In this document: positions 1 through 64,000 of the stretch, piece after piece
Numbering within the stretch: position 1 is the first letter of the stretch
Layout of the letters: each line of letters opens with the position of its first letter
Assembly (NCBI GenBank): GCA_017617355.1
Contig: JAFZWI010000129.1
Location: forward strand, 33,673 to 97,672
Direction of reading: 5' to 3'
Length of the DNA: 64,000 bases
Origin: Salinivirgaceae bacterium
GTDB lineage: Bacteria; Bacteroidota; Bacteroidia; Bacteroidales; SZUA-534
The notes under the pieces: generated by a model
What the model was told of the DNA's origin: nothing
Database searches by the model: none
The model's input: the letters and a program-made list of their open reading frames with translations, nothing else
Made by a program: the position numbers and the translations under genes

Positions 1-1
1 C

Positions 2-898
2 CTGACAGAAATGTCGATGCCCGCGATTAGGGAAAACTTCTATAAGTTTGAGGACTTTTATACCAACCGTTTCAGACGAACCGCAAAGAAATATTTTGAC
101 AATGATTTTAGCGAAATTGTTGATGATGAGAAGGTTGAACGGTTTGTCTGCGGTAGCGACACCATTTTCTGCATTGACGAGTTCAAGGGATTTGCCGAAG
201 GTTATTACGCCAATTTCGACTGTATGAAGGGCAAAAGCATTTCGTATGCGGCAAGTTTTGGCGATTCGCACTTTTCAGACGACGATTACAAGACCTTGAA
301 ACAACGCCTTCAAAACTTCAAGGCGTTGGGACTGAGGGAGAACGATATGGTGGATTATGTCAAAAGTCAGGTCAATGTGCTTGTTCAGCGGACTATCGAC
401 CCTACATTGCTTCTGAAACAAGATGACTACGACACCATAGCCGCAGAAAGACTTGTCGTCGAAAAATACCTTTTGCTATATTCACGCAGACACAACGCGC
501 AGATGTACGCATTCGCTGAAAAAATCGCAAAGGAACGCAAACTCAAAATTGTTGATATCAGTTTGAAAGCTGTCGGCGAAAAAGACCACATTCCGTATTA
601 TCAGGCGGGAGTTGAGGAGTTTCTGTCGCTCGTAAAATATGCAGAATGTGTGGTAACAAACTCGTTCCACGGAATAATTCTCAGCGTTCAATATAGGCGG
701 CAGTTCTATGGCTTTACACGTCAAGAGTGCAACACCAAGATTAATGAACTTATGGAACTTTTCGGACTAAGCGGCTGCCTTTTAGTGACGGGCGACGAAA
801 AGACATTGGAAATCGACTACGAAAAAGTCCATTCAAACATCGACAAGGCGCGTACAAAGTCGTTGGAATTTTTGAAAAAGAGTTTGGAGTTGTTGTAA
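2..898 (+). CDS. polysaccharide pyruvyl transferase family protein (5' end probably cut by window edge)
   Basis: ORF 11..898 and the frame stays open to nt 2. C-terminal VVTNSFHGIILS region is typical of CsaB/WcaK-like pyruvyl transferases. Followed by its usual F420H2-dehydrogenase-like partner. Confidence 0.7.
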   Translation: MTEMSMPAIRENFYKFEDFYTNRFRRTAKKYFDNDFSEIVDDEKVERFVCGSDTIFCIDEFKGFAEGYYANFDCMKGKSISYAASFGDSHFSDDDYKTLKQRLQNFKALGLRENDMVDYVKSQVNVLVQRTIDPTLLLKQDDYDTIAAERLVVEKYLLLYSRRHNAQMYAFAEKIAKERKLKIVDISLKAVGEKDHIPYYQAGVEEFLSLVKYAECVVTNSFHGIILSVQYRRQFYGFTRQECNTKINELMELFGLSGCLLVTGDEKTLEIDYEKVHSNIDKARTKSLEFLKKSLELL

Positions 899-2121
899 TG
901 AAGAACATTTCCGAAAATTTTGACAAGAATAATTGTTGTGGCTGCGAGGCTTGCGTACAAGTCTGCCCCCAAAAGGCGGTATGTATGAAAGAAGACGGTG
1001 AGGGATTTAGGTATCCCGAAGTTAATTTTGATTTGTGCGTTGACTGCGGATTGTGCCGAAAAATCTGTCAGTACATTGAATCCGTGGAAAAAAACACCGA
1101 AGAGCAACTCGCTTTTGGCGGGCATATCAATGACAGCGAAATCCTCAACGAAAGTACTTCGGGCGGGGCTTTTTCGGCTATTGCTGATTGTTTTTGTGAT
1201 GAAAACTATGTGATTTTCGGAGCGGAGTCAAAAGGACTTGATGTCTTTCATTCTTACATAATGGACAAAAAAGATTTGGCGCGATTCCGCCGTTCAAAAT
1301 ATTCACAAAGCATAATTGGCACTTCGTATGCTGATGCCGAGAAATTTTTGAAAGACGGCAAGAAAGTTCTTTTTTCGGGGACACCATGTCAGATTGCGGG
1401 ATTGAAAGCATTTTTGAGAGGACGACAATACACTAATCTTCTAACTGTTGAAGTGATTTGCGAAGGCGTGCCTTCGCCGCTGTTTGTCAGAAAGTTGGAC
1501 GAAAAAATCAGAAAAACCAAAAACGCATATATCACCGACCTCGATTATAGATACAAGGATTCCAACAAGTGGGATTATGAAGTGATGCGCATTTCATACA
1601 CATCACTTCATAATTCCGCCAGTGGAACTATCAAGAGCGACCGATGGTTTAATCCGTTTTGGTCGGTGTGGCTCAATCACCTGATGAGCCGCCCTTCGTG
1701 TTACGGTTGCCTTTACACGACACACAACCGTGTCGCGGACATTTCGCTCGGCGATTTGTGGGGAGTGCATTTGTATTGTCCCGACTTGTACAATTCTAAC
1801 AGGGGAGCGTCCTTGATTATCGCCAATACGAAGCATGGTAAAATGATTGTCGAAACAATCTTGGAAGAAAATTTCACAGGGCGTGAACTCGATTTTTCGC
1901 AGGCGTTGAAATACCAAGGTCCGATGCGGAAATCTATTGCTGAAAATCCTGACAGAGAAAGGTTTATGAATGATTTGCATACAATGGATTACGATTCGTT
2001 GTGCAAAAAATGGGCAAAGCCGTCAAGTCTGAAACTTTTGATTTCAAAATACGTCTATGGCACCAACCGACAGAAGGTTTGGTGGTGGAAAATGAAAAAC
2101 AGATTTAAATCACAGAAATAA
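898..2121 (+). CDS. coenzyme F420 hydrogenase/dehydrogenase beta-subunit-like FeS protein
   Basis: Two ferredoxin-type Cys clusters at the N-terminus (CCGCEACVQVCP, CVDCGLCRKIC). TAATG overlap with the pyruvyl transferase gene. This pairing is common in pyruvylated-glycan loci. Confidence 0.7.
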   Translation: MKNISENFDKNNCCGCEACVQVCPQKAVCMKEDGEGFRYPEVNFDLCVDCGLCRKICQYIESVEKNTEEQLAFGGHINDSEILNESTSGGAFSAIADCFCDENYVIFGAESKGLDVFHSYIMDKKDLARFRRSKYSQSIIGTSYADAEKFLKDGKKVLFSGTPCQIAGLKAFLRGRQYTNLLTVEVICEGVPSPLFVRKLDEKIRKTKNAYITDLDYRYKDSNKWDYEVMRISYTSLHNSASGTIKSDRWFNPFWSVWLNHLMSRPSCYGCLYTTHNRVADISLGDLWGVHLYCPDLYNSNRGASLIIANTKHGKMIVETILEENFTGRELDFSQALKYQGPMRKSIAENPDRERFMNDLHTMDYDSLCKKWAKPSSLKLLISKYVYGTNRQKVWWWKMKNRFKSQK

Positions 2122-3179
2122 TGTACTACTTGAATCCACGCATAGAAAATCTATTCAGGATTTTCGACCAAAATGAAAGGAAGGATTACCTTCGTTTGGA
2201 TTTGAATGAAAATCCAGGAGGTCTTCCCAAAGAGTTCATTGAAAAGGTTTTGAAGGACATTACACCGCAATTCGTTGCTCAATATCCTGAAACTCTTCAT
2301 TTTACAGAAGTTCTTGCGAAGTTTCTCAATACCGACATATCGCATTTGTGTCTTGTGAATGGCTCGGCAGAAGGCATAAGGTATGTGATTCAGGCTTTTA
2401 CCTCTGAAAATGGTAGAATTGTCGGGGTCGTGCCGTCGTACTTTATGTTTCAAGTTTATTCTGAAATGTACGGCAGAAACTTTGTCAAAGTGCCTTATAA
2501 CGAGGATTTGACAATGAGCATAGACAACATCATTAGCGAAATGACTGACGACACACAGTTGTTGATTCTTCTAAACCCAAACAATCCAATGGGCAACGTA
2601 TACTCGGAGGATGAATTCGAAACTTTGTTCGAAACCGCCAACCAAAAACAGATTACAATATTGGTTGACGAGGCCTACCATTATTTCTACCCGAAGACGT
2701 TCATCCAATACGCTCTTAATAAAGAACATGTTTTTGTAACACGGACATTCTCAAAATTGTTCTCAATGGCTGGTTGCAGGCTAGGATATGTTGCAGGTTG
2801 GCCCGATGGCATAAAAATGGTTCAAAAACTCTGCACCCCACACAACACCAATGCATTTGCAATGAAAATCGCGGAGGAGGTAATCAAGAATCCGAAAGTT
2901 TTGCAATCATTGATTGACAATTTCAACGAAGGTCGCAGCTATCTGATTGACATCCTTGATAACAACGGCTATCAGCACAAAGGCGAGGCTGGCAATTTCA
3001 TTTTTATCAAAACAAAAACGGATGCTCAAAAAATCGTCGAAAGAATGAAAGCCGAGAAAAAGATTTTGATAAAATCTTATCCGAATGTTGGTAACTTTGG
3101 AACTTGTCTGAGAGTTTCTATTGGAGAAAAGAAATATATGCAGATGTTTTGCGAGGCACTATTTGAATTAGACAGATGA
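2121..3179 (+). CDS. class I/II PLP aminotransferase, HisC/CobD-like
   Basis: 352 aa. LDLNENP N-terminal motif and FSKLFSMAGCRLGY PLP-lysine region. TAATG overlap upstream and ATGA overlap downstream. Confidence 0.75.
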   Translation: MYYLNPRIENLFRIFDQNERKDYLRLDLNENPGGLPKEFIEKVLKDITPQFVAQYPETLHFTEVLAKFLNTDISHLCLVNGSAEGIRYVIQAFTSENGRIVGVVPSYFMFQVYSEMYGRNFVKVPYNEDLTMSIDNIISEMTDDTQLLILLNPNNPMGNVYSEDEFETLFETANQKQITILVDEAYHYFYPKTFIQYALNKEHVFVTRTFSKLFSMAGCRLGYVAGWPDGIKMVQKLCTPHNTNAFAMKIAEEVIKNPKVLQSLIDNFNEGRSYLIDILDNNGYQHKGEAGNFIFIKTKTDAQKIVERMKAEKKILIKSYPNVGNFGTCLRVSIGEKKYMQMFCEALFELDR

Positions 3180-4510
3180 TAAAAGTTATAACCTACGGTA
3201 CATACGACTTGCTGCACTATGGTCATATAAGGCTGTTGGAGCGTGCAAAAGCATTGGGAGACTATTTGATAGTGGGTGTTACAGCCGATAATTTTGATTT
3301 GGCGCGGGGAAAAATTAATGTTCAACAGTCGTTGATGGAGCGCATTGAGGCGGTTCATGCAACTGGCATAGCTGATGAAATAATAATCGAGGAGTACGAG
3401 GGGCAGAAAATTGATGATATCAAAAGGTACGGCGTTGACATTTTTACCGTTGGAAGCGATTGGGCTGGCAATTTTGACTATCTTAACGAATTCTGCAAGG
3501 TTATTTATTTGGATAGGACTCAGGGCGTTTCGAGTTCGGATTTGCGGGCAGAAAAGCGGGAATTACGATTTGGTTTGGTAGGAGAGTCATCTCTGCTAAA
3601 CAAATTTGAAGCTGAAAGTCAGTATGTGAACGGAGTAACAATAAGCGGCGTATGCAGTCAGAATACAAGTGCTTTTAACGAAAAGCTAAAAACGCTTCCG
3701 CTTGTTACCAGACAATTAGATGAATTGCTTAATGCCTCAGATGCGGTATACATTGTATCGCACCCGTCGAAACATTATGAGCAGATAAAAGCGGCTTTGA
3801 ATGCGGGTAAGCACGTTTTGTGCGAATCACCGATAGCAATTTCGTTGAAAGATTTTTATGAGTTGCAACAACTTGCCAATGACAGGAATTTGTTGCTAAT
3901 AGATTCTCTAAAGACTGCATATTCAACGGCTTACAACAGAATGCTGCTTTTGGTGAAAAGCGGCATAATTGGCGAAATTAAATCGGTAGATGCGGTCTGC
4001 ACAAGTTTGTCAGACTTGGAACGTACCGATGGCAAACCAACAGCCCACACTTGGAACAGCATTTGCGCGTGGGGACCTACTGCAATGTTGCCAATATTCC
4101 AATTATTAGGTGTTCAATATGTTGATAAACAAATGGTGTCGCACTTGATATCCGAAGATTTTGATTCGTTTACAAAAGTTTCGTTTGTCTATCCAAACGC
4201 GGTGGCGTCGATGATGGTAGGGAAAGGTGTCAAATCGGAAGGCGAATTGATAATTTCAGGCACAAAGGGTTACGTTTATGTACCCGCGCCGTGGTGGAAG
4301 ACGGATTATTTCGAAGTCCGTTATGAAAACCCAGCCAACAACAAGCGATATTTCTATCAATTGGACGGTGAAGGAATACGTTACGAGATGGTTTCGTTCT
4401 TGAAAGCAATTCAATCGGGCAAAAACTATCAATATATCACTTACGCTCAATCAGAAGCCGTGATAAAACTTGTTGAGGATTTTTATGCTGGGGAGATTGT
4501 GAAAATCTAA
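3176..4510 (+). CDS. fusion protein: TagD-like cytidylyltransferase + Gfo/Idh/MocA-type oxidoreductase
   Basis: The first ~125 aa are near-canonical glycerol-3-phosphate cytidylyltransferase (VITYGTYDLLHYGHIRLLERAK, GSDW, RTQGVSSS). The rest starts with a Rossmann-like RFGLVGES segment and has HVLCESPIA, a variant of the EKP motif. Confidence 0.8.
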   Translation: MIKVITYGTYDLLHYGHIRLLERAKALGDYLIVGVTADNFDLARGKINVQQSLMERIEAVHATGIADEIIIEEYEGQKIDDIKRYGVDIFTVGSDWAGNFDYLNEFCKVIYLDRTQGVSSSDLRAEKRELRFGLVGESSLLNKFEAESQYVNGVTISGVCSQNTSAFNEKLKTLPLVTRQLDELLNASDAVYIVSHPSKHYEQIKAALNAGKHVLCESPIAISLKDFYELQQLANDRNLLLIDSLKTAYSTAYNRMLLLVKSGIIGEIKSVDAVCTSLSDLERTDGKPTAHTWNSICAWGPTAMLPIFQLLGVQYVDKQMVSHLISEDFDSFTKVSFVYPNAVASMMVGKGVKSEGELIISGTKGYVYVPAPWWKTDYFEVRYENPANNKRYFYQLDGEGIRYEMVSFLKAIQSGKNYQYITYAQSEAVIKLVEDFYAGEIVKI

Positions 4511-4562
4511 AAGTGAAATGATGGTCTTTATTGTATTTTGACTTAAAAATATTGATAATAAA

Positions 4563-5399
4563 ATGATTAGCGATATTATTCAATCCCAATTGCGGGCAAA
4601 ATACAATCCCGAAGGTTCGCAATTAAGACAAATGCAACTTCGGGAACTGGCATTATTGGTTGAATTTGACAGAATTTGTAGAAAACACAACATTGACTAT
4701 TGGCTTGATTCAGGGACACTAATAGGCGCTGTGCGACACGGAGGTTTCATTCCATGGGACGATGACATTGATGTGTGTGTGCAGAGAAAAGACCGTAAAA
4801 AATTAAGAGCTGCAATGTCAGAAAGTCTTGGTAATGAATACGATTATTCCGAATCCGGAACAGAAACCAATTATTTTAAATATTCTGGTTTAGAGAAAAA
4901 AGTAAAACGTCCTGTAACTAGGTTATATGACAAAAAAGCCTCAATTACAAGGACGTTTAAAGAAGTTCCCGTTGTTGTTAATGAGAATTTGTGGCTTGAT
5001 ATATGGGAAATGGCGCCAGGTACTATTTGGGCGAAAAAAATAATTGAGAAGACCTATGGAAAATGCTTGCGCAGAGTATGGAATTATGTGAACGATGGTG
5101 ATTTCAAACACTTTGTTGCGAAAGTCGCATATCCATTCATGATTCTTTTAAAACTAATAGTAAGTGGTTGGTGTAAAGTATTTCATAAGGAGACGTTGGT
5201 TAGTTATGGAAATACGTTTTTTAGTATAAGGAGAGTGTCTGAAGTGTTTCCGCTTATTGAAATTGAATTTGAGGGGAGAAAGTTTAAAGCACCGAATAAT
5301 GTTGATGCTTATTTGAGACGCATATATGGTAATTATATGGAAATACCTTCGGCAGACAAGATCGAAACTCACAATATTAAGGAAGTTAAGATTGAATGA
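4563..5399 (+). CDS. LicD family phosphotransferase
   Basis: DYWLDSGTLIGAVRHGGFIPWDDDIDV and C-terminal YLRRIYGNYMEIP are LicD signatures. Confidence 0.8.
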   Translation: MISDIIQSQLRAKYNPEGSQLRQMQLRELALLVEFDRICRKHNIDYWLDSGTLIGAVRHGGFIPWDDDIDVCVQRKDRKKLRAAMSESLGNEYDYSESGTETNYFKYSGLEKKVKRPVTRLYDKKASITRTFKEVPVVVNENLWLDIWEMAPGTIWAKKIIEKTYGKCLRRVWNYVNDGDFKHFVAKVAYPFMILLKLIVSGWCKVFHKETLVSYGNTFFSIRRVSEVFPLIEIEFEGRKFKAPNNVDAYLRRIYGNYMEIPSADKIETHNIKEVKIE

Positions 5400-5447
5400 A
5401 ATGCGATAGAGTGATGCTCCGATAATAGAAAGAATAAAGAGTGAATT

Positions 5448-6779
5448 ATGAGGCTTGAAATAATCAGTAAGATAAAAGGAATGTTCTCACTATCGTTTTG
5501 GGATAGTGTTTATAAAACGGTCACATTTGGTGATTTCCTTATTGCAGCATTCCCGTTTTGTTTGAAGTTGGATGTGAAAAGATCTGCAAGAAAACGCAAA
5601 AAGTTTGTTGCGACATTGAAAAACAAACCGAAAATCACTGTGGCTTTTTTCTTACAGAGTCCATCTATGTGGAAGTTTGATAGGCTGTATTGGCTATTTG
5701 AAAAAAATGACCGCTTTGAACCTGTAGTGGTTATATGTCCGTTTAATGTTCATTCGAATTATGATAGTAACGAGACGCTGAGTGTGATGAAAAAGTCGGA
5801 GGAATTCGTGAAAAAAATAGGTTATCGTTATATTCAGACATTTGATTTTGAACAAAATAAATGGCTGGATATTAAACAAACTTTAAATCCCGATGTCATT
5901 TTCTATACAAAGCCATACAAGGATACGCTTCCCCAATATCATATCTATAAGTTCAAAGACCGTTTGAATTGTTACGCCCCGTATGGAGTAATGTGTATTG
6001 ATAATTACCGGACATTCTACAACTTGCCGTTTTATAATCTGTTATGGCGATATTTTGTTGAAACCACTTATCAGAAGAGTTATTCACAGCAATATCAAAT
6101 ATGTGGCGGTGCAAATACTCAAGTTGTGGGCAGTTTGGGAATGGAAACGCTATTGTTGCCAGATTATAAGCCTGTTGATGTGTGGAAACCGCAAACAAAA
6201 CGCAAGAAGCGTATTATTTGGGCGCCTCATCACACGGTCGATTATCTGTTCAATTTTTCCAACTTTTTCACCTATTGTGATTTCATGTTCGAGTTAGCCG
6301 ATAGATACAAAGACGAGATTCAAATAGCTTTCAAGCCGCATCCGGTGCTGAAATTTAAATTGATAAACCTTTGGGGCGCAGAGAAGACAGAATCTTACTA
6401 TCAGCGTTGGCGCGATTTGCCGAATGGCCAGCTTGAGGAAGGTTATTATACCGACCTTTTCCTGACTTCTGACGCTATGGTTCACGATAGTGTTTCGTTT
6501 TCGGCAGAGTATCTCTATGCGCATAAGCCGACTATGTTCATTGTGAAAGATGAACACACAATTGATCATTGGAATACATTTGGTATTAAGTGTTTCGAAT
6601 TACACTATCATGCGCATCAACCGGCTGATGTTGAAGAATATATCAAGAATGTAGTGATTGCCGGCAATGACACCAAAGCTGCCGAACGTGATGATTTTTA
6701 CCGCAATTATCTGTATCCGAAAGACGGGGTGATGCCGTCGCAAAAGATTGTGGATGAAATTATTGAGCAAATCAAATAA
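5448..6779 (+). CDS. CDP-glycerol glycerophosphotransferase (TagB/TagF)-like protein
   Basis: KRIIWAPHHT, AFKPHPVLK and LTSDAMVHDSVSFSAEYLYAHKPTMF resemble the Glyphos_transf core. The start codon is uncertain. Confidence 0.55.
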   Translation: MRLEIISKIKGMFSLSFWDSVYKTVTFGDFLIAAFPFCLKLDVKRSARKRKKFVATLKNKPKITVAFFLQSPSMWKFDRLYWLFEKNDRFEPVVVICPFNVHSNYDSNETLSVMKKSEEFVKKIGYRYIQTFDFEQNKWLDIKQTLNPDVIFYTKPYKDTLPQYHIYKFKDRLNCYAPYGVMCIDNYRTFYNLPFYNLLWRYFVETTYQKSYSQQYQICGGANTQVVGSLGMETLLLPDYKPVDVWKPQTKRKKRIIWAPHHTVDYLFNFSNFFTYCDFMFELADRYKDEIQIAFKPHPVLKFKLINLWGAEKTESYYQRWRDLPNGQLEEGYYTDLFLTSDAMVHDSVSFSAEYLYAHKPTMFIVKDEHTIDHWNTFGIKCFELHYHAHQPADVEEYIKNVVIAGNDTKAAERDDFYRNYLYPKDGVMPSQKIVDEIIEQIK

Positions 6780-6807
6780 ACAAGTTTACCAAAGATTAAA
6801 CGCACTG

Positions 6808-7899
6808 ATGAAGAAACTTTTATTCATAAGATATAAGAAAACCGCCAATGTTTTTGAAGGGGGGGAGCAAGTGTCACAGAAGAACTGGAATGTTTTGACG
6901 CATTTGCTCGGAGAGGAAAATGTTTGCACCTATTATATTCACGATGAAACTCAAAAACGTTCTGTTTTTGAATACCTAAAAGGCATATTCTGGTTGCCGT
7001 TCGGTTATTTCTTTGGGCTTACACCTCGGCGCACAAAAGAAATTTTGTCTATGGCCAAAGATTATGACTATGTGTTTGTCGACCGCAGCATTTTTGGAAT
7101 AATAGCCCGGAAATTGAAAACAAGGGGATACAAAGGTCGTGTAATCTGTTTTTTCCATAATGTTGAAAGTGTTTATTTTAAGGCAAAACTTGAAGGCAAA
7201 CCATGGTGTGGTGTAGTTATCCGTTGTGCCGATAAGAATGACCGTTGGAGCTGTCAGTATGCTGACCGGGTAGTCATGCTAAATGACAGGGATCAAGCAA
7301 CCATCAAAGAATTTTATGGGCGCAATGCCGATGCTCTGATTCCTGTAGCATTCCGCGATAAGTACCAGAGAATCAATTATATACAGGAAATGACCAGACA
7401 AAAGCCTGTTTGTTTGTTCTTGGGCGCTTATTTTGAGCCCAACTGTGAGGGCATCGAATGGTTCGCAGAGAATGTATATCCACACGTCAACATCAGAATG
7501 AAAATTGTAGGCAAAGGAATGAGTAAGATACGGGATAAATACCGAATTCCGGACAATGTGGATGTAATAAGCGACGCACCCGATTTGCTTCCATATTTTG
7601 AGGATGCCGATATTATGATTCTGCCAATATTTAAAGGAAGTGGAATGAAGGTTAAGACATGTGAAAGCCTTATGTACGGTAAAAATATTATTGCTACAGA
7701 TGAGGCTTTTGAAGGTTATGTGCTTGATTATGATAAAGCTGGCGGCAAATGCAATACTGCAAATGAGTTTATTTCAGTCATTCAGTCATTCATTGATAAT
7801 CCACGTCCCAAATTCAATCAGTATTGCCGCAACATTTTCCTCCAAAAATACTCTGAGGAGAGCGTGGTAGAATCGTTCCGGAAAACACTTGAATTTTGA
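6808..7899 (+). CDS. glycosyltransferase, GT-B fold (GT4-like)
   Basis: C-terminal GSGMKVKTCESLMYGKNIIATDEAFEG region. ATG at 6808 is preferred over TTG at 6748, which overlaps the upstream gene. Confidence 0.65.
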   Translation: MKKLLFIRYKKTANVFEGGEQVSQKNWNVLTHLLGEENVCTYYIHDETQKRSVFEYLKGIFWLPFGYFFGLTPRRTKEILSMAKDYDYVFVDRSIFGIIARKLKTRGYKGRVICFFHNVESVYFKAKLEGKPWCGVVIRCADKNDRWSCQYADRVVMLNDRDQATIKEFYGRNADALIPVAFRDKYQRINYIQEMTRQKPVCLFLGAYFEPNCEGIEWFAENVYPHVNIRMKIVGKGMSKIRDKYRIPDNVDVISDAPDLLPYFEDADIMILPIFKGSGMKVKTCESLMYGKNIIATDEAFEGYVLDYDKAGGKCNTANEFISVIQSFIDNPRPKFNQYCRNIFLQKYSEESVVESFRKTLEF

Positions 7900-8130
7900 A
7901 TAACCCCAAGCCCATTTCATTGTTGGCATTTCGTTTGTATTTGGCTTTGATTTATTTAAATCTTAATTCCAAAAAACACGATTTAGTGCTATAATTGCGT
8001 TGTATAAATTTAAAATGGCATATTGGCGTCTTGTTGTGTGTATTTTGCTGATTAGCAAGTGTTTTGTCAAGAGCAAGCCAGTATGGTCGTAAAGTTATGC
8101 CACACCCGACAGTGGCGAAGCTGTGTAGAT
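7900..8130 (+). promoter_or_regulatory. non-coding leader upstream of the UpxY-like gene (promoter not pinpointed)
   Basis: A 231-nt gap precedes an antiterminator gene that typically heads Bacteroidales capsule operons. Only near-matches to TAnnTTTG are present (TAAATTTA at 8015..8022); no exact box was found. Confidence 0.3.
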
Positions 8131-8634
8131 ATGGAAAATTGGTATGTGCTCAAAACAAAACCTCGTCAGGAGAAAGCTGTTAGAACTATCTTGCAGACAA
8201 TGGGAGTGGAGCACTATCTTCCCACCACAATTGATTACCACTATTATGGTCATGGGCGTAAAAAAAAAATAGAGTCGCCAATTTTGCCCTCAATGATTTT
8301 TGTTCGTGTTGATGCGGAAGAACGATTCACCATCGCTAATGTTATGAAATATGATGTACATTATTTGGTCGACCGCAACACAAATTCGAGTATGATAGTG
8401 AGCAACAGACAAATGCAAGATTTTATGCGCGTTTGCAACACCCCAGAGATCAAACTCGAATGTGTCGATTTCGCTGTGGGTGATAAAGTGACCATAAATG
8501 GTGGCGCGTTCGACGGATTGCAAGGCGTTGTTAGTAGCATAAAAGGTCAGAAACGCTTCATCATTGTGCTTGACGGCATTGCCAACATAGCTGTTGACCT
8601 GTCAGCCGAACAGTTGGAAGAATTGATTATTTGA
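8131..8634 (+). CDS. UpxY-family (NusG-like) transcription antiterminator
   Basis: NGN-like WYVLKTKPRQEKAV and KOW-like GDKVTINGGAFDGLQGVV. ATG 8131 is preferred over GTG 8059. Confidence 0.8.
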   Translation: MENWYVLKTKPRQEKAVRTILQTMGVEHYLPTTIDYHYYGHGRKKKIESPILPSMIFVRVDAEERFTIANVMKYDVHYLVDRNTNSSMIVSNRQMQDFMRVCNTPEIKLECVDFAVGDKVTINGGAFDGLQGVVSSIKGQKRFIIVLDGIANIAVDLSAEQLEELII

Positions 8635-8690
8635 TTAACAGAATTATCAAAAGCCTAGGTTTGCGCCTAGTGCCTAAAACCAGAATAAAA

Positions 8691-9977
8691 ATGTTTCAGA
8701 ATACCAAAAACATAAAACCATTCGAGAAGAAGGTTTGGCTGTCGTCGCCAACGATGCACGGTGATGAGCAGAAATGGGTGAATGATGCTTTTGTAAAAAA
8801 CTGGATAACCACCGCAGGTGAGAATATCAACGAGGTAGAAAAGATTGTTGCAGAACGAATTGGCGTAAAATATGCTGTTGCGCTTTCGTGCGGTACGGCA
8901 GCTCTTCACTTGGCAACAAAACTTGCTGGTGAGAAACTCTACGGTCAAACAACCCCCAATGGCGGTACTCTACAAGGCCACAAAGTATTCTGCTCTGATA
9001 TGACTTTCGATGCCACAATCAATCCCGTCGCTTACGAGGATGGCGAGGCTGTATTTATTGACACAGATCCTGATACGTGGAATATGTGTCCGAAAGCACT
9101 AGAAAAGGCTTTTGAGATTTATCCTGAAGTTAAACTTGTAGTGGTGGCGCACCTTTATGGTATTCCCGGAAAGATTGACGAGATTCGCGCGATTTGTAAC
9201 CGTCACGGTGCGCTCATTGTTGAGGATGCTGCCGAATCATTTGGTGCCACATACAAAGGAAAAGAGACAGGCGGCTTTGGTGATTTCGGAGCTATCAGCT
9301 TCAATGGCAATAAGATAATTACTGGCTCGTCTGGTGGTATGTTCTTGACAAACAGCAAAGAAGATGCCGACAAAGTCCGCAAATGGTCGACACAGTCACG
9401 CGAAGCTGCGCCGTGGTATCAGCATGAGGAAATAGGCTACAATTATCGAATGTCGAACATCATTGCAGGCATTGTCCGAGGCCAGATGAATTATCTTGAT
9501 GAGCATATTGCGCAGAAACGCGCTATCTACGAACGTTATAAAAAAGGTCTTGAGGGTCTTCCTGTTACAATGAATCCATTTGATTCGGCAAACAGCGTTC
9601 CGAATTATTGGCTCAGTTGTATGCTTATCAACAAGGAAGCAATGTGCCGTCAGGTGCGCAGCGAAAACGAGCCAATGTATATTTCAGAGAAAGGCAAAAC
9701 CTGCCCGACTGAAATACTTGAATCATTGGCGAAATATAACGCCGAAGGCCGCCCGATTTGGAAACCGATGCATATGCAACCAATCTATCGAATGAATCCA
9801 TTTGTGACAGCTAACGGCAATGGCCGTGGTCAGTCGAACGCATATATCGATTGCGGTGCGGCAAAAGATGTTGGTGCCGATATTTTCGCTCGAGGTCTCT
9901 GCTTGCCAAGCGATAACAAAATGACACCTGAACAGCAGGATGTTATAATAGAAATTGTCAAGCGTTGTTTTGAATAG
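8691..9977 (+). CDS. DegT/DnrJ/EryC1/StrS-family sugar aminotransferase (WcfR/PglE-like)
   Basis: SSPTMHG N-terminus and PLP-lysine region SFNGNKIITGSSGG. ATG 8691 is preferred over TTG 8631. Confidence 0.8.
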   Translation: MFQNTKNIKPFEKKVWLSSPTMHGDEQKWVNDAFVKNWITTAGENINEVEKIVAERIGVKYAVALSCGTAALHLATKLAGEKLYGQTTPNGGTLQGHKVFCSDMTFDATINPVAYEDGEAVFIDTDPDTWNMCPKALEKAFEIYPEVKLVVVAHLYGIPGKIDEIRAICNRHGALIVEDAAESFGATYKGKETGGFGDFGAISFNGNKIITGSSGGMFLTNSKEDADKVRKWSTQSREAAPWYQHEEIGYNYRMSNIIAGIVRGQMNYLDEHIAQKRAIYERYKKGLEGLPVTMNPFDSANSVPNYWLSCMLINKEAMCRQVRSENEPMYISEKGKTCPTEILESLAKYNAEGRPIWKPMHMQPIYRMNPFVTANGNGRGQSNAYIDCGAAKDVGADIFARGLCLPSDNKMTPEQQDVIIEIVKRCFE

Positions 9978-10004
9978 AATTGACATTGTTGCAATTTTTG
10001 CCAG

Positions 10005-10586
10005 ATGAGCGATTCAAGAGCAATATTATGTATGTTGATTCTGATGAGATTAAAGACCGAACTCAAACCTTTCGACAGACTACGCTTACATAAATCAGCT
10101 TTGATGCTAAACGTGTTCAGTGGCCGAGATTGTTTCTTTATTGAAGATGAAACACAAGAGTATTATCCGATAGTTGACAACCTTGCCTCTGAGATAAAAA
10201 AACTCCAAACAGAAAATGATGCAGACACGTCAACAACGTTGCAATCGCAACTCGACAGTCAAGATTCTCGCATAACCGATGCATACAAACGAAGTATACC
10301 ATTCGTAATACAGAGCGCAAGTTTTGTTAACTCAATATCCGACCGTGAGGCACTTGTATTAATATCGGCGATAATAGGTTATATTCATCAAAGCAAAAGC
10401 GCAAATATCAAAGACATAGAAGCATCACTAAACCACAACAATTCTGCCACAGAGTCTTTCGACCGTAAAGGTATTTTATCGGTAGCTATCAATCTTGAGA
10501 AATCTGGCGTTTTAACAAAAACAGATTCTGGATATTGTTTGTCGGGGAGTTTGAAGGATGTGGTGGGGTATGAGAAGTTGATTTAG
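10005..10586 (+). CDS. hypothetical protein (193 aa), possible winged-helix-like C-terminus
   Basis: ATG-initiated ORF in operon context. I recognise no motif apart from a vague wHTH-like INLEKSGVLTKTDSGYCLSG segment. Confidence 0.5.
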   Translation: MSDSRAILCMLILMRLKTELKPFDRLRLHKSALMLNVFSGRDCFFIEDETQEYYPIVDNLASEIKKLQTENDADTSTTLQSQLDSQDSRITDAYKRSIPFVIQSASFVNSISDREALVLISAIIGYIHQSKSANIKDIEASLNHNNSATESFDRKGILSVAINLEKSGVLTKTDSGYCLSGSLKDVVGYEKLI

Positions 10587-10631
10587 GGTTGATTAAGTTT
10601 TTTTATTACTATGTGGTTTAATGTATTTGAA

Positions 10632-11381
10632 ATGAAAATAATAAGGGCGATTGTTGTGACGGTATTGTTGTGTGTGTGTACTATGTTTAATTCATGCAAC
10701 ACCATATCGGATCATGAATTTGAAGTGAACGGTGTAAAATTCAAAATGATAGCCGTTGAAGGCGGTTCGTTTATGATGGGTGCCACACCAGGACAGGGTG
10801 ATGATGCCCGCGAAAATGAAAAACCTGCTCATAAAGTTACAGTTGACGATTTTCTTATTGGTGAAATTGAAGTAACTCAGCAACTGTGGTTTGCCGTTAT
10901 GGGTAGTAATCCAAGCCATTTCAAAAACAAGGATGGTAACTATCCCGTAGAGAATGTATCGTGGTACGATGTGCAGGAGTTTATTAAGAAACTCAACGAA
11001 ATTACAGGACAACAATTCAGATTGCCTTTTGAAGCAGAATGGGAGTATGCGGCTCGTGGTGGAAAGAAATCAACAGATAAGAAATATGCAGGTAGTGATA
11101 ATGTTGATGAGGTGGCATGGTATAGAAATAACGCTAATGGTACCACACATGCAGTGGCTACTAAAAAAGCCAATGAATTGGGCATATATGATATGAGTGG
11201 AAATGTTTTTGAAATGGTACAAGATTTATCGAGTGTTAATCCAAAAATGATGTATACAGTAAGAGGTGGTGCAATTACTAATCCAGCAAGTGCGTATCCT
11301 CGAGTTTCAAGCCGTTGTGCTTTTGATATCAAATCAAAAATGTTTTCGATAGGAATAAGATTGGTTTTAGTTGTTTGTTAG
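10632..11381 (+). CDS. FGE-sulfatase/SUMF1-domain lipoprotein
   Basis: Lipoprotein signal (VLLCVCTMFNSC). Followed by GGSFMMG, KPAHKVTVDDFLIGEIEVTQ, NVSWYDVQEFIKKLN, RLPFEAEWEYAARGG and DMSGNVFEM. Confidence 0.8.
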   Translation: MKIIRAIVVTVLLCVCTMFNSCNTISDHEFEVNGVKFKMIAVEGGSFMMGATPGQGDDARENEKPAHKVTVDDFLIGEIEVTQQLWFAVMGSNPSHFKNKDGNYPVENVSWYDVQEFIKKLNEITGQQFRLPFEAEWEYAARGGKKSTDKKYAGSDNVDEVAWYRNNANGTTHAVATKKANELGIYDMSGNVFEMVQDLSSVNPKMMYTVRGGAITNPASAYPRVSSRCAFDIKSKMFSIGIRLVLVVC

Positions 11382-11394
11382 TTTCTGCTTATTA

Positions 11395-12006
11395 ATGTAT
11401 AAAAATTATTTTAAGCGAATATTGGATTTTTTATTCTCATTATTAGCTATAATTGTTCTATCTCCGTTATTATTGTTATTGATGATAATTGGATTTATTG
11501 CTATGTCGGGAAATCCATTCTTTACCCAGCAACGTCCGGGAAAAGATGAAAAAATATTTAGGCTCATCAAGTTCCGTTCGATGAATAACAAAACGGACAA
11601 GGATGGCAATCTTTTACCAGACGAAGATAGGCTTACGTCTTATGGTAAATTTCTAAGGAGTACAAGTCTTGATGAGCTGCCGGAATTGTTCAATATTCTG
11701 AAAGGAGATATGGCAATAGTAGGACCAAGACCTTTGTTAGTAAAATATTTGGAACGGTATACTCCAACACAAAGAAGAAGACACGAAGTTAGGCCAGGGT
11801 TAACAGGGTTGGCAATGTCAACTATTAGAAATTCTGCTGGTTGGGACAAAAAATTTGAACTCGATGTTGAGTATGTTGATAAAGTGTCGTTTCTAATGGA
11901 TCTTAAAATTATTTTGTGGACCATAAGAATTGTTCTTAAACGTGAAGGTATAAATGAAGAAGGAGAAGCGACAAATAGTGAGTTTATGGGCATATTGAAT
12001 AAATGA
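11395..12006 (+). CDS. small initiating phosphoglycosyltransferase (bacterial sugar transferase, PglC/WcfS-like)
   Basis: One N-terminal hydrophobic helix, then PFFTQQRPGKDEKIFRLIKFRSM and DELPELFNILKGDMAIVGPRP. ATG 11395 is preferred over TTG 11371. Confidence 0.85.
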   Translation: MYKNYFKRILDFLFSLLAIIVLSPLLLLLMIIGFIAMSGNPFFTQQRPGKDEKIFRLIKFRSMNNKTDKDGNLLPDEDRLTSYGKFLRSTSLDELPELFNILKGDMAIVGPRPLLVKYLERYTPTQRRRHEVRPGLTGLAMSTIRNSAGWDKKFELDVEYVDKVSFLMDLKIILWTIRIVLKREGINEEGEATNSEFMGILNK

Positions 12007-12905
12007 TGAAAACAGTTTTAATAGGTTCGGTTGGTTCAAGCAAAATGATGCTTCAGGCGATGATAGACATAGGTTTTCCTATTACTTGTGTCTTTTCTCT
12101 TGATGAACGTGTGTCAGAAAATGTTTCCGGTTACCAACCGATTCATAAATTGGCGGAAGTCAATGGAATCCGTTATAAGAAGTTTTCAAAGATTAATGAT
12201 GAAGAGAATATAAAAATAATTAAGGAATTAGCACCGGATTACATTTTTGTTATAGGGTTGTCTCAGTTGGTTAAAAAAGAGATTATTGATGCGGCAAAAG
12301 TCGGAGTTGTAGGCTTTCACCCGACACCGCTACCTCTGATGAGGGGGAGAGCTGCAAATGTGTGGCAGGTTCTTCTCGGCGTACACGAGACAAAGTGCTC
12401 ATTGTTCTTTATCGATGAAGGAATGGATTCGGGAGATATATTAGGACAAGAGCCGTATTTTATTGAAGATACTGATTATGCGGAGGATGTCGGACGTAAA
12501 ATTGATGAGGCCGCATTGTCGTTGTTCCGACGGGTTTTGAAAGAAATAAAAGACGGTACAATTAATCCTCAGAAACAGAACGAAGAAGATGCAACTTATC
12601 TTTTAAGAAGAGGCCCAGAGGATGGTATTATTGATTGGAATTTGCCAATGAAAGATATACATACTTTGATTCGTGCGGTATCTCATCCTTTCCCCGGAGC
12701 GTTCGGATTGTATGACGGGAAGCATCAGTTTATAATTTGGAGAGCTGAGATGTTAGAAAATAAAAAGTATATAGGGATGAACGGACAAATTGCATATATT
12801 GGAGAGAATTATATTGATGTTGTATGCAAGGATGGGCTTCTTCGCATAATTGAATATGAGAATGTTGACCAAGTAAAAATATTTGTTGGACATAAGTTGA
12901 GATAA
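12003..12905 (+). CDS. formyltransferase-family protein (Fmt/sugar N-formyltransferase-like)
   Basis: GFHPTPLPLMRGRAANVW and FFIDEGMDSGDIL match the formyl_trans_N catalytic region. About 300 aa with a C-terminal beta-barrel-like extension. Confidence 0.7.
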   Translation: MMKTVLIGSVGSSKMMLQAMIDIGFPITCVFSLDERVSENVSGYQPIHKLAEVNGIRYKKFSKINDEENIKIIKELAPDYIFVIGLSQLVKKEIIDAAKVGVVGFHPTPLPLMRGRAANVWQVLLGVHETKCSLFFIDEGMDSGDILGQEPYFIEDTDYAEDVGRKIDEAALSLFRRVLKEIKDGTINPQKQNEEDATYLLRRGPEDGIIDWNLPMKDIHTLIRAVSHPFPGAFGLYDGKHQFIIWRAEMLENKKYIGMNGQIAYIGENYIDVVCKDGLLRIIEYENVDQVKIFVGHKLR

Positions 12906-12908
12906 TTT

Positions 12909-13562
12909 ATGAAAGTTTTAGTAATAGCACCTCATAATGATGATGAAGTTCTTGGTGTTGGGGGAACAATAGCCAAATATGCCAAAGAAGGGAATGAGGT
13001 CATTATATGTGAAGTAACAGCCGGTGATTTAAAGGATGAAATGGTTCAACAACAGAAAAGGGAGGCACTAGAATCACATAAGATATTGGGGGTTAGTAAG
13101 ACAATATTTATGGATCTTCCTGTTGTGGGATTAAGAGAAATGCGAACAACAGAATTTAATGCCGCATTCTTAAAAACTATATTAGAGATTAATCCTGATA
13201 TAGTTTTTATTCCGCATAAAGGTGATATGCACATCGATCATAGAATGGTTATTGAGGGTGCTATGGTTGCATTAAGGCCGGTTTCTTCCCCAAATGTAAA
13301 GGCCATATATGCTTATGAAACGTTATCTGAAACAGAATGGAATACGCCTTCAGTAGATAATGCATTTATTCCTACAGTTTATTCTGACATTAGTGAATAT
13401 TTTGAATTGAAAATCGAGGCTATGCAGTGTCATAAAAGTCAATTGGTTGAGTATCCACACCCAAGGTCACTTGAGGGAATAAGGGCTTTGGCTATGCATA
13501 GAGGTAGTACTATTTGCAAGAAATATGCAGAGGCATTTATGGCAATACGTGCGGAAATATAG
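12909..13562 (+). CDS. PIG-L/LmbE-family deacetylase
   Basis: VIAPHNDDEVLGVGGT and HKGDMHIDH metal-binding motifs. Confidence 0.8.
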   Translation: MKVLVIAPHNDDEVLGVGGTIAKYAKEGNEVIICEVTAGDLKDEMVQQQKREALESHKILGVSKTIFMDLPVVGLREMRTTEFNAAFLKTILEINPDIVFIPHKGDMHIDHRMVIEGAMVALRPVSSPNVKAIYAYETLSETEWNTPSVDNAFIPTVYSDISEYFELKIEAMQCHKSQLVEYPHPRSLEGIRALAMHRGSTICKKYAEAFMAIRAEI

Positions 13563-13576
13563 ATAATGAATTTGTA

Positions 13577-14824
13577 ATGAATCAGCCACTTATCAGCATA
13601 ATAGTTCCCATTTATATGATTGATAGATATCTCGGTATTTGTGTCGAGAGTATTATAAATCAAACATATAAGAATATAGAGATTATACTTGTTGATGATG
13701 GAAGTAAAGATAGGTGCTCTGAGATTTGTGACCTTTATGCAAAGAAAGATTGTAGAATAAAGGTGATACATAAACCAAATGGTGGGCTTGTGAGTGCTCG
13801 CAAGGCAGGACTTAGAGAAAGCAACGGAGAGTACATAAGTTATGTTGACGGTGACGATTGGATTGGTAATGGCTTTATAGAGAATCTATATACCGTAGCA
13901 GTAACAAGCGGCGCAGATATGGTTTGTGCCGGACAAACAAGAGATTTGTTCGCAAAATCGGCTCATTTCAGCAATGCAATTCCTTCGGGTATTTATCAAG
14001 GTGATAGATTGACTGAACTCTGGAAATCGATGATTTCGTACGGTGATTATTATCGACCAGGAATCAGTACATATGTTTGGAACAAGTTATTTAAACGCGA
14101 TATCTTGCTATCTCCTCAATCAACTGTTGACAATAGAATATCGATAGGAGAAGATGGAGCAGTTACTTATCCGGCACTTTTGAAGTGTAAATGTGTGGCT
14201 GTTGTTGACAATGTGGCATACCACTACCGCCAGCGTGAGGACAGTATGCTGAAGCAGAGTACGAGTTATGCCGATGAGGCACAAAAACTTAAGTATCTGT
14301 ACGATTATTTGATACAATGGAGCAAAACCACTCCCATAGAACTTGAAATCGGAAAGCAAATTACAGATTATGTATTGTCGATAGCCATAATGCGTTCTGG
14401 TGGAAGATTGCCTCAAGACAGTTTCTCTACATTCGATAATAAATACTTCAATAAGAACATTGTTGTATATAGTGCAGGAACATTCGGGCAGCAATTAATT
14501 AACCGGTTTAAAGAAACCAAGCACTGTAATGTTGTGGCTTGGCTCGATGACGATTATTGGGAATACAGAAGATGTTGTTTGGATGTTGACCCTGTTGAAT
14601 CAATCACACACTTGGAATATGATTATGTTCTAATTGCAACGGTTGACTCTATAGTTGCGAAAAATGTGACAAAACGGTTGTTAGATTATGGCGTAAGTGG
14701 ACAAAAAATATTGACTGTTTCTGTTCCGGACAATAAAACAGAACTTCTATCTCAATTCCTTGATGTTGAAGCTATAAGAATTGAGGAAGCCAAGAATAAA
14801 CAAAAATCCATATCACATGCTTGA
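13577..14824 (+). CDS. GT2 glycosyltransferase with C-terminal Rossmann-like extension
   Basis: LISIIVPIYM, VDDGSKD and YVDGDDW (DxD). The C-terminal NIVVYSAGTFGQQLINRF segment looks like a nucleotide-binding start. ATG 13577 is preferred over TTG 13514. Confidence 0.8.
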   Translation: MNQPLISIIVPIYMIDRYLGICVESIINQTYKNIEIILVDDGSKDRCSEICDLYAKKDCRIKVIHKPNGGLVSARKAGLRESNGEYISYVDGDDWIGNGFIENLYTVAVTSGADMVCAGQTRDLFAKSAHFSNAIPSGIYQGDRLTELWKSMISYGDYYRPGISTYVWNKLFKRDILLSPQSTVDNRISIGEDGAVTYPALLKCKCVAVVDNVAYHYRQREDSMLKQSTSYADEAQKLKYLYDYLIQWSKTTPIELEIGKQITDYVLSIAIMRSGGRLPQDSFSTFDNKYFNKNIVVYSAGTFGQQLINRFKETKHCNVVAWLDDDYWEYRRCCLDVDPVESITHLEYDYVLIATVDSIVAKNVTKRLLDYGVSGQKILTVSVPDNKTELLSQFLDVEAIRIEEAKNKQKSISHA

Positions 14825-15581
14825 TTTTGCAACAAAAGTCTTAACCGCCAAGTTGGGCCAAACACACATATTTGCTACAGGACAGGCTGGTTATATCATT
14901 AAATCTGCTTCCGGGCAGCTTTTGGCAATCGATTTATACCTATCAGAGTGCGTTGAACGATTGGAGGGGCATAAAGGATTCAAACGCCTTTTGCCACAAA
15001 TACTTAATCCGGCAGACCTCGATTTTGATGTTGTGGTTTGCACACACCCTCATCTTGACCATTTCGATGTTGATTCTGTTCCGACAATGTTGGCGAACGT
15101 CCGAACAAAGCTATTGTGCTCGGTTGATTGTCAGAAACTTGTAAAGACTTTGCTGTTGGATTATTATGCCAATCAAATATCATACGTAGCTCCGGGCGAT
15201 GGTTTTACCATTGGAGACTTTGATATATTGTTTGTTAACTGTGACCACGGGAAGGGTGCACCTGACGCTGTTGGTGTGGTAATAAAAGTTGACGGAAAAA
15301 TTATATATGAAGCAGGTGATACTTGCTTGCGTCTTGATAGGATAAACGAGATTCCAAAACCATTAGATGTGCTGATTGCACCTATTAACGGAGTTTGCGG
15401 CAATCTGAGCGAAAATGAATGTGCCACTTTGGCGGAGTCGTTGAAACCGGGAATAACAATCCCGTGTCACTATGGTATGTTTGCATCTCATCACGGCGAT
15501 GTCGGACTCTTTTATGAAATTATGAATAAGAAAAAACTTCCTTGTTTATTGATGCAACAAGGCGAACAATATACATTTTGA
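14817..15581 (+). CDS. MBL-fold metallo-hydrolase (UlaG-like)
   Basis: HPHLDHFD (HxHxDH) motif. ATG 14817 overlaps the GT2 stop by 8 nt. Confidence 0.75.
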   Translation: MLDFATKVLTAKLGQTHIFATGQAGYIIKSASGQLLAIDLYLSECVERLEGHKGFKRLLPQILNPADLDFDVVVCTHPHLDHFDVDSVPTMLANVRTKLLCSVDCQKLVKTLLLDYYANQISYVAPGDGFTIGDFDILFVNCDHGKGAPDAVGVVIKVDGKIIYEAGDTCLRLDRINEIPKPLDVLIAPINGVCGNLSENECATLAESLKPGITIPCHYGMFASHHGDVGLFYEIMNKKKLPCLLMQQGEQYTF

Positions 15582-15608
15582 ACACATTAACTAATAAACA
15601 CATATAAA

Positions 15609-16901
15609 ATGAGCAAAGAATTTGAAGGTAAGAAGTTGTTGATTTTGGGAGGCAATCCAGAAACGACACCACTTGTAGAGATTGCCAACAATATGGGCAT
15701 CAAAACTATTGTTTCTTCAGGTCGACATACTGATGCTGCAAAAAAGGCAGCTTGGAAATCTTATGATGTTGATGGTATGGACGTGCCAGGACTTATTGCA
15801 TTGGCTCGTGAAGAAAAAGTTGACGGAGTATTGGTGGGTGTTGCCGACATTCTTGTGCCGTCGTATTGTAAGGTATGCGAGGCCCTCAATCTGCCGTGTT
15901 ATGCCACGCAACAGATTGTTGATGTCTTTGCTTTCAAAGATGTGTTTAAATCCACTTGTGAAAGGTATGGGGTTCATGGTATACCGGAGTTCTACCTTGA
16001 TGCAGATATGAAACGTGAGGATCTTGACAAAATAGTATATCCAGTTATGGTTAAGCCCGTTGACAATGGTGGCGGTGTAGGTATGACTGTCGCATACAAC
16101 GAGGAAGAATTGAAAGCCGGAGTCAAACTTGCATTAGAAAACAGCCACAAGAAACGCTTCATAGTTGAAAAATATATGCAGTGCGATGATATGGGTATGT
16201 ATTACACCTTTAAAGACGGATATTGCTCTGCATCTTGTATTTACGATAGATACACTACCGACGAGCAACCGGGATTGTCTCGTGTTTGCCTTGGAGGAAC
16301 ATATCCATCGAAACATCTTGACGAGTACTTTGAACGTATGCACCCAAATGCAATTCGCCTATTTAAAGAAATCGGAATAGATAATGGAGTTTTGATGTTG
16401 TCTGGTTTTTATGAGAATGGCGAGTTTTATGTCTACGATACAGGTTTCCGTTTGCAAGGTGAAGCACCACATCTTTTGATGAAAGCCATCCACGGATTCG
16501 ACCAAAGAGAAATGCTTATTCGATTTGCACTCACGGGCTCAGAAGGTGATGTTAATCTTGAGACAGATGATGATACCCGTCTGCGTGGCAAGTGGGCGGC
16601 AACCTTGTGGTTTTTGCTCAAAAAAGGGAAAATAGCCAAAATAACAGGTTTGGAAGACATTGACAAAGATGCTCGTGTGGTAGCCAACATTCAACGCTTG
16701 CACGAAGGCGACACTGTCTTGCCAGAATGGATTGGAAATGAAAAACAAGTGCTTACACGTATGTACATTGTTTGCAATAGTAAAATGGAATTGGCTGATA
16801 CATTGAAATTTTATATGAATACAGTGAAAGTCGTTGACGAAAATGGCCACAATCTATTGCTTAAAGGGTTCGATGTTAATAAAGCCTTGGAACTTAAATA
16901 A
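15609..16901 (+). CDS. ATP-grasp domain protein
   Basis: 430 aa. Pre-ATP-grasp Rossmann start (KKLLILGGN) and VMVKPVDNGGGVGM phosphate-binding loop. Confidence 0.7.
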   Translation: MSKEFEGKKLLILGGNPETTPLVEIANNMGIKTIVSSGRHTDAAKKAAWKSYDVDGMDVPGLIALAREEKVDGVLVGVADILVPSYCKVCEALNLPCYATQQIVDVFAFKDVFKSTCERYGVHGIPEFYLDADMKREDLDKIVYPVMVKPVDNGGGVGMTVAYNEEELKAGVKLALENSHKKRFIVEKYMQCDDMGMYYTFKDGYCSASCIYDRYTTDEQPGLSRVCLGGTYPSKHLDEYFERMHPNAIRLFKEIGIDNGVLMLSGFYENGEFYVYDTGFRLQGEAPHLLMKAIHGFDQREMLIRFALTGSEGDVNLETDDDTRLRGKWAATLWFLLKKGKIAKITGLEDIDKDARVVANIQRLHEGDTVLPEWIGNEKQVLTRMYIVCNSKMELADTLKFYMNTVKVVDENGHNLLLKGFDVNKALELK

Positions 16902-16918
16902 CCACATCTTATACGCGT

Positions 16919-17689
16919 ATGGAACTTGAACGATTAAAAGATAAGGTCATAGTCATATCTGGTGGCACCAAAGGTGTGGGCAGAGCATTTGCCGAAGTGG
17001 CTGGTCGCGAAGGCGCCAAAGTTGTTATTGGCGGACGCGACGAGAAAGCAGGAAAAGAAGCTGTGCGAAACATTAAAACTTTTGGATCTGACGGCATATT
17101 TGTCCATTGTGATCTTTTGAAAGTTGAGGACTGCAAACATTTGTTTGACGTTGCATATGAAAAGTTCGGCAAAATTGATGGTTTTTTCAACTATGCTGGA
17201 GTAACCCCAGTAAGCCCATTGGATACTTGCGACGAAGAAACTTTCGATTGGGTTATGGATGTTAACTTTAAAGCTTGTTTTTTCTGCTGCCAGCAGGCAG
17301 TAAAATATATGCGGATGAATGGTAGCGGTAGCATTGTGCTGACGGGTTCTGCACACGCCTGGGGCGGACAGAAAGACCGTGCTGCATACGCGTGCAGCAA
17401 GGGTGTTCTGCGTATTCTTATGGAGCATATCGCACACCAATACGCCACAGAACAAATCCGATGTAATTACCTCACATTAGGTTGGACGCCAACTGAAGGC
17501 GAAGTTGCGCTACGTAATAGCCAAGGCGAAAGTGAGGCTGAACTTCGCAAACGTGCAGCCGACATTCTTCCTATGGGCCGTATGTGTGAACGAAATGACT
17601 ATATGGAAGGATTAATCTATTTAATGTCTGATGCCTCAGCAATGATGACAGGAAGCACATTTAGGTTAACTGCTGGAGAGTATATTTAA
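16919..17689 (+). CDS. SDR-family oxidoreductase
   Basis: ISGGTKGVGRA cofactor motif and YACSKGV (YxxxK) catalytic motif. Confidence 0.85.
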   Translation: MELERLKDKVIVISGGTKGVGRAFAEVAGREGAKVVIGGRDEKAGKEAVRNIKTFGSDGIFVHCDLLKVEDCKHLFDVAYEKFGKIDGFFNYAGVTPVSPLDTCDEETFDWVMDVNFKACFFCCQQAVKYMRMNGSGSIVLTGSAHAWGGQKDRAAYACSKGVLRILMEHIAHQYATEQIRCNYLTLGWTPTEGEVALRNSQGESEAELRKRAADILPMGRMCERNDYMEGLIYLMSDASAMMTGSTFRLTAGEYI

Positions 17690-17875
17690 AGTATTTATGA
17701 ACTAGAAAAAACATTCGCAAATGGTTGCATTGAACTTATTTCTGGTTCGTTCTTGATTAAGGAGTTTTTGTTACTTTAATAATAGTTATTTGCTTCTTTG
17801 AGGGATGAATAATTCTTATGTTGCTAAGCGCTAAAAGCCTATTTGAGGAGGACGGCATAAGTAGATACCGACAGT

Positions 17876-17883
17876 TAAATTTG
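17876..17883 (+). promoter_or_regulatory. candidate Bacteroides-type -7 box (TAAATTTG)
   Basis: Exact TAnnTTTG match about 48 nt upstream of the LicD ATG. It lies inside the only sizeable gap (240 nt) within the locus. Confidence 0.3.
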
Positions 17884-17930
17884 TGGAATGCTTGAAAAAA
17901 GCATAATCAATATTTATACAGAACAACAAT

Positions 17931-18845
17931 ATGGGTATTAACTATGATTCAGAGTTTATAAAACCTGAGATACGAGCAGGTTGGGTGGTATCGTCAGAAA
18001 TCAAAAAGGTTTGGACTATCCAATTGGATTTAATTAAAGTGTTTGATAATATATGTAAACTTAACAATCTGCGTTGGTATCCTATGTGGGGAACTTTGTT
18101 GGGTGTCATTCGACATAAAGGATATATTCCTTGGGATGATGATGTAGATATTGTTATGCCACGTCCAGACTATGATAAGTTTGTGGAAATATGTAATAAT
18201 TATATCACTGAGCCATATTATTTACAAACTACACTCACTGATTCCGAATGTTTCTATATGTGGGTGAGTCTTCGTAATTCTGATACTACAGGTAATAGGA
18301 AAACGTGTCTGAGTAAAAAGCAAAATAATGGTATTGGTATAGATATTATGCCTTTAGATGGTTGTCAAGATAAACCTTGGAAATATCAATTGTCACGGTT
18401 GCCTGTTCGGGTTATCACCGTTTTAGCTAACACTTATGTTAATGATTTTAATAAAGGATTCTTGGCTGTTTGCATAAGAAGATTGTTGCGAATAACGGGG
18501 TTTAATTATAAAAAAGTGTATGATTTGGCAGAAAAGTGGAATAAAAAACACGCAATTGAAAATTATTCAAAAATGGCTTTCCGAGCCCATGCTGATCCAC
18601 TTACAAAAGTGATTGAAAGGGATATGTGGGATAAACGTGACTTGGAGAACACGATAGAAATGCCTTTTGAATACATTACAATTCCGGTACCAATTGGATA
18701 TGATAAAATTCTAAGACAGATATACGGCAACTATATGGAATACCCTCCTATGGATAAAAGACAAGCAAAACATGATGTTGTATACGAACCAGATATCCCG
18801 TATAGAGAGTATTGCTCTAAATACTATAAAACTAAATACGAATAA
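17931..18845 (+). CDS. LicD family phosphotransferase
   Basis: WGTLLGVIRHKGYIPWDDDVDIVMPRPDY and ILRQIYGNYMEYPP. Confidence 0.8.
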   Translation: MGINYDSEFIKPEIRAGWVVSSEIKKVWTIQLDLIKVFDNICKLNNLRWYPMWGTLLGVIRHKGYIPWDDDVDIVMPRPDYDKFVEICNNYITEPYYLQTTLTDSECFYMWVSLRNSDTTGNRKTCLSKKQNNGIGIDIMPLDGCQDKPWKYQLSRLPVRVITVLANTYVNDFNKGFLAVCIRRLLRITGFNYKKVYDLAEKWNKKHAIENYSKMAFRAHADPLTKVIERDMWDKRDLENTIEMPFEYITIPVPIGYDKILRQIYGNYMEYPPMDKRQAKHDVVYEPDIPYREYCSKYYKTKYE

Positions 18846-18860
18846 AAACAATCATAATAG

Positions 18861-19691
18861 ATGAATAACATAGAAATTATACATGATGCAGAATTAGATA
18901 CTCTTAATGATGTTATTCGTTCTTTTGAAAAGCATGGAATAAAATATTATTTAGGTTTTGGCACACTTTTGGGTGCGATTCGTCATCAGGGTTTTATTCC
19001 GTGGGATGATGATGTGGATTTATTTATTCCAAGACCTGATTTTGAAAAAATAAAAAGATATGAGAAGGATATAATTCCTCAACCATATATCTTATCAGGT
19101 AATACTATTTCTAATAATTCGCCTCACACGTTTATTTTACGAATCGAAAATCCGTTGAAATGTTTTCATATTGAGAAAAATGGTCGAGTTCTCAAGCAAA
19201 ATGTGTGGTTGGATTTATTCCCGATTGATGGTATGCCATCCAATAGATTATTGAGAATGCTTTTGTTCTTCAGGTTAAGAATACAGTTTGTTTTGTTGAG
19301 AATAGCAAGATCATCACTGTATGGAGTTGCCAAGAATACTAAAAGATCATATGTGGAAAAATGCGTTATTGCTATTAACAAAGTTTTTCATATAGGTCGA
19401 CTCTTCAATTTGAGAAATATCGTAGATGGATTTGACAAAATACTTAAGAAACATTCCTTTGATACGAGCAAATATGTATGTCCATTAACAATTGATTATA
19501 TGGAAAAGTGTATTTGTGACCGAGATTGGTTTGGCGATGGAATTATGATTACTTTTGAAAATATAGAAAAAGTAGTTGTGCCAATTGATAGTGATGCAAT
19601 ACTAAAAAACATATATGGTGATTATAAACAACTCCCTCCAATTGAAAGAAGGCATCCAAAACATAGTATATTAATAAATGAATCCCATTAG
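18861..19691 (+). CDS. LicD family phosphotransferase (tandem paralog)
   Basis: FGTLLGAIRHQGFIPWDDDVDLFIPRPDF and ILKNIYGDYKQLPP. Confidence 0.8.
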   Translation: MNNIEIIHDAELDTLNDVIRSFEKHGIKYYLGFGTLLGAIRHQGFIPWDDDVDLFIPRPDFEKIKRYEKDIIPQPYILSGNTISNNSPHTFILRIENPLKCFHIEKNGRVLKQNVWLDLFPIDGMPSNRLLRMLLFFRLRIQFVLLRIARSSLYGVAKNTKRSYVEKCVIAINKVFHIGRLFNLRNIVDGFDKILKKHSFDTSKYVCPLTIDYMEKCICDRDWFGDGIMITFENIEKVVVPIDSDAILKNIYGDYKQLPPIERRHPKHSILINESH

Positions 19692-20940
19692 AATACGCAG
19701 AGCGAACATAGTAGAAGGCGCATTTTTTGTATTTGTTGCTTTTGTCATTTGTACATATAATAATTGCTATTTTATGTGGGATAGTTATAACAATAGCTTT
19801 GTATCGACAGTATTTAAAATGGCACAACATTTTGCCGGTATTTTGTTGCTATTTTATGCATATCTAAGCAATAATAAAAAACTAAAAATTAGTCGCAGTG
19901 GTTATGTTATAATATTTTTGTCAATTTTAATTTTCTTGCATGTCAATTTGCTCGGAAGTCAGTACATCTTTGCCAGTACTCTCTTGTGTGTAGATGTGAC
20001 GATTGGCGTTGTGGCGATACTAAGTTTGCAAGTGCAACAGAGGTTGCGCCTTTTTAAAATCATCATAGTTGTATTTTGCATCATAACATTACCAGGTTTA
20101 TTATATTATATTTTGTATTTGTTAGGATTCGATTTGAATTATTCTATTCTGCAAAGTGATCATCCAGGAAAGGTCTCGAGAGGGATGTATTATTTGCATA
20201 AATCATTTGGCCTTATTCTTGTTGAGCCTGCAAATATTAACAGATATACAGGAATATTTGATGAGCCAGGAATGATAGGAACTACTGCTGCAATTTTGTT
20301 TGCGGCAGGATATAAAAAAATCAAGACCAAATGGCTTCTGTTGCTTTTGGTTGAAGGCATGTTGTCTTTTTCTTTGGCATTTTACGGGCTAATCATTATA
20401 TTTTTTTCTGTGAAAATATTATTGGAAAATCCCATAAAAATGATTTGTGCGGTAGGAGTTCTTGTCTGTGCCATTACGGTGTTTAGAAATATGGATTTTG
20501 AAAGTGAAGAATTAACAGCTATTCAAAAACGTTTTAAACCGAATACAACAATGTCAATCAAAACAAACCGTTATAGCACGTTATTTGAAAAAGAATATAA
20601 CGCATTTTGGGAAAAAGGAGGATACCCATTATATATGGGAATTGGCGGGTTGGGGTCTTATGCGAAAAATCCGGTGATGATAGGTGCCAATACTTATAAA
20701 TGTTTGATATATGATTTGGGAATAGTGGGGTGTATTTTATTCCTTTCTTTTTTTGCATCCATTTTTATTATTAAAAAAAAAGTATTAATAGATTTCATTC
20801 CATTTTTATCTGTTTATTTTATCTCACTTTACCAAAGAGCTTATGTTTATAAGTTTTCCACGGTAGCTATATTTATATTGGCTATTACAATGATATACTA
20901 TGAGTACTATATGAACAGAAACGTTTCTTTAAATGGTTAG
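19678..20940 (+). CDS. wzy: Wzy-like polysaccharide polymerase (polytopic membrane protein)
   Basis: 420 aa, almost entirely hydrophobic helices. It has a GIGGLGSY...YDLGIVG loop like O-antigen polymerase family proteins and sits within the locus. The symbol is a functional guess. Confidence 0.55.
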   Translation: MNPIRIRRANIVEGAFFVFVAFVICTYNNCYFMWDSYNNSFVSTVFKMAQHFAGILLLFYAYLSNNKKLKISRSGYVIIFLSILIFLHVNLLGSQYIFASTLLCVDVTIGVVAILSLQVQQRLRLFKIIIVVFCIITLPGLLYYILYLLGFDLNYSILQSDHPGKVSRGMYYLHKSFGLILVEPANINRYTGIFDEPGMIGTTAAILFAAGYKKIKTKWLLLLLVEGMLSFSLAFYGLIIIFFSVKILLENPIKMICAVGVLVCAITVFRNMDFESEELTAIQKRFKPNTTMSIKTNRYSTLFEKEYNAFWEKGGYPLYMGIGGLGSYAKNPVMIGANTYKCLIYDLGIVGCILFLSFFASIFIIKKKVLIDFIPFLSVYFISLYQRAYVYKFSTVAIFILAITMIYYEYYMNRNVSLNG

Positions 20941-20952
20941 TCCTATCCTTAT

Positions 20953-21945
20953 ATGAAGATTAAAGAAGAAATGAATTATAAATATGATATAACGGTAGTT
21001 TTGGCCTCTTATAAACCTTTTTTTTCAAAACTGATTAAAACCATCAATTCTATTCTTAAACAAAAGTCAATCCGCATTCAGCTAATTATTTGTGATGATG
21101 GTTCTCCTGAGAATTTTTTTGATGAAATAAAGGATTATCTGCATAGTCAAAAATTCGAAGATTATAAGTTGGTCGAATCTAAAGAGAACAAAGGAACTTG
21201 TATCAATTATTATAGAGGAGTGAAATGGGCTGAGGGTAAATATGTTAAAGGCATTTCTCCTGGCGATTATTTTTATGATGAGAATGTATTGAATAATTGG
21301 TTCGTTTTTTTAGAGACGAATAATGTGGATTTAAGTTTCGGAAGAGCGGTTTTTTACGGGTATGATAAATGTGGTAGTAATGTTCCGTCTTTAATTAAGA
21401 GGCATCGTGAGGCACCTGCAATCCCTGCTATTTATAGCATAAATTATAATACAAATATTATTCGAAATATTAGGAAAATTGACTGGCTCATAAATAGGGA
21501 TTCTGTTTATGGTGTTCAGATTATATGCAAAACATCATTATGTTTAGATTATTTGGAGAGAATTATAAATAAAGTCATCTATGCGGAAGATTATTCATTC
21601 CGTATAATGCTGTTGGATGATATTGATATGATTTTTTTCCCACATCCAGTCATTTATTATGAATATGGTTTAGGTGTTTCTTCTGATCCAGTTAAAAAAA
21701 AGACATTGTTGGCCAAGGATGAATTATTTTTTTATGAATCATTGAAATTACATCACAATAATAGCCATTTTTATAAAAAGTATCTGTTTTATAGGAAAAT
21801 AACCAACTCAAAAAAGAATATGTTGTTGTCTATGATAATGTTCCCATTATCTATACCTTGGAGAATTTTTAAATATATATATGTAAAACTTGGAAAGTCA
21901 AAACCAAATAATCAATTAGAAAATGGTATGTTTTTTCGCATTTAA
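20953..21945 (+). CDS. GT2 glycosyltransferase
   Basis: DITVVLASYKP and ICDDGSPE N-terminal GT-A motifs. Confidence 0.65.
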   Translation: MKIKEEMNYKYDITVVLASYKPFFSKLIKTINSILKQKSIRIQLIICDDGSPENFFDEIKDYLHSQKFEDYKLVESKENKGTCINYYRGVKWAEGKYVKGISPGDYFYDENVLNNWFVFLETNNVDLSFGRAVFYGYDKCGSNVPSLIKRHREAPAIPAIYSINYNTNIIRNIRKIDWLINRDSVYGVQIICKTSLCLDYLERIINKVIYAEDYSFRIMLLDDIDMIFFPHPVIYYEYGLGVSSDPVKKKTLLAKDELFFYESLKLHHNNSHFYKKYLFYRKITNSKKNMLLSMIMFPLSIPWRIFKYIYVKLGKSKPNNQLENGMFFRI

Positions 21946-22011
21946 CTACCACCTAATTCAGTGTTTTAATATCTAAGTATATAATAGATGATTGTTAACC
22001 AGTATTAATTT

Positions 22012-22410
22012 ATGAATTACCACTTAATAGACCTTCAAGTTCACGGTGACCGACGAGGGAAATTAGTCTCGTTGGAAGGTTTGAAAAATGTTCCTTTTGA
22101 AATCAAACGTGTTTACTATATGTTTGATACTCTGCCTAATGAGGCTCGTGGGTTTCATGCTCATAAGGATTTAGAACAGATAATAATCGCTATGGACGGA
22201 GCTTGCCGATTCATACTTGACGATGGCACAAAACGCGAACAAGTGTTGCTCAACCGTCCCGATGTCGGACTTTACATTGGCAAAAATATGTGGAGGGAGA
22301 TGCACGACTTCTCATACGGTTGCAAACTTGTAGTCCTTGCAAGCGAGTATTATAACGAAAATGAATACATCAGGAATTATGACGATTTTTTGAAATTGTT
22401 AAGCAAATGA
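22012..22410 (+). CDS. fdtA: dTDP-4-keto-6-deoxyhexose 3,4-ketoisomerase (FdtA/QdtA, WxcM-like cupin)
   Basis: 132 aa, closely following the FdtA pattern: HGDRRGKLVSLEG, VPFEIKRVYYMFD, RGFHAHKDLEQ and WREMHDFS...VLASEYY. Confidence 0.85.
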   Translation: MNYHLIDLQVHGDRRGKLVSLEGLKNVPFEIKRVYYMFDTLPNEARGFHAHKDLEQIIIAMDGACRFILDDGTKREQVLLNRPDVGLYIGKNMWREMHDFSYGCKLVVLASEYYNENEYIRNYDDFLKLLSK

Positions 22411-23993
22411 ATAATGATAGTCAAATGTGTAATAAGGTAAATTTATTATTGCTATCTTGCGGAACTAACGCTTGTTTTCATATTGCTAAAATTTTAAAAT
22501 TTAAATTTAGTGGTGATTTTTATGTCGTTGGTTGTGACATAAACAAACGATGGCTTATTCCGACATCAGATTATATTGATGCATTTTACCAATGTCCAAT
22601 ATCTTCTGATGAAAACTATTATTCATTTATAATTGATATTTGTAAAAAAGAAAAAATAGATTGGATTTTACCAAGTTTTGATAATGATCAATTTTTGTTT
22701 CCCTGTGACAATCAAGATTTATTGCATTTAGGCATTAAAAGTTTTTCAATTTCTAGTGCTCTTGATTTTTACCGAGATAAAGAATTGACAAATAATTATT
22801 TGGAATCGATTGGCATTCCTGTCCCGAAACATTTTTCAACAGATGAAGTGATTGATGAAACTGATTATTTTATAAAGCCTATTCATGGTGTGGGTTCAAT
22901 TGGAATCTGTCGAAAAAAAGGAAAAGAAATAAAAAAATCAGACAACCCCAATGTTGTCATTCAAGAATTATGTTTTGAGCCGGAATATACTCTGGAATGT
23001 TTTTTATATGATAACAGAATTTATTCAGTTGTAAGGGAAAGAATAGCAAGCAAATCAGGTGTATGTACTAAAACAAGAATCTTTCAAGACAAGTGTTTAG
23101 AAAGTTATGCGTATAAATTAGCATCTAAAACAAGTCTTCCTCATATCTTTAATATGCAGTTTATGAAAAATAGTCTTGGGGAATACGTTTGTACTGATTT
23201 GAATCTTAGAACGGCAGGTGGAATGAGTTTGTCATATACTGCAGGCTGGGACGAAGTTTCATGTCTTGCCAATTTAATGTTGGGAAAGGACGAAAAAAAG
23301 ATTGTTGAAGGTGTTGATAAAACAATATCAGAACAATATATTGTGCGTCATTATGAAGACATTGTTACTAAAAGGGTTAAGAATCATATCGCATTTGATT
23401 TGGACGGCACTTTGCTTGACAGTAGACGTAGGCATGAAATTGTTATGTTAGATGTCTTGGCAAAAAATGGACTTGAAATTGATACGTCAGGTTTAGTCGA
23501 ATTTAAGTCCAATGGCAAGAATAATTTGGATTGGTTGTTAGCCGTTGGGGTAGAAGCGGAAATGGCAAAAAAATATAATTCAGAGTGGATTAATTTAATA
23601 GAAAATCCAAATTATTTGAAAATCGACAGCCTTTTTCCAAATGTGATTGACATTCTTGAACGTCTAAGTGAAGAAAATGACTTGTTCCTTATAACAGCAC
23701 GTAATAATAAAGAGTATGCCATACAACAGATAAAAAATCTTGGTATTTATCAATTTTTTACAGACGTAATTGTGGTTAATGCTTGTAGTGAAACATCTGT
23801 TTTGAAATCTGTTGAACTTAAAAAAAATAAAATTACACATTTCATTGGAGATACAGAATCGGACTACAAGGCGGCAATGATTGCAAATTGCAGGTTTAGT
23901 GCCGTATCGTATGGTTTTAGAAACGAAGTTTTTCTAAAAAAAATAACCAATGAGGTGTACCATAATTTGCAAAATATAATTGATTATGTATAA
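22407..23993 (+). CDS. fusion protein: ATP-grasp ligase domain + HAD-superfamily hydrolase domain
   Basis: N-terminal ~320 aa have YFIKPIHGVGSIGI (ATP-grasp loop). From about aa 326 there is HAD motif I IAFDLDGTLLDS and a later GDTESD motif. ATGA overlap with fdtA. Confidence 0.7.
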   Translation: MNNDSQMCNKVNLLLLSCGTNACFHIAKILKFKFSGDFYVVGCDINKRWLIPTSDYIDAFYQCPISSDENYYSFIIDICKKEKIDWILPSFDNDQFLFPCDNQDLLHLGIKSFSISSALDFYRDKELTNNYLESIGIPVPKHFSTDEVIDETDYFIKPIHGVGSIGICRKKGKEIKKSDNPNVVIQELCFEPEYTLECFLYDNRIYSVVRERIASKSGVCTKTRIFQDKCLESYAYKLASKTSLPHIFNMQFMKNSLGEYVCTDLNLRTAGGMSLSYTAGWDEVSCLANLMLGKDEKKIVEGVDKTISEQYIVRHYEDIVTKRVKNHIAFDLDGTLLDSRRRHEIVMLDVLAKNGLEIDTSGLVEFKSNGKNNLDWLLAVGVEAEMAKKYNSEWINLIENPNYLKIDSLFPNVIDILERLSEENDLFLITARNNKEYAIQQIKNLGIYQFFTDVIVVNACSETSVLKSVELKKNKITHFIGDTESDYKAAMIANCRFSAVSYGFRNEVFLKKITNEVYHNLQNIIDYV

Positions 23994-24022
23994 GATACAA
24001 ATTGTTAAGGATATAATTAGTT

Positions 24023-25123
24023 ATGCAAATACCTTTCCTTTCATTAAAATCCATCACTGAAAAATACTCCGATGAAATTAACGCTGCGGTTTTGAGGGTT
24101 GTAAATTCGGGGTGGTATCTTCAAGGCAACGAAAACAAAAGTTTTGAAGAAAACTATGCAAAATACATTGGAACAGAGCATTGCGTAGGATGCGCCAATG
24201 GTTTGGACGCTTTGATTTGGATACTCAGGGCATACAAGGAATTGGGCGTGATGCAGGACGGCGACGAGGTAATCGTCCCTGCGAACACCTACATCGCTTC
24301 AATCCTTGCAATCACCGAAAACAACCTTAAACCCGTTTTGGTGGAGCCGCGTTTTGACACTTTGGAAATTGATGACAGCCTTATCGAGAGCAAAATCACA
24401 CCGAAGACCAAGGCTATTATGATAGTCCATCTTTACGGTCGTTGTGCTTACACCGATAAAATTGGTGCGCTTTGCAAAAAATTCAATCTCAAACTGATTG
24501 AAGACAATGCTCAGGCACATGGCTGTCGTTTTGACGACAAGCGTACTGGCTCATTAGGCGATGCCGCAGGACATAGTTTCTACCCTGGCAAAAACCTTGG
24601 CGCGTTGGGTGACGGTGGTGCAGTAACTACCAATGACAAGGAGTTGGCGGACACTGTGAGGGCTTTGGCGAATTACGGTTCGCAACAGAAATACGTTTTC
24701 AAATATTGCGGCAGAAATTCTCGCCTTGACGAAATACAGGCGGCAGTTTTGGACGTAAAACTCAAATATCTTGACGGAGACAACGTCAAACGTCAACAGA
24801 TTGCAAAGTATTACTACGATAACATTAACAATCCAAAAATCACTTTGCCAAAACGCATTGACGATAGAAACAACGTCTATCATCTTTTCCCCGTTTTCTG
24901 CGAGCAACGTGATGATTTTCAGCAATATCTGAAAGACCACGACATTCAGACGTTGATTCATTATCCGATTCCACCGCACAAACAAGAGTGTTACAAGGAA
25001 TGGAGCAGCATATCTTTGCCCATTACAGAAAGGATTCACGCTCAGGAACTTAGCCTGCCGATGAGTCCGTGTATGACAATGGAAGAGGCGGAGTACGTTG
25101 TGGAGGTAATAAACAAGTATTAA
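24023..25123 (+). CDS. fdtB: dTDP-3-keto-6-deoxyhexose 3-aminotransferase (FdtB/QdtB-like, DegT family)
   Basis: IPFLSLK start, [36 protein letters not shown] and [12 protein letters not shown] follow the FdtB pattern. Confidence 0.85.
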
Positions 25124-25136
25124 GGAAGAGATTTCA

Positions 25137-26630
25137 ATGTCCGAACAAGGAAACCAAACATCGTCATATCGGAACATTTTTAAAGCGACATCACTGTTTG
25201 GCGGTGTTCAAGCGTATCAAATCCTCATCGGTGTAATAAAATCGAAGTTTATTGCGATTTTGTTGGGACCCGAGGGTATGGGAATCCAAGGTTTGTATCA
25301 GTCAGCAATACATTTGATACAAAGTTTTTCCTCGTTGGGTCTGTCGCAAAGTGCAGTCAGGGATGTTTCTGAGGCCAACGGCAGTGGAGACTCAAAAAGG
25401 ATTGGTCTGACGGTGGTTGTGGTCAAGCGGCTTGTTTGGTTGACTGGATTGCTGGGGCTTGTATTAACGGCAGTTTTTTCGCCGATATTGAGCAAAAGTA
25501 CTTTTGGCAATTACGATTACACGATACCGTTCATAATTCTCTCGGTAATATTGCTTTTAGACCAACTGAGTGCAGGGCAGAGGGTTGTGCTGCAAGGAAT
25601 GAGGAAGTTGAAATCCCTCGCCAAATCCACTGCGATAGGCTCGACGGTCGGCTTGATAGTTTCGGTTCCTCTGTATTACTTGTTTGGTGTGAAAGGCATA
25701 GTCCCGACGCTAATACTCAACTCGTTGACAATGTTAGCATTGACTTGGTATTTTTCAAAAAAAGTTGAAGTTGTAAATGTTCAGGTTACCAACCGCGAAA
25801 CAATTCAGCATGGTAAATCTATGATGAAAATGGGGATAGCAATGAGTGTGAGTGGAATAATGACTACTCTGACCGCTTACGCATTGAGGAGTTATATTCG
25901 CCACGAGAGCGGAGTGGAGCAAGTAGGTTTATTTACAGCTGGTTTCGTTTTGATGAATACATACGTCGGAATGGTTTTCAACGCTATGGCTACAGATTAT
26001 TATCCGCGTTTATCTGCTGTCAATCAGAATAATGAGGAATGTAGACAGGTAATCAATCAGCAAGGCGAAATTGCAACACTGATAATAGCGCCAATTTTGT
26101 TGTCCTGTTTGATTTTGATGCCGTTCATAATAAGGATTATTTATTCAGAAGATTTTTTGCCCGCGACCGACTACATACTTTGGGCGGTCTTAGGAATGAT
26201 GTTTAAGACTTTTTCGTGGGTGATTTCTTTTGTATTTTTGGCGAAAGCCGAGGCGAAACTATTTATGATTAACGAAATAATAAGCAACATCTATTTTTTC
26301 GGTTTTAACATTCTGGCATACCATTTTTGGGGGCTTGCAGGTCTTGGCGTGGCATTTATGGTTTGCTATCTTCTGTATAGTGTCCAAGTCTATTTGATAG
26401 CAAACAAAAAATACCAATTCTCTTTTACAACATCGTTTAAGAAAGTATATGCCGTTCAATTACTGATGGTTACGGCTGGTTTCGTATTAATCTGCCTGTG
26501 TAAATCCAATTGGGTGTATCTTCCTGCGGGGGTGTTGTTTGTAATTAGCGGCCTGTATTCGTTGAAGGAGTTGGATAAGAGGATGAATTATGTGAAAAAG
26601 TGTATTGGAAGGCAATTGAAAAAGAAATGA
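25137..26630 (+). CDS. wzx: Wzx-type polysaccharide flippase (MOP superfamily)
   Basis: 497 aa polytopic protein with the layout typical of polysaccharide biosynthesis (Wzx) proteins. Confidence 0.75.
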   Translation: MSEQGNQTSSYRNIFKATSLFGGVQAYQILIGVIKSKFIAILLGPEGMGIQGLYQSAIHLIQSFSSLGLSQSAVRDVSEANGSGDSKRIGLTVVVVKRLVWLTGLLGLVLTAVFSPILSKSTFGNYDYTIPFIILSVILLLDQLSAGQRVVLQGMRKLKSLAKSTAIGSTVGLIVSVPLYYLFGVKGIVPTLILNSLTMLALTWYFSKKVEVVNVQVTNRETIQHGKSMMKMGIAMSVSGIMTTLTAYALRSYIRHESGVEQVGLFTAGFVLMNTYVGMVFNAMATDYYPRLSAVNQNNEECRQVINQQGEIATLIIAPILLSCLILMPFIIRIIYSEDFLPATDYILWAVLGMMFKTFSWVISFVFLAKAEAKLFMINEIISNIYFFGFNILAYHFWGLAGLGVAFMVCYLLYSVQVYLIANKKYQFSFTTSFKKVYAVQLLMVTAGFVLICLCKSNWVYLPAGVLFVISGLYSLKELDKRMNYVKKCIGRQLKKK

Positions 26631-28507
26631 GAGTGACTGCCTCAAACAGCTTTTGTGACTATAATAATATGCATATTTATAATGGCATTAGGTTGACTTA
26701 TAAAATAATGCCACTTTGTTTGGCATTATTTTTTACCAGGACGGTATTCATTGGCTATAAGTATCTATTTTTAGTAACATTTGTGCCGTGCTTTCTACAT
26801 TCGGTGTATGTACTATTCAAACAAGGTATTGCAAAACCGAAAATCAATACGTTGTTGTTGCCGGTGTTGGTGATTGCGTTATTCATCGCTCATTTCTCAC
26901 CAATAATAAGCAATGTCGTGAAAGAGAGTGTAAATATATCACTGATAATATATTATATTGTTTTCTCAAAATTGTATTATGCTGATGACAAATTCGATGT
27001 GTTCTTGAAATGGATTGTGCGGTTTACTATGCTCGCCGGCTGCATTGCAATTGTACGCTTTGCGTTATCTGAGGTCGGAATTCCATTGCCGTTATCAGTT
27101 ATATTATTTGAGGGTGCAAATTTCTCATTGGTCAATGATTGTAATTTCTATTCATTGTTTTTTATCATATCAATAATTCTATCAGCTAAATTGTTCGCAA
27201 ATGGCCAAATAAAGAAGCCGGAATTCCTAATTGTTAACATTGTATCGGCAATAAACATAGTTACAGGATTGTCTCGACGAGCATATGTGCTCTATGCATT
27301 GATAATAGTTATAATGTTTGTTTGTTTTGTATTAAAAAAATATGATTTCAGAAAGAGCTTGCTGTATAATATTTTGATAGTTAGTATAATAGGAACTCTT
27401 GGCGTTGGTATATTGATTATGTCGAACGGATACTATTCGCCCGAAATGTCGTTTGATCAAAAGTATCGCTATTACAAAGTGTATTCGTTGGTTGATAATG
27501 GGGTATCATATAGTGAGTTTGACATAAAGCAACAAAGGAAATATTATGCAGATAAGATATCGACCGATAGTACAAATTTGTTTTATAATGGCGATTTAAA
27601 GAATGGCCTATCCGCGTGGGGAACACTTCGAACGCCTCACGATTGTATTAGCTTCGAGTTGGTTGAAGATGAGTGTGGTGATAGTATAATTCGTGTTACA
27701 AGAGGGTGTTCAAGTGGTTGTTGGCAGGTCCATTACAATGGTCGTCCGATTGTATATCACAAGGATGTAACTTATGAAATTTCGTTCGCTTATAGAGTTT
27801 TGGAAGGTTCCGAAAATCCATTTTGTGTTGGTTGGCGGGTGAATGAAGGGAAAGGTTGGTGTTATAACCTGCTACGCACGATAGAACCAATTGATAGTGT
27901 TTGGAAGCGTTGCATGGTGGCGTACAAGTTTCAAGAAGACAGGATGAATCCGTATACCTTTTTAAACTCATTGCGAGCGGGTTCCACGATTGAAGTAAAA
28001 GATATTCGAATGACTTGTGATGATACCACAGGACTGCCACATTATGTAGACCAACTGCCAGATAGCGTGATTCATAAATATTATTCGCAAGACACAATTA
28101 ACTATTTCACAGCATCACGTACCGGCCGTTGGCGTTATGCTCTTGAACTTTGGCAGACTCGGTATGATACCAAACAAAAGATTTTCGGACAAGGCTTCAA
28201 GTATTTGGAGTGGTATGGTCAAAAATTTTGGCACAATCCTAAACGTTACGATTTCCCGCATAATCCAATAATATCGTCATTCCTTTATTCCGGAATAATC
28301 GGAGGCATTGTTTATATTATCTTCTTGATAACGTGTTTGTGGCTCTATTGGAAACGCCGAAAGGAATTGGGCGTCTTCTTTATAATGTATCTGTGCTGTA
28401 TGTTCTTCAGTATGTTCAGCGGCAGCAGCCATTTCAGCTTCCCGTTGTTCGCGTTTTTGTCGTTTTTGCCTTTTATTGAGTATAAGAATAGGATGAATCA
28501 CCATTAA
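26627..28507 (+). CDS. WaaL/Wzy_C-type (O-antigen ligase-like) membrane protein with inserted jelly-roll-like domain
   Basis: Polytopic. GQGFKYLEW...PHNPIISSFLYSGIIGG fits the published H-[NSQ]-X9-G-XX-[GTY] ligase motif. A soluble insert (about nt 27572..28025) begins YNGDLKNGLSAWG, like CBM4/9-type modules. ATG 26627 (ATGA overlap with wzx) is preferred over GTG 26600. Confidence 0.65.
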   Translation: MRVTASNSFCDYNNMHIYNGIRLTYKIMPLCLALFFTRTVFIGYKYLFLVTFVPCFLHSVYVLFKQGIAKPKINTLLLPVLVIALFIAHFSPIISNVVKESVNISLIIYYIVFSKLYYADDKFDVFLKWIVRFTMLAGCIAIVRFALSEVGIPLPLSVILFEGANFSLVNDCNFYSLFFIISIILSAKLFANGQIKKPEFLIVNIVSAINIVTGLSRRAYVLYALIIVIMFVCFVLKKYDFRKSLLYNILIVSIIGTLGVGILIMSNGYYSPEMSFDQKYRYYKVYSLVDNGVSYSEFDIKQQRKYYADKISTDSTNLFYNGDLKNGLSAWGTLRTPHDCISFELVEDECGDSIIRVTRGCSSGCWQVHYNGRPIVYHKDVTYEISFAYRVLEGSENPFCVGWRVNEGKGWCYNLLRTIEPIDSVWKRCMVAYKFQEDRMNPYTFLNSLRAGSTIEVKDIRMTCDDTTGLPHYVDQLPDSVIHKYYSQDTINYFTASRTGRWRYALELWQTRYDTKQKIFGQGFKYLEWYGQKFWHNPKRYDFPHNPIISSFLYSGIIGGIVYIIFLITCLWLYWKRRKELGVFFIMYLCCMFFSMFSGSSHFSFPLFAFLSFLPFIEYKNRMNHH

Positions 28508-28521
28508 TCAATAAATGTATG

Positions 28522-28529
28522 TATTTTTG
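28522..28529 (+). promoter_or_regulatory. candidate -7 box (TATTTTTG)
   Basis: Exact TAnnTTTG match about 38 nt upstream of the yraN ATG. Confidence 0.3.
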
Positions 28530-28566
28530 TAATGGTATCATTAAAATGAAAATCTAAAACTTCATA

Positions 28567-28941
28567 ATGCTGACCAGAAAAGAAATAGGTGAAATGGGAG
28601 AAAATGCAGCGGCCACTCTTTTAATTGAAAAAGGCTACAAAATATTGGAGCGCAATTATCGTGTTGGTCATCTTGAGGTGGATATTATTGCACAAAAAGA
28701 TGATACTATTGTATTTATTGAGGTGAAAACACGTTCGGTCAATTGTTTGGTATCGCCACAGGAAGCGGTCAACAATCGCAAACGGAACCTTATTGTCAAT
28801 GCTGCCGATAGCTATATGCGTAATTTTAATCGTACGGAGAACGTCCGTCTTGATGTAATAACAGTCTTTCACCAGTATGGGAAAGTAGTAAGCGTTGAGC
28901 ATATTGCGGATGCGTTCATTCCAGAAGTTAGAACATATTAA
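28567..28941 (+). CDS. yraN: YraN-family endonuclease-like protein (UPF0102)
   Basis: GENAAATLLIEKGYKILERNYRVGHLEVDIIAQKDDTIVFIEVKTRS matches the UPF0102 signature. Confidence 0.85.
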   Translation: MLTRKEIGEMGENAAATLLIEKGYKILERNYRVGHLEVDIIAQKDDTIVFIEVKTRSVNCLVSPQEAVNNRKRNLIVNAADSYMRNFNRTENVRLDVITVFHQYGKVVSVEHIADAFIPEVRTY

Positions 28942-28958
28942 TTGAAAAACTATAAGAT

Positions 28959-30257
28959 ATGAAAACAGTCTATTGCGGTATGAGTGCCGATTTAATTCAC
29001 CACGGGCACTTGAACATCATTCATGAGGCGATGAAACTTGGAGAGGTTACTGTTGGTGTTCTTACCGACGAGGCAATTGCAAGTTATAAAAGACTACCGT
29101 ACCTGACATATGAGCAGCGTGCGGAAATTGTTGCAAACATTAAAGGGGTCGAAAGAGTTGTTCCGCAAACGACTCTGGACTATGTGCCTAACCTTGAAAA
29201 ACTTAAACCTGATTACGTTGTTCACGGTGACGATTGGCTCACGGGTGTTCAGCAGGAAACGCGGCAACTAGTGATAGACTGTATAGCAAAATGGGGCGGC
29301 AAAGTAGTTGATATTCCATACACACCAGGAATTTCTTCAACAGCTCTAAATGCCGAAGTTCGCGAGATTGGTACAACGCCTGAGATCCGTCAGAGAATGC
29401 TAAGACGGCTTATTGCGGCAAAACCGATTGTGCGCATTATGGAAAGCCATTCGGGTTTGACAGGTCTTATCATTGAGAAGACGAAAGTCAAGGTCAACAA
29501 CAAGACCGAAGAGTTTGACGGTATGTGGGCAAGTTCGTTGACAGATTCAACAAGCAAGGGCAAACCCGATATTGAGGCCGTGGATTTGACAACAAGACTT
29601 CACGGTTTGAACGATGCGCTTGAATGCACAACAAAACCAGTGATTTTTGATGGTGATACAGGTGGCAAAATAGAACATTTCGTATTTACAGTCAGAACTT
29701 TGGAACGGTTGGGAGTTTCTGCGGTTATTATTGAGGATAAGGTTGGTTTGAAGAAAAACTCATTATTCGGAACCGATGCGATCCAAACGCAAGATTCAAT
29801 CGAAGGTTTTTCTGAAAAAATCAGAGCGGGAAAAAGAGCACAAATCGCGCAGGATTTTATGATAATTGCCCGTTGCGAGAGCCTTATCGCAGGAAAATCG
29901 GTTGAAGATGCTCTTGAACGTTGCTTCGCATATGTTGAGGCGGGGGCTGATGGCATTATGATTCATAGCAAGAACAAATCTGGCGAGGACATTAAGGAAT
30001 TCTGCCAGAAATTCCGTCAGAAACACACGTCAGTGCCGATTGTGGTAGTGCCTACAACCTACAACCAGATAACCGAAGAAGAACTTGCAAGTTGGGGCGT
30101 GAATGTTGTTATCTACGCAAACCATATGTTGCGTTCGGCATATCCAGCAATGGTGAACACTGCAAAATCAATTCTTACTCACCACCGTTCGCTCGAGGCA
30201 AACGATATGTGTATGAGTGTCAAAGAAATACTTGAACTTATTCCTGGTACAAAATAG
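28959..30257 (+). CDS. pepM: fusion protein: cytidylyltransferase-like domain + phosphoenolpyruvate mutase
   Basis: The N-terminal ~135 aa have the HxGH signature ([15 protein letters not shown]) and HGDDW. The rest aligns by eye along the full length of PEP mutase ([49 protein letters not shown]). Confidence 0.9.
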
Positions 30258-31372
30258 TGGAACAGACGGCAATTTTTTCCGATAAAGGTTACGATGAATT
30301 TGGAAAGCAATTCCTTGACCGCGGCATAAAAAGAATCATTGTTGTCTGCGGTTCGTCTTTCAAGAAACTCTCTGTCGGAAAGTACATAACAGATTTTTTT
30401 GCTGCGAACAATATAGAAATCGTCTTCTTTTCTGATTACCAGCCTAATCCCGATTATGAATCGGTAGTGAAAGGTGTTGATGTATTCAGGAAAAATGAAT
30501 GCGATTCGATTCTTGCTGTGGGCGGAGGAAGTGCAATGGATGTGGCAAAATGCATAAAACTCTATGCAACAATGCCATTGGGTAGCGATTACATCAATCA
30601 GAAAATCGAACCGAACAACATTCCTTTTTTTGCAATTCCGACAACAGCAGGGACAGGTAGCGAGGCAACTCGTTTTGCGGTTATATACTATAAGGGCGCA
30701 AAACAGTCTATTGCGGATTACAGTTGCATTCCGCAGGTTATCTTGTTCGACCCGTCGGTACTTGAAACATTGCCCGATTATCAGCGCAAGGTTACAATGC
30801 TTGACGCTTTTTGCCACGCAGTAGAATCCTTTTGGTCGGTCAATTCGACAGATGAGAGCAAGGCATATTCGAAAGACGCGATAAGGTTGATTCTCAATAA
30901 TATGGGTTCGTATTTGAAAAACGAATACGATGGCAACAGGAATATGCTGATGGCTGCGAACATCGCAGGAAAGGCCATAAACATAACGCAAACAACGGCG
31001 GGACACGCAATGTGCTATAAACTGACATCGCTTTACGGAATCGCCCACGGGCACGCTGCCGCATTGTGCGTCAGTGAGTTATGGCCGTATATGATTGAGA
31101 ATACGGAAAAATGTATCGATAGTCGGGGGGGGAAATATCTTGATTCTGTTTTTGAAGAAATCGCAGAGGCGATGGGAGAGAAGTCCCCAATGGATGCGGC
31201 TGCTAAATTCAAGAATATAGTTGAATCGTTAGGATTGAAGGCGCCAAAAATCAAATCGGAAGGCGATTTTGATGTGCTGAAAAAATCAGTCAATCCGACA
31301 AGATTGAAAAACAATCCAGTCTTTCTTGATGAGGACACTATCGATATGCTATATCATAAAATATTGAAATAA
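30257..31372 (+). CDS. group III iron-containing alcohol dehydrogenase (phosphonoacetaldehyde reductase candidate)
   Basis: GGGSAMDVAKCI, PTTAGTGSE and the His cluster TAGHAMCYKL...AHGHAAAL. GTG start overlaps the pepM TAG stop and there is no nearby in-frame ATG. Confidence 0.75.
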   Translation: MEQTAIFSDKGYDEFGKQFLDRGIKRIIVVCGSSFKKLSVGKYITDFFAANNIEIVFFSDYQPNPDYESVVKGVDVFRKNECDSILAVGGGSAMDVAKCIKLYATMPLGSDYINQKIEPNNIPFFAIPTTAGTGSEATRFAVIYYKGAKQSIADYSCIPQVILFDPSVLETLPDYQRKVTMLDAFCHAVESFWSVNSTDESKAYSKDAIRLILNNMGSYLKNEYDGNRNMLMAANIAGKAINITQTTAGHAMCYKLTSLYGIAHGHAAALCVSELWPYMIENTEKCIDSRGGKYLDSVFEEIAEAMGEKSPMDAAAKFKNIVESLGLKAPKIKSEGDFDVLKKSVNPTRLKNNPVFLDEDTIDMLYHKILK

Positions 31373-31383
31373 AGAAATATAAA

Positions 31384-32499
31384 ATGAAAGTAGAGAATCT
31401 TTTAAATATAATAGGTGCCGATTTTTATACGGGTGTGCCTGACAGCCAGTTGAAGGCATTGTGCAACTGTTTGATGAACAAATATGGCATCGACCCGAAA
31501 CATCATATTATTGCGGCAAACGAGGGTAACTGCACGGCTTTGGCGGCAGGTTATCATCTGGCAACAGGCAAAGTACCCGTTGTTTATATGCAAAATTCTG
31601 GCGAGGGCAACATTATCAACCCCGTGGCGTCGCTGTTGAACGACAAGGTTTATGCTATCCCTGTGGTTTTTGTCATCGGGTGGCGCGGTGAGCCGGGTGT
31701 TCACGATGAGCCGCAACACATTTATCAAGGTGAAGTCACGGTGAAACTGCTTGACGATATGGGTATTCCGTCGTTCATAATTGGCAAAGAGACTACTGAC
31801 GAAGAAGTCGCGAAAGCGATGGAAGATTTCAAAAAGTTGCTTGCTCAAGGCAAGGATGTCGCGTTTGTGGTACGCAAGGGCGGACTCTCTTATGACGGTA
31901 AGGTTGAGTACAAAAATGACAACACAATGCTGCGCGAAGAGATTATCCGTCATATTGTGAATGTGTCAGGTGAGGATCCGATTGTCTCGACAACGGGCAA
32001 GGCTAGCCGCGAACTTTTCGAAATTCGTGAGGCAAACCACCAAAGCCATAAATATGATTTTCTGACGGTTGGTTCTATGGGGCACAGCTCGTCAATTGCG
32101 TTGGGTGTTGCTATCAACAAACCCGACAGGAAAATATGGTGCATTGACGGCGATGGCGCGGTTCTGATGCATATGGGTTCTATGGCCGTAATTGGTGCCA
32201 ATGCGCCTAAAAATCTCGTTCATGTTGTCATCAACAATTCGGCACACGAGACCGTTGGCGGCCAGCCGACAGTTGCGGACAAGATTGATTTAGTTGCCAT
32301 TGCAAAGGCTTGCGGCTATAAGAATGTTGTTTCTGTCGATTCGTTCGAAGCATTAGACAAAGCGCTGCAAGCTGCTAAAAATGCCAACGAATTAAGCCTT
32401 ATAGAAGTCAAGTGCTCAATCGGGGCCCGTGAGGATTTGGGCAGACCGACAACCACAGCAATCGAAAATAAGCAAGGATTTATGGAGTATTTGAGATAA
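31384..32499 (+). CDS. ppd: phosphonopyruvate decarboxylase (TPP-dependent)
   Basis: GVPDSQLK N-terminus and TPP motif IDGDGAVLMHMGSMAVIG...VINNSAHETVGGQ. 371 aa; sits with pepM. Confidence 0.85.
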   Translation: MKVENLLNIIGADFYTGVPDSQLKALCNCLMNKYGIDPKHHIIAANEGNCTALAAGYHLATGKVPVVYMQNSGEGNIINPVASLLNDKVYAIPVVFVIGWRGEPGVHDEPQHIYQGEVTVKLLDDMGIPSFIIGKETTDEEVAKAMEDFKKLLAQGKDVAFVVRKGGLSYDGKVEYKNDNTMLREEIIRHIVNVSGEDPIVSTTGKASRELFEIREANHQSHKYDFLTVGSMGHSSSIALGVAINKPDRKIWCIDGDGAVLMHMGSMAVIGANAPKNLVHVVINNSAHETVGGQPTVADKIDLVAIAKACGYKNVVSVDSFEALDKALQAAKNANELSLIEVKCSIGAREDLGRPTTTAIENKQGFMEYLR

Positions 32500-32630
32500 A
32501 AGAGGAATTTCCGCCTTTATTCATAATACCCATTTGTTCTTTAATAGACACAACGAAAATCAACAAACTACATAATCAAATCCTTCAAACCCTTATCCCC
32601 CCAAAAAACAAGCGATAGCAGCCCTTCCTT

Positions 32631-34124
32631 TTAATGCTTGTGGTAGTTGCGGGTCTGTTCGAATTTAGGCTCGTAAGTTAGAGTTATCCCCAATTTTTTG
32701 AATGTTGATTCATCAACAGAGCTAACCATAACAGTAGCGTGAGCTGTGGAGCCTTTCAGTTTTGGCAGTTGCTGCATCGCTCTCTCTGCCAGCTCGTTAT
32801 GTGCGGCTGATGATGACAGCGCAATCAGAATTTCGTCGGTATGCAGGCGAGGGTTCATACTTCCCAAGTATTCGGTTTTCAACGTTTGAATAGGCTCTAT
32901 TGCAAGTCTCGACACAAGGTTAAACGATTGGTCGATGTTGCCAAGTTCTTTCAATGCGTTCAGCAAGGCTGCGGAGAGCGGGCCGAGCAGGTCGGTTGTC
33001 TTGCCGGTAACAATGGTTCCGTTGGGTAACTCAATGGCTGCAGCGGGGCGTCCGCCAGTGGCTGCCTCTTTTTTGAGCGCCGCGTCAACAACCTTATAAT
33101 CAGTTGGCTTTATGTGCGCTTGATACAACAGCGATTCTAGTTTCGTCAGGTTGTCTTTGCTCTCTCCGTAGCGTTTGCGGTCGCAAAGGCATTTGTAGTA
33201 ACGGCGGATAATCTCGTGTTTCGAGGCCTCTTTGCAGACATCGTCATCAACAATGCAGTAGCCGGCCATATTCACGCCCATATCTGTAGGGCTCTTGTAC
33301 GGACTTTTTCCGTAAATCATTTCAAACGTGGCGTTTAGAACCGAAAACGCTTCCACGTCGCGGTTGTAGTTGACTGTAGTTTCGCCATAGGCCTCAAAGT
33401 GGAACGAGTCGATAATGTTGACGTCGTTAAGGTCGGCGGTGGCAGCCTCGTAAGCAAGATTGACAGGATGTTTCAATGGAATGTTCCAAATAGGGAACGT
33501 CTCAAATTTGGCGTATCCGGCGTTGATGCCGCGTTTGTGCTCGTGGTAAAGCTGCGACAGGCATGTGGCCAGTTTGCCGCTGCCGGGACCAGGAGCAGTC
33601 ACTACAATAAGCGGGCGGCTTGTCTGGATATATTCGTTGCGGCCGTAGCCCTCATCGGAAACAATCAGTCCTATGTTATTTGGGTATCCTTCAATGACAT
33701 AGTGGTGATATGATGCAATACCGAGCGATTTTAGTTTGTTTTCGAAGCGGATAGCCGAGTGCTGTTTGTTGAATTTTGTCAGGCAGACGCTGCCGACAAA
33801 CAATCCAACACTGTTGAATTCGTCAATCAGGCGCAAAACATCCTCGTCATAGGTTATTCCGTAGTCGGCCCGTATCTTGTTGGCTTCAATGTCTTCGGAA
33901 TTAATGGCGATGACAATTTCAATCTTGTCTTTCAGCTTCAAAAGCATCTGCATTTTCGAGTCGGGCTGGAAGCCGGGAAGCACACGCGATGCGTGGTAGT
34001 CGTCGAAGAGTTTTCCACCAATCTCCAGATACAGTTTGTCGCCAAACTCCTTTATGCGCTCCTCAATGTGCGCCGACTGCATGCTCAGATATTTGTCGTT
34101 GTCAAAACCGATTTTTGCGCTCAT
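32631..34124 (-). CDS. DUF1846/UPF0371 family protein
   Basis: MSAKIGFDNDKYL...GGKLFDDYHASRVLPGF start is typical of UPF0371. ATG 34124 is preferred over TTG 34133. Confidence 0.8.
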   Translation of the reverse strand: MSAKIGFDNDKYLSMQSAHIEERIKEFGDKLYLEIGGKLFDDYHASRVLPGFQPDSKMQMLLKLKDKIEIVIAINSEDIEANKIRADYGITYDEDVLRLIDEFNSVGLFVGSVCLTKFNKQHSAIRFENKLKSLGIASYHHYVIEGYPNNIGLIVSDEGYGRNEYIQTSRPLIVVTAPGPGSGKLATCLSQLYHEHKRGINAGYAKFETFPIWNIPLKHPVNLAYEAATADLNDVNIIDSFHFEAYGETTVNYNRDVEAFSVLNATFEMIYGKSPYKSPTDMGVNMAGYCIVDDDVCKEASKHEIIRRYYKCLCDRKRYGESKDNLTKLESLLYQAHIKPTDYKVVDAALKKEAATGGRPAAAIELPNGTIVTGKTTDLLGPLSAALLNALKELGNIDQSFNLVSRLAIEPIQTLKTEYLGSMNPRLHTDEILIALSSSAAHNELAERAMQQLPKLKGSTAHATVMVSSVDESTFKKLGITLTYEPKFEQTRNYHKH

Positions 34125-34232
34125 ATCAATCAAATGTTATTTTTTCGGCTTGTAAAGTTAAAAACACAATTAATATCGAACTCGATAAGCGGGAATAAAA
34201 ATGCGCAATTTGTTCACCGTTTGCCGAGAGAA

Positions 34233-34361
34233 TCAATGATTATTCTCGCATGGGCAAGGAGCGTAGCCTTTATAGTGTTTTTTTTGTGTCGCGCACGATG
34301 CCAATAATAGGCATATTATTAATAATGAATATGTTGCGATTCTTATCCTGTTCGGTTTCAT
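34233..34361 (-). CDS. putative 42-aa lipoprotein, translationally coupled to nth
   Basis: Internal ATG at 34361 gives MKPNRIRIATYSLLIICLLLASC (lipobox-like). ATGA overlap with the nth stop. Confidence 0.35.
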   Translation of the reverse strand: MKPNRIRIATYSLLIICLLLASCATQKKHYKGYAPCPCENNH

Positions 34362-35008
34362 CTTTTCTGATTTTCTTCGAAATATAAGCAAAAATCGTGT
34401 AGTCCGCATTCGGAGCAATGAGGTTTCCGTGCGGTGCAAACATAACGACCGTGCAGTATAAGCCAGTGGTGGGCTATTGGTAGCAGTTCCGGGGCTATGT
34501 GGCTCACAAGTTGTTGCTCTGTGTCTATCGGACGTTTTGCGTTGCTAGTCAAGCCGATGCGTGCCGCCACACGGAACACATGTGTATCGACGGCTAAAGC
34601 CGGTTTGTTGAAAATAACCGACAGAATCACGTTTGCGGTTTTTCGGCCAACGCCGGGAAGTTGCTGTAATTGTTCAATGTCGTCGGGAACAATGCCGTTG
34701 AATTTCTCTGTCAGCATTTTTGCCATTCCCCACAAATGGCTCGCCTTGTTGTTCGGGAACGAGCAACTCTTTATCAACTCGAAAATATCCTCAACCGAAC
34801 CTTGAGCCATAGTCTGCGCGTCAGGATAGCGGGCAAACAGGGCTGGGGTTATCATATTGACACGCTTGTCGGTGCATTGGGCCGAAAGAATTACTGCCAC
34901 CAGCAATTCAAAAGCGTTGGAGTAGTGGAGCTCGGTTTCGGCAGTTGGCATATTGGCCTTGAACCAGCTTATAACGTTGTCATATCGTTCTTCAAGTTTC
35001 ATAGGCAT
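34358..35008 (-). CDS. nth: endonuclease III
   Basis: HhH-GPD motif LPGVGRKTANV and C-terminal FeS cluster Cys ligands (CTARKPHCSECGLHDFC). Confidence 0.9.
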   Translation of the reverse strand: MPMKLEERYDNVISWFKANMPTAETELHYSNAFELLVAVILSAQCTDKRVNMITPALFARYPDAQTMAQGSVEDIFELIKSCSFPNNKASHLWGMAKMLTEKFNGIVPDDIEQLQQLPGVGRKTANVILSVIFNKPALAVDTHVFRVAARIGLTSNAKRPIDTEQQLVSHIAPELLPIAHHWLILHGRYVCTARKPHCSECGLHDFCLYFEENQKR

Positions 35009-35012
35009 ATGG

Positions 35013-36872
35013 TTAGGCGAATTCGCTTAGTTCAATCCAACGGTCAGTTTTCTCGTCAAGAAGGCGCGAAATCTCGTCGAATCGTGCCGATAGTTCGGTG
35101 ATTTTTTTTGCGTCGCTCTCACCGCCCGACAGCGCAGTTCCAATCTCGCTTTTCTCGGTCTCAAGTTGCTCAATATCAGCCTCAAGTTGCTCAAATTCCT
35201 TCTTTTCTTTGAAGGTCATTCGGCGTTTGGCTTCGGGGCGTTCCTTGGTTTTCTGCGGCTGTTCGGGCTTGGCGGCGGCCACTTCGGCTTTGGTCTGTTG
35301 GGTCTTCCACTCGCGGTACTGCGTGTAGTTGCCGGGGAAGTCTTTCACTTTTCCATTTCCCTCAAACACAAACAAATGGTCAACAACCTTGTCCATAAAA
35401 AAGCGGTCGTGCGACACAATCAGCACGCAGCCGTTGTATTTCGACAAAAAATCTTCTAAGACATTGAGTGTCACAATGTCGAGGTCATTTGTTGGCTCGT
35501 CCAAAATTAGGAAATTGGGGTTCCGCATAAGCACAGTCATTAGGTAGAGGCGCTTGCGCTCACCGCCGCTCAGCTTGTTCACGTAGGCGTAGTGCATTGA
35601 GTGCGGAAACAGAAAATAGTTCAGAAATTGAGTGGGCGAGAGGCGCAGACCGTCGCCAACGGCAATGTCCTCGGCCACGTCCTGAATTACCTCAATCACA
35701 CGCTTGTTGGGGTCAAAACGCACTTCTTCCTGACGGTAATAGCCCATTTTTATGGTCGTCCCGATTTCGATTCGGCCGCGGTCGCAGGGCTCGTTGCCCG
35801 TGATGATGTTCAGCAGCGTCGTCTTGCCGATGCCGTTTTGGCCCACCACGCCAATCTTCTCGCCACGGCGGAATTGGTATGTGAAATCGTCGAGCAGCAC
35901 CTTGTCACCAAAACGCTTGTCGATACTGAACAAATCAATGATTTTAGTGCCTAACCGAGAGCCTTTTATGTCGATTCGCATTGACTCGCTCTTGGTGCTT
36001 TTGAAGGCCGTGGCCTTGATGTCTTCGAACGCGTCGATGCGGTATTTGGCCTTGGTTCCGCGCGCCTGCGGCATTCGCCGAATCCATTCAAGTTCTTTCT
36101 TGTAGAGTTGCCGAGCCTTCTCTATCTCGCTGTTCTGGTTATAGATGCGTTCTTCGCGTTTGGACAGGAAATATGAGTAGTTGCCTCGGTATTTGAATAT
36201 TTGTTTGTCGTCGATTTCGTAGATGATGTCGCACACGCGGTCGAGAAAGTAACGGTCGTGCGTTACCATTATCAGCGTCTGTTTCGATGAGTTCAAGAAC
36301 GCTTCGAGCCACTCTATCATATTGAGGTCCAAGTGGTTGGTCGGCTCGTCAAGAATCAGAATGTCGGGCTCGTCAATCAGTGTTTTGGCAAGCGCCAGAC
36401 GCTTTTTCTGTCCGCCCGACAGTTGCCCGACACGTTGCTCGAAGTTGTTGATATTCAGTTGTGAGACAATCTGTTTGATGCGCGATTCGTAGTCCCACGC
36501 TTTGGCGGCGTCCATTGCGCTTGTGGCGTTGGCAAGGCGTTCGGCATTATTGTCGCGGCAGGCCAGTTCGTACTCTTTGATGATTTGCAGTGTGGTGTCT
36601 GATGTTTCGAAAACTTCCTCAAGCACAGTGAGTTCTGTGTTCAGTTGAGGGTCTTGCTCAAGGTATCCAATCCGCAGGTCGTTGCGGACTGTCACGCTGC
36701 CGCTGTCGGGTGTATCGGTGCCTGCCAGAATGCGCAGCAGCGATGTTTTTCCTGCGCCGTTGTTGGCCACAATAGCCACACGCTGCTCTTTCTCAACACT
36801 CAGGCTGATGTTGGTGTAGAGCACATTGTCGCCATACGATTTTGTAATGCCTTCGGCTTGCAGGTAGTTCAT
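35013..36872 (-). CDS. ABC-F family ATPase (two ABC domains, no TM domain)
   Basis: Two Walker A sites (ANNGAGKTS, GQNGIGKTT), two LSGG signatures, and a charged C-terminal coiled-coil tail. Confidence 0.85.
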   Translation of the reverse strand: MNYLQAEGITKSYGDNVLYTNISLSVEKEQRVAIVANNGAGKTSLLRILAGTDTPDSGSVTVRNDLRIGYLEQDPQLNTELTVLEEVFETSDTTLQIIKEYELACRDNNAERLANATSAMDAAKAWDYESRIKQIVSQLNINNFEQRVGQLSGGQKKRLALAKTLIDEPDILILDEPTNHLDLNMIEWLEAFLNSSKQTLIMVTHDRYFLDRVCDIIYEIDDKQIFKYRGNYSYFLSKREERIYNQNSEIEKARQLYKKELEWIRRMPQARGTKAKYRIDAFEDIKATAFKSTKSESMRIDIKGSRLGTKIIDLFSIDKRFGDKVLLDDFTYQFRRGEKIGVVGQNGIGKTTLLNIITGNEPCDRGRIEIGTTIKMGYYRQEEVRFDPNKRVIEVIQDVAEDIAVGDGLRLSPTQFLNYFLFPHSMHYAYVNKLSGGERKRLYLMTVLMRNPNFLILDEPTNDLDIVTLNVLEDFLSKYNGCVLIVSHDRFFMDKVVDHLFVFEGNGKVKDFPGNYTQYREWKTQQTKAEVAAAKPEQPQKTKERPEAKRRMTFKEKKEFEQLEADIEQLETEKSEIGTALSGGESDAKKITELSARFDEISRLLDEKTDRWIELSEFA

Positions 36873-36889
36873 TGGGTGAGCGGCAGCGG

Positions 36890-37264
36890 TTAGCCGAGTA
36901 TCTCTTTCACTTTGTCAACCACTTCGTTGAGGCGCAGTGGCTTCTCAAAGAAGAAATTGGCTCCCATACCCATAACTCGTTCTTTTTCAGTCCTGTCGTT
37001 ATAGGCGCTGACAACCAGAACCGGAATCTGTGCTGTCTCAGGGTTGCTTTTCACAGCCTCAAGCACTTCCTGCCCCGACATTCCGGGCATCATCAAGTCG
37101 AGTAAGATAATGGATATCTTTTTCTTCTTTAATATTTTAAGTGCGTCTTTACCAGTGAAAGCCACTTCAGTTGTAAACCCGTTTTTCTCCAAGACGGTTT
37201 GCAGCAGTAGGTTGTTTGTTGAAGAGTCGTCAACCAACAGAATAGCGGATTTTTCGTCTTTCAT
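36890..37264 (-). CDS. stand-alone response-regulator receiver (CheY-like)
   Basis: LLVDDS, LLDLMMPGMSG and VLVVSA...KP receiver motifs. 124 aa with no output domain. Confidence 0.85.
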   Translation of the reverse strand: MKDEKSAILLVDDSSTNNLLLQTVLEKNGFTTEVAFTGKDALKILKKKKISIILLDLMMPGMSGQEVLEAVKSNPETAQIPVLVVSAYNDRTEKERVMGMGANFFFEKPLRLNEVVDKVKEILG

Positions 37265-37484
37265 AACTGTCTTTTTACTGATTATCTGATTGCGGCAACT
37301 GTCGCCATATACGTTTACAAATATAATTCAGTTTGTCAATTTGTATATCATTTGTCACTCCTTTTTCTGCAAAAATCAATTTTATGCCGAAATGTGTTTT
37401 TTTTTTCAGAAAAGTATGCTTACTTTCACACAATTGCTTTTTTAGAAAAATATTTATAATTTGGCTCAACTAAAAAAATGATAT

Positions 37485-38153
37485 ATGTTACTCAGTAAGG
37501 AACAATTTTCGCCTTGGTTCGATTATCTGACTGATGACCAATGGAAACTGGTTGTCAGTAACACAGTACACTTGAATTACAACAAGGCCGAAACTATCTG
37601 TAAACAAGGCGCTTTCGCTTCAAATCTCTACTTTGTGGAGAACGGAATGATGAAATCGTACAAGGAGTATAAAGATGAGAATCTTATAATGCGTTTTGTC
37701 AGGCCGGGCGAGATAATTGGCCTTTCGTCGCTATATAACAAAGGAACATATCATTTCACGGTTGCAAGCCTCGGGCAGTCGTCGGTGATGTCAATCAATG
37801 CCGATGTGGTGAAGAAACTCATCCGCGAGAACCAGAATTTTGCCGAGAAGGTTATTGCACAACTCAACCAGGAGACTGGCGACAGCCTTGAACGTATCAT
37901 CAGCTTGACACAGAAGCAGTTGAATGGCCGAATTGCCGATGCTATATTGTATTTTGCAGAGGAAGTCTATCATGCTGACGAGTTCAACATGCAGCTTACT
38001 CGCCGCGATATTGCTGATTTCTGCGGAATGTCAACCGAGAGCGCTATCAGAATTCTGAAAGAGCTTCACAACGATAAAATTGTCAATATTGAAGGCAAAA
38101 ACTTTAAGATTGTCAGCAAACAATTGCTTGAAAATCTAAGCGAATTCGGCTAA
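37485..38153 (+). CDS. Crp/Fnr family transcriptional regulator
   Basis: cNMP-binding-like N-terminal domain and a C-terminal HTH (RRDIADFCGMSTESAIRILKEL). Confidence 0.8.
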   Translation: MLLSKEQFSPWFDYLTDDQWKLVVSNTVHLNYNKAETICKQGAFASNLYFVENGMMKSYKEYKDENLIMRFVRPGEIIGLSSLYNKGTYHFTVASLGQSSVMSINADVVKKLIRENQNFAEKVIAQLNQETGDSLERIISLTQKQLNGRIADAILYFAEEVYHADEFNMQLTRRDIADFCGMSTESAIRILKELHNDKIVNIEGKNFKIVSKQLLENLSEFG

Positions 38154-38172
38154 AACAGGCTGTTCCGACTGA

Positions 38173-38246
38173 TTGACAAATGGTTAAAAGCCCTTGACAA
38201 ATATTGTGTCAGATTTCAAATTTTTATTCTAAAAGATATAATTTTG
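38173..38246 (+). promoter_or_regulatory. candidate operator/promoter: two TTGACAAAT direct repeats, TGACA-N7-TGTCA palindrome, -7 box TAATTTTG
   Basis: Identical 9-mers at 38173..38181 and 38194..38202 (21-nt phasing). Palindrome arms at 38195..38199 and 38207..38211. Exact TAnnTTTG at 38239..38246, about 57 nt before the ATG at 38303. Confidence 0.35.
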
Positions 38247-38302
38247 TGGTTTGATAATGGCAGGTTCTACTTGCCGCAAATGTGTAATTTCAAATTGGTG
38301 AA

Positions 38303-38824
38303 ATGAATATTAAAACACTGAAATTGTCATTAGCCTTGTTGCTTATGCTCCCGATATTTAGCTTCGGGCAAACCAACGATTATTCGATGCGTAAATGTTT
38401 TGGCTATCAGCGTGATAGCTGCAGCCGAAGCGAAAATGTATATTATAAGATGACTGACGAGTCGCGCAGTGCGCTGTTTGTCAAAGGTCAGACTTCGCGT
38501 GTCAGAATTAACATCTACAATGGCCGCGATTACCGCGTGTCGTTCTGCCACGACCGTGTTTTGGGCGAGGGAATAATAATGCGTATTATCGATGCTGAAA
38601 ACGAAAATACCCTGTACGACAATTCGGAAGACAATTTTGCCACAGAGTTTGAATTTACAGTTACACAGACGCGCGAGGTTTTTGTCGAGATAGAGGTACC
38701 CGGTAACAGCGCTCTTGCCGATGCCGAAAACAACTCTGATTTGATATTTGTACGCAAAGACACGGAAATGGGTTGCGTCGGTATTCTTGTCGAGCACATG
38801 ATTACGCCACCTAAAGGTTTCTGA
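38303..38824 (+). CDS. secreted Cys-containing protein, paralog A (unknown family)
   Basis: Signal peptide (LALLLMLPIFSFGQ). Shares GxDYR..xC.D, LYDNSEDNF..EF and the GC(V/I)G(I/L)L(V/I)E..ITP..GF end with the next ORF. Confidence 0.7.
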   Translation: MNIKTLKLSLALLLMLPIFSFGQTNDYSMRKCFGYQRDSCSRSENVYYKMTDESRSALFVKGQTSRVRINIYNGRDYRVSFCHDRVLGEGIIMRIIDAENENTLYDNSEDNFATEFEFTVTQTREVFVEIEVPGNSALADAENNSDLIFVRKDTEMGCVGILVEHMITPPKGF

Positions 38825-39279
38825 TGTTACGTGTCGGGCTATCGGTTTTGTGTATTGTTGCGGCTTTGAGCCTATCCGCACAAAACTGTTTCGATTTCCA
38901 TAGAACAAACTGCTGCCCGCTTCAGGATAATCCTTATGTGCATTACGCAGTAAGCAGTAAATCAACAAGTTTTGCTCTTAAACCAGGCGATAGTCGTTGC
39001 ATTCTCTTTGAGATTTTCAGCGGCAAGGATTACCGCATGACTCTTTGTTCCGATTCGCTTTACAGTGGTATTGTGTCGTTCCAGATTCGCGACGACAATA
39101 GTGTACTGTATGACAATTCTGATGAGGATTTCAATACTTTTCTTGAGTTTTCGTGCCGCAAGACAACCCATGTCGAATTAATCATATCGGCACCCAACCG
39201 CAGCGATGTCGCGCCCGAAACCAAAGGCTGCATCGGGTTGCTCATCGAGGAGGCCATAACACCTGTGCTCGGTTTCTGA
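38824..39279 (+). CDS. secreted Cys-containing protein, paralog B (unknown family)
   Basis: Signal peptide (CIVAALSLSAQ). TGATG overlap with paralog A and the same conserved blocks. Confidence 0.7.
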   Translation: MLRVGLSVLCIVAALSLSAQNCFDFHRTNCCPLQDNPYVHYAVSSKSTSFALKPGDSRCILFEIFSGKDYRMTLCSDSLYSGIVSFQIRDDNSVLYDNSDEDFNTFLEFSCRKTTHVELIISAPNRSDVAPETKGCIGLLIEEAITPVLGF

Positions 39280-39321
39280 AAAATCTTTCAGTCCTTCAAT
39301 TAATCAATTATTCGGTCAGAA

Positions 39322-39972
39322 TTAGTGGCTGAACACGTAGCTCACAATGTTGGCGCCCATGCGCAGAGCTTCAAGGTGTTTCTCGAGTGGGTCGTTGTGG
39401 ACGCTGGTATCCTCCCAGCCGTCGCCTAAGTCGCACTCGTGTGTGTAGAAGCAGACAAGCCGCCCGTTGACAAAAATGCCGAATCCCTGCGGAGGCTGGT
39501 TGTCATGCTCGTGGATTTTTGGCAGACCGTTATCGAACTGATATGCAGTGTGGTAGATGTTGTGGCTAAAAGGCAGCTCGACAAAATCCTTGTCGGGGAA
39601 TATCTTGTGCATCTCGCGGCGCACGTACTGGTCGATGCCGTAGTTGTCGTCAATGTGGAGGAAGCCGCCGGCCATTAGGTATTTGCGCAGGTTCTGCACA
39701 TCAGAATCCGAAAAAATGATGTTGCCGTGGCCGGTTAGGTGGATGAGCGGATAGTTGAATATGTCGCGGCTGCCGACATCCACCGTGGCTGGCTCCGGAT
39801 TAATGCTGGTGCCGATGTTTTTGTTGCAGAACTCAATTAGGTTTGGCAGCGATGTGGGGTTGGCGTACCAGTCGCCGCCGCCGTTGTATTTGAGCAACGC
39901 TATGCGGACAGGTTGCGCGCTAAGGCTGAAAACCAGCAGAATAAATGCTATAGAGGCGAGCAGTCGTTTCAT
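39322..39972 (-). CDS. DUF4159-like secreted protein
   Basis: Signal peptide, then LLKYNGGGDWYANPTSLPNL, which I associate with DUF4159. The family name is from memory. Confidence 0.6.
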   Translation of the reverse strand: MKRLLASIAFILLVFSLSAQPVRIALLKYNGGGDWYANPTSLPNLIEFCNKNIGTSINPEPATVDVGSRDIFNYPLIHLTGHGNIIFSDSDVQNLRKYLMAGGFLHIDDNYGIDQYVRREMHKIFPDKDFVELPFSHNIYHTAYQFDNGLPKIHEHDNQPPQGFGIFVNGRLVCFYTHECDLGDGWEDTSVHNDPLEKHLEALRMGANIVSYVFSH

Positions 39973-40673
39973 TCTTGTTTAATCAGGTTGATTGTGTGGC
40001 AGGCAGCTATTCCGGCCGTTTCGGTGCGGAGGCGGTATGGCCCCAGGTGGACGCATTGGTAGCCGTTTTGCGTAGCCAACTCAACCTCCTCGGGTGAGAA
40101 GTCGCCCTCCGGCCCAATAAGAACGGTGTATTCGCTATCGTTTCCGACCATTGATTTCAGCGACACCTTGTCCGATTCAATGCAGTGTGCAATAAGCTTT
40201 TGCCCGGTGCGCGGTTCGTTCACAAATTTCTTGAACGGAGTGGGTGGGTTGAGCACCGGCTTGTATGCCTTGACCGATTGTTTCATGGCCGACAGTATGA
40301 TTTTTTCGAGCCTGTCGGTGTTGACGGATGTGCGCTCGGAGCGTTGGCATATGAGCGGTGTAATTGTGTCGATGCCCATTTCGACAGCTTTCTCGACAAA
40401 CCACTCGGTGCGGTCGATGTTTTTTGTCGGTGCTAATGCTATGTGTATCTTATAGTTGCGCTGGCCGTAATTCTCGGTTTTCTTTTTTATGGCTATGGTG
40501 CAGCGTTTTGGGTTGGCGTCTTCAATTTCGGCCTCATAGTAGCCGCCGCTGCCGTCAATCAGCGTCACGCTGTCGCCGTTGGCAAGCCGCAGCACCCTTA
40601 CGCAATGCTTCGATTCCTCCTCCGACAAGGTGCATTTTCCGTCAATAATCAATGGTGTGTAGAAAATGTGCAT
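39969..40673 (-). CDS. rsmE: 16S rRNA (uracil1498-N3)-methyltransferase
   Basis: MHIFYTP start and C-terminal IGPEGDFSPEEV...LGPYRLRTETAGIAA. Confidence 0.85.
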   Translation of the reverse strand: MHIFYTPLIIDGKCTLSEEESKHCVRVLRLANGDSVTLIDGSGGYYEAEIEDANPKRCTIAIKKKTENYGQRNYKIHIALAPTKNIDRTEWFVEKAVEMGIDTITPLICQRSERTSVNTDRLEKIILSAMKQSVKAYKPVLNPPTPFKKFVNEPRTGQKLIAHCIESDKVSLKSMVGNDSEYTVLIGPEGDFSPEEVELATQNGYQCVHLGPYRLRTETAGIAACHTINLIKQE

Positions 40674-40748
40674 CGCTTTTTTTTCGCAAATAAACGCAAA
40701 ATTATCCTTTGGTCAAGCGTCTATCGGCAAATTGCTATTTTTGCGGAT

Positions 40749-41243
40749 ATGGTTAGAATTGGTCTGTTATCGGATACGCACGCATGCTTCAACGAGCGGA
40801 TGCGGCTTTTTCTTGAGCCCGTTGACCAGGTTTGGCATGCCGGCGACATTGGTAATATTCAACTTCTTGATGATTTACAGCAATTTAAACCGACCACTGC
40901 TGTCTATGGCAATATCGACGGGGCGCAAGTTCGTCAGGTTGTGCCTGAGGTGCAATTGTTTCAGGTTGAGCAGGTTAAAGTGCTGATGACGCACATTGGC
41001 GGTTATCCGGGACATTACGAACCCAAGGTGCGCGGTCTGCTTCAGGCAGAGCGTCCGCAATTATTTGTCAGCGGCCATTCTCATATTCTTAAAGTAATGT
41101 ACGACAAGCAGTTGCAATGTCTGCATCTGAATCCGGGAGCTGCCGGAATCTATGGTTTTCACAAGAAGCGCACAATGTTGCGTTTCACTATTGACGGCAG
41201 CAACATCCGCGACCTCGAAATATGGGAGAAGGATAAATCATGA
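40749..41243 (+). CDS. metallophosphoesterase (YfcE/MJ0936-like)
   Basis: MVRIGLLSDTH, WHAGDIG, YGNIDG and SGHSH motifs. The ORF-track N-terminal extension (40443..40748) overlaps rsmE on the other strand. Confidence 0.8.
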   Translation: MVRIGLLSDTHACFNERMRLFLEPVDQVWHAGDIGNIQLLDDLQQFKPTTAVYGNIDGAQVRQVVPEVQLFQVEQVKVLMTHIGGYPGHYEPKVRGLLQAERPQLFVSGHSHILKVMYDKQLQCLHLNPGAAGIYGFHKKRTMLRFTIDGSNIRDLEIWEKDKS

Positions 41244-42322
41244 GGTCGATAATAGCTTGCATATCAGTTTGTTTTGCTCTATGCGCGGGCTCCGCTTCGG
41301 CTCAAACCGACAGTTGCAGGGCCGTGCCTAAAATTGAGCTTGTTGGTGTCGCAGGCCGCATCCAGGCTCATCACGAGGAGATGAAACCCATGTGCGACAA
41401 GCCGTTTTTTGCTGGCGAGCTGCGGTTTGGCGCACAGACCACAGGCAACAACTATTGGCAACAGAAGCTGAAATATCCGTTTATGGGAGTCGGCTTCTAC
41501 GCTTCGGAGTTTCAGAAGAAAGAGATTGGACACCCGCTGGCGGTGTTCGGCTTTATGGAGATTCCGGCCTACCGGGGTAGCAAATCGGTAATCTCGACAA
41601 GCTGGAGCCTCGGGTTGTCGTTCCATTTCAACGAGTTCGACTCTGTTGCCAACCCCGACAATCTTGCCATTGGCAGCGATTTGAACGCTTTTGTTGGCTT
41701 CTCGGCCCGCTACAAATATCAGCTTACCGAGCGTTGGGAACTTGGCGGCGGATTGTCGTTCCACCACTTTTCGAACGGTGGAATGAAAATGCCGAATTGG
41801 GGAATGAATATGCTGAGCGTCAATATTATAGCTTCGTATCTTCCTTCGAAAAGAAAGTTGGAGTTTCATAAGCTTGCCGCCCCTGAAATCACCAAGCGTT
41901 ATGAGTTTAATGTTATGTGTGCTACCGGAATCTGCGAGACGAAAAACAAGGGAAGATTCTATAACACAACACTTTCCATGGCACTATCGCGGCGGATGAG
42001 CTACACGCGCACTTTGGGGCTTGGTTTGGATGTTTTCTATAATGGTTATGTGAAAGAGAAATATCCTAAGGATAAGCCAGTTCCGCTCAAATATCTGACA
42101 ACGCCGGCGGTTTTTGCCAACTCCGATTTGATAGCCGGCCGCCTGCGCATCAATGTTGGGCTGGGCTTCTATGTGGCGCATGTTGATGAGTATTCGTTGC
42201 CTTTCTACGAGCGTGCCGGAGTGCGTTTCTATCCGCAGAAAAACATTTTCGCCAATGTCTCGATTAAGGCCAACGGCGGTCGTGCCGAGTTTATCGAGTG
42301 GGGGATAGGTGTTACTTTGTAA
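41240..42322 (+). CDS. PagL-like lipid A deacylase / acyloxyacyl hydrolase outer-membrane protein
   Basis: Signal peptide, beta-barrel-like alternating pattern, and HHFSNGGMKMPNWGMN (PagL His-x-Ser-Asn region). Confidence 0.6.
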   Translation: MRSIIACISVCFALCAGSASAQTDSCRAVPKIELVGVAGRIQAHHEEMKPMCDKPFFAGELRFGAQTTGNNYWQQKLKYPFMGVGFYASEFQKKEIGHPLAVFGFMEIPAYRGSKSVISTSWSLGLSFHFNEFDSVANPDNLAIGSDLNAFVGFSARYKYQLTERWELGGGLSFHHFSNGGMKMPNWGMNMLSVNIIASYLPSKRKLEFHKLAAPEITKRYEFNVMCATGICETKNKGRFYNTTLSMALSRRMSYTRTLGLGLDVFYNGYVKEKYPKDKPVPLKYLTTPAVFANSDLIAGRLRINVGLGFYVAHVDEYSLPFYERAGVRFYPQKNIFANVSIKANGGRAEFIEWGIGVTL

Positions 42323-42346
42323 CGGCTTTATACCGCTGTGCGCCAA

Positions 42347-44308
42347 TTATTTGCGACCGTGCTTACGGTTGATGTCCTTGCGGTTTTTGAAAGGCTTTTT
42401 ACGCTCCTTATCCTTCTTTTTCTTTTTGGCCGGTGCGTCGTTGCTTTTCTTCTTTTTCTTGTTCCGATGTTCCTCAAAATCAGGGTCGAAGGCCGAAAAG
42501 TCGTAGCCGTGGCTTTTCTTGCGCTGCTCACGGTTCTCGTTAAAGAAATCGAAGTTGAAGTCGTCAAGTGTCTTGCCGGTAAATTTCTTCTTTTCGATTT
42601 TGATTTTCGGCTCGTCGTTTTCGTCACGTTGCTTGTGTCGCTCGCCTTTGCCTTTCTTGCGGTTTTCGCCGTCGGTTGATGCGGCTGTGTTCACCTCAAC
42701 CGGCTCGTTGTCGTAAGTGGTTGTTGCCATTGCGTTCAGCACCTTTTGCACGGCGTCGTTTTCAATCTCGAAGAACGAGAAGTTGCGCTGCAGGTCGATG
42801 CGGCCAATGTCGATGCTTTTGTCGCGTGTGGCGTCGTTGATGAGGCCTAGCAGGCGCGGAACCGACAGCCCCCGCTTGGTGCCCACGTTGATGAACAGAC
42901 GGGTGTAGTCTTCGTCGTTGCGGCGTTTGCGCTCTTTGCGCTCCTTGGGTTCGCCGTCGTCGCCTTTCTCTTTTTTGCCTGGCTCAACATTCAAGTCGCG
43001 GGCCGATTTGTAATACTCAATAAACCGGTTGAATTCAACTGATACAAAGCGTTTTATGAGTTCGTCTTTGTCGAGCCACGACAACTTTTTGATAGCCTGC
43101 GGCAGATATGCGGCAATCTCCTCCTCGTTCACCTCAACGCGCTCAATCTTGTCGAGCAGGGTGTAGAGCCGTTTCTCGCAAATCTCGGCGCCGTTGGGCA
43201 CTTTTTTCAGTTCGAACGGTTTGCACACAAGTTTCTCAAGATTCTTGATTTTACGGGTTTCGCGCGTGTGGACAATGGTTATCGACACGCCCGATTTTCC
43301 GGCACGGCCCGTTCGTCCGCTGCGGTGGATATACACTTCGGGGTCGTCGGGCAGGTTGTAGTTGATAACGTGTGTCAGGTCGTTGACATCGAGTCCGCGG
43401 GCGGCCACATCGGTAGCGATGAGCAGCTGCAGCGACTTGTTGCGGAAGCGGTTCATCACAGCGTCGCGCTGGGCTTGGGCAAGGTCGCCGTGCAAGGCGT
43501 CGGCGTTGTATCCGTCCTGAATCAACTTGTCGGCAACCTCCTTGGTCTCGGTGCGGGTGCGGCAGAAGACAATGCCATAGATGTTAGGGTTGATGTCGGC
43601 CAGTCGTTTGAGCGCCAGATAGCGGTCGGCGGCCTTCACTATATAATATTCGTGGCGCACGTTTTCGGCTCCCGAGTTGCGTTTGCCCACCTCAATCTCA
43701 ACAGGATTGTGCATGTAGTTCATTGCAATGTCGCGCACACCGTCGGGCATAGTGGCCGAGAACAGCAAAGTCTGACGGCTGTCGGGCGTGGTGCTTAGAA
43801 TGTCGTCGAGGCTATCTTTGAAGCCCATGTCGAGCATCTCGTCGGCCTCGTCAAGCACCAGCCATTTTATGTTTTCAACCTTCAGCGCGCCGCGTTTTAT
43901 CATATCGAGCACACGGCCAGGGGTGCCCACAACAATGTGTGCCCCGCTTTTTAATTGCTTGATTTGCGGCATGATGCCGGCTCCGCCGTAAACGGCCGTA
44001 ATTGCCAGTCCGTCAATATATTTGGCAAATTTTGTGATATCGTTGGTTATCTGCAAACAGAGCTCGCGGGTGGGGCAGAGTATGAGCACCTGAACCTCGT
44101 CGGCCTGCGTGTCGAGCATCTGCAAAATGGGCAGGCCGAATCCGGCTGTTTTTCCGGTTCCGGTTTGCGCCAAGGCGATAACATCGTCGGTCGAACTGAT
44201 GATTGCCGGTATTGTCTTTTCTTGAATAGGTGTCGGATTTTCAAATCCTAACTCGCTTATAGCCTTGATAATATTGCTGTTAAGGCCGAAATCGGTAAAT
44301 GTGCTCAT
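42347..44308 (-). CDS. DEAD-box RNA helicase (DeaD/CsdA-like) with Lys/Arg-rich tail
   Basis: Q-motif F..LGL...I..A, AQTGTGKT, DEAD (LVLDEADEM), SAT and HRSGRTGRAG. DbpA-like domain, then a highly basic tail. Confidence 0.9.
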   Translation of the reverse strand: MSTFTDFGLNSNIIKAISELGFENPTPIQEKTIPAIISSTDDVIALAQTGTGKTAGFGLPILQMLDTQADEVQVLILCPTRELCLQITNDITKFAKYIDGLAITAVYGGAGIMPQIKQLKSGAHIVVGTPGRVLDMIKRGALKVENIKWLVLDEADEMLDMGFKDSLDDILSTTPDSRQTLLFSATMPDGVRDIAMNYMHNPVEIEVGKRNSGAENVRHEYYIVKAADRYLALKRLADINPNIYGIVFCRTRTETKEVADKLIQDGYNADALHGDLAQAQRDAVMNRFRNKSLQLLIATDVAARGLDVNDLTHVINYNLPDDPEVYIHRSGRTGRAGKSGVSITIVHTRETRKIKNLEKLVCKPFELKKVPNGAEICEKRLYTLLDKIERVEVNEEEIAAYLPQAIKKLSWLDKDELIKRFVSVEFNRFIEYYKSARDLNVEPGKKEKGDDGEPKERKERKRRNDEDYTRLFINVGTKRGLSVPRLLGLINDATRDKSIDIGRIDLQRNFSFFEIENDAVQKVLNAMATTTYDNEPVEVNTAASTDGENRKKGKGERHKQRDENDEPKIKIEKKKFTGKTLDDFNFDFFNENREQRKKSHGYDFSAFDPDFEEHRNKKKKKSNDAPAKKKKKDKERKKPFKNRKDINRKHGRK

Positions 44309-44448
44309 TACTTGAATTTTGAGCCGCGAAATTAATCAAAAGTTTTGAGAAAAAATTTTATATCAGTCATTTAACAGCTGTTGATAAGATTTTGCCGGTT
44401 TTCCCGCCATTCGGCTTTGTTTTTTATTGCCGATATCCGCAAATCATT

Positions 44449-44456
44449 TACATTTG
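44449..44456 (+). promoter_or_regulatory. candidate -7 box (TACATTTG)
   Basis: Exact TAnnTTTG about 65 nt upstream of ATG 44521. There is a TTTG at 44416..44419, but its spacing is longer than the consensus. Confidence 0.25.
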
Positions 44457-44520
44457 CCGTGCTCAAGCCTAAAAACAAACACAAATAGAAAATTAATAAA
44501 TCTATTAATCAATAATTGTT

Positions 44521-45000
44521 ATGCCTATGTTAAAGAAAGCACTAAAAACAATTCCGGCAATTGCCTTGCTTGCAGGCGCGGCGCATTGCCAAGCGCAGAC
44601 AACCGTAACCACGGCTGGTGGTGAGGCTGGCACTGTAAGCTTCACTGTTGGGCAGACTTTTGTGGCACCAGCCTCGTCTGATGCCGGAAGCATTACGCCC
44701 GGAGTGCAGCAAGCCTATGAGATTTCTGTTGTAAATGGTATCGAAAACACGCAAATCAGCCTTGAGGCAGAGGTTTATCCTAACCCTACAGCCGACCGGC
44801 TAACGCTGAGTGTTGTTGACACCGATGCAGCCACTCTGCATTACACATTGACCGATGCCAATGGCCGCACCATTGCCGCCGCTGACATCATCGATGCGCA
44901 GACCTCAATCGATATGGGTCGTTTGACACCTGCGGTTTATCTGTTGCGTGTTGATGACGGCGCCAAGGCGTTGAAAACGTTCAGGATTGTGAAACGATAA
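44521..45000 (+). CDS. small secreted protein with T9SS C-terminal sorting domain
   Basis: Signal peptide. C-terminal EVYPNPTADRLTLSV...VYLLRV...KTFRIVKR is typical of type A T9SS CTDs. Confidence 0.75.
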   Translation: MPMLKKALKTIPAIALLAGAAHCQAQTTVTTAGGEAGTVSFTVGQTFVAPASSDAGSITPGVQQAYEISVVNGIENTQISLEAEVYPNPTADRLTLSVVDTDAATLHYTLTDANGRTIAAADIIDAQTSIDMGRLTPAVYLLRVDDGAKALKTFRIVKR

Positions 45001-45072
45001 CGAAGACGATAACTAAAACTATAATTATAACAATTAAATAATTAATAACTAACAATTTAAATAATTAGAATC

Positions 45073-46521
45073 ATGCGAAAAATTACAACAATCGTTGCTG
45101 CCCTGCTATTATCGGTGGCGACATTTGCCCAAGTCCCGCAGGGCTTCAGTTATCAGGCTGTTGTGCGTGACGCGCAGAACGCCTTAGTAGCAAACCAGAC
45201 AGTCGATGTAACATTGACTTTGAAGGCCGAAATAAAAGGCTTGCCGGTGCAGACCTACACCGAGAAACACAGCGCCAAAACCAACGCCAACGGCCTTTTG
45301 ACACTTGTTGTCGGCCAAGGCGAGAGCAGCCAGAAATTCAGCGACTTCAAATGGAACCTGCCCCAGGCTATATACAACCTCGAAACCGTAACTCCTTATG
45401 GTACAGGTACAACACAGTTGCTCAGCGTGCCTTATGCTCTCTATGCCGAGCAGGCTGGTGAAATCGACTATGTGAAATTGCTCAGCAGTCTGAAAGCGAG
45501 CGATTTGAGCACCATTCTTGGTCTGGCCGAATACCTGAAACAAGCCGATATTCAGGAATTGCTTTCTACTTACGCACTTAAAACCGAAATTCCGACCGAT
45601 GTCAATCTTTCGGCTTATGCCAAAACAGATACGATTGATTATTATTACGCAAAGAAGACTGACATCGGCGCCATGGTTGACTATATCAACGACACGATTA
45701 ACTATTATTATGCTAAGAAAACCGACATTCCTACAACAGTTTCAACATTTACTAACGATGCAGGTTACTTGACGGCCCACCAGTCGCTGGCAGATTATGC
45801 CACCACTGCCAAGCTGAACGACACAATTAACGCTTACACGAAAACTGCCGACCTTGCAGCTGTTGCCACTTCTGGCTCTTACAACGATTTGACCGACAGG
45901 CCTACAATCCCCACAGTTCCAACCAATGTTAAAGCTTTCACCAACGATGCTGGCTATCTTGTTGCGTCTGACGTTACAGGCAAAGCCGATAAAAGCGAAA
46001 TGAGTATTACAAATGGTACGGGAACCGCAACCATTCAACTTAAAAGCGGCACTTCGGCAACTGTGCTGACCGCGCACCAGTCAATTGCCAACAATTCAAC
46101 AATTCAAGAGCTTCAGCAACAGATTGCCGCCTTGCAGGCAGCAATGCCTAAAATGGCTACTGTAAATGTTACCGTTAATTATGATGCAGGTGATTCCGAT
46201 ATGGCATATATATGGATGTTCGGAGAGAAGATTACTGGCACGAAGACCTTCAAGGCTCCATTAGGATATGCACTTTTATGGAAATTCGTGTTCGGCACAA
46301 AAGATTGTTCATGGAAACCATATTCATATTGCTCGGTAAAGGTGAACAACAGCAATTATTCTAATCCGGCGAGAGAATACGATGATAACATTTATTATTA
46401 TATACCTACATACGATAGTTATATTAAAAGTAATACGGAGCATCAACCATACAGCATTGCTATAGACGAGGAAACTGTAAACATAGTGATAACCGTACAC
46501 GCAGTTAACCAAAGCAACTAA
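45073..46521 (+). CDS. secreted repeat protein with tail-fibre-like motifs
   Basis: Signal peptide. N-terminal QVPQGFSYQAVVRDAQNALVANQTV...SVPYALYAEQAG module. Internal repeats (YYYAKKTDI x2, FTNDAGYL x2) and SGSYNDLTDRP. Confidence 0.7.
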   Translation: MRKITTIVAALLLSVATFAQVPQGFSYQAVVRDAQNALVANQTVDVTLTLKAEIKGLPVQTYTEKHSAKTNANGLLTLVVGQGESSQKFSDFKWNLPQAIYNLETVTPYGTGTTQLLSVPYALYAEQAGEIDYVKLLSSLKASDLSTILGLAEYLKQADIQELLSTYALKTEIPTDVNLSAYAKTDTIDYYYAKKTDIGAMVDYINDTINYYYAKKTDIPTTVSTFTNDAGYLTAHQSLADYATTAKLNDTINAYTKTADLAAVATSGSYNDLTDRPTIPTVPTNVKAFTNDAGYLVASDVTGKADKSEMSITNGTGTATIQLKSGTSATVLTAHQSIANNSTIQELQQQIAALQAAMPKMATVNVTVNYDAGDSDMAYIWMFGEKITGTKTFKAPLGYALLWKFVFGTKDCSWKPYSYCSVKVNNSNYSNPAREYDDNIYYYIPTYDSYIKSNTEHQPYSIAIDEETVNIVITVHAVNQSN

Positions 46522-46554
46522 TAGAGAAATTAACTGACTTTTAAGCAAATTCCT

Positions 46555-46587
46555 CTGCCGTGCTAAAGATAGCACGGCAGTTTTTTT
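46555..46587 (+). terminator. rho-independent terminator
   Basis: Perfect 10-bp stem ctgccgtgct/agcacggcag, 6-nt loop, then T7. Confidence 0.8.
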
Positions 46588-46655
46588 GCAATATAGGTGG
46601 GGGCTCTCGGCTTTCTGTTTGTCATAACAAGGCAACAATATTTCAGAATTTCTAA

Positions 46656-46663
46656 TACATTTG
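46656..46663 (+). promoter_or_regulatory. candidate -7 box (TACATTTG)
   Basis: Exact TAnnTTTG about 26 nt upstream of ATG 46689, downstream of the terminator. Confidence 0.3.
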
Positions 46664-46688
46664 TTCTTCTAACAAAAACGGATTCTCT

Positions 46689-47522
46689 ATGAGAAAAATA
46701 AAATTACTGATTGCTTGTATGTGCGTATGTTTTGTATCATGCACACACGCTGATAACAAGAACGTTAACGCCTCCGACATCATTAAAATGATACAGAAGG
46801 GCAAACCTGTGCAAATGGCCAACAAGGTCATTTTTGGCGATTTGAACTTTGCCGACGCCTTGAAGCCCGAACTGTTCAGCGGCGCCGTTCTGCGCACCAA
46901 AATCGAGAGCACGGTCTATTTCACCGGCTGCGTTTTTATGGGCAAGGTGACAGCAACCTCCAATATGAGCGGAGCTGAGGTGCAGACCTGTTTCGGGCGC
47001 AATCTTGTATTCCAGGAGTGCGATTTCCGCGACACCGTCAACTTCGACAATATTGAGGTCTCGGGCGTGGTCAATTTCCAGAAAACGACCTTCCGCAAGC
47101 CGGTCTCATTCAACGGAATGACAGCTTGGACCGCCAACGGCGTCTTCTCATACATCAAGGCAGAGTCCAGTTTCGAGATGCAGGCGGCCAAGGTGCGCGG
47201 CACACTCAACATGTCAAATTCAGAGTTTGCAGGTTTTGTTAGGCTGCAGAATCTGTCAGTCGACGACAGTTTTCTTTTCAACTCAGTCAAATGCAACGGC
47301 TATGCCGATTTGTCGCTGCTTCGCACGGGCGGCCGTGCCATGTTCAACTACACGGTTTTTGGCGGTTCATGCATGATGCTGATGTCGCGCTTTGGTGGCG
47401 ATGCCGAGTTTGTGAAGACCGAGTTCGCCAAAAAGCCTAATTTTGAGAACGTTGTGTTCTACGGCCGCGCAGTTCAGGCCGACTCTATCGATTTATCTAA
47501 ATCAATTCAAATAATTAAATAG
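46689..47522 (+). CDS. lipoprotein with pentapeptide-repeat-like beta-helix
   Basis: Lipobox (CVCFVSC). About 20-residue periodic segments rich in F/L/V-x-x-x-F/N (ECDFRDTVNFDNIEVSGVVNFQKTTFRKPVSFNG...). Confidence 0.6.
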   Translation: MRKIKLLIACMCVCFVSCTHADNKNVNASDIIKMIQKGKPVQMANKVIFGDLNFADALKPELFSGAVLRTKIESTVYFTGCVFMGKVTATSNMSGAEVQTCFGRNLVFQECDFRDTVNFDNIEVSGVVNFQKTTFRKPVSFNGMTAWTANGVFSYIKAESSFEMQAAKVRGTLNMSNSEFAGFVRLQNLSVDDSFLFNSVKCNGYADLSLLRTGGRAMFNYTVFGGSCMMLMSRFGGDAEFVKTEFAKKPNFENVVFYGRAVQADSIDLSKSIQIIK

Positions 47523-49238
47523 ATGATTATGAAAAAGATGATGAAGCGCATTTTATGTTATGCGATGACCCCGCTAATCCTTTGTTCCGGAATGACATTC
47601 CAAAGTTGTACGGAAGAAGAGGTTGCTGAAATTGTGAACTACCTGCTTGCCGAATTGGTTACCGGTTGGCTGTTCGACGACGAGCATCTTGAGGATATAC
47701 CGCAGGATATTGTGGTTGTTGATGTCGATGAGGAGACGCTTGCCGACGCGGTGAGTCTCGAAAGCAAATACCCGCCCATTGGCGACCAGGGACAGTACGG
47801 CACTTGCGTGGCATGGGCCGCCGGCTATGCCATGAAAACCGCCCTCGACGGTATCGACAAAGGCTGGACCTCGACACAACTCTCAAGCCCGGCCTATCAG
47901 ACAAGCCCGGCCGATTTGTGGGCAGGCGTGACATCGAAATCGAACAAGAAAGGCTGTGACGGAACAAGTTTCGAGACAGCGCTTACAGCTCTTATATCGA
48001 CAGGCGCGGCTTCGCTGCAGGATGTGCCTTACACATCGCTCGACTGCAAAAACGTGCGTTCGCCCAAAGGCGCGGCCAATGCCAAACTTGCCAACTACCG
48101 TAAGATTGCCGACAGCGACGCCAAGCAGGGTATGACTGTCGAAAACTTCAAATATTATCTTGACGAGGGCCGTCCGGTGGTGATAGGAGCCAAGCTGGGC
48201 GACCGTTTCATGTCGTGGAACAGCTCGGCTATAATCAGTTACGACACCTACTTGCAGAAGGGAATGCAGCACGCCTACCATGCAATGGTTCTGTCGGGCT
48301 ATGACAATGAGCGCCAGGCTTTCCGCGTGCGTAACTCGTGGGGCACCTCGTGGGGCAACAAAGGTAGCATTTGGGTTGATTACAATTTCTTCATCAAGAG
48401 TTTCTGTTTTGCTGCGTTTGTGGCTCAAAACGAGAATTCGGTTTCGGCAAGCGCCGGTGCCATAGCCCAAGCCGATTTGACATCGGGCTACGACCTGCTG
48501 GCCTACAGCGCCATTGACTGGGACGATGACGACTCCGACGATATGGACAACCCCAACTCACGCTATTTCACCTACAGCGTCTTCAACTCTGGCGACAAGG
48601 CCGTTTTGGCCTCTCAGCGCTGGTCAGTGGTCTATATGTACTACAACGCCTTCGACGCCAACGATTATCAGATTATCTATCACGATTATTATACCGATGA
48701 GTTTGGTGAGCCGGGCGACAACGATGAGTATGAGGACAATACCGCACTTGCGGGCGCATGGTGGAACAATACCAACACTGCGGCCGGTCAAATGGTCGGT
48801 TACGAGGAGTATGGTGATGATGGATTCCAGATTCATTACCAAATGCCAAAGTCGGTCGACGGTAAATATTATCTGGTGGTTATTGCCGATGCTTATGGCG
48901 TGATAGCTGAGGGCAACGAGGACAACAACTTCTACTTCATAACCGCTGAAGACGGCAAGCCTCTTACCTTTGTCAATGGTGTCATGCAAGACGAGCTTGA
49001 GAACAACTTCAAAAGCGGCAAGGCCAAACGTCCGGCCAAGTATGCCGACACCCCGAATCAGACGCCTGTATGCAAGGGCAACGAGAATGCCTACACTCCG
49101 GGTGAGATTAGCGCCATGTTGCTTGCCGACAAGAAAAATGGACGTCTTGAGAAGAAATTGGCTCACTATCAGCTTTATAAAGCCAGCAATCCGCGTGCTG
49201 TTAAAATGGCAAGGCGTGTGAACAAAGCTGAAAAATAG
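47523..49238 (+). CDS. papain-like (C1 family) cysteine peptidase lipoprotein with acidic / CARDB-like C-terminal region
   Basis: Lipobox (LILCSGMTFQSC). Catalytic blocks DQGQYGTCVAWAAGYA (Gln/Cys), HAMVLSGYD (His) and RVRNSWGTSWGNKGSIWV (Asn-Ser-Trp). Later DWDDDDSDDMDN and AEGNEDNNFYF. Confidence 0.85.
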   Translation: MIMKKMMKRILCYAMTPLILCSGMTFQSCTEEEVAEIVNYLLAELVTGWLFDDEHLEDIPQDIVVVDVDEETLADAVSLESKYPPIGDQGQYGTCVAWAAGYAMKTALDGIDKGWTSTQLSSPAYQTSPADLWAGVTSKSNKKGCDGTSFETALTALISTGAASLQDVPYTSLDCKNVRSPKGAANAKLANYRKIADSDAKQGMTVENFKYYLDEGRPVVIGAKLGDRFMSWNSSAIISYDTYLQKGMQHAYHAMVLSGYDNERQAFRVRNSWGTSWGNKGSIWVDYNFFIKSFCFAAFVAQNENSVSASAGAIAQADLTSGYDLLAYSAIDWDDDDSDDMDNPNSRYFTYSVFNSGDKAVLASQRWSVVYMYYNAFDANDYQIIYHDYYTDEFGEPGDNDEYEDNTALAGAWWNNTNTAAGQMVGYEEYGDDGFQIHYQMPKSVDGKYYLVVIADAYGVIAEGNEDNNFYFITAEDGKPLTFVNGVMQDELENNFKSGKAKRPAKYADTPNQTPVCKGNENAYTPGEISAMLLADKKNGRLEKKLAHYQLYKASNPRAVKMARRVNKAEK

Positions 49239-49265
49239 CCGGTAGCTGCCGATTGCCGGTAAAGC

Positions 49266-49301
49266 AAAACGGTCGCATCAGCTCTCTGGTGCGACCGTTT
49301 T
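49266..49301. terminator. bidirectional hairpin terminator between convergent genes
   Basis: 12-bp stem aaaacggtcgca/tgcgaccgtttt with a 12-nt loop, between the peptidase (+) and rng (-). Confidence 0.7.
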
Positions 49302-49328
49302 TTATGTCTTTAAATCGGTGAATGACTA

Positions 49329-50876
49329 TTACAAGTAAATCTTCTCGTTGTTCTTGTCTAAGAACGCATACTCGAGGAAAGTGTGCGAGTTTGCGGCTTT
49401 TACTTTCAGCCGGTGCAGATATTTCAGTCTCCAGTGCAGCTTAATCGAGAACAGACCTTTGTTCAGATAGGCGGCAATGAACGGATGAACGGCCAGTGTG
49501 ATAGGTTTGTTCTTGTATTTCTGCATTCCCCAGCGTATGATGTTTTCCAACTCGTCGATGATGAGCAGGGTGGGGGTAACTTCGCCCGAGCCGTTGCACG
49601 ACGGGCATTTCTCCAATGTGCTCACGGTTGTCTCGGGGCGCACACGCTGGCGGGTTATCTGTATCAGACAGAATTTGCTGAGCGGCAGCACGTGGTGACG
49701 CGCACGGTCGTTCTGCATGCACTCCTTCATGTATTCGTACAGCTTCTGTTTGTTCTCAGCGGTGTGCATGTCGATAAAATCGATGACAATAATGCCGCCC
49801 AAATCACGCAGGCGAAGCTGGCGTGCAATCTCGGCCGCAGCAACCATGTTCACATCAATGGCGTTCTCCTCCTGATTGGTGCTGTTTTGTGTGCGGTTGC
49901 CCGAGTTGACATCTATAACGTGCAGAGCCTCAGTGCGTTCTATAACCAGATAAGCGCCTTTCTGCAGCGCTACGGTCTTTCCGAACAGCGATTTAATCTG
50001 TTTCTCCAGCCCGAAATGCTCGAAAATGGGTTGCGCGCCGTCGTAGAGTTTGACAATCTTCTCGCGGTCGGGCGCAATGCCTCTTATATACTCTTTGGTG
50101 GCTTCGTATAGCTTCGGGTCGTTTATGTGAATCTCGTTGAAATCGGGATTGAAAAAGTCGCGCAGCATTGCTGTTGTGCGGTCAAGCTCGCCAATGAACA
50201 GTTTTGGCGAAGCGTTTTTCAGATTCTGGAAGGCGCTCTGCCATTTCTCAACCAGGCTGCGCAGTTCGGCGTCAAGGTCCGATATGTTGCTGCCTTCGGC
50301 CACGGTGCGCACAATCACTCCGTAGTTCTTTGGGCGTATGCTGTGGATGATGCCGCGCAGACGCTCACGTTCGGCTTTTGATTGTATCTTCTGCGACACC
50401 GAAACCTTGTCGGAGAACGGCATCAGCACCAGATTGCGCCCGGCTATTGATATTTCTGATGTCAGGCGCGGCCCCTTGGTCGAAATCGGCTCTTTGGCAA
50501 TCTGCACCAGCACCGGCTGTCCGTCGTGCAGCACTTGGCATATCTTTCCGTGTTTGTCGATGTCCGGCTCCATGTCGAAATTGCTTATCGATGTGAGCGG
50601 ATTCTTGTGTTCAATGTAGCTGAGCACGTATTTGTTTATCGAGCGGAATTGCGGGCCAAGGTCAAGGTAGTGCAGAAAAGCGTCTTTGTCATAGCCGACA
50701 TCGACAAATGCGGCGTTCAATCCCGACATTATTTTTTTCACTTTTCCCAGATAGATATCGCCGACAGAGAAGTTGTTGTTATTCTTCTCTCTGTTCAGTT
50801 CAACCAATACCTTGTCTTCGACAAGTGCAGTAACAACCTCCGAAGGGGTTGCGTTTATTACCAATTCCTTGCTCAC
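49329..50876 (-). CDS. rng: ribonuclease E/G family (RNase G-like)
   Basis: S1 domain GDIYLGKVKKIMSGLNAAFVDVG and catalytic-core blocks (GGIIVIDFIDM). Apparent GTG start. Confidence 0.85.
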   Translation of the reverse strand: MSKELVINATPSEVVTALVEDKVLVELNREKNNNNFSVGDIYLGKVKKIMSGLNAAFVDVGYDKDAFLHYLDLGPQFRSINKYVLSYIEHKNPLTSISNFDMEPDIDKHGKICQVLHDGQPVLVQIAKEPISTKGPRLTSEISIAGRNLVLMPFSDKVSVSQKIQSKAERERLRGIIHSIRPKNYGVIVRTVAEGSNISDLDAELRSLVEKWQSAFQNLKNASPKLFIGELDRTTAMLRDFFNPDFNEIHINDPKLYEATKEYIRGIAPDREKIVKLYDGAQPIFEHFGLEKQIKSLFGKTVALQKGAYLVIERTEALHVIDVNSGNRTQNSTNQEENAIDVNMVAAAEIARQLRLRDLGGIIVIDFIDMHTAENKQKLYEYMKECMQNDRARHHVLPLSKFCLIQITRQRVRPETTVSTLEKCPSCNGSGEVTPTLLIIDELENIIRWGMQKYKNKPITLAVHPFIAAYLNKGLFSIKLHWRLKYLHRLKVKAANSHTFLEYAFLDKNNEKIYL

Positions 50877-50950
50877 CTTTCTTATCTTTTACACGGATTA
50901 CGGCGGTTTTGTATCTTTTGTTCCGCTGCCGTATTTTTGGAACCTAATGT

Positions 50951-50997
50951 CTATAAAAACAATAAACCTTAAGAGGTTGCTCAGAAGGTTTATTGTT
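50951..50997 (-). terminator. hairpin terminator/attenuator between the small basic ORF and rng
   Basis: 13-bp perfect stem (50958..50970 / 50985..50997), followed on the minus strand by TTTTAT. Confidence 0.55.
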
Positions 50998-51016
50998 ATT
51001 TCATCTTAGAGAAAAA

Positions 51017-51106
51017 TTATTTCTTCTTATGACGATTCTTGCGAAGGCGTTTTTTGCGCTTGTGAGTCGCCATTTTGTGCCTTTTATGTTTTTTACCGTT
51101 TGGCAT
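51017..51106 (-). CDS. 29-aa ultra-basic protein (bS22 / AURKAIP1-COX24-like small ribosomal protein candidate)
   Basis: My translation of the minus strand: MPNGKKHKRHKMATHKRKKRLRKNRHKKK. It lies 20 nt downstream of the HU gene and is below the ORF-track length cutoff. Confidence 0.55.
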   Translation of the reverse strand: MPNGKKHKRHKMATHKRKKRLRKNRHKKK

Positions 51107-51126
51107 AATCGTAATATTTAAAGTTG

Positions 51127-51411
51127 TTATTTAACGTTCGATTTTACGTTTGTCTTGAAAGTTTTAGCTGGTTTGAACGAGGGGATGAAGTGCTCCGGAA
51201 TAACCAACGAAGTGTTCTTCGAAATGTTGCGGGCTGTCTTCTTTGCTCTTTTCTTCAAAGCAAAGCTGCCAAATCCTCTCAGATAAACATTCTCACCGTT
51301 CTCCAACGATGATTTGATGTTATCCATTAATGCCTCTACAGTTTTTTGAACTGTTACTTTCTCAATCCCTGTGTTCTTTGAGATTTCGTTAACGATGTCT
51401 GCTTTTGTCAT
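51127..51411 (-). CDS. hup: HU family DNA-binding protein
   Basis: MTKADIVNEISKNTGI...VYLRGFGSF...ARNISKNTSLVIPEH is a typical HU/IHF fold sequence. Confidence 0.9.
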   Translation of the reverse strand: MTKADIVNEISKNTGIEKVTVQKTVEALMDNIKSSLENGENVYLRGFGSFALKKRAKKTARNISKNTSLVIPEHFIPSFKPAKTFKTNVKSNVK

Positions 51412-51461
51412 AGCTAAAATCTTTTATTATCAATAAATTAAAAATTCTTGAAAAGTGTTGG

Positions 51462-51469
51462 CAAATATA
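51462..51469 (-). promoter_or_regulatory. candidate -7 box for the HU operon (TATATTTG on the minus strand)
   Basis: The plus strand reads CAAATATA, the reverse complement of TAnnTTTG. About 51 nt upstream of the HU ATG. Confidence 0.35.
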
Positions 51470-51578
51470 GGCTAATAATTATAATGTTGAAACAAAAAGC
51501 GTAAAATTTTCTTTTTTAACGCCAATATATTGATATTTAGTTATTTGATGAGATTTTGTGTCTTGTGTCTTGGCGTAT

Positions 51579-51950
51579 TTATTTGCAGAAATCGTTAACT
51601 AATTTCTGGATTTTTGTAATCAGATATGGTTTGGTAATCAGCTCGTTGAAGCCGCAAGCCGAAAACTCGCTGAAAAAGTCGGCTGGGTCGTGGGCGGTCA
51701 GCGCTATAACCGGAATCTGTGATTTGTGACCTTCGATTTTCCTGATAGCGCTTGTCGTCTCAAGGCCGTTCATCACAGGCATCTCAATGTCCATAAGCAC
51801 CATGTCAAAATCCGATTCGATTATCATGTCGTAGGCCTCTTTGCCGTTTTTGGCTGTCGAGCATTCGCATCCTATCGATGAGGCTATGTCCGACAACAGC
51901 ATCCTGTTCACTAAAATATCGTCGACTATCAGAACTCTTGGTTTGCTCAT
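51579..51950 (-). CDS. stand-alone response-regulator receiver (CheY-like)
   Basis: VLIVDD, VLMDIEMPVMNG and VIALTAH...KP. 123 aa with no output domain. Confidence 0.85.
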   Translation of the reverse strand: MSKPRVLIVDDILVNRMLLSDIASSIGCECSTAKNGKEAYDMIIESDFDMVLMDIEMPVMNGLETTSAIRKIEGHKSQIPVIALTAHDPADFFSEFSACGFNELITKPYLITKIQKLVNDFCK

Positions 51951-52044
51951 AATTGATTGATTTATTGATTAACTGATTGATAGATTAATGGAATTTTAAC
52001 TTTATACTCTACATTGTACAAAATAAGCGTTTTTGTGACAATTG

Positions 52045-53478
52045 TCATTCGCTCTTGAAAAAATTGTCGCTGAAGTTGACAAGGTAAAGCTGTTGAGTAG
52101 GGCGGGTGAAGGCTGTGTAGAGCCAGCGCATAAACTCGGTGTTCACCATATCATCCGTCAGCCAGCCGTGGTCGATAAACACATTCTGCCATTGTCCGCC
52201 CTGCGCCTTGTGGCATGTTATGGCATAGCTGAATTTAACTTGCAGTGCGTTGAAGTACGGGTTTTCCTTCACTTTTTTGATGCGCTCCCGTTTGTTGCCA
52301 ATGTCGGCGTAGTCTTCCATAACGGCGTTGAAGAGCCGCATATTCTGTTCGCTTGTCAGTGCAGGCGCTTCCGATGTCAGTGTGTCTAATAATATATATG
52401 TGTGTATCTCGAGGTCGTAATCTATTATGCGAAGGTCAACCTCGGCAAAGCGGAAGCCGTACAGTTCCTTGTATTTCCCCACGCGTGTTATCTCGGCAAT
52501 GTCGCCGTTGGCGAGGAACGGTGTTGTTTTTTGTTCTTCTTCCGACAGCCAGAAATAGTTGTTTTTCACAATCATAAGCAGGTCGCCACGGGCAATCTCC
52601 TCATCGTGCCATAAAATGCGCCGGCGTATGCCTTCGTTGTACAGGTTGGCGGTTTTGTTAGAGCGGCACAGCACTATCGTGTTCTCGATGCCCGATTTGT
52701 CGTAGCAGTTTTCGATAGTCTCAATCAGCTCGCCGCCTTTTATCCTCCTTACATCGGTAAAGTTTCTGGTGGTGAGCTGAGGATAGCCTTTTTCGCCGGC
52801 AGCTATCGCTTGTCGCAGGTAGGTGGCGTTGTGCAGGATGCCCGATTGCCCGGCTTGTCGCACAACTTGCCTCAACTCTATTTGGCTGACACTGAAGCCT
52901 ATGTCATCTATGGCTTTGCTGTCGAGTGCAGGGCTTATGTCAAGTCCGACGGGAGGGAGCTGTGCGGTGTCGCCAACAAGTATTATCTTGCACATATCGC
53001 CGCTGTATACGTATTCGAAAAGGTCATCAAGCAACTTGCCCGAGCCGAACACCGAGTTCTCAGCCGCGTTGTTCGAAATCATCGAGGCCTCGTCTACTAT
53101 AAATATGGTGCGTTTGTGCGGATTCTTGTCGAGCACAAAGTCGCCAAAACCATTGGTTGATGATTTCTGACGGTAGATTTTTTTGTGAATGGTGAACGCC
53201 GGATGCCCCGAATAGTGCGATAGCACTTTGGCGGCGCGTCCGGTGGGAGCGAGCAGAACCGATTTGAGTCCAACTTTCGGAAGAGCCTTTACCATAGCTG
53301 CCACAATCGATGTTTTGCCGGTGCCGGCGTATCCGCGTATTATAAAGACATGGTCGCGGAAATTGGGGCTGTAATAGCTGGCGACAAATTCCGACAGCTT
53401 GGAAATCAGGCTGTTTTGGTCGTCCGTCGGAATCACGCCCAACTCGTTTATCAGTTTGTTGCCGATGTCATTTATCAT
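52045..53478 (-). CDS. RecD-like/TraA-family SF1 DNA helicase
   Basis: Walker A GYAGTGKTS, Walker B IFIVDEASM and C-terminal YAITCHKAQGGQW. ATG 53478 is preferred over the upstream hydrophobic extension. Confidence 0.8.
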   Translation of the reverse strand: MINDIGNKLINELGVIPTDDQNSLISKLSEFVASYYSPNFRDHVFIIRGYAGTGKTSIVAAMVKALPKVGLKSVLLAPTGRAAKVLSHYSGHPAFTIHKKIYRQKSSTNGFGDFVLDKNPHKRTIFIVDEASMISNNAAENSVFGSGKLLDDLFEYVYSGDMCKIILVGDTAQLPPVGLDISPALDSKAIDDIGFSVSQIELRQVVRQAGQSGILHNATYLRQAIAAGEKGYPQLTTRNFTDVRRIKGGELIETIENCYDKSGIENTIVLCRSNKTANLYNEGIRRRILWHDEEIARGDLLMIVKNNYFWLSEEEQKTTPFLANGDIAEITRVGKYKELYGFRFAEVDLRIIDYDLEIHTYILLDTLTSEAPALTSEQNMRLFNAVMEDYADIGNKRERIKKVKENPYFNALQVKFSYAITCHKAQGGQWQNVFIDHGWLTDDMVNTEFMRWLYTAFTRPTQQLYLVNFSDNFFKSE

Positions 53479-53688
53479 ACTGCGAACAAAAACAAAACAA
53501 ACGTGATTGCCAAAGGAGTGAAGCCGAAAAAACACAGTTGCGCAACAAAAATCGAATAATAAGTAGAACACACCTAAAATTAATTTTATATTTGCACACG
53601 TTTGGGCGACGGATTTCGCGAGGATTAAGCGGTCAGGCGAGTTGCGGTCTCCTTGGTAAATGACTAATTATTAAATGTTTATATTATA

Positions 53689-54303
53689 ATGAAAGCTACA
53701 ATTCAAGTTTTGTTGGGATTACTTATCGTATATCTCTTCTATGTTACTGTGCAAAGCGTCAACGAGCCAATCACTTTCCAGAAAGAACAGCAGAAACGTT
53801 ACGCTGAAACAATCCAAAGGTTAAAAGACATACGCAAAGCCGAGGGTGCCTTTAAGGAAATGAACGGCGATTATACCGCAAGTTTCGACACTCTTATCGA
53901 TTTTGTGAAAAACGGTAAGATAGCCGTTGTGCGTAAGATTGGTGAAATTCCTGAGGAGTTGCTTGGCCAGATAACTGAAAAAGAGGCTATTGCAAAGGGA
54001 ATGATTATCCGCGACACAACCAAGATTGCCGTTATCGACACCTTGTTCCCGAAAAACTACCAAATTGATTCGCTGCGCTACATACCTTACGCTCAAGGTC
54101 GTGAGTTCACTTTGAAGAAAGGCGTGATTGAAACCGCATCGAAGTTGAAGGTGAAAGTGTTTGAGGCTTCTGCACCGAGCAAATACATACTTACCGGTAT
54201 GGACGAGCAGCAGATAATCAACCTTAACGACGGATTGGAATACAAAGGCTTGAAAGTTGGTTCGATTACCGAGGTGAACAACGGTGCGGGCAACTGGGAA
54301 TAA
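53689..54303 (+). CDS. hypothetical N-terminally anchored protein
   Basis: A single N-terminal hydrophobic helix, then a soluble domain. No motif recognised. Confidence 0.55.
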   Translation: MKATIQVLLGLLIVYLFYVTVQSVNEPITFQKEQQKRYAETIQRLKDIRKAEGAFKEMNGDYTASFDTLIDFVKNGKIAVVRKIGEIPEELLGQITEKEAIAKGMIIRDTTKIAVIDTLFPKNYQIDSLRYIPYAQGREFTLKKGVIETASKLKVKVFEASAPSKYILTGMDEQQIINLNDGLEYKGLKVGSITEVNNGAGNWE

Positions 54304-54307
54304 CTAA

Positions 54308-55174
54308 ATGTCTTGGGATATGCAGAATATCCATTTCATAGACAAGTCATTTGATTATACCGATGTTGATAAATATCATCTATCCCTTCAGGTTTTCCTG
54401 AAGGGATTTTCATTTTCGGTGCTCGACCGTACGTGTAATAAATATGTGGCGCTGGCGCATTACGCTTTCAACCGCATAACATCGTACCGCACACTTGTGA
54501 AACTGATAGGTGAGATTATCGATAGCGAGCCGTTGTTGCAATGCCGTTTCAGTCATGTTAAAATTCTTTATGCCACGCCTGATTACACCTTTGTGCCGTC
54601 GGCTTTTTATTCCGAGGGTAGCCTGAGTGATTATTTCAAGTTCAATCAGGAGCTGAAGGCGGGGCAGGTGCTGCACACCAATTACATATTCGGTAACTCG
54701 ACGTATGTTATATTCAGTGTGCCAAGTGTGTTAAGCGTTTTTTTCCAGACGCGTTTTCCCAATGCCAAATTCTATCATCAGTCGGTGCCGGTTATTGAGG
54801 AGCTGACTTTGAAAAGCAAAATGGAAGATAACGGAAAGCGGGTGCTGGTGAACGTCTATCCGGCCATTTTCGACTTTGTGCTTATTGACGGGCGCGACAT
54901 CGTGCTGTTCAATACCTTCAGTTACAAATCGGTTGCCGATTTCAATTATTTCTTCCTGAATGCAGTCGATAATCTGAAGTTGCCGCCATTGACAATACCG
55001 GTTTCGGTGTGCGGAATGTTGTCGTCGGACAATCAGATTATGGAGTCGATGAAGAAGTACATAAAGAATATCAGCTATTTTGTCCGTCCGTCGCATTTCG
55101 AGTATGCATACGGCTTCAACGAGGTGCCGTCGCATTATTTCACCAATATGATAAACCTCTACCAATGCGGATAA
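54308..55174 (+). CDS. hypothetical protein (DUF3822-like by context)
   Basis: 288 aa, immediately upstream of and overlapping rsmD. I recall this arrangement for DUF3822 in Bacteroidota. The family call is from memory. Confidence 0.5.
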   Translation: MSWDMQNIHFIDKSFDYTDVDKYHLSLQVFLKGFSFSVLDRTCNKYVALAHYAFNRITSYRTLVKLIGEIIDSEPLLQCRFSHVKILYATPDYTFVPSAFYSEGSLSDYFKFNQELKAGQVLHTNYIFGNSTYVIFSVPSVLSVFFQTRFPNAKFYHQSVPVIEELTLKSKMEDNGKRVLVNVYPAIFDFVLIDGRDIVLFNTFSYKSVADFNYFFLNAVDNLKLPPLTIPVSVCGMLSSDNQIMESMKKYIKNISYFVRPSHFEYAYGFNEVPSHYFTNMINLYQCG

Positions 55175-55701
55175 TTAGCGGAGTATATAGGCATAGGGTG
55201 ATAGTGCCGCCAAGTAATTTCAAGGCGCGCCCCACAACCGATATGGCCAAAGAGAGCCTTTTCAACATTATCGAGAATCTGGTGACAATTGAAGAAATTA
55301 AGGTGCTCGACCTTTTTGGCGGAACGGGCGGTATAACATACGAGTTCGCCTCGCGCGGATGCACCGATGTTACTTGCATAGAGCTGAACTACAATCATTT
55401 CAGTTTTATAAAAAAAACTGTTGCCGATTTGAAATTCAGTGGGGTTAAGGTTTTGCGTGCCGATGTTTTAAAGTATTTGAAGAATGTAGGAGAGAAGTTC
55501 GATTTGATTTTTGCCGACCCTCCATACGACTTGCCGCAGCTTCCGCAGATACCAGAAATGGTGCTTAGTGCCGATATGCTAAATCCCGAAGGCATATTTA
55601 TTATGGAGCATTCGGCCGCCAACGATTTTTCGGCTATGCCGCAATTTTTCCAGCATAAGCATTATGGAGCTGTCAATTTCAGCTTTTTCCACACTGTATA
55701 A
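55165..55701 (+). CDS. rsmD: 16S rRNA (guanine966-N2)-methyltransferase
   Basis: MRIISG...RPTTDMAKESLFNII, DLFGGTGG and FADPPY. True ATG at 55165; the ORF-track extension from 55009 overlaps the upstream gene. Confidence 0.85.
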   Translation: MRIISGVYRHRVIVPPSNFKARPTTDMAKESLFNIIENLVTIEEIKVLDLFGGTGGITYEFASRGCTDVTCIELNYNHFSFIKKTVADLKFSGVKVLRADVLKYLKNVGEKFDLIFADPPYDLPQLPQIPEMVLSADMLNPEGIFIMEHSAANDFSAMPQFFQHKHYGAVNFSFFHTV

Positions 55702-55763
55702 AAGATATTGAAATTGCCAAGTGGCTGACTTGGATAATGTTGATTGTCTGCAAATAAAAATTT

Positions 55764-55787
55764 GAAAGGGGAGCGAACTCCCCTTTC
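55764..55787 (+). terminator. hairpin terminator after rsmD
   Basis: Perfect 10-bp stem gaaaggggag/ctcccctttc with a CGAA loop. No strong T-tract. Confidence 0.55.
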
Positions 55788-56020
55788 AATCAATTAACCC
55801 AAACCTTATGAAAAAAAACTACTTTCTTTTGCCCTATCAGGCATTGCAAATATGCCTCGAAAAACCATATCTCACAATAGTCATTCGCCGTGTTTTTTTA
55901 TGATAGCGGTCAAGTAATTAAAGGTCTTCAGTCATAAATCCAGCGTAACAAAGAAAAGTTCCGAAAGGCGATACCAATAGTTTGATTAAATTTGGCCGTT
56001 CAAATGAATAGGGAAACGCT

Positions 56021-57181
56021 ATGATTGAATATAATTTGCATACAAATCCTGATTTCGGCACCAACGCCGAAGTTTCCGCGTTCCGTACTGAGAGCGGAAT
56101 TTGCGAGTACAATGTAATGTTGCACAGCACTCGCTTGACAAGTTCATTCCGCGAGCAATTGGAAGGATTGCACAATGCTCTGCATGAAATTGAGGATAAT
56201 ATGTTATGTCGCCGTGCTCATGCAGTTATCAAACGTTATTTCTTAAGCGATGCGGCCAATCAGACAGTGGTTTTGGAGGAACAGGTGCAGAATTTTGCTC
56301 CATGTGCGGTTTCCATAGTACAGCAACCTCCACTCGACGGCTCGAAGGTGGCTTTGTGGGTTTATTTGCAGGAGGGCATTCCCGTTCTGCAGCGCAATGG
56401 CAACGGCACCTTCTCATACAAGCATAACGACTACACCCATTACTGGACAGGCTATCGTCATATTTCGGGAGGAAACTCGGAACAGCAGACGCGGGCTTTG
56501 CTTGAGGGGTATGAGGAAGATTTGGCGCTTCACAAATGCCATATTGTCGACAATTGTGTGCGCACATGGTTCTTTGTTCGTGATATTGACACCAACTATG
56601 CCGGTGTGGTGCGTGGCCGTCGCGACAATTTTGAACAAATGGGTATGACTTCCGACTCGCACTTCATTGCCAGTACTGGCATTCAAGGCTCGCATGCCGA
56701 AACAGGTGTTAAGGTTGTTCTTGACGCCTACGCTGTCAAAGGCTTGAAGAAAGGGCAGATGAGTTACCTTTATGCGCCTACGCACCTGAACCCGACGTAT
56801 GAGTACGGCGTTACCTTTGAACGTGGTGTTTGCATGGAGTATGGCGACCGCCAGCAACTTTTTATAAGCGGCACTGCCAGTATCGATAATCATGGTAATG
56901 TGCTGAACGTTGGCGATATACGCAACCAAACCAAACGCATGTGGGAGAATGTTGAGGCGTTGCTTGCCGAGAGGCAGCACGCTTTCGACAATGTAGTGCA
57001 GATGATTGTCTATCTGCGTGATATTGCTGATTATCAGGTCGTCAAGCAGATGCATGATGAACAGTTCCCGAATATACCTAAAGTGATAGTCTGGGCTGCG
57101 GTGTGCCGTCCAACGTGGCTTGTCGAGATGGAGTGTATCAGTATTAAGGAATCAGTGAATCCGGAGTTTGCTCCATTATAA
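56021..57181 (+). CDS. RidA-fold protein with chorismatase-like (FkbO/Hyg5/XanB2) architecture
   Basis: C-terminal YjgF/RidA-like domain (ISGTASIDNHGNV...VYLRDIADY...WLVEMECI), preceded by about 230 extra residues, as in chorismatases. Confidence 0.45.
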   Translation: MIEYNLHTNPDFGTNAEVSAFRTESGICEYNVMLHSTRLTSSFREQLEGLHNALHEIEDNMLCRRAHAVIKRYFLSDAANQTVVLEEQVQNFAPCAVSIVQQPPLDGSKVALWVYLQEGIPVLQRNGNGTFSYKHNDYTHYWTGYRHISGGNSEQQTRALLEGYEEDLALHKCHIVDNCVRTWFFVRDIDTNYAGVVRGRRDNFEQMGMTSDSHFIASTGIQGSHAETGVKVVLDAYAVKGLKKGQMSYLYAPTHLNPTYEYGVTFERGVCMEYGDRQQLFISGTASIDNHGNVLNVGDIRNQTKRMWENVEALLAERQHAFDNVVQMIVYLRDIADYQVVKQMHDEQFPNIPKVIVWAAVCRPTWLVEMECISIKESVNPEFAPL

Positions 57182-57194
57182 ATAGACGAACTTC

Positions 57195-57758
57195 CTATTT
57201 GTATTTCAGCAACAGTTTCCTGTCTTTGATTTTTTCCTGACCGTAATAGATGTCTTTGTTCACGTGCCTGATTGACTCGATGGTGTATATAGCCGATGGG
57301 TCTTGCTCGTTCACAATGCTAACCACTTTGTTGGCCATTTTGCGGGTTGTTATCACATACAGAATACCGACAGGCCCGTTTTTGTCCTCGGCGTTTGTGT
57401 ATGTGACGCCAAAGCCATTTTCTGTCAGACTGTCGGCCAAGGCTGTGTAGTTATTTGCAGTTATTATTCGAATCAGCTCGTGTCCCAGGGCCATTTTCTC
57501 CTCAATTATCATTCCCACAAAATTGCCCGTGCCGAATCCCGCGGCATAGCCTATGTAGCATGCCCAGTTGTCGATGTTTTGTATGATGTTGCTGATGGCG
57601 ACAATCCAAATCAGCGTCTCGAAGAAGCCAGTCAGCGGAGCAAGTTTCTTATACCCTTTTGCCACCAGAATGATACGTACTGTGCCAATGCTCACATCGG
57701 TTACGCGTGCGCAGAAAATCAGAAACGGAAGGATAATATATGAGTAGTAGTCAAACAT
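57195..57758 (-). CDS. UPF0316/DUF2179 membrane protein
   Basis: Three N-terminal helices (ARVTDVSIGTVRIILVAKG) plus a C-terminal soluble DUF2179-like domain. Confidence 0.65.
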   Translation of the reverse strand: MFDYYSYIILPFLIFCARVTDVSIGTVRIILVAKGYKKLAPLTGFFETLIWIVAISNIIQNIDNWACYIGYAAGFGTGNFVGMIIEEKMALGHELIRIITANNYTALADSLTENGFGVTYTNAEDKNGPVGILYVITTRKMANKVVSIVNEQDPSAIYTIESIRHVNKDIYYGQEKIKDRKLLLKYK

Positions 57759-57778
57759 TTGAGCGATAGTTGTTTGGC

Positions 57779-58153
57779 TTAGTCGCTAACTAATACTATA
57801 GGGTACGATACCAGTTTTGACAAATGTTCGCCGTATGCTTTTGTGTCGGGGTCTTCGGCTGCAAAGTGCCACCTGACCTGCACTTTACCGCCTTTGGTGA
57901 TGATGTTTTCTAGCAGAACAAATAGTTTGGCAAGTTGTTTTATCGACGACGAATTGATGTAATCGAATCGGATGTCGAGTAACGTTTCGTCGTTAGGGTT
58001 CTTTATGTATTCATCAAACCAGGTTATTACCGGCAGATAGATGCTTGAAGCGTTTTCGGGAAGTGAGCGGCCGTTAAAAATGAAGATTCCCCTATTTTGG
58101 TCGAGACAGATGTCGGGGGTGCTTTCGTTGCCGCTAACTTTGTAGATTTCCAT
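57779..58153 (-). CDS. DUF1987 / SiaC-like partner-switch protein
   Basis: 124 aa. TPDICLDQNRGIFIFNGRSLPENASSIYLPVITWFDEY follows the DUF1987 pattern. It abuts the kinase-like gene with zero gap. Confidence 0.7.
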   Translation of the reverse strand: MEIYKVSGNESTPDICLDQNRGIFIFNGRSLPENASSIYLPVITWFDEYIKNPNDETLLDIRFDYINSSSIKQLAKLFVLLENIITKGGKVQVRWHFAAEDPDTKAYGEHLSKLVSYPIVLVSD

Positions 58154-59266
58154 TTAGATTGTGGCCTGTATGAATATCACCGACAGCTTGTCGTCGTATT
58201 TTGAAGTTACACATTGTATGGGGTTGTGGGTTCTGAGCCTTATCTCGGTAAGTCCCAATCCCTTCACTTCTCTTGTGTCGCTAACCGACTCGCTAAGATT
58301 CTTGTCGTACGATTCATTCAACTCCTTGTCGCTCATTGCGTTAATCTTTACAATGGTGTCCAACACACTGGCTACTTTCTCGTTTGGTATGTAGTTCACC
58401 GAGTTGAACTGGTATGTGGAGTTGTTGTGGCTGATGAAGAATACGGCTTTTGTCGAGTGTCCGTCGTGCTTAAATCCGTGTTTCACAGTGTTCTGCAACA
58501 TTTCGATGATGACATAAATCAGGTTTTTCCTCTTTTTCATCTCCACATTGCTGAAGTGCTCCTCCATTATCGATATAATGTGCAACAGACTGTCTTGGGT
58601 ATGCATTCCATTGAAAATCAAGGCAATATTTTGCTCGTTTATTGTCTTGTGGATTTGCTTGATGGCCTCCATTGAATGCTCCGACGTTTCTAGCGTGGCG
58701 TTATCGTTGAGCAATACAGTGGTACCCATGTAAAAATATGAGTATCTGTCGTTTATATCCGAAAAATCGAAATCAAGTTTGTTGCCCGATTTGCGAGCCA
58801 TTTCAATCAGTCCAAGTCCAGCGCCGCCTTTGTTCGATATGATGTTGTTGTTCAAAACCTCTTTGTAGAAGGCTTTCAACTCATCGGGAGCAAGGCTGTT
58901 GATTTTGTCGAGCTGTTTTATGAGCGTCGGTATGTTTTCTTTTTGAATGGGGTTGCCTGTCGTTATGTAATACTTATCGCCTTGATTCTGAATGATAAAG
59001 ATACCAGACTGGTTTGGCGATGATTCCTCGCCGTCAATTCCCTGATGGCGGGTTACATTCTGCAGGCCTTCGACCAGAATAGTGAAAACGCGTTTGATAA
59101 TCTTCGAGTCCTCGCCGGCGCTGTTCATGCATGCTTCGGTAAGCAGCAGAATGTTGTCGGTTATGTTTTGCGTGAACACCCCCCTATAGATATAGTTGAG
59201 GTTGTTTTGTTGCATATCCTCGAACAAATCAAATGCAAAATTGTTATCGCTATTATGGCTGTCCAT
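58154..59266 (-). CDS. tandem-duplicated SiaB-like (GHKL/anti-sigma-type) kinase-like protein
   Basis: Two ~185-aa repeats, each with an N-box-like E.LQN..(R/K)H (LVEGLQNVTRHQ / IIEMLQNTVKHG) and a G-box-like loop (GGAGLGLIEMARKSG / VKGLGLTEIRLRT). Confidence 0.65.
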   Translation of the reverse strand: MDSHNSDNNFAFDLFEDMQQNNLNYIYRGVFTQNITDNILLLTEACMNSAGEDSKIIKRVFTILVEGLQNVTRHQGIDGEESSPNQSGIFIIQNQGDKYYITTGNPIQKENIPTLIKQLDKINSLAPDELKAFYKEVLNNNIISNKGGAGLGLIEMARKSGNKLDFDFSDINDRYSYFYMGTTVLLNDNATLETSEHSMEAIKQIHKTINEQNIALIFNGMHTQDSLLHIISIMEEHFSNVEMKKRKNLIYVIIEMLQNTVKHGFKHDGHSTKAVFFISHNNSTYQFNSVNYIPNEKVASVLDTIVKINAMSDKELNESYDKNLSESVSDTREVKGLGLTEIRLRTHNPIQCVTSKYDDKLSVIFIQATI

Positions 59267-59311
59267 AACGTAAAATTAATCGGACTAAAGTAAGCCAACT
59301 TTTTTTTATAT

Positions 59312-59319
59312 CAAACATA
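59312..59319 (-). promoter_or_regulatory. candidate -7 box for the SiaB/SiaC-like operon (TATGTTTG on the minus strand)
   Basis: The plus strand reads CAAACATA, the reverse complement of TAnnTTTG. About 46 nt upstream of ATG 59266. Confidence 0.3.
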
Positions 59320-59486
59320 TTGACACGCTTATTTTCATTTTTTCGACTTTTTCTCGGTTTTAAACATTGTTGTGTGGCAATCAATGTGTTAATGTTAAGT
59401 TAAACCCGTTTTTAACTGCAACAATTTGAAAAAAGCGCCGTTTCTTTGTCTGTTTTTCGGAAAAAGAACGTTAAATATTTAAAGCT

Positions 59487-60917
59487 ATGGATAAGAAAAA
59501 GTTTTTTGGTTTGGTGGTTGCCGCTGTTTTGGGTGGCTCCATTACTTATGCGTTAGTTAATCGCAATGATGGTTCCGAAGTTGCTCAATATCAGCAAGGT
59601 GATTCGACCGAGCGTGTGGCACGGCCAATGCAGGTAAATTATTCGGGTATGGTGGATTTCCGCGCGGCGGCAAGCAGCACGGTTGATGCGGTGGTTCACG
59701 TCAAAATACGCAGCCAGCAAGCAGCTTATGAGAACCCAATCTACAACTTCCTTTTCGGAAAGCCGAGCTACCAGGAGCAGATGCCAATAGTGGCCTCGGG
59801 TAGTGGTGTTATCATCTCGCGCGACGGCTACATTGTAACCAACAATCATGTTATCGAAGGTGCTGATGCTCTTGAGGTTACGCTTGACGATAAACGCACT
59901 TTTACCGCTAAAGTAATTGGTGCCGACCCTACAACCGATATTGCTTTGATTAAGATTGAGGGTGACAATTTCCCTTTCATTCCGTGGGGCGATTCCGACA
60001 AGTTGCAAGTGGGAGAGTGGGTGTTGGCCATTGGCAACCCATTCAATCTGGCATCGACAGTGACTGCTGGCATTGTTAGCGCTAAAGCCCGCAGTATCAA
60101 TATTATAAACAAAAGCTCAGCTATTGAGGCGTTTATTCAGACCGATGCGGCTGTTAACCCCGGAAACAGTGGTGGCGCGCTTGTCAACATCGAAGGACAG
60201 CTGGTGGGCATAATTACAGCAATTGCCAGTCCGACAGGTACTTTCTCGGGTTATTCGTTTGCCGTGCCTGAGCGAATCGCCAAAAAGACAGTTTCCGACC
60301 TAATGGAATTTGGCACGGTGCAGCGTGCGTTTATCGGCATCAGTATCAGCGATGTAACTTCAGATATGGCGCAAAAAAATAAAGTGACCATTTTGAAGGG
60401 TGTTTATGTGAACGCAGTCACCAATGGCGGCGCGGCGCAGGATGCGGGTATCAAGGCTGGCGACGTGATTTTGAAGGTAAACGGAGTTGAGGTGAACAAA
60501 GTGTCGGAATTGCAGGAGCAGATAGGGCAGTACCGTCCCGGACAGCAGGTGAATATTACTATTATGCGCAACAACAAGACACAGGATATAATGCTGACAT
60601 TGCGTAACATAGAAGGTGGCACATCGTTGCAGAAAGCAGGCGAGACAACCGAACTTTTGGGCGCAAGCATCCGCACGGTTACGCCACAAACGGCTTCGGG
60701 CCTGAGGATTAAAGGTGGTGTGGAGATTGTCGCGCTTTCCGACGGAAAATTCGCGCAAGCCGGTGTCAAACAGGGATTTATAATAACATCGGTCAACCGC
60801 AAGCCTATTTATTCTGTCGACGACTTGCGTCTGATTCTGCAAAACACCACTGGCGGAATCTATCTTGAAGGTGTTTACCCCAATGGCAGCATTTCGTACT
60901 ATGCTTTTGGAATTTGA
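59487..60917 (+). CDS. Do/HtrA-family serine endopeptidase with two PDZ domains
   Basis: Catalytic triad blocks TNNHVIEGA, TDIALIK and GNSGGAL. Two PDZ-like C-terminal domains. Confidence 0.9.
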   Translation: MDKKKFFGLVVAAVLGGSITYALVNRNDGSEVAQYQQGDSTERVARPMQVNYSGMVDFRAAASSTVDAVVHVKIRSQQAAYENPIYNFLFGKPSYQEQMPIVASGSGVIISRDGYIVTNNHVIEGADALEVTLDDKRTFTAKVIGADPTTDIALIKIEGDNFPFIPWGDSDKLQVGEWVLAIGNPFNLASTVTAGIVSAKARSINIINKSSAIEAFIQTDAAVNPGNSGGALVNIEGQLVGIITAIASPTGTFSGYSFAVPERIAKKTVSDLMEFGTVQRAFIGISISDVTSDMAQKNKVTILKGVYVNAVTNGGAAQDAGIKAGDVILKVNGVEVNKVSELQEQIGQYRPGQQVNITIMRNNKTQDIMLTLRNIEGGTSLQKAGETTELLGASIRTVTPQTASGLRIKGGVEIVALSDGKFAQAGVKQGFIITSVNRKPIYSVDDLRLILQNTTGGIYLEGVYPNGSISYYAFGI

Positions 60918-60952
60918 TGTAAAGGTTTGATTTATTGAATTTTGATTTTAAC

Positions 60953-60983
60953 AAAAAAGCCTTCCGCATGCGGAAGGCTTTTT
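60953..60983. terminator. bidirectional rho-independent terminator
   Basis: A6, then gccttccg-catg-cggaaggc, then T5, between convergent htrA-like and clpC genes. Confidence 0.8.
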
Positions 60984-61006
60984 CGTGTTATTGAGTAAGC
61001 GAATGA

Positions 61007-63556
61007 CTATTCTTCAGCTTTTTTCGCCGATTTGTCCTTATTGCCTATTTTAAATGTCAGGCAGTCTTTCTCCTTGTCGTAGACGCATTCAATCTTGTCG
61101 CCGTTGCTGATTTCGGCTTTCAGAATAACCTCGGCCATTTCGTCCTCGATGTATTTCTGAATGGCTCGTTTCAGCGGACGGGCGCCGTATTGCGCATCGT
61201 AGCCCTTGTCGGCCAGCCAGTCTTTGGCCTCTGGTTTAATCTCGAGGGTGTAGCCCATTTGTACAACGCGCTCGAACAGTCCTTTCAACTCAATGTCGAT
61301 AATCTTGTGGATGTCGTCTTTAGTGAGTTGGTTGAACATTATCACATCGTCGATACGGTTCAAAAATTCAGGTGCGAAAGCATTCTTCAAAGCCTTCTCA
61401 ATCACACCTTTAGCCAATTCGTTCGACGCATTCTGGCGCGATGTTGTTGAGAAGCCAATGCCGGTGCCAAAATCTTTCAACTGCCTTGAACCGATGTTCG
61501 AAGTCATTATAATAATGGTGTTGCGGAAATCGATGCGGCGGCCGAGGCTGTCGGTCAAGCGGCCCTCGTCAAGCACTTGCAGCAAAATGTGGAACACGTC
61601 GGGGTGAGCCTTCTCAATCTCGTCGAGCAGAACCACAGAGTATGGTTTACGGCGCACTTTTTCAGTCAGTTGGCCGCCCTCCTCGTAACCTACGTATCCC
61701 GGAGGCGCACCAACAAGTCGCGAAACGCTAAACTTCTCCATGTATTCGCTCATATCGATGCGGATTAGAGCGTCGTTGCTGTCGAACAGGTATTTCGACA
61801 GGACTTTCGCCAGTTGTGTTTTTCCCACGCCAGTCGGACCAAGGAAGATGAAAGTGCCGATAGGCTTGTTCGGGTCTTTCAGTCCGGCGCGGTTGCGTTG
61901 TATCGCCTTGACAATCTTTGCAATGGCATCGTCTTGACCAACAACGCTGCCTTTCAGCTCTTCGCCCATTTTGAGCAGGCGGTTGCCTTCAGTCTGCGCA
62001 ATGCGCTGAACGGGCACGCCGGTCATCATGGCCACCACTTCGGCCACATTGTCGGCGGTAACCACCTCGCGGTGTTTAATAAGGTCTTCTTCCCATTGTT
62101 TCTTCTCATTTTCAAGCTGTTCAATGGTGCGCTTCTCGTTGTCGCGATAGTTGGCCGCTTCCTCGAACTTCTGTTGCTTTACGGCAGCTACTTTCTTCTC
62201 GCGTATCTCCTCAATGCTTTTTTCCAAGTCGGTTATCTGCTTGGGAACGTGAATGTTGGAGATGTGGACACGTGAGCCTGCCTCGTCAAGGGCGTCGATG
62301 GCCTTGTCGGGCAAGTGGCGGTCGGTTATATATCGGGTTGTTAGCTTCACGCAGGCGTCAAGCGCTTCGTCGCTGTATGTTACGTTGTGGTGCTCCTCGT
62401 AGCGGGCTTTGATGTTGTTCAGAATCTCGCGAGTCTCCTCGGCCGACGTCGGCTCAACCATAACCTTCTGGAAGCGGCGTTCAAGGGCGCCGTCCTTTTC
62501 AATGTATTGGCGGTACTCGTCGAGCGTGGTTGCTCCGATGCACTGAATCTCGCCACGCGCCAAAGCAGGTTTCAGCATGTTTGCGGCATCGAGCGAACCG
62601 CTTGCGCCACCCGCGCCAACAATGGTGTGTATCTCGTCGATGAACAGAATAACGTTGGGGTTGTGCTGCAACTCGTTAAGCAGTGCTTTCATACGCTCCT
62701 CAAACTGGCCGCGGTACTTGGTGCCGGCCACTATTGAGGCTATGTCCAGGGCAATAATGCGCTTACCGAACAGAATCCGCGACACGCGCTTCTGCACTAT
62801 GCGTATGGCCATACCCTCGGCTATTGCAGACTTACCGACGCCCGGTTCGCCAATCAGCACGGGGTTGTTCTTCTTGCGGCGACTCAGAATCTGCGCAAGT
62901 CGCTCAATTTCAGTCTCGCGGCCAACAATTGGGTCGAGGCGGTTCTCTTCGGCTGCTTTTGTCAGGTCGATGCCGAAACTGTCAATCACCGGTGTGTCGG
63001 AGTTGCTTTTGGAGTGGCTGCCGCCTTGCGAAGCCGGTTTGTCAGGCTCTTTTCTGAACGGAACATCCTCGTCTTCGTCATCGTCATCAAACAGGTTTTT
63101 CACCTTGCTGTTTTTCTTCTCGCCGGCAGGCTGTGTTATTATTGATTTGATTTTCTGATAGTTTATGCCTTGTTCGTTGAGCAGAGTGGTTATGATGCAC
63201 GACTCGTTTCGCAGAATGGAAAGCAGAAGGTGCCCCGTGTCGACAGTGTCGCTTTTCATGGCGCGTGCCTCTAAAAATATGATGGCCAGAATATGCTCCG
63301 AACTTTTTAGCAGAGGAAGGTTGTCGTTAGCTACCGATGTCTTAGTATGTTCTTGAATATGAGACTCTATGTCCGATTTTAGCGTCGGCAAATCAACACC
63401 GGCGGCATTCAGCGCATCAATGGCAATACCCTCGCCGTCGCGCAGGATGCCTAAAAAAAGATGCTCGGGACCAATGTAGCTGTTGTTCAGTCTGATAGCT
63501 TCCTCTTTGCTGTAAATCAATATGTTATTGATTTTTTGTGAGAATTTCGAACTCAT
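61007..63556 (-). CDS. clpC: AAA+ chaperone ClpC-type (Clp ATPase with two NBDs and a UVR-like linker)
   Basis: Clp_N repeats, two Walker A sites (GEPGVGKSA, GPTGVGKT), and a short middle domain with the UVR-like QKFEEAANYRDNEKR. ATG 63556 is preferred over TTG 63577. Confidence 0.85.
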   Translation of the reverse strand: MSSKFSQKINNILIYSKEEAIRLNNSYIGPEHLFLGILRDGEGIAIDALNAAGVDLPTLKSDIESHIQEHTKTSVANDNLPLLKSSEHILAIIFLEARAMKSDTVDTGHLLLSILRNESCIITTLLNEQGINYQKIKSIITQPAGEKKNSKVKNLFDDDDEDEDVPFRKEPDKPASQGGSHSKSNSDTPVIDSFGIDLTKAAEENRLDPIVGRETEIERLAQILSRRKKNNPVLIGEPGVGKSAIAEGMAIRIVQKRVSRILFGKRIIALDIASIVAGTKYRGQFEERMKALLNELQHNPNVILFIDEIHTIVGAGGASGSLDAANMLKPALARGEIQCIGATTLDEYRQYIEKDGALERRFQKVMVEPTSAEETREILNNIKARYEEHHNVTYSDEALDACVKLTTRYITDRHLPDKAIDALDEAGSRVHISNIHVPKQITDLEKSIEEIREKKVAAVKQQKFEEAANYRDNEKRTIEQLENEKKQWEEDLIKHREVVTADNVAEVVAMMTGVPVQRIAQTEGNRLLKMGEELKGSVVGQDDAIAKIVKAIQRNRAGLKDPNKPIGTFIFLGPTGVGKTQLAKVLSKYLFDSNDALIRIDMSEYMEKFSVSRLVGAPPGYVGYEEGGQLTEKVRRKPYSVVLLDEIEKAHPDVFHILLQVLDEGRLTDSLGRRIDFRNTIIIMTSNIGSRQLKDFGTGIGFSTTSRQNASNELAKGVIEKALKNAFAPEFLNRIDDVIMFNQLTKDDIHKIIDIELKGLFERVVQMGYTLEIKPEAKDWLADKGYDAQYGARPLKRAIQKYIEDEMAEVILKAEISNGDKIECVYDKEKDCLTFKIGNKDKSAKKAEE

Positions 63557-63782
63557 TGCTGATGTTTTTTTTAACAAGGCGAATGTAAGGATTTAATTAA
63601 AAAAAGAGTGAGCGCATCTTGCTTAATGACAAAAAAACTCAGTTTCGTTATCAACAACCACACCTTTTTTTAGTTGATAATTTCTTGCTTTTTCGGATGG
63701 CTTTTTCGGGGTATAGTTGGTGCAAAATGCTACTTTTATGCGCTTTTCAAAAAATATGAATCACTAAATAAAAACAATATAA

Positions 63783-64000
63783 ATGGGTGAAGGAGAGAAT
63801 ATTATAAAAGTCGACATTGAAAAGGAGATGCGAGAATCGTACATCGATTATTCAATGTCGGTTATAGTTTCACGCGCACTGCCAGATGTGCGCGACGGTA
63901 TGAAACCGGTGCACCGCCGTGTGCTTTTCGGCATGGATGAGGCGGGAAACCATTCAAACGCAGCTTATAAGAAATCGGCCAGAATCGTCGGCGATGTGAT
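63783..64000 (+). CDS. gyrA: DNA gyrase subunit A (5' part, runs off the window)
   Basis: [35 protein letters not shown] is the canonical GyrA N-terminus. Confidence 0.9.

Follow-up and report, generated by a model that had tools for sequence, protein, structure and literature searches.

The closest described counterparts of the locus analysed here are the TagD/TarD cytidylyltransferases, which work with TagF/TagB or LicD transferases in the synthesis of teichoic acids and capsules and provide a CDP-activated alcohol phosphate that is transferred as a phosphodiester. Our locus resembles this route in the N-terminal 127 residues of the protein P0002, with their HxGH and RTxGxSxx motifs, and in the LicD and TagF-family genes that follow. 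The differences are a 317-residue Gfo/Idh/MocA-fold domain fused to the TagD-like domain, the coupling to a PLP aminotransferase, a score below the cut-off of the TagD equivalog model, and an amino-alcohol instead of glycerol as the predicted head group. Haemophilus influenzae Bcs1 and Staphylococcus aureus TarI/TarJ are bifunctional CDP-alditol synthases combining a ketose-phosphate reductase with a cytidylyltransferase. The likeness is one of analogy, to the ancestors with the EKP motif of the Gfo/Idh/MocA family that we infer for the fusion, which would have reduced a keto-phosphate before cytidylylation. The folds differ (Bcs1 and TarI/TarJ pair an IspD-like cytidylyltransferase with a reductase of the SDR or MDR type), and the window's clade has a degenerate reductase domain, with an aminotransferase as the presumed source of the substrate. 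In WbpB/WbpE and GnnA/GnnB a Gfo/Idh/MocA sugar-nucleotide 3-dehydrogenase that keeps the EKP lysine of the family is paired with a DegT-family aminotransferase. The genetic coupling of a Gfo/Idh/MocA-fold protein to an aminotransferase is shared with our locus, whereas the window's clade has lost the lysine and employs aminotransferases of the HisC or class-V families. A pneumococcal CDP-2-glycerol pathway comprising Gtp1, Gtp2 and Gtp3 was reportedly described by Wang et al. in 2010 (J Bacteriol 192:5506). In pneumococci, the gtp1 dehydrogenase and gtp2 nucleotidyl transferase serve a glycerol-phosphate head group that is moved by WchX, a likeness by description, and gtp3 is annotated as a phosphotransferase, in contrast to the aminotransferase found here.

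[quoted passage not shown] We liken both to our system by reaction, which is the one proposed here, and Cj1437 acts within capsule synthesis (PMC11800397), as would P0001. In C. jejuni an ATP-dependent ligase couples serinol phosphate to glucuronate through an amide bond, and dephosphorylation follows (PMC11800397), a route without cytidylyltransferase or phosphodiester and in this respect unlike the present cassette.

We analysed a stretch of 64,000 nt (the window) from a Salinivirgaceae bacterium (assembly GCA_017617355.1, contig JAFZWI010000129.1, positions 33,673-97,672, forward strand). An ORF check identifies four co-directional ORFs between 2121 and 6779, the second of which (3176-4510) encodes both domains of P0002 (Table 1). 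The original prediction, made from the sequence of the window, had described a HisC/CobD-like PLP gene coupled by an ATGA overlap to a fusion of TagD-like and Gfo/Idh/MocA-type domains, followed by LicD and TagF-like genes. This observation is confirmed throughout, with the ATGA located at 3176-3179, while the interpretation as a CDP-amino-polyol pathway is supported in part. Upstream, the FrhB-like gene shares one base with the PLP gene (TAATG), and the pyruvyl transferase/FrhB-like pair is coupled to the cassette. The same pair adjoins, or sits between, the aminotransferase and fusion genes in about nine other loci. Bovine-gut assemblies that come from independent studies show this gene order again, on contigs covering 2071-5447 and 4337-7100.

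Table 1. Features of the cassette and its surroundings, in positions of the window.
Feature	Position	Strand	Evidence
Polysaccharide pyruvyl transferase, context gene	2-898	+	Pfam PF04230
FrhB-like Fe-S protein, context gene	898-2121	+	PF04432 plus Fer4
HisC/CobD-family fold-type I PLP enzyme P0001, 352 aa	2121-3179	+	Pfam PF00155
TagD-like cytidylyltransferase domain, P0002 residues 1-127	3176-3556	+	match to 1coz, 2b7l
Gfo/Idh/MocA-fold domain, P0002 residues 128-444, degenerate motifs	3557-4510	+	fold match
LicD-family phosphotransferase P0003	4563-5399	+	Pfam PF04991
TagF/TagB-family CDP-alcohol phosphotransferase-like P0004	5448-6779	+	Pfam PF04464
GT4 glycosyltransferase, last gene of capsule locus	6748-7899	+	Pfam PF13692
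UpxY antiterminator, start of next locus	8059		NF033644, 135.1 bits (cut-off 100)

P0001 matches the Aminotran_1_2 family with an E-value of 5.5e-40. Its best NCBIfam match is hisC (TIGR01141, 228.7 bits), below the cut-off of 276.55 bits, and the CobD threonine-phosphate decarboxylase model scores lower (152.8 bits). By this score P0001 does not fall within the HisC equivalog family, and its gene belongs to a capsule locus with no his operon context. The fold-type I PLP site is present: the Schiff-base Lys212 (TFSK), which aligns with K214 of Escherichia coli HisC, does not vary among 20 homologues from such cassettes, nor do the residues of the PLP site; N154, D183, Y186 and R220 are invariant. 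At the position of E. coli HisC Asp85, which we take to bind the imidazole, P0001 carries an alanine. Of two residues presumed to form the phosphate site of HisC, the phosphate-binding R335 has an invariant equivalent in R331, while the R322 position is occupied by lysine. The cassette enzymes have three additional invariant arginines in the N-terminal arm (R13, R20 and R25), and homologues with 52-93% identity occupy the equivalent position in 11 other loci. DHAP suits such an enzyme chemically, for imidazole acetol phosphate, the natural substrate of HisC, differs from it in carrying an imidazole where DHAP has its C3 hydroxyl. We propose that P0001 is a DHAP:glutamate aminotransferase yielding serinol phosphate.

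Residues 5-124 of P0002 match CTP_transf_like in Pfam (E 1.2e-16), and the solved TagD/TarD structures 1coz and 2b7l match with an E-value of 4e-34. Ethanolamine-phosphate cytidylyltransferase (3elb) is homologous as well (E 1.5e-16), and the TagD equivalog model TIGR01518 gives 112.9 bits against a cut-off of 165.4. The nucleotide-binding motifs HYGH (14-17), R44-G45-K46 and RTQGVSSS (114-121) are present, as is GSDW; K44 of the TagD lysine pair K44/K46 is replaced by arginine. The roles of these residues (HxGH, RTxGISTT, K44/K46) are taken to be those in TagD. The domain is the best-conserved part of the fusion in the clade alignment, and would provide a CDP-activated alcohol or amino-alcohol. 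Between the aminotransferase-linked clade and fusions with an intact EKP motif (EKP-type) it differs only at F/Y40 and I/L47, and this comparison gives no sign that the substrate has changed from a polyol phosphate to that of an amino-alcohol. It might also, or solely, make CDP-glycerol; the genomic context suggests an amino-alcohol phosphate as substrate.

The remainder of P0002 matches GFO_IDH_MocA (PF01408, residues 131-240, E 3.5e-16, 60.4 bits). An AlphaFold2 model (mean pLDDT 90.2) has the two-domain fold of this family, with a Rossmann domain at the N-terminal side and an alpha/beta domain at the C-terminal side, and matches the Gfo/Idh/MocA structures 3e9m, 3evn and 2o48 in Foldseek with target TM-scores of 0.81-0.86; the GnnA structure 7bvj is also among the fold matches. 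The catalytic lysine is missing. The motif HVLCESPIA, found in P0002 like the other motifs quoted in the original prediction, itself carries ESP at the EKP site (residues 217-219, aligned with EKP of 3evn, 3e9m and 4had), and in the window's clade the lysine position is variable (S, T, A or L). GxxGxGRIA of EKP-type relatives reads GLVGESSLL in P0002, with positions 137-142 unconserved in the clade, and the nearest solved relatives likewise have atypical dinucleotide loops. In P0002 the residues P197, S218, C275, S277, W299, P301 and T302 stand in place of H, K, F, K, L, S and Y, respectively, of the EKP-type relatives. The second catalytic residue (His/Tyr) of the C-terminal domain is also absent: T302, within WGPTAM, replaces the tyrosine of (S)YPLL, whose catalytic role we presume by reference to dimeric dihydrodiol dehydrogenase. 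Across the clade H197, K218, K277 and Y302 are replaced in concert and GxGRIA is lost. The C-terminal half of the domain shows no decay and is strongly conserved, with W299 in 72 of 72 motif-defined sequences, C275 in 93% of them, and P301, N152 and K143 as further near-invariant clade-specific residues. To judge from these substitutions, the Gfo-like domain of the clade is probably not a dehydrogenase. It may be a scaffold, perhaps for oligomerisation or binding, and because the C-terminal half and the new residues are strongly conserved it may also have an unrecognised catalytic role.

P0003 covers the complete LicD profile (1-227 of 227, E 6.2e-35, 121.8 bits against a gathering score of 22.6) and is proposed, by family, to move a phospho-amino-alcohol from a CDP donor to a glycan. 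The Glyphos_transf match of P0004 is borderline (23.5 bits against 22.1) and restricted to the C-terminal half. It is backed by 966 homologues, most with PF04464 and some named as CDP-glycerol glycerophosphotransferase family, and most of the 120 closest carry the domain. In a genome of the same family (L006) a 60% identical relative of P0004 follows an EKP-type fusion without an aminotransferase, indicating that this transferase is not confined to the amine version. The usual neighbouring genes encode transferases of the LicD and TagF types, and LicD is the commonest further neighbour of the fusion (39 loci).

The original prediction knew of no characterised fusion of this kind. We likewise found neither an experimental characterisation nor a description of the pathway in the literature searched, but the architecture is not rare: more than 8000 database proteins from hundreds of species in many phyla share it, under generic names such as 'adenylyltransferase/cytidyltransferase family protein'. 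Co-occurrence of the aminotransferase with the fusion, which the original prediction proposed to check across genomes, holds in 57 of the 64 loci of the window's clade (100% SH-aLRT support), where both genes belong to one cluster. Of these 57 aminotransferase genes, 48 immediately precede the fusion gene, at distances of -11 to +42 nt and often overlapping its start, and the two form a conserved unit. Partners come from two unrelated families, one HisC-like, the other class V and resembling AepZ/SerC. Along the tree of the fusion one family gives way to the other 13-16 times, and a residue comparison found no position of the fusion that separates the partner groups; this exchange of unrelated aminotransferases points to one shared transamination product. 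Every aminotransferase-partnered fusion lacks the EKP lysine (ESP, ETP or EAP) together with other residues of the pocket, while no aminotransferase was found beside EKP-intact fusions in six loci and three further contigs; choline-kinase-like genes occur near one fusion of the EKP type (P0163). Among the other fusions without the lysine, some are immediately followed by an SDR ketoreductase gene (L007, L081, L082, L087, P0142 and P0186) and one is fused to GpsA, which reduces DHAP to glycerol-3-phosphate (P0420), whereas the divergent lysine-less P0129 and P0137 are once more preceded immediately by an aminotransferase gene. The occurrence of an SDR, GpsA or aminotransferase in one slot suggests that the substrate at the branch point is a keto-phosphate, in the simplest case DHAP. 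In 12 loci the pair is flanked by GNAT acetyltransferase genes, in keeping with N-acetylation of an amine product.

The HisC/CobD family includes decarboxylases, which counts against transamination. A Cj1436/CobD-type P0001 would turn O-phospho-L-serine (or threonine phosphate) into phosphoethanolamine (or aminopropanol phosphate), the fusion would make CDP-ethanolamine and LicD would install phosphoethanolamine. The CobD match of P0001 and the homology to 3elb are consistent with this, as is a GHMP kinase coupled to the fusion in four Lachnospiraceae loci, reminiscent of the PduX kinase/CobD decarboxylase pair. Cj1436 of the C. jejuni capsule locus indeed turns L-serine phosphate into ethanolamine phosphate (PMC11800397). 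We nevertheless regard decarboxylation as unlikely: the hisC score of P0001 is the higher one, the HisC-like gene is repeatedly replaced on near-identical fusions by a class-V enzyme that has only transaminase families (AepZ, BhcA, pyridoxamine-pyruvate and SerC) as its nearest relatives, the fusion residues do not differ between the partner groups, and the SDR and GpsA alternatives indicate a ketone substrate.

The original prediction had left two routes to the amine open, of which DHAP transamination followed by cytidylylation is now favoured and C2 oxidation followed by transamination disfavoured. In the latter, WbpB/WbpE-like route CDP-glycerol would be made first, the Gfo-like domain would oxidise C2 by means of non-canonical residues, and the aminotransferase would convert CDP-dihydroxyacetone into CDP-serinol. 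This could account for the retention of a fused domain with near-invariant W299, C275, P301, N152 and K143 and for a cytidylyltransferase domain that is equally TagD-like in aminotransferase-less relatives, and R13, R20 and R25 of the HisC-like enzymes could, speculatively, bind a diphosphate. It is quite unlikely, as the EKP lysine, GxGRIA and the His, Lys and Tyr residues are lost and the relatives with an intact site are exactly those without an aminotransferase, the opposite of what it predicts; to our knowledge HisC-like and AepZ/SerC-like enzymes use phosphomonoester or phosphonate substrates, not nucleotide-linked ones. The loss of the lysine in fusions with aminotransferase, SDR or GpsA partners argues against oxidation of CDP-glycerol before transamination. 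The closeness of the cytidylyltransferase domain to TagD, its near-identity to that of partner-less fusions, the pairing of a similar TagF-like protein with an aminotransferase-less cassette, and a genome (82% complete) with no other TagD-type gene to supply P0004 would all suit a fusion that makes solely CDP-glycerol for glycerophosphate transfer by LicD/TagF-type enzymes, with the aminotransferase serving an unrelated glycan step. We consider this improbable given that the two genes are tightly paired across many phyla, in many cases with translational coupling, that the loss of Gfo catalytic residues correlates with the presence of an aminotransferase, SDR or GpsA, and that sugar nucleotides are no known substrate of either aminotransferase family.

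The best explanation, to which we assign a probability of about one half, takes the four genes for a head-group module, located where a Bacteroidales (rumen) capsule locus ends, that makes a CDP-activated three-carbon amino-alcohol phosphate and attaches it to the capsule; the genomic context indicates that the amino-alcohol is probably serinol phosphate. Since the fused oxidoreductase lacks its catalytic residues, the amine probably arises by direct transamination of DHAP. The HisC-like enzyme would convert DHAP to serinol phosphate (2-amino-1,3-propanediol 1-phosphate), the TagD-like domain would use CTP to form CDP-serinol, and LicD, the TagF-like enzyme or both would place phospho-serinol on the polysaccharide as a phosphodiester, and thus as a zwitterionic substituent. 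The Gfo-like domain would be a relic, degenerate in its catalytic residues, of an ancestral enzyme that combined a keto-phosphate reductase with a cytidylyltransferase and whose reductase step was replaced by the aminotransferase in the window's clade, and would be kept under selection for a role outside canonical dehydrogenase chemistry.

The first part of the window (1-7899) is the tail end of a Bacteroidales-type capsule locus in which every gene lies on the + strand, and the following locus starts with an UpxY antiterminator at 8059 (NF033644, 135.1 bits). As originally predicted, the gene of the HisC-family PLP enzyme P0001 overlaps that of the two-domain fusion P0002 in an ATGA; the FrhB-like gene is in turn coupled to the PLP gene through a TAATG overlap. 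Bovine-gut metagenome contigs from independent assemblies of other studies span 2071-5447 and 4337-7100, demonstrating that the gene order is not an assembly artefact. Short contigs with ≥99% identity inside the fusion and LicD genes are found in a bovine-gut metatranscriptome, for which DNA carry-over is possible and gaps in coverage are uninformative. The pair of pyruvyl transferase and FrhB-like Fe-S genes again adjoins the aminotransferase-fusion pair in other genomes (loci L010, L019, L042, L045, L046, L061 and L069), in L042 and L061 positioned between aminotransferase and fusion.

Genes at the end of the capsule locus, in window coordinates
Feature	Position	Strand
Polysaccharide pyruvyl transferase	2-898	+
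FrhB-like Fe-S protein	898-2121	+
HisC-family PLP enzyme P0001	2121-3179	+
Two-domain fusion P0002	3176-4510	+
LicD, P0003	4563-5399	+
TagF-family protein P0004	5448-6779	+
GT4 glycosyltransferase	6748-7899	+

Residues 1-127 of P0002 match solved TagD/TarD with an E-value of 4e-34 and contain all of the HYGH, R44-G45-K46 and RTQGVSSS motifs; the domain scores under the NCBI TagD equivalog cut-off. Residues 128-444 adopt a Gfo/Idh/MocA fold in the AlphaFold2 model (mean pLDDT 90.2), with 3e9m, 3evn and the dimeric dihydrodiol dehydrogenase 2o48 as top fold matches. In residue-by-residue alignments the ESP of P0002 coincides with the EKP motif of these fold relatives, which holds the catalytic lysine. 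The HVLCESPIA motif, from which an oxidoreductase had been proposed, is present, but it is itself evidence that the catalytic lysine of the family is missing, since the relatives read EKP there. Overall, the module is recognised neither by the TagD and HisC equivalog tests nor by the Gfo/Idh/MocA catalytic-motif tests.

The fusion is not a rare architecture: more than 8000 proteins match it in a 90%-clustered collection, 367 representatives do so at E <1e-30 in a 50%-clustered library, and it occurs at no fewer than 593 places in one-genome-per-species contigs. It is found in Bacteroidota, Lachnospiraceae, Oscillospiraceae, Erysipelotrichaceae, Collinsella, Akkermansia, Elusimicrobia, Synergistota and others, where databases give it generic names only. 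An order-wide search detects it in 6 of 301 genomes, the window's own included, a patchy spread as expected of a capsule gene. Apart from RtxA and the amide pathway of C. jejuni, literature searches yielded nothing relevant to CDP-serinol, phosphoserinol, serinol phosphodiesters or the fusion itself.

We then called and clustered ORFs around the fusion in 85 loci. The fusion tree consists of two fully supported clades, and the window's protein falls into clade B (64 rows). An aminotransferase is part of the gene cluster in 57 of the 64 clade B loci, directly upstream in 48, where the distance to the fusion ranges from -11 to +42 nt and start and stop codons often overlap; three of the seven remaining loci have less than 720 nt of upstream sequence. 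The partners belong to two unrelated families. One is HisC-like (class I/II), with subgroups 52-93% and about 40% identical to P0001, while the other is class V, with AepZ/PhnW, BhcA, pyridoxamine-pyruvate transaminase and SerC as nearest models, all below cut-offs. Collinsella sp. TF06-26 (L046), for example, carries the HisC type and Ruminococcaceae bacterium YAD3003 (L029) the class-V type. Because both are interleaved on the fusion tree (13-16 switches) and no fusion position was found whose consensus differs between the two partner groups, the simplest reading of the sequences is that both families supply one compound to one cytidylyltransferase. GNAT acetyltransferase genes lie beside or between aminotransferase and fusion in 12 loci, all clade B, which fits a free amine that is acetylated in some lineages. 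The transferases usually adjoining the fusion are LicD (39 loci) and TagF-family genes; the window's cassette is one typical member, and its own contribution is that a HisC-type partner is combined with LicD as well as a TagF-like transferase. In clade B, two fusions that are almost identical (L004, L016) read KSP at the EKP position and are both followed by a cytidine/dCMP deaminase gene; L004 has no aminotransferase upstream and the upstream sequence of L016 is too short to tell.

The presence of an aminotransferase coincides with loss of the Gfo catalytic residues. All aminotransferase-partnered fusions are without the EKP lysine (position 218) and read ESP, ETP, EAP or ELP, while in six genome loci and three further metagenomic contigs no aminotransferase accompanies fusions that keep GxGRIA, EKP and (S)YPLL. 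Comparison of EKP-keeping relatives with sequences carrying the W-G-P motif of clade B shows the changes H197 to P, K218 to S, F275 to C, K277 to S, L299 to W and S301/Y302 to P/T, and clade B no longer conserves the GxGRIA stretch of the dinucleotide loop. The C-terminal half of the Gfo-like domain, in contrast, shows higher conservation in clade B than among EKP-type relatives, and among W-G-P-type sequences W299 is found in 72 of 72 and C275 in 93%. Given this conservation and the near-invariant new residues, the domain is not decaying but is under selection for some role. Complex prediction of P0001 with the Gfo-like domain, which addressed a possible role as docking scaffold, gave a score of 0.00 and no verdict, and so counts neither for nor against binding.

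Further arrangements surround the same fusion. A third group lacks both lysine and aminotransferase and has a FabG-like SDR ketoreductase directly downstream (L007, L081, L082, L087, P0142, P0186). The lysine-less fusion P0420, in a Wzy-containing locus, carries at its N-terminus GpsA, the NAD(P)H-dependent reductase that converts DHAP to glycerol-3-phosphate. Immediately upstream of the divergent, lysine-less P0129 and P0137 there is again an aminotransferase, HisC-like or class V. EKP is kept in all of the very large Metallophos/GDPD fusions, and GDPD releases glycerol 3-phosphate; these giant proteins of 830-1494 residues (P0143, P0144, P0421, P0467 and about 70 others) combine a Metallophos phosphoesterase, a TagD-like domain and an EKP-intact Gfo domain, often with a GDPD glycerophosphodiesterase. 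In L104, the context of P0186, a very divergent lysine-less fusion lies between a split ThDP-dependent enzyme upstream and an SDR and a GT2-TagF fusion downstream, a further means of supplying this cytidylyltransferase scaffold. In L098, the context of P0163, choline-kinase-like and fructosamine-kinase-like genes precede an EKP-type fusion, a make-up of kinase, nucleotidyltransferase and dehydrogenase like that of pneumococcal gtp1-3 as annotated. Gtp3 was rejected as a homologue of the aminotransferase, being annotated as a phosphotransferase in a comparison by annotation only.

The ancestral fusion looks like a keto-phosphate reductase joined to a cytidylyltransferase. The CDP-ribitol synthases Bcs1 and TarI/TarJ follow the same logic, by analogy and not by homology. 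Once the reductase site was dead, another enzyme for the same carbonyl compound would have been recruited, an SDR or GpsA to give the alcohol and an aminotransferase to give the amine. Both the GpsA fusion and the reactions typical of the aminotransferase families suggest that this branch-point compound is DHAP: the HisC substrate imidazole acetol phosphate is a C3-substituted DHAP, and the substrates of SerC and AepZ are phospho- or phosphono-carbonyl compounds. The PLP site of P0001 is intact; the counterpart of R335, a phosphate-binding residue of E. coli HisC, is invariant (as R331), R322 is replaced by Lys, and the position of the imidazole-binding D85 is Ala. Conversion of DHAP to serinol phosphate is proven for Cj1437 of the C. 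jejuni capsule (PMC11800397) and for RtxA (PMC3222319). P0001 would transaminate DHAP to serinol phosphate, the TagD-like domain would form CDP-serinol, and LicD and/or the TagF-like enzyme would move phospho-serinol onto the capsule. In its logic the module parallels decoration by the CDP-glycerol/TagF and CDP-choline/LicD systems. Of the two routes in the original prediction, this mechanism favours DHAP transamination followed by cytidylylation, in line with the GpsA fusion, the aminotransferase chemistry and the Cj1437 and RtxA precedents. C2 oxidation of glycerol-phosphate or CDP-glycerol followed by transamination is disfavoured, as partnered fusions are without the EKP lysine and EKP-keepers are without aminotransferase.

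The cytidylyltransferase domains of aminotransferase-linked and EKP-type fusions differ only at F/Y40 and I/L47. The sequence gives no sign of a substrate change. CDP-glycerol may be an additional product of the enzyme, or may take the place of the proposed one. No second TagD-type gene was found in the window's genome (82% complete), and in L006, whose genome belongs to the same family, the gene after an EKP-type fusion that has no aminotransferase encodes a 60% identical TagF-like protein. For HisC-type cassettes, phosphoethanolamine or aminopropanol-phosphate as the product is a real rival to serinol phosphate, as HisC/CobD-family enzymes can be decarboxylases, Cj1436 converts serine phosphate to ethanolamine phosphate (PMC11800397), and four Lachnospiraceae loci show coupling of the fusion to a GHMP kinase. 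In these loci (L050, L054, L063, L075) the GHMP kinase gene comes after a HisC-like gene and the fusion and overlaps the fusion's stop; the genes adjoin ddl, murI and aspartate aminotransferase, and do not lie in a capsule locus. By analogy with the PduX/CobD pairing, the kinase is a hint that this subgroup may obtain its substrate differently.

A phosphonate route, in which an AepZ-like partner would yield 2-aminoethylphosphonate, was rejected as a general explanation, with no PEP mutase or phosphonopyruvate decarboxylase among the recurrent neighbours. The window's own PEP mutase module (28959-32499) is not the cassette's: it lies at the end of the next, second capsule locus and comprises a PEP mutase (422.9 bits, above cut-off) extended by 147 residues at its N-terminus, a phosphonopyruvate decarboxylase (475.9 bits) and an iron alcohol dehydrogenase, with no aminotransferase, AepZ included. 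Its head group looks hydroxyethylphosphonate-type rather than aminoethylphosphonate-type. Context and score also rule out P0001 as a housekeeping HisC. The only other HisC-like gene of the window's genome belongs to a second, analogous module on contig C84 (L089:1471-4012) and encodes a HisC/CobD-like PLP enzyme in a row with a LicC-like nucleotidyltransferase and a LicD-family phosphotransferase; it scores 199 bits with the hisC model, below cut-off, and adjoins no his-operon genes. Of the two HisC-like genes in this 82% complete genome, neither resembles a housekeeping HisC.

Taken jointly, we give a probability of roughly 45%, somewhat short of even, to the following reading. Hundreds of gut and rumen species would use an undescribed donor, CDP-serinol or a close CDP-amino-alcohol, made by an aminotransferase and a cytidylyltransferase whose conserved pseudo-enzyme dehydrogenase domain has a new role; the phosphodiester-linked free amine would render their capsules zwitterionic, and the supply to the scaffold would have changed repeatedly, one cytidylyltransferase being fed by an active Gfo domain, SDR, GpsA or aminotransferase. 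The proposal thus describes a head-group pathway that is widespread but uncharacterised and that has kept a pseudo-dehydrogenase domain.

How a bacterial surface is recognized by hosts, phages and immune lectins depends in part on phosphodiester head groups, for example glycerol-P, ribitol-P, choline-P and ethanolamine-P. If the proposal is true, phospho-serinol would extend this set and would need a new activated donor, CDP-serinol. The group would bear one negative and one positive charge, a pattern linked to the immunomodulatory zwitterionic capsules of Bacteroides. Since carriers of the cassette include Bacteroidota, Firmicutes, Collinsella and Akkermansia, among other groups, one biochemical characterisation would annotate thousands of genes at once. 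The family also offers a clean natural experiment, in which a dehydrogenase domain was kept after loss of its catalytic residues and its step was taken over by unrelated enzymes.

Follow-up and report, generated by a model that had tools for sequence, protein, structure and literature searches.

The window analyzed here, a stretch of 64 kb, contains a Bacteroidales capsule locus ending in a three-gene cassette that most likely makes CMP-activated 2-hydroxyethylphosphonate (HEP) for the decoration of a surface sugar polymer. The three genes probably constitute a self-contained module for activated HEP, which a LicD protein would transfer onto the glycan of the locus. According to the ORF list of the window, three intact, closely packed genes lie at 28959-32499 on the + strand, and the ORF list, Pfam, and NCBIfam agree with the initial annotation in reading them as a fusion protein, an iron-type alcohol dehydrogenase (Fe-ADH), and a phosphonopyruvate decarboxylase (Ppd); all of the motifs quoted in that annotation are found in the translations. 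The cassette and the gene that precedes it are laid out as follows:

28567-28941, + strand: yraN (UPF0102; PF02021)
28939-32490, + strand: exchangeable three-gene module, defined by a single blastn alignment to the related locus L001
28959-30257, + strand: gene 1, cytidylyltransferase-PEP mutase fusion (432 aa, ATG start)
28959-29369, + strand: HxGH cytidylyltransferase domain of gene 1 (residues ~1-137; PF01467)
29394-30254, + strand: PEP mutase domain of gene 1 (residues ~146-432; PF13714, TIGR02320)
30257-31372, + strand: gene 2, group III Fe/Zn alcohol dehydrogenase (371 aa, GTG start)
31384-32499, + strand: gene 3, phosphonopyruvate decarboxylase (371 aa, ATG start)

Genes 1 and 2 meet at AAATAGTGG, with an overlap of 1 nt; the GTG of gene 2 therefore has one base in common with the TAG of gene 1, as had been described, and a spacer of 11 nt separates gene 2 from gene 3.

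Both halves of gene 1 are recognized by Pfam, as CTP_transf_like (PF01467, residues 9-129, E = 6e-17) and PEP_mutase (PF13714, residues 148-406, E = 5e-57). The protein scores 422.9 bits against the PEP mutase equivalog TIGR02320, exceeding the cut-off of 319.55, and the PepM-specific EDKxxxxxNS motif is present from residue 259. At the N terminus, the HxGH motif is intact (H14-H15-G16-H17), and alignment with PDB 5X3D (5x3d_A, the Fom1 cytidylyltransferase [CyTase]) gives 196 bits with 86 of 135 residues identical (64%) and no gap, so that the domain is Fom1-like. The remark made there that the specificity of this HxGH-type domain was untested does not hold, because the Fom1 domain is a characterized HEP cytidylyltransferase that converts HEP and CTP to CMP-HEP (Cho 2017, as cited in PMC6697681 and PMC9088020). 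From this homology, together with the class-specific co-occurrence with an ADH described below, gene 1 is predicted to encode a bifunctional Fom1-type protein that forms CMP-HEP from HEP and CTP. Gene 3, with TPP_enzyme_N and TPP_enzyme_C domains in Pfam, scores 475.9 bits against the phosphonopyruvate decarboxylase equivalog TIGR03297 (cut-off 312.5, exceeded), and its translation carries the TPP-binding motif GDGAVLMHMG...VVINN (GDG...NN); its predicted activity is that of a TPP-dependent phosphonopyruvate decarboxylase of the Ppd/AepY/Fom2 type.

Gene 2 matches PF00465 (E = 5e-41) and PF25137, and has the group III Fe-ADH fold with Asp/His/His/His metal ligands (D183, H187, H250, and H264). 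Predicted HEP-binding and metal-binding residues have been reported for the experimentally validated PhpC of P. fungorum (PMC13576164), and gene 2 has this PhpC-type set (K149, D183, H187, T246, H250, Y254, H264, and R349), with the spacings K-34-D and T-4-H-4-Y-10-H of the P. fungorum enzyme; R349 was matched to the PhpC Arg by its invariance and not by direct alignment. The set comprises a Lys/Arg clamp and a Thr (K149, R349, and T246) and, four residues past the second metal His, Y254, at a position where PhpC strictly conserves Tyr and sulfoacetaldehyde reductase has Phe. In 49 cassette-linked ADHs with identities to gene 2 down to about 28%, all eight residues are invariant except H187 (His or Gln). 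Gene 2 adjoins pepM and ppd, a linkage seen in 50 loci across several phyla, and its 93%-identical homolog, like other close homologs, is named "phosphonoacetaldehyde reductase" by NCBI. Taken together, the residue set and the linkage point to gene 2 as a predicted phosphonoacetaldehyde reductase of the PhpC/FomC type.

A profile comparison of the ADH, of the kind proposed in the initial annotation, rejected membership in the TIGR03405 subgroup (Phn_Fe-ADH, the PsrA / degradative PhpC subgroup), the score of 137.1 bits falling below the cut-off of 423.7. Gene 2 passes no NCBIfam equivalog, and generic Fe-ADH models equal or exceed the TIGR03405 score. The closest solved structure (129.5 bits) is 6JKO, the sulfoacetaldehyde reductase TauF of Bifidobacterium kashiwanohense, which reduces the isosteric sulfonate aldehyde (PMC6616044). 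Fold and metal site are alike in gene 2 and TauF, whereas TauF has Phe at the Tyr254 position and a gap at Arg349, and is encoded in a context of taurine metabolism rather than beside PepM and Ppd.

A comparison of 87 related loci shows that the ADH and the AEP transaminase (AEPT) never accompany the fusion together: 50 loci have the fusion with an Fe-ADH and without AEPT, 24 have the fusion with AEPT, and none has both. Within about 9 kb, AEPT is found in 0 of the 50 ADH-class loci and an ADH in 0 of the 24 AEPT loci, and PntC accompanies 1/50 ADH loci versus 20/24 AEPT loci (Fisher p = 3.5e-13). The fused domain divides along the same line. In 24/24 AEPT-class proteins, Leu or Ile takes the place of its second HxGH histidine, whereas the motif is intact in the ADH class and H17 is invariant in 50/50 ADH-class fusions and in Fom1; identities to Fom1 are 59-74% for ADH-class and 48-56% for AEPT-class domains, ranges without overlap; and cytidylyltransferase domains are 53% identical between classes and 70-72% within a class. 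The PepM domains are 70% identical between classes and 70-78% within, with no class split and no discriminating position. At 7/7 class-discriminating positions, including H17, the cytidylyltransferase of the window has the ADH-class state, and six of these states are common to Fom1. By its PhpC-type ADH partner, its Fom1-like fused domain, and its intact HxGH, the window is of the ADH class.

The absence of an AEP transaminase, noted initially for the cassette, extends to the whole window. Pfam scans covered ORFs of at least 150 aa at positions 1-38153, taken as genes, with the exception of the nested opposite-strand ORFs 16934-17455 and 24554-25177, and found no class V aminotransferase (AEPT, PF00266) among them; AEPT (three queries), PntC, and PntC-AEPT queries gave no tblastn match in all 64 kb at E <= 1e-3, and the 64-kb window has no PF12804 cytidylyltransferase of the PntC / LicC type, stand-alone or fused. 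It should be noted that the view is limited to 64 kb and that an AEPT, a HEP-modifying enzyme, or another consumer of CMP-HEP could therefore be encoded elsewhere.

On the pathway that we propose, the C-terminal mutase of gene 1 would convert PEP to phosphonopyruvate, gene 3 would decarboxylate this to phosphonoacetaldehyde and so pull the unfavorable mutase equilibrium forward, the metal-dependent ADH of gene 2 would reduce the aldehyde to HEP with NAD(P)H, and the Fom1-type HxGH cytidylyltransferase at the N terminus of gene 1 would join HEP and CTP to CMP-HEP. A LicD protein of the adjacent polysaccharide locus (17931-18845 and/or 18861-19691) would then move the hydroxyethylphosphonyl group onto a sugar hydroxyl of the repeat unit, yielding a capsule or O-antigen-like polymer with HEP esters instead of AEP. 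This is the route that the initial annotation had sketched, and the likeness to Fom1, the PhpC residues, and the 87 loci lend it support.

The presumed acceptor glycan pathway, polysaccharide locus B, was annotated from Pfam scans, gene calls on the identical contig L088, and a hydropathy count. It and the LicD genes of the window are located as follows:

4563-5399: LicD of the neighboring locus, beside its own TagD-like cytidylyltransferase
8059-28507, + strand: polysaccharide locus B, presumed acceptor glycan pathway
17931-18845, + strand: LicD paralog b, candidate CMP-HEP:glycan phosphonyl transferase (PF04991, E = 1e-37)
18861-19691, + strand: LicD paralog c, second candidate transferase of locus B (PF04991, E = 6e-39)

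Locus B encodes, in order, an UpxY/NusG-like protein, DegT, an initiating sugar transferase, a formyltransferase, PIG-L, GT2, an MBL-fold protein, ATP-grasp, SDR, the two LicD proteins, a Wzy-like protein with 8 TM segments, GT2, FdtA, an ATP-grasp-HAD fusion, DegT, a flippase, and a 635-aa membrane protein. Pfam scans found no further cytidylyltransferase in it, leaving the domain of gene 1 as the sole one there. All three LicD paralogs that had been named as candidate transferases are present, but only two of them share a locus with the cassette; these lie 9-11 kb upstream of it, not adjoining, and are only 30% identical to each other. The best relatives of LicD b among the fetched loci (33-36% identity, 155-192 bits) include direct neighbors of phosphonate cassettes (L004, L032, L041, and L069) of both the ADH and the AEPT class, and LicD similarity fails to separate HEP-associated from AEP-associated loci in this set. 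Elsewhere, LicD directly adjoins ADH-class cassettes, namely in Fibrobacter sp. UWR3, a Paludibacteraceae MAG, and other Bacteroidales MAGs. By analogy, LicD b and/or c is a candidate transferase, with CMP-HEP as its predicted donor. LicD-type transfer of CMP-phosphonates had been taken as established in the initial annotation; the literature consulted proposes such transfer and does not demonstrate it, as in the Pnt pathway (Rice et al. 2019, PMC6697681), where PntC CMP-activates the phosphonate and LicD-like transfer to a cell-surface glycan is proposed. The window resembles that pathway in the CMP activation of a phosphonate followed by proposed LicD-like transfer, and departs from it in the enzyme, which is of the PF01467 HxGH type, a fold family different from that of PntC (LicC-like, PF12804), and whose predicted substrate is HEP and not AEP.

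Two further systems are close to the cassette. Streptomyces Fom1/FomC/Fom2 of fosfomycin biosynthesis likewise combine a CyTase-PepM fusion, an Fe-ADH phosphonoacetaldehyde reductase, and Ppd, and the predicted chemistry is the same up to CMP-HEP. The window, however, is without the Fom3 methylase, the FomD hydrolase, and the Fom4 epoxidase, and the cassette sits in a Bacteroidales locus for a surface polysaccharide, where LicD transferases are encoded; CMP-HEP would therefore be a decoration donor here, not a transient antibiotic intermediate. AepX-AepY-AepZ of B. fragilis polysaccharide B and related Prevotellaceae loci share with the window a PF01467-PepM fusion followed by Ppd within a capsule locus with LicD, and the PepM domains of the window and of AEP-cassette loci are about 70-77% identical. 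Unlike them, the window has a PhpC-type ADH in place of the class V transaminase, is without PntC, and does not read HxG(L/I), as do the 24 fetched AEPT-class loci, a set that does not include B. fragilis AepX itself.

HEP-decorated glycans had been called rare and undescribed in Bacteroidales. The second statement stands: the literature searched yielded no HEP-glycan from Bacteroidales, its hits being confined to actinomycete glycans and marine organic matter. The predicted HEP ester on an exopolysaccharide has its likeness in the HEP phosphonoglycans of Stackebrandtia and Glycomyces (Yu 2014, as cited in PMC8942020), the chemically characterized examples in that account being all from actinomycetes. 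Rarity does not hold at the gene level, given that PF01467 fusions account for 23.6% of Ppm enzymes (PMC6697681), that HEP-type (PhpC-encoding) neighborhoods, which like the window combine Ppm, Ppd, and a PhpC-like Fe-ADH for the formation of HEP, make up 8.5% (Li et al. 2022, PMC8942020), and that NCBI names tell the same. At this level the cassette type is recognized and widespread, with both fusions and HEP-type neighborhoods already inventoried in the literature.

Could the cassette nevertheless serve another product? If a transaminase were encoded outside the window, the pathway could feed AEP to the glycan as in B. fragilis polysaccharide B, with the ADH as a side activity or a detoxifying sink. 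In its favor, the AEP cluster of B. fragilis likewise encodes a PF01467-PepM fusion, AepX (PMC8942020), and the visible genome amounts to 64 kb, but the strict separation of AEPT and ADH across the 50 ADH-class and 24 AEPT loci argues against this, as does the absence from the window of the AEPT-type fused domain and of the PntC that goes with it in 20/24 cases, and we regard an AEP product as quite unlikely. Alternatively, as in fosfomycin biosynthesis, CMP-HEP could be transient: methylation, hydroxylation to 1,2-dihydroxyethylphosphonate, or cleavage to methyl- or hydroxymethylphosphonate might precede its attachment or release, so that the final decoration or product is not HEP. Actinomycete phosphonoglycans reportedly also contain a dihydroxyethylphosphonate, which would fit such further modification. 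The CMP-HEP made by Streptomyces Fom1 is methylated by Fom3 and then hydrolyzed (PMC9088020), and HEP is the precursor of methylphosphonate (PMC9381506). Against this, the Pfam scans of window ORFs turned up neither a radical-SAM/B12 methylase nor a HEPD/MpnS-like cupin protein nor a 2OG oxygenase; a soluble ORF without a Pfam family (5448-6779) gives no PDB sequence match at E <= 0.1; and the three genes keep recurring together next to LicD, unaccompanied by any constant fourth gene for tailoring. Further modification thus seems unlikely.

The link between cassette and glycan can also be questioned, since the cassette might have been placed by horizontal transfer and work independently of the polysaccharide locus, supplying a phosphonolipid head group or a free small-molecule phosphonate. 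The module aligns with a Salinivirgaceae MAG (L001, GCA_017650325.1) at 91.8% identity over 3554 columns in one blastn alignment that begins directly past the stop codon of yraN and runs to that of gene 3, while the flanks do not align, and yraN, of the housekeeping type, sits between the polysaccharide genes and the cassette; because of this position of yraN, and because the borders match a horizontally shared segment exactly, it is strand, spacing, and analogy that tie the cassette functionally to locus B. Many ADH-class loci of marine Gammaproteobacteria, moreover, have no LicD within about 9 kb at the BLAST threshold used. Yet the cassette lies on the same strand as locus B across gaps of 59 nt and 17 nt, as the final unit before a convergent gene; loci of other phyla embed the same module among flippase, Wzy, glycosyltransferase, and LicD genes; and the window has no lipid-synthesis genes such as a CDP-alcohol phosphatidyltransferase. 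A cassette that is independent of the glycan therefore appears quite improbable.

Returning to HEP as the decoration of the locus glycan, a broader reading can be put forward only tentatively. HEP decoration may be common in gut and rumen Bacteroidales, Fibrobacter, and Treponema and predictable from a Fom1-like fused cytidylyltransferase with intact HxGH; the HxG-Leu/Ile domain of AEP clusters would then be a catalytically degenerate relic, its activation step having passed to PntC, and HEP-glycans would be the source of the HEP that feeds the dedicated HEP-catabolic clusters lately described in rumen and plant-biomass-associated bacteria. If so, HEP rather than AEP decoration would become a predictable surface chemistry of these bacteria.

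The arrangement seen in the window recurs in four independent metagenome contigs that encode the identical YraN protein. A gap of 17 nt separates yraN from gene 1 downstream of it, and yraN and the cassette probably share a transcript; a TAnnTTTG-like motif, TATTTTTG, located ~35 nt upstream of the yraN ATG, is its putative promoter.

The three genes of the phosphonate cassette, as called in the ORF list, are the following:

28959-30257, + strand, gene 1, cytidylyltransferase-PEP mutase (PepM) fusion
30257-31372, + strand, gene 2, Fe-dependent alcohol dehydrogenase (Fe-ADH)
31384-32499, + strand, gene 3, phosphonopyruvate decarboxylase (Ppd)

All three are intact and closely packed: the TAG stop of gene 1 and the GTG start of gene 2 have one base in common (...AAATAGTGG...), and 11 nt separate gene 2 from gene 3. 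Gene 1 combines a cytidylyltransferase-like domain (PF01467, residues 9-129) with a PF13714 domain (residues 148-406), passes the PEP mutase equivalog TIGR02320 (422.9 bits; cut-off 319.55) and has an EDKxxxxxNS motif, specific to PepM, beginning at residue 259. Matches to PF00465 and PF25137 identify gene 2 as a group III Fe-ADH, and gene 3 scores above the cut-off of TIGR03297, the equivalog for phosphonopyruvate decarboxylase (475.9 bits; cut-off 312.5). The domain matches have E-values far beyond chance and all the motifs cited in the initial annotation were found, bearing out the three-gene cassette that it described.

In the PDB, the fused cytidylyltransferase domain is matched best by the Fom1 N-terminal domain (5X3D; 196 bits, 86/135 residues identical, gap-free). 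Fom1 is a cytidylyltransferase-PepM fusion of Streptomyces fosfomycin biosynthesis (PMC6697681, PMC9088020), whose cytidylyltransferase domain converts 2-hydroxyethylphosphonate (HEP) and CTP to CMP-HEP (Cho 2017, via PMC6697681, PMC9088020); the initial annotation had regarded the specificity of such a fused domain as untested, and this has to be corrected, since the Fom1 domain is already characterized. Because PF01467-PepM fusions are not rare, accounting for 23.6% of the Ppm enzymes in a non-redundant set (PMC6697681) and including AepX of B. fragilis (PMC8942020), the fusion by itself is no discriminator between HEP and 2-aminoethylphosphonate (AEP) as the product.

We compared the neighborhoods of the fusion in 87 loci, 80 of them from species-representative genomes (with the fusion at about 10001-11296 in most) and 7 from metagenome or genome contigs. 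The genome scan was seeded with a 10-sequence fusion alignment, a 30-sequence set (39-60% identity) being too diverse, and neighboring genes were classed by BLAST against the window proteins and against Pfam-verified references for the AEP transaminase (AEPT), the separate PF12804 cytidylyltransferase PntC and the metallophosphoesterase.

Partners of the fusion in the 87 compared loci
Fe-ADH, without AEPT: 50 loci; PF12804 PntC in 1/50
Class V AEPT: 24 loci; PF12804 PntC in 20/24
Metallophosphoesterase and SDR-epimerase-like gene: 3 loci; PntC not counted
Loci too short for classing: 10 loci; PntC not counted

ADH and AEPT occur together in none of the 87 loci, and PntC is associated with the AEPT class (Fisher p = 3.5e-13). 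The two classes separate in the cytidylyltransferase domain, where identity is 53% across classes as against 70-72% inside one class; for the PepM domain the corresponding values are 70% and 70-78%. Identity to Fom1 falls into disjoint ranges, 59-74% for cytidylyltransferase domains of the ADH class and 48-56% for those of the AEPT class, and all 7 class-discriminating positions lie in this domain, none in PepM. At position 17, the second His of the HxGH motif, His is found in Fom1 and in 50/50 ADH-class fusions, Leu or Ile in 24/24 AEPT-class fusions and Leu in 3/3 fusions of the metallophosphoesterase class. The window domain has the ADH-class state at 7/7 discriminating positions and Fom1 at 6/7. 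Two types can thus be defined: type H, Fom1-like with an intact HxGH, whose partner in the compared loci is always an Fe-ADH, and type L (GMIGDIMHPGLINII), in which the second His is replaced by Leu or Ile together with Y43H, L73W and D74S, and whose partners are either AEPT with a separate PntC or the metallophosphoesterase with the SDR.

In the HxGH cytidylyltransferase family (TagD, CCT), catalysis requires both histidines. Since type L has lost one of them, the type-L domain is probably inactive, with AEP activation carried out by PntC, and the window domain probably belongs to the active, Fom1-like type; the fused domain of AEP clusters may, then, be catalytically dead. As judged from these alignments, the type-H/type-L split, of which we found no statement in the literature searched, is a simple sequence predictor of HEP-type versus AEP-type clusters. 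Current annotation names both fusion types merely "phosphoenolpyruvate mutase," and the H17/Y43/L73-D74 signature lets annotators tell the HEP-type from the AEP-type PepM fusions.

For gene 2, no NCBIfam equivalog scored above its cut-off, and the model for the PsrA/degradative subgroup (TIGR03405) gave 137 bits (cut-off 423.7), less than the generic Fe-ADH models, so that the substrate cannot be assigned from HMM scores alone. NCBI applies the name "phosphonoacetaldehyde reductase" to close homologues of gene 2, at identities of up to 93%, from MAGs of Bacteroidales, Lachnospiraceae, Clostridiaceae and Ruminococcus. In the phosphonoacetaldehyde reductase PhpC of P. fungorum, the metal ligands are reported to be Asp191, His195, His260 and His274 (PMC13576164, 2026), together with a Lys157/Arg349 clamp and with Thr256 and Tyr264 around HEP (PMC13576164). 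The gene 2 residues K149, D183, H187, T246, H250, Y254 and H264 have spacings identical to those in P. fungorum PhpC, R349 is also present, and K149, D183, T246, H250, Y254, H264 and R349 are invariant in 49 cassette-linked ADHs whose identity to gene 2 goes down to ∼28%. The closest solved structure, 6JKO, is a Bifidobacterium sulfoacetaldehyde reductase acting on the isosteric sulfonate aldehyde (PMC6616044); unlike gene 2, it has Phe in place of Tyr254 and no residue aligned with Arg349. Taken together, the homologue names, the shared residues and spacings, their invariance and the differences from 6JKO support the assignment of gene 2 as a putative PhpC/FomC-type phosphonoacetaldehyde reductase.

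Two polysaccharide loci lie partly within the window, locus A, which ends near position 7899, and locus B, which begins at 8059 with a UpxY/NusG-like gene and comprises ∼20 genes, all on the + strand. The features that matter here are:

2121-3179, + strand, HisC/CobD-like aminotransferase, locus A
3176-4510, + strand, TagD-like cytidylyltransferase fused to a GFO/Idh/MocA oxidoreductase, locus A
4563-5399, + strand, LicD_a, locus A
5448-6779, + strand, soluble 443-aa protein without a Pfam family, locus A
17931-18845 and 18861-19691, + strand, adjacent LicD (b) and LicD (c), locus B
21990-22400 and 22407-25123, + strand, FdtA-like gene, then ATP-grasp-HAD fusion and DegT aminotransferase, locus B
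28567-28941, + strand, yraN, 59 nt after the locus B genes and 17 nt before gene 1

An AEP-type transaminase, said by the initial annotation to be missing from the cassette, was indeed not detected there, and tblastn across the full 64 kb detected no homologue of the class V aminotransferase, the PF12804 nucleotidyltransferase or the metallophosphoesterase. Locus B has no cytidylyltransferase besides the fused domain of gene 1. Among the window ORFs scanned with Pfam, there were no HEP-tailoring enzymes (MpnS, HEPD, radical SAM).

A LicD gene lies directly upstream of an ADH-class cassette in Fibrobacter sp. UWR3 and directly downstream of one in several rumen Bacteroidales MAGs; a widely sampled Bacteroidales lineage has the order DegT, ATP-grasp, LicD, fusion, Ppd, ADH. 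Because these loci also contain flippases, Wzy and glycosyltransferases, a glycan is the best-supported predicted destination of the phosphonate. LicD transfer of a CMP-phosphonate has been proposed only (PMC6697681). All three LicD paralogues of the window had been put forward as the transferase; the two locus B genes (LicD (b) and LicD (c)) stand as candidates, and LicD_a drops out, being a member of locus A, where it has another cytidylyltransferase as its partner. Similarity to cassette-adjacent LicDs does not single out one paralogue, as relatives of LicD_a and LicD_b occur beside both ADH-type and AEPT-type cassettes. Locus B further encodes a Wzy-like 8-TM protein, a flippase and a 635-aa membrane protein in addition to FdtA, the ATP-grasp-HAD fusion and DegT; the small FdtA-like gene (3,4-ketoisomerase) falls below the 150-aa ORF filter and was called on an identical contig. 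A trio of DegT, ATP-grasp and LicD adjoins ADH-class cassettes in other lineages too (L004-L007). This gene set and the recurring trio suggest that the acceptor glycan contains an N-acylated 3-amino-3,6-dideoxyhexose.

In mechanism, the window cassette corresponds to the first part of fosfomycin biosynthesis (Fom1/FomC/Fom2), here set in a capsule locus, as is the AepXYZ cassette of B. fragilis. The novelty first claimed for it has to be scaled down, as documentation already exists for the fusion, for the branch point at the ADH and for CMP activation. HEP-type neighborhoods account for 8.5% of ppm neighborhoods in complete genomes (PMC8942020); polysaccharide HEP esters are chemically established in two actinomycetes only and have been inferred for marine high-molecular-weight organic matter (PMC8942020, PMC13576164, PMC9381506). 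In the limited set of literature searched we found no HEP-glycan from Bacteroidales, in keeping with the initial annotation's statement that none had been described there. What would remain new are the predicted HEP-decorated surface glycans of gut and rumen Bacteroidales and the type-H/type-L cytidylyltransferase split. We consider the full chain to an HEP-decorated glycan moderately probable, and are more confident of the predicted CMP-HEP synthesis taken alone. If the full chain is correct, the uncultured, Paludibacteraceae-like host bacterium, and likewise many module-carrying rumen and gut anaerobes, would be coated with an HEP-bearing polysaccharide. A C-P ester of the HEP type resists phosphatases and phosphodiesterases and, compared with AEP or phosphocholine, could alter the charge of the surface and how it is recognized by the immune system or by phages. 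In the gut, the glycan would then act as both sink and source of reduced phosphorus, and its host would be a concrete producer of the HEP at which dedicated catabolic clusters seem to be directed (PMC13576164).

In locus A, the genes at 2121-5399 (+) form a CDP-type decoration module separate from that of the cassette, perhaps a pathway to a serinol-like CDP-amino-alcohol. In two Prevotellaceae/Prevotella MAGs, a homologue of its TagD-like/oxidoreductase fusion (66-69% identity) is found near an AEP cassette. The protein at 5448-6779 had no match at E ≤ 0.1 in a PDB sequence search (best E = 0.31).

Downstream of the cassette, the next gene is a convergent DUF1846 gene, with housekeeping genes beyond; its nearest named relative is in a Paludibacteraceae MAG (85% identity), which speaks for a Bacteroidales origin. 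A promoter and terminator scan of 26000-34500 gave terminator-like matches at shuffle level, the promoter model being sigma-70, which does not cover Bacteroidota promoters. In a relative with a 95%-identical DUF1846, the flanking genes for the response regulator, ABC-F, Nth and DUF1846 are kept (compare window 32631-37000), and the site holds a Y_Y_Y/SpoIIE regulator and a GH10 xylanase where the window has its capsule locus and cassette; the polysaccharide region as a whole thus varies between strains or species.

The segment 28939-32490, from just past the yraN stop to the gene 3 stop, aligns as one block of 91.8% DNA identity with L001, a locus of the Salinivirgaceae MAG GCA_017650325.1, and the flanks outside it are unrelated. 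The fusion-ADH-Ppd order of the window is also found in Fibrobacter sp. UWR3 and one Paludibacteraceae MAG, fusion-Ppd-ADH being the commoner order. Cultured bacteria with ADH-class cassettes include Fibrobacter sp. UWR3 (L004, fusion 93% identical), Treponema sp. C6A8 (L014), Olivibacter ginsenosidimutans JCM 18200 (L025) and Xanthomonas chitinilytica H13-6 (L060). The gene 1 protein is 93-94% identical to Treponema and Fibrobacter fusions (L002, L004, L014) at a DNA identity of only 72-79%, and the ADHs of those loci are 56-64% identical to gene 2. The fusion is thus unusually conserved, a pattern that points to strong purifying selection acting on it and not to a very recent transfer. Three Treponema loci (L002, L003, L014) have the fusion (93-94% identical) and ADH with no Ppd adjacent, so either their decarboxylase gene lies elsewhere or the pathway differs. 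L001 itself (1-3781; 9980-13517) contains two PepM fusions, one in a fusion-ADH-Ppd cassette (fusion 98% identical) and a second (69% identical) followed by Ppd, a metallophosphoesterase and an SDR epimerase-like gene, without ADH and AEPT; this metallophosphoesterase/SDR cassette is a third type, also seen in L030, L042 and L059.
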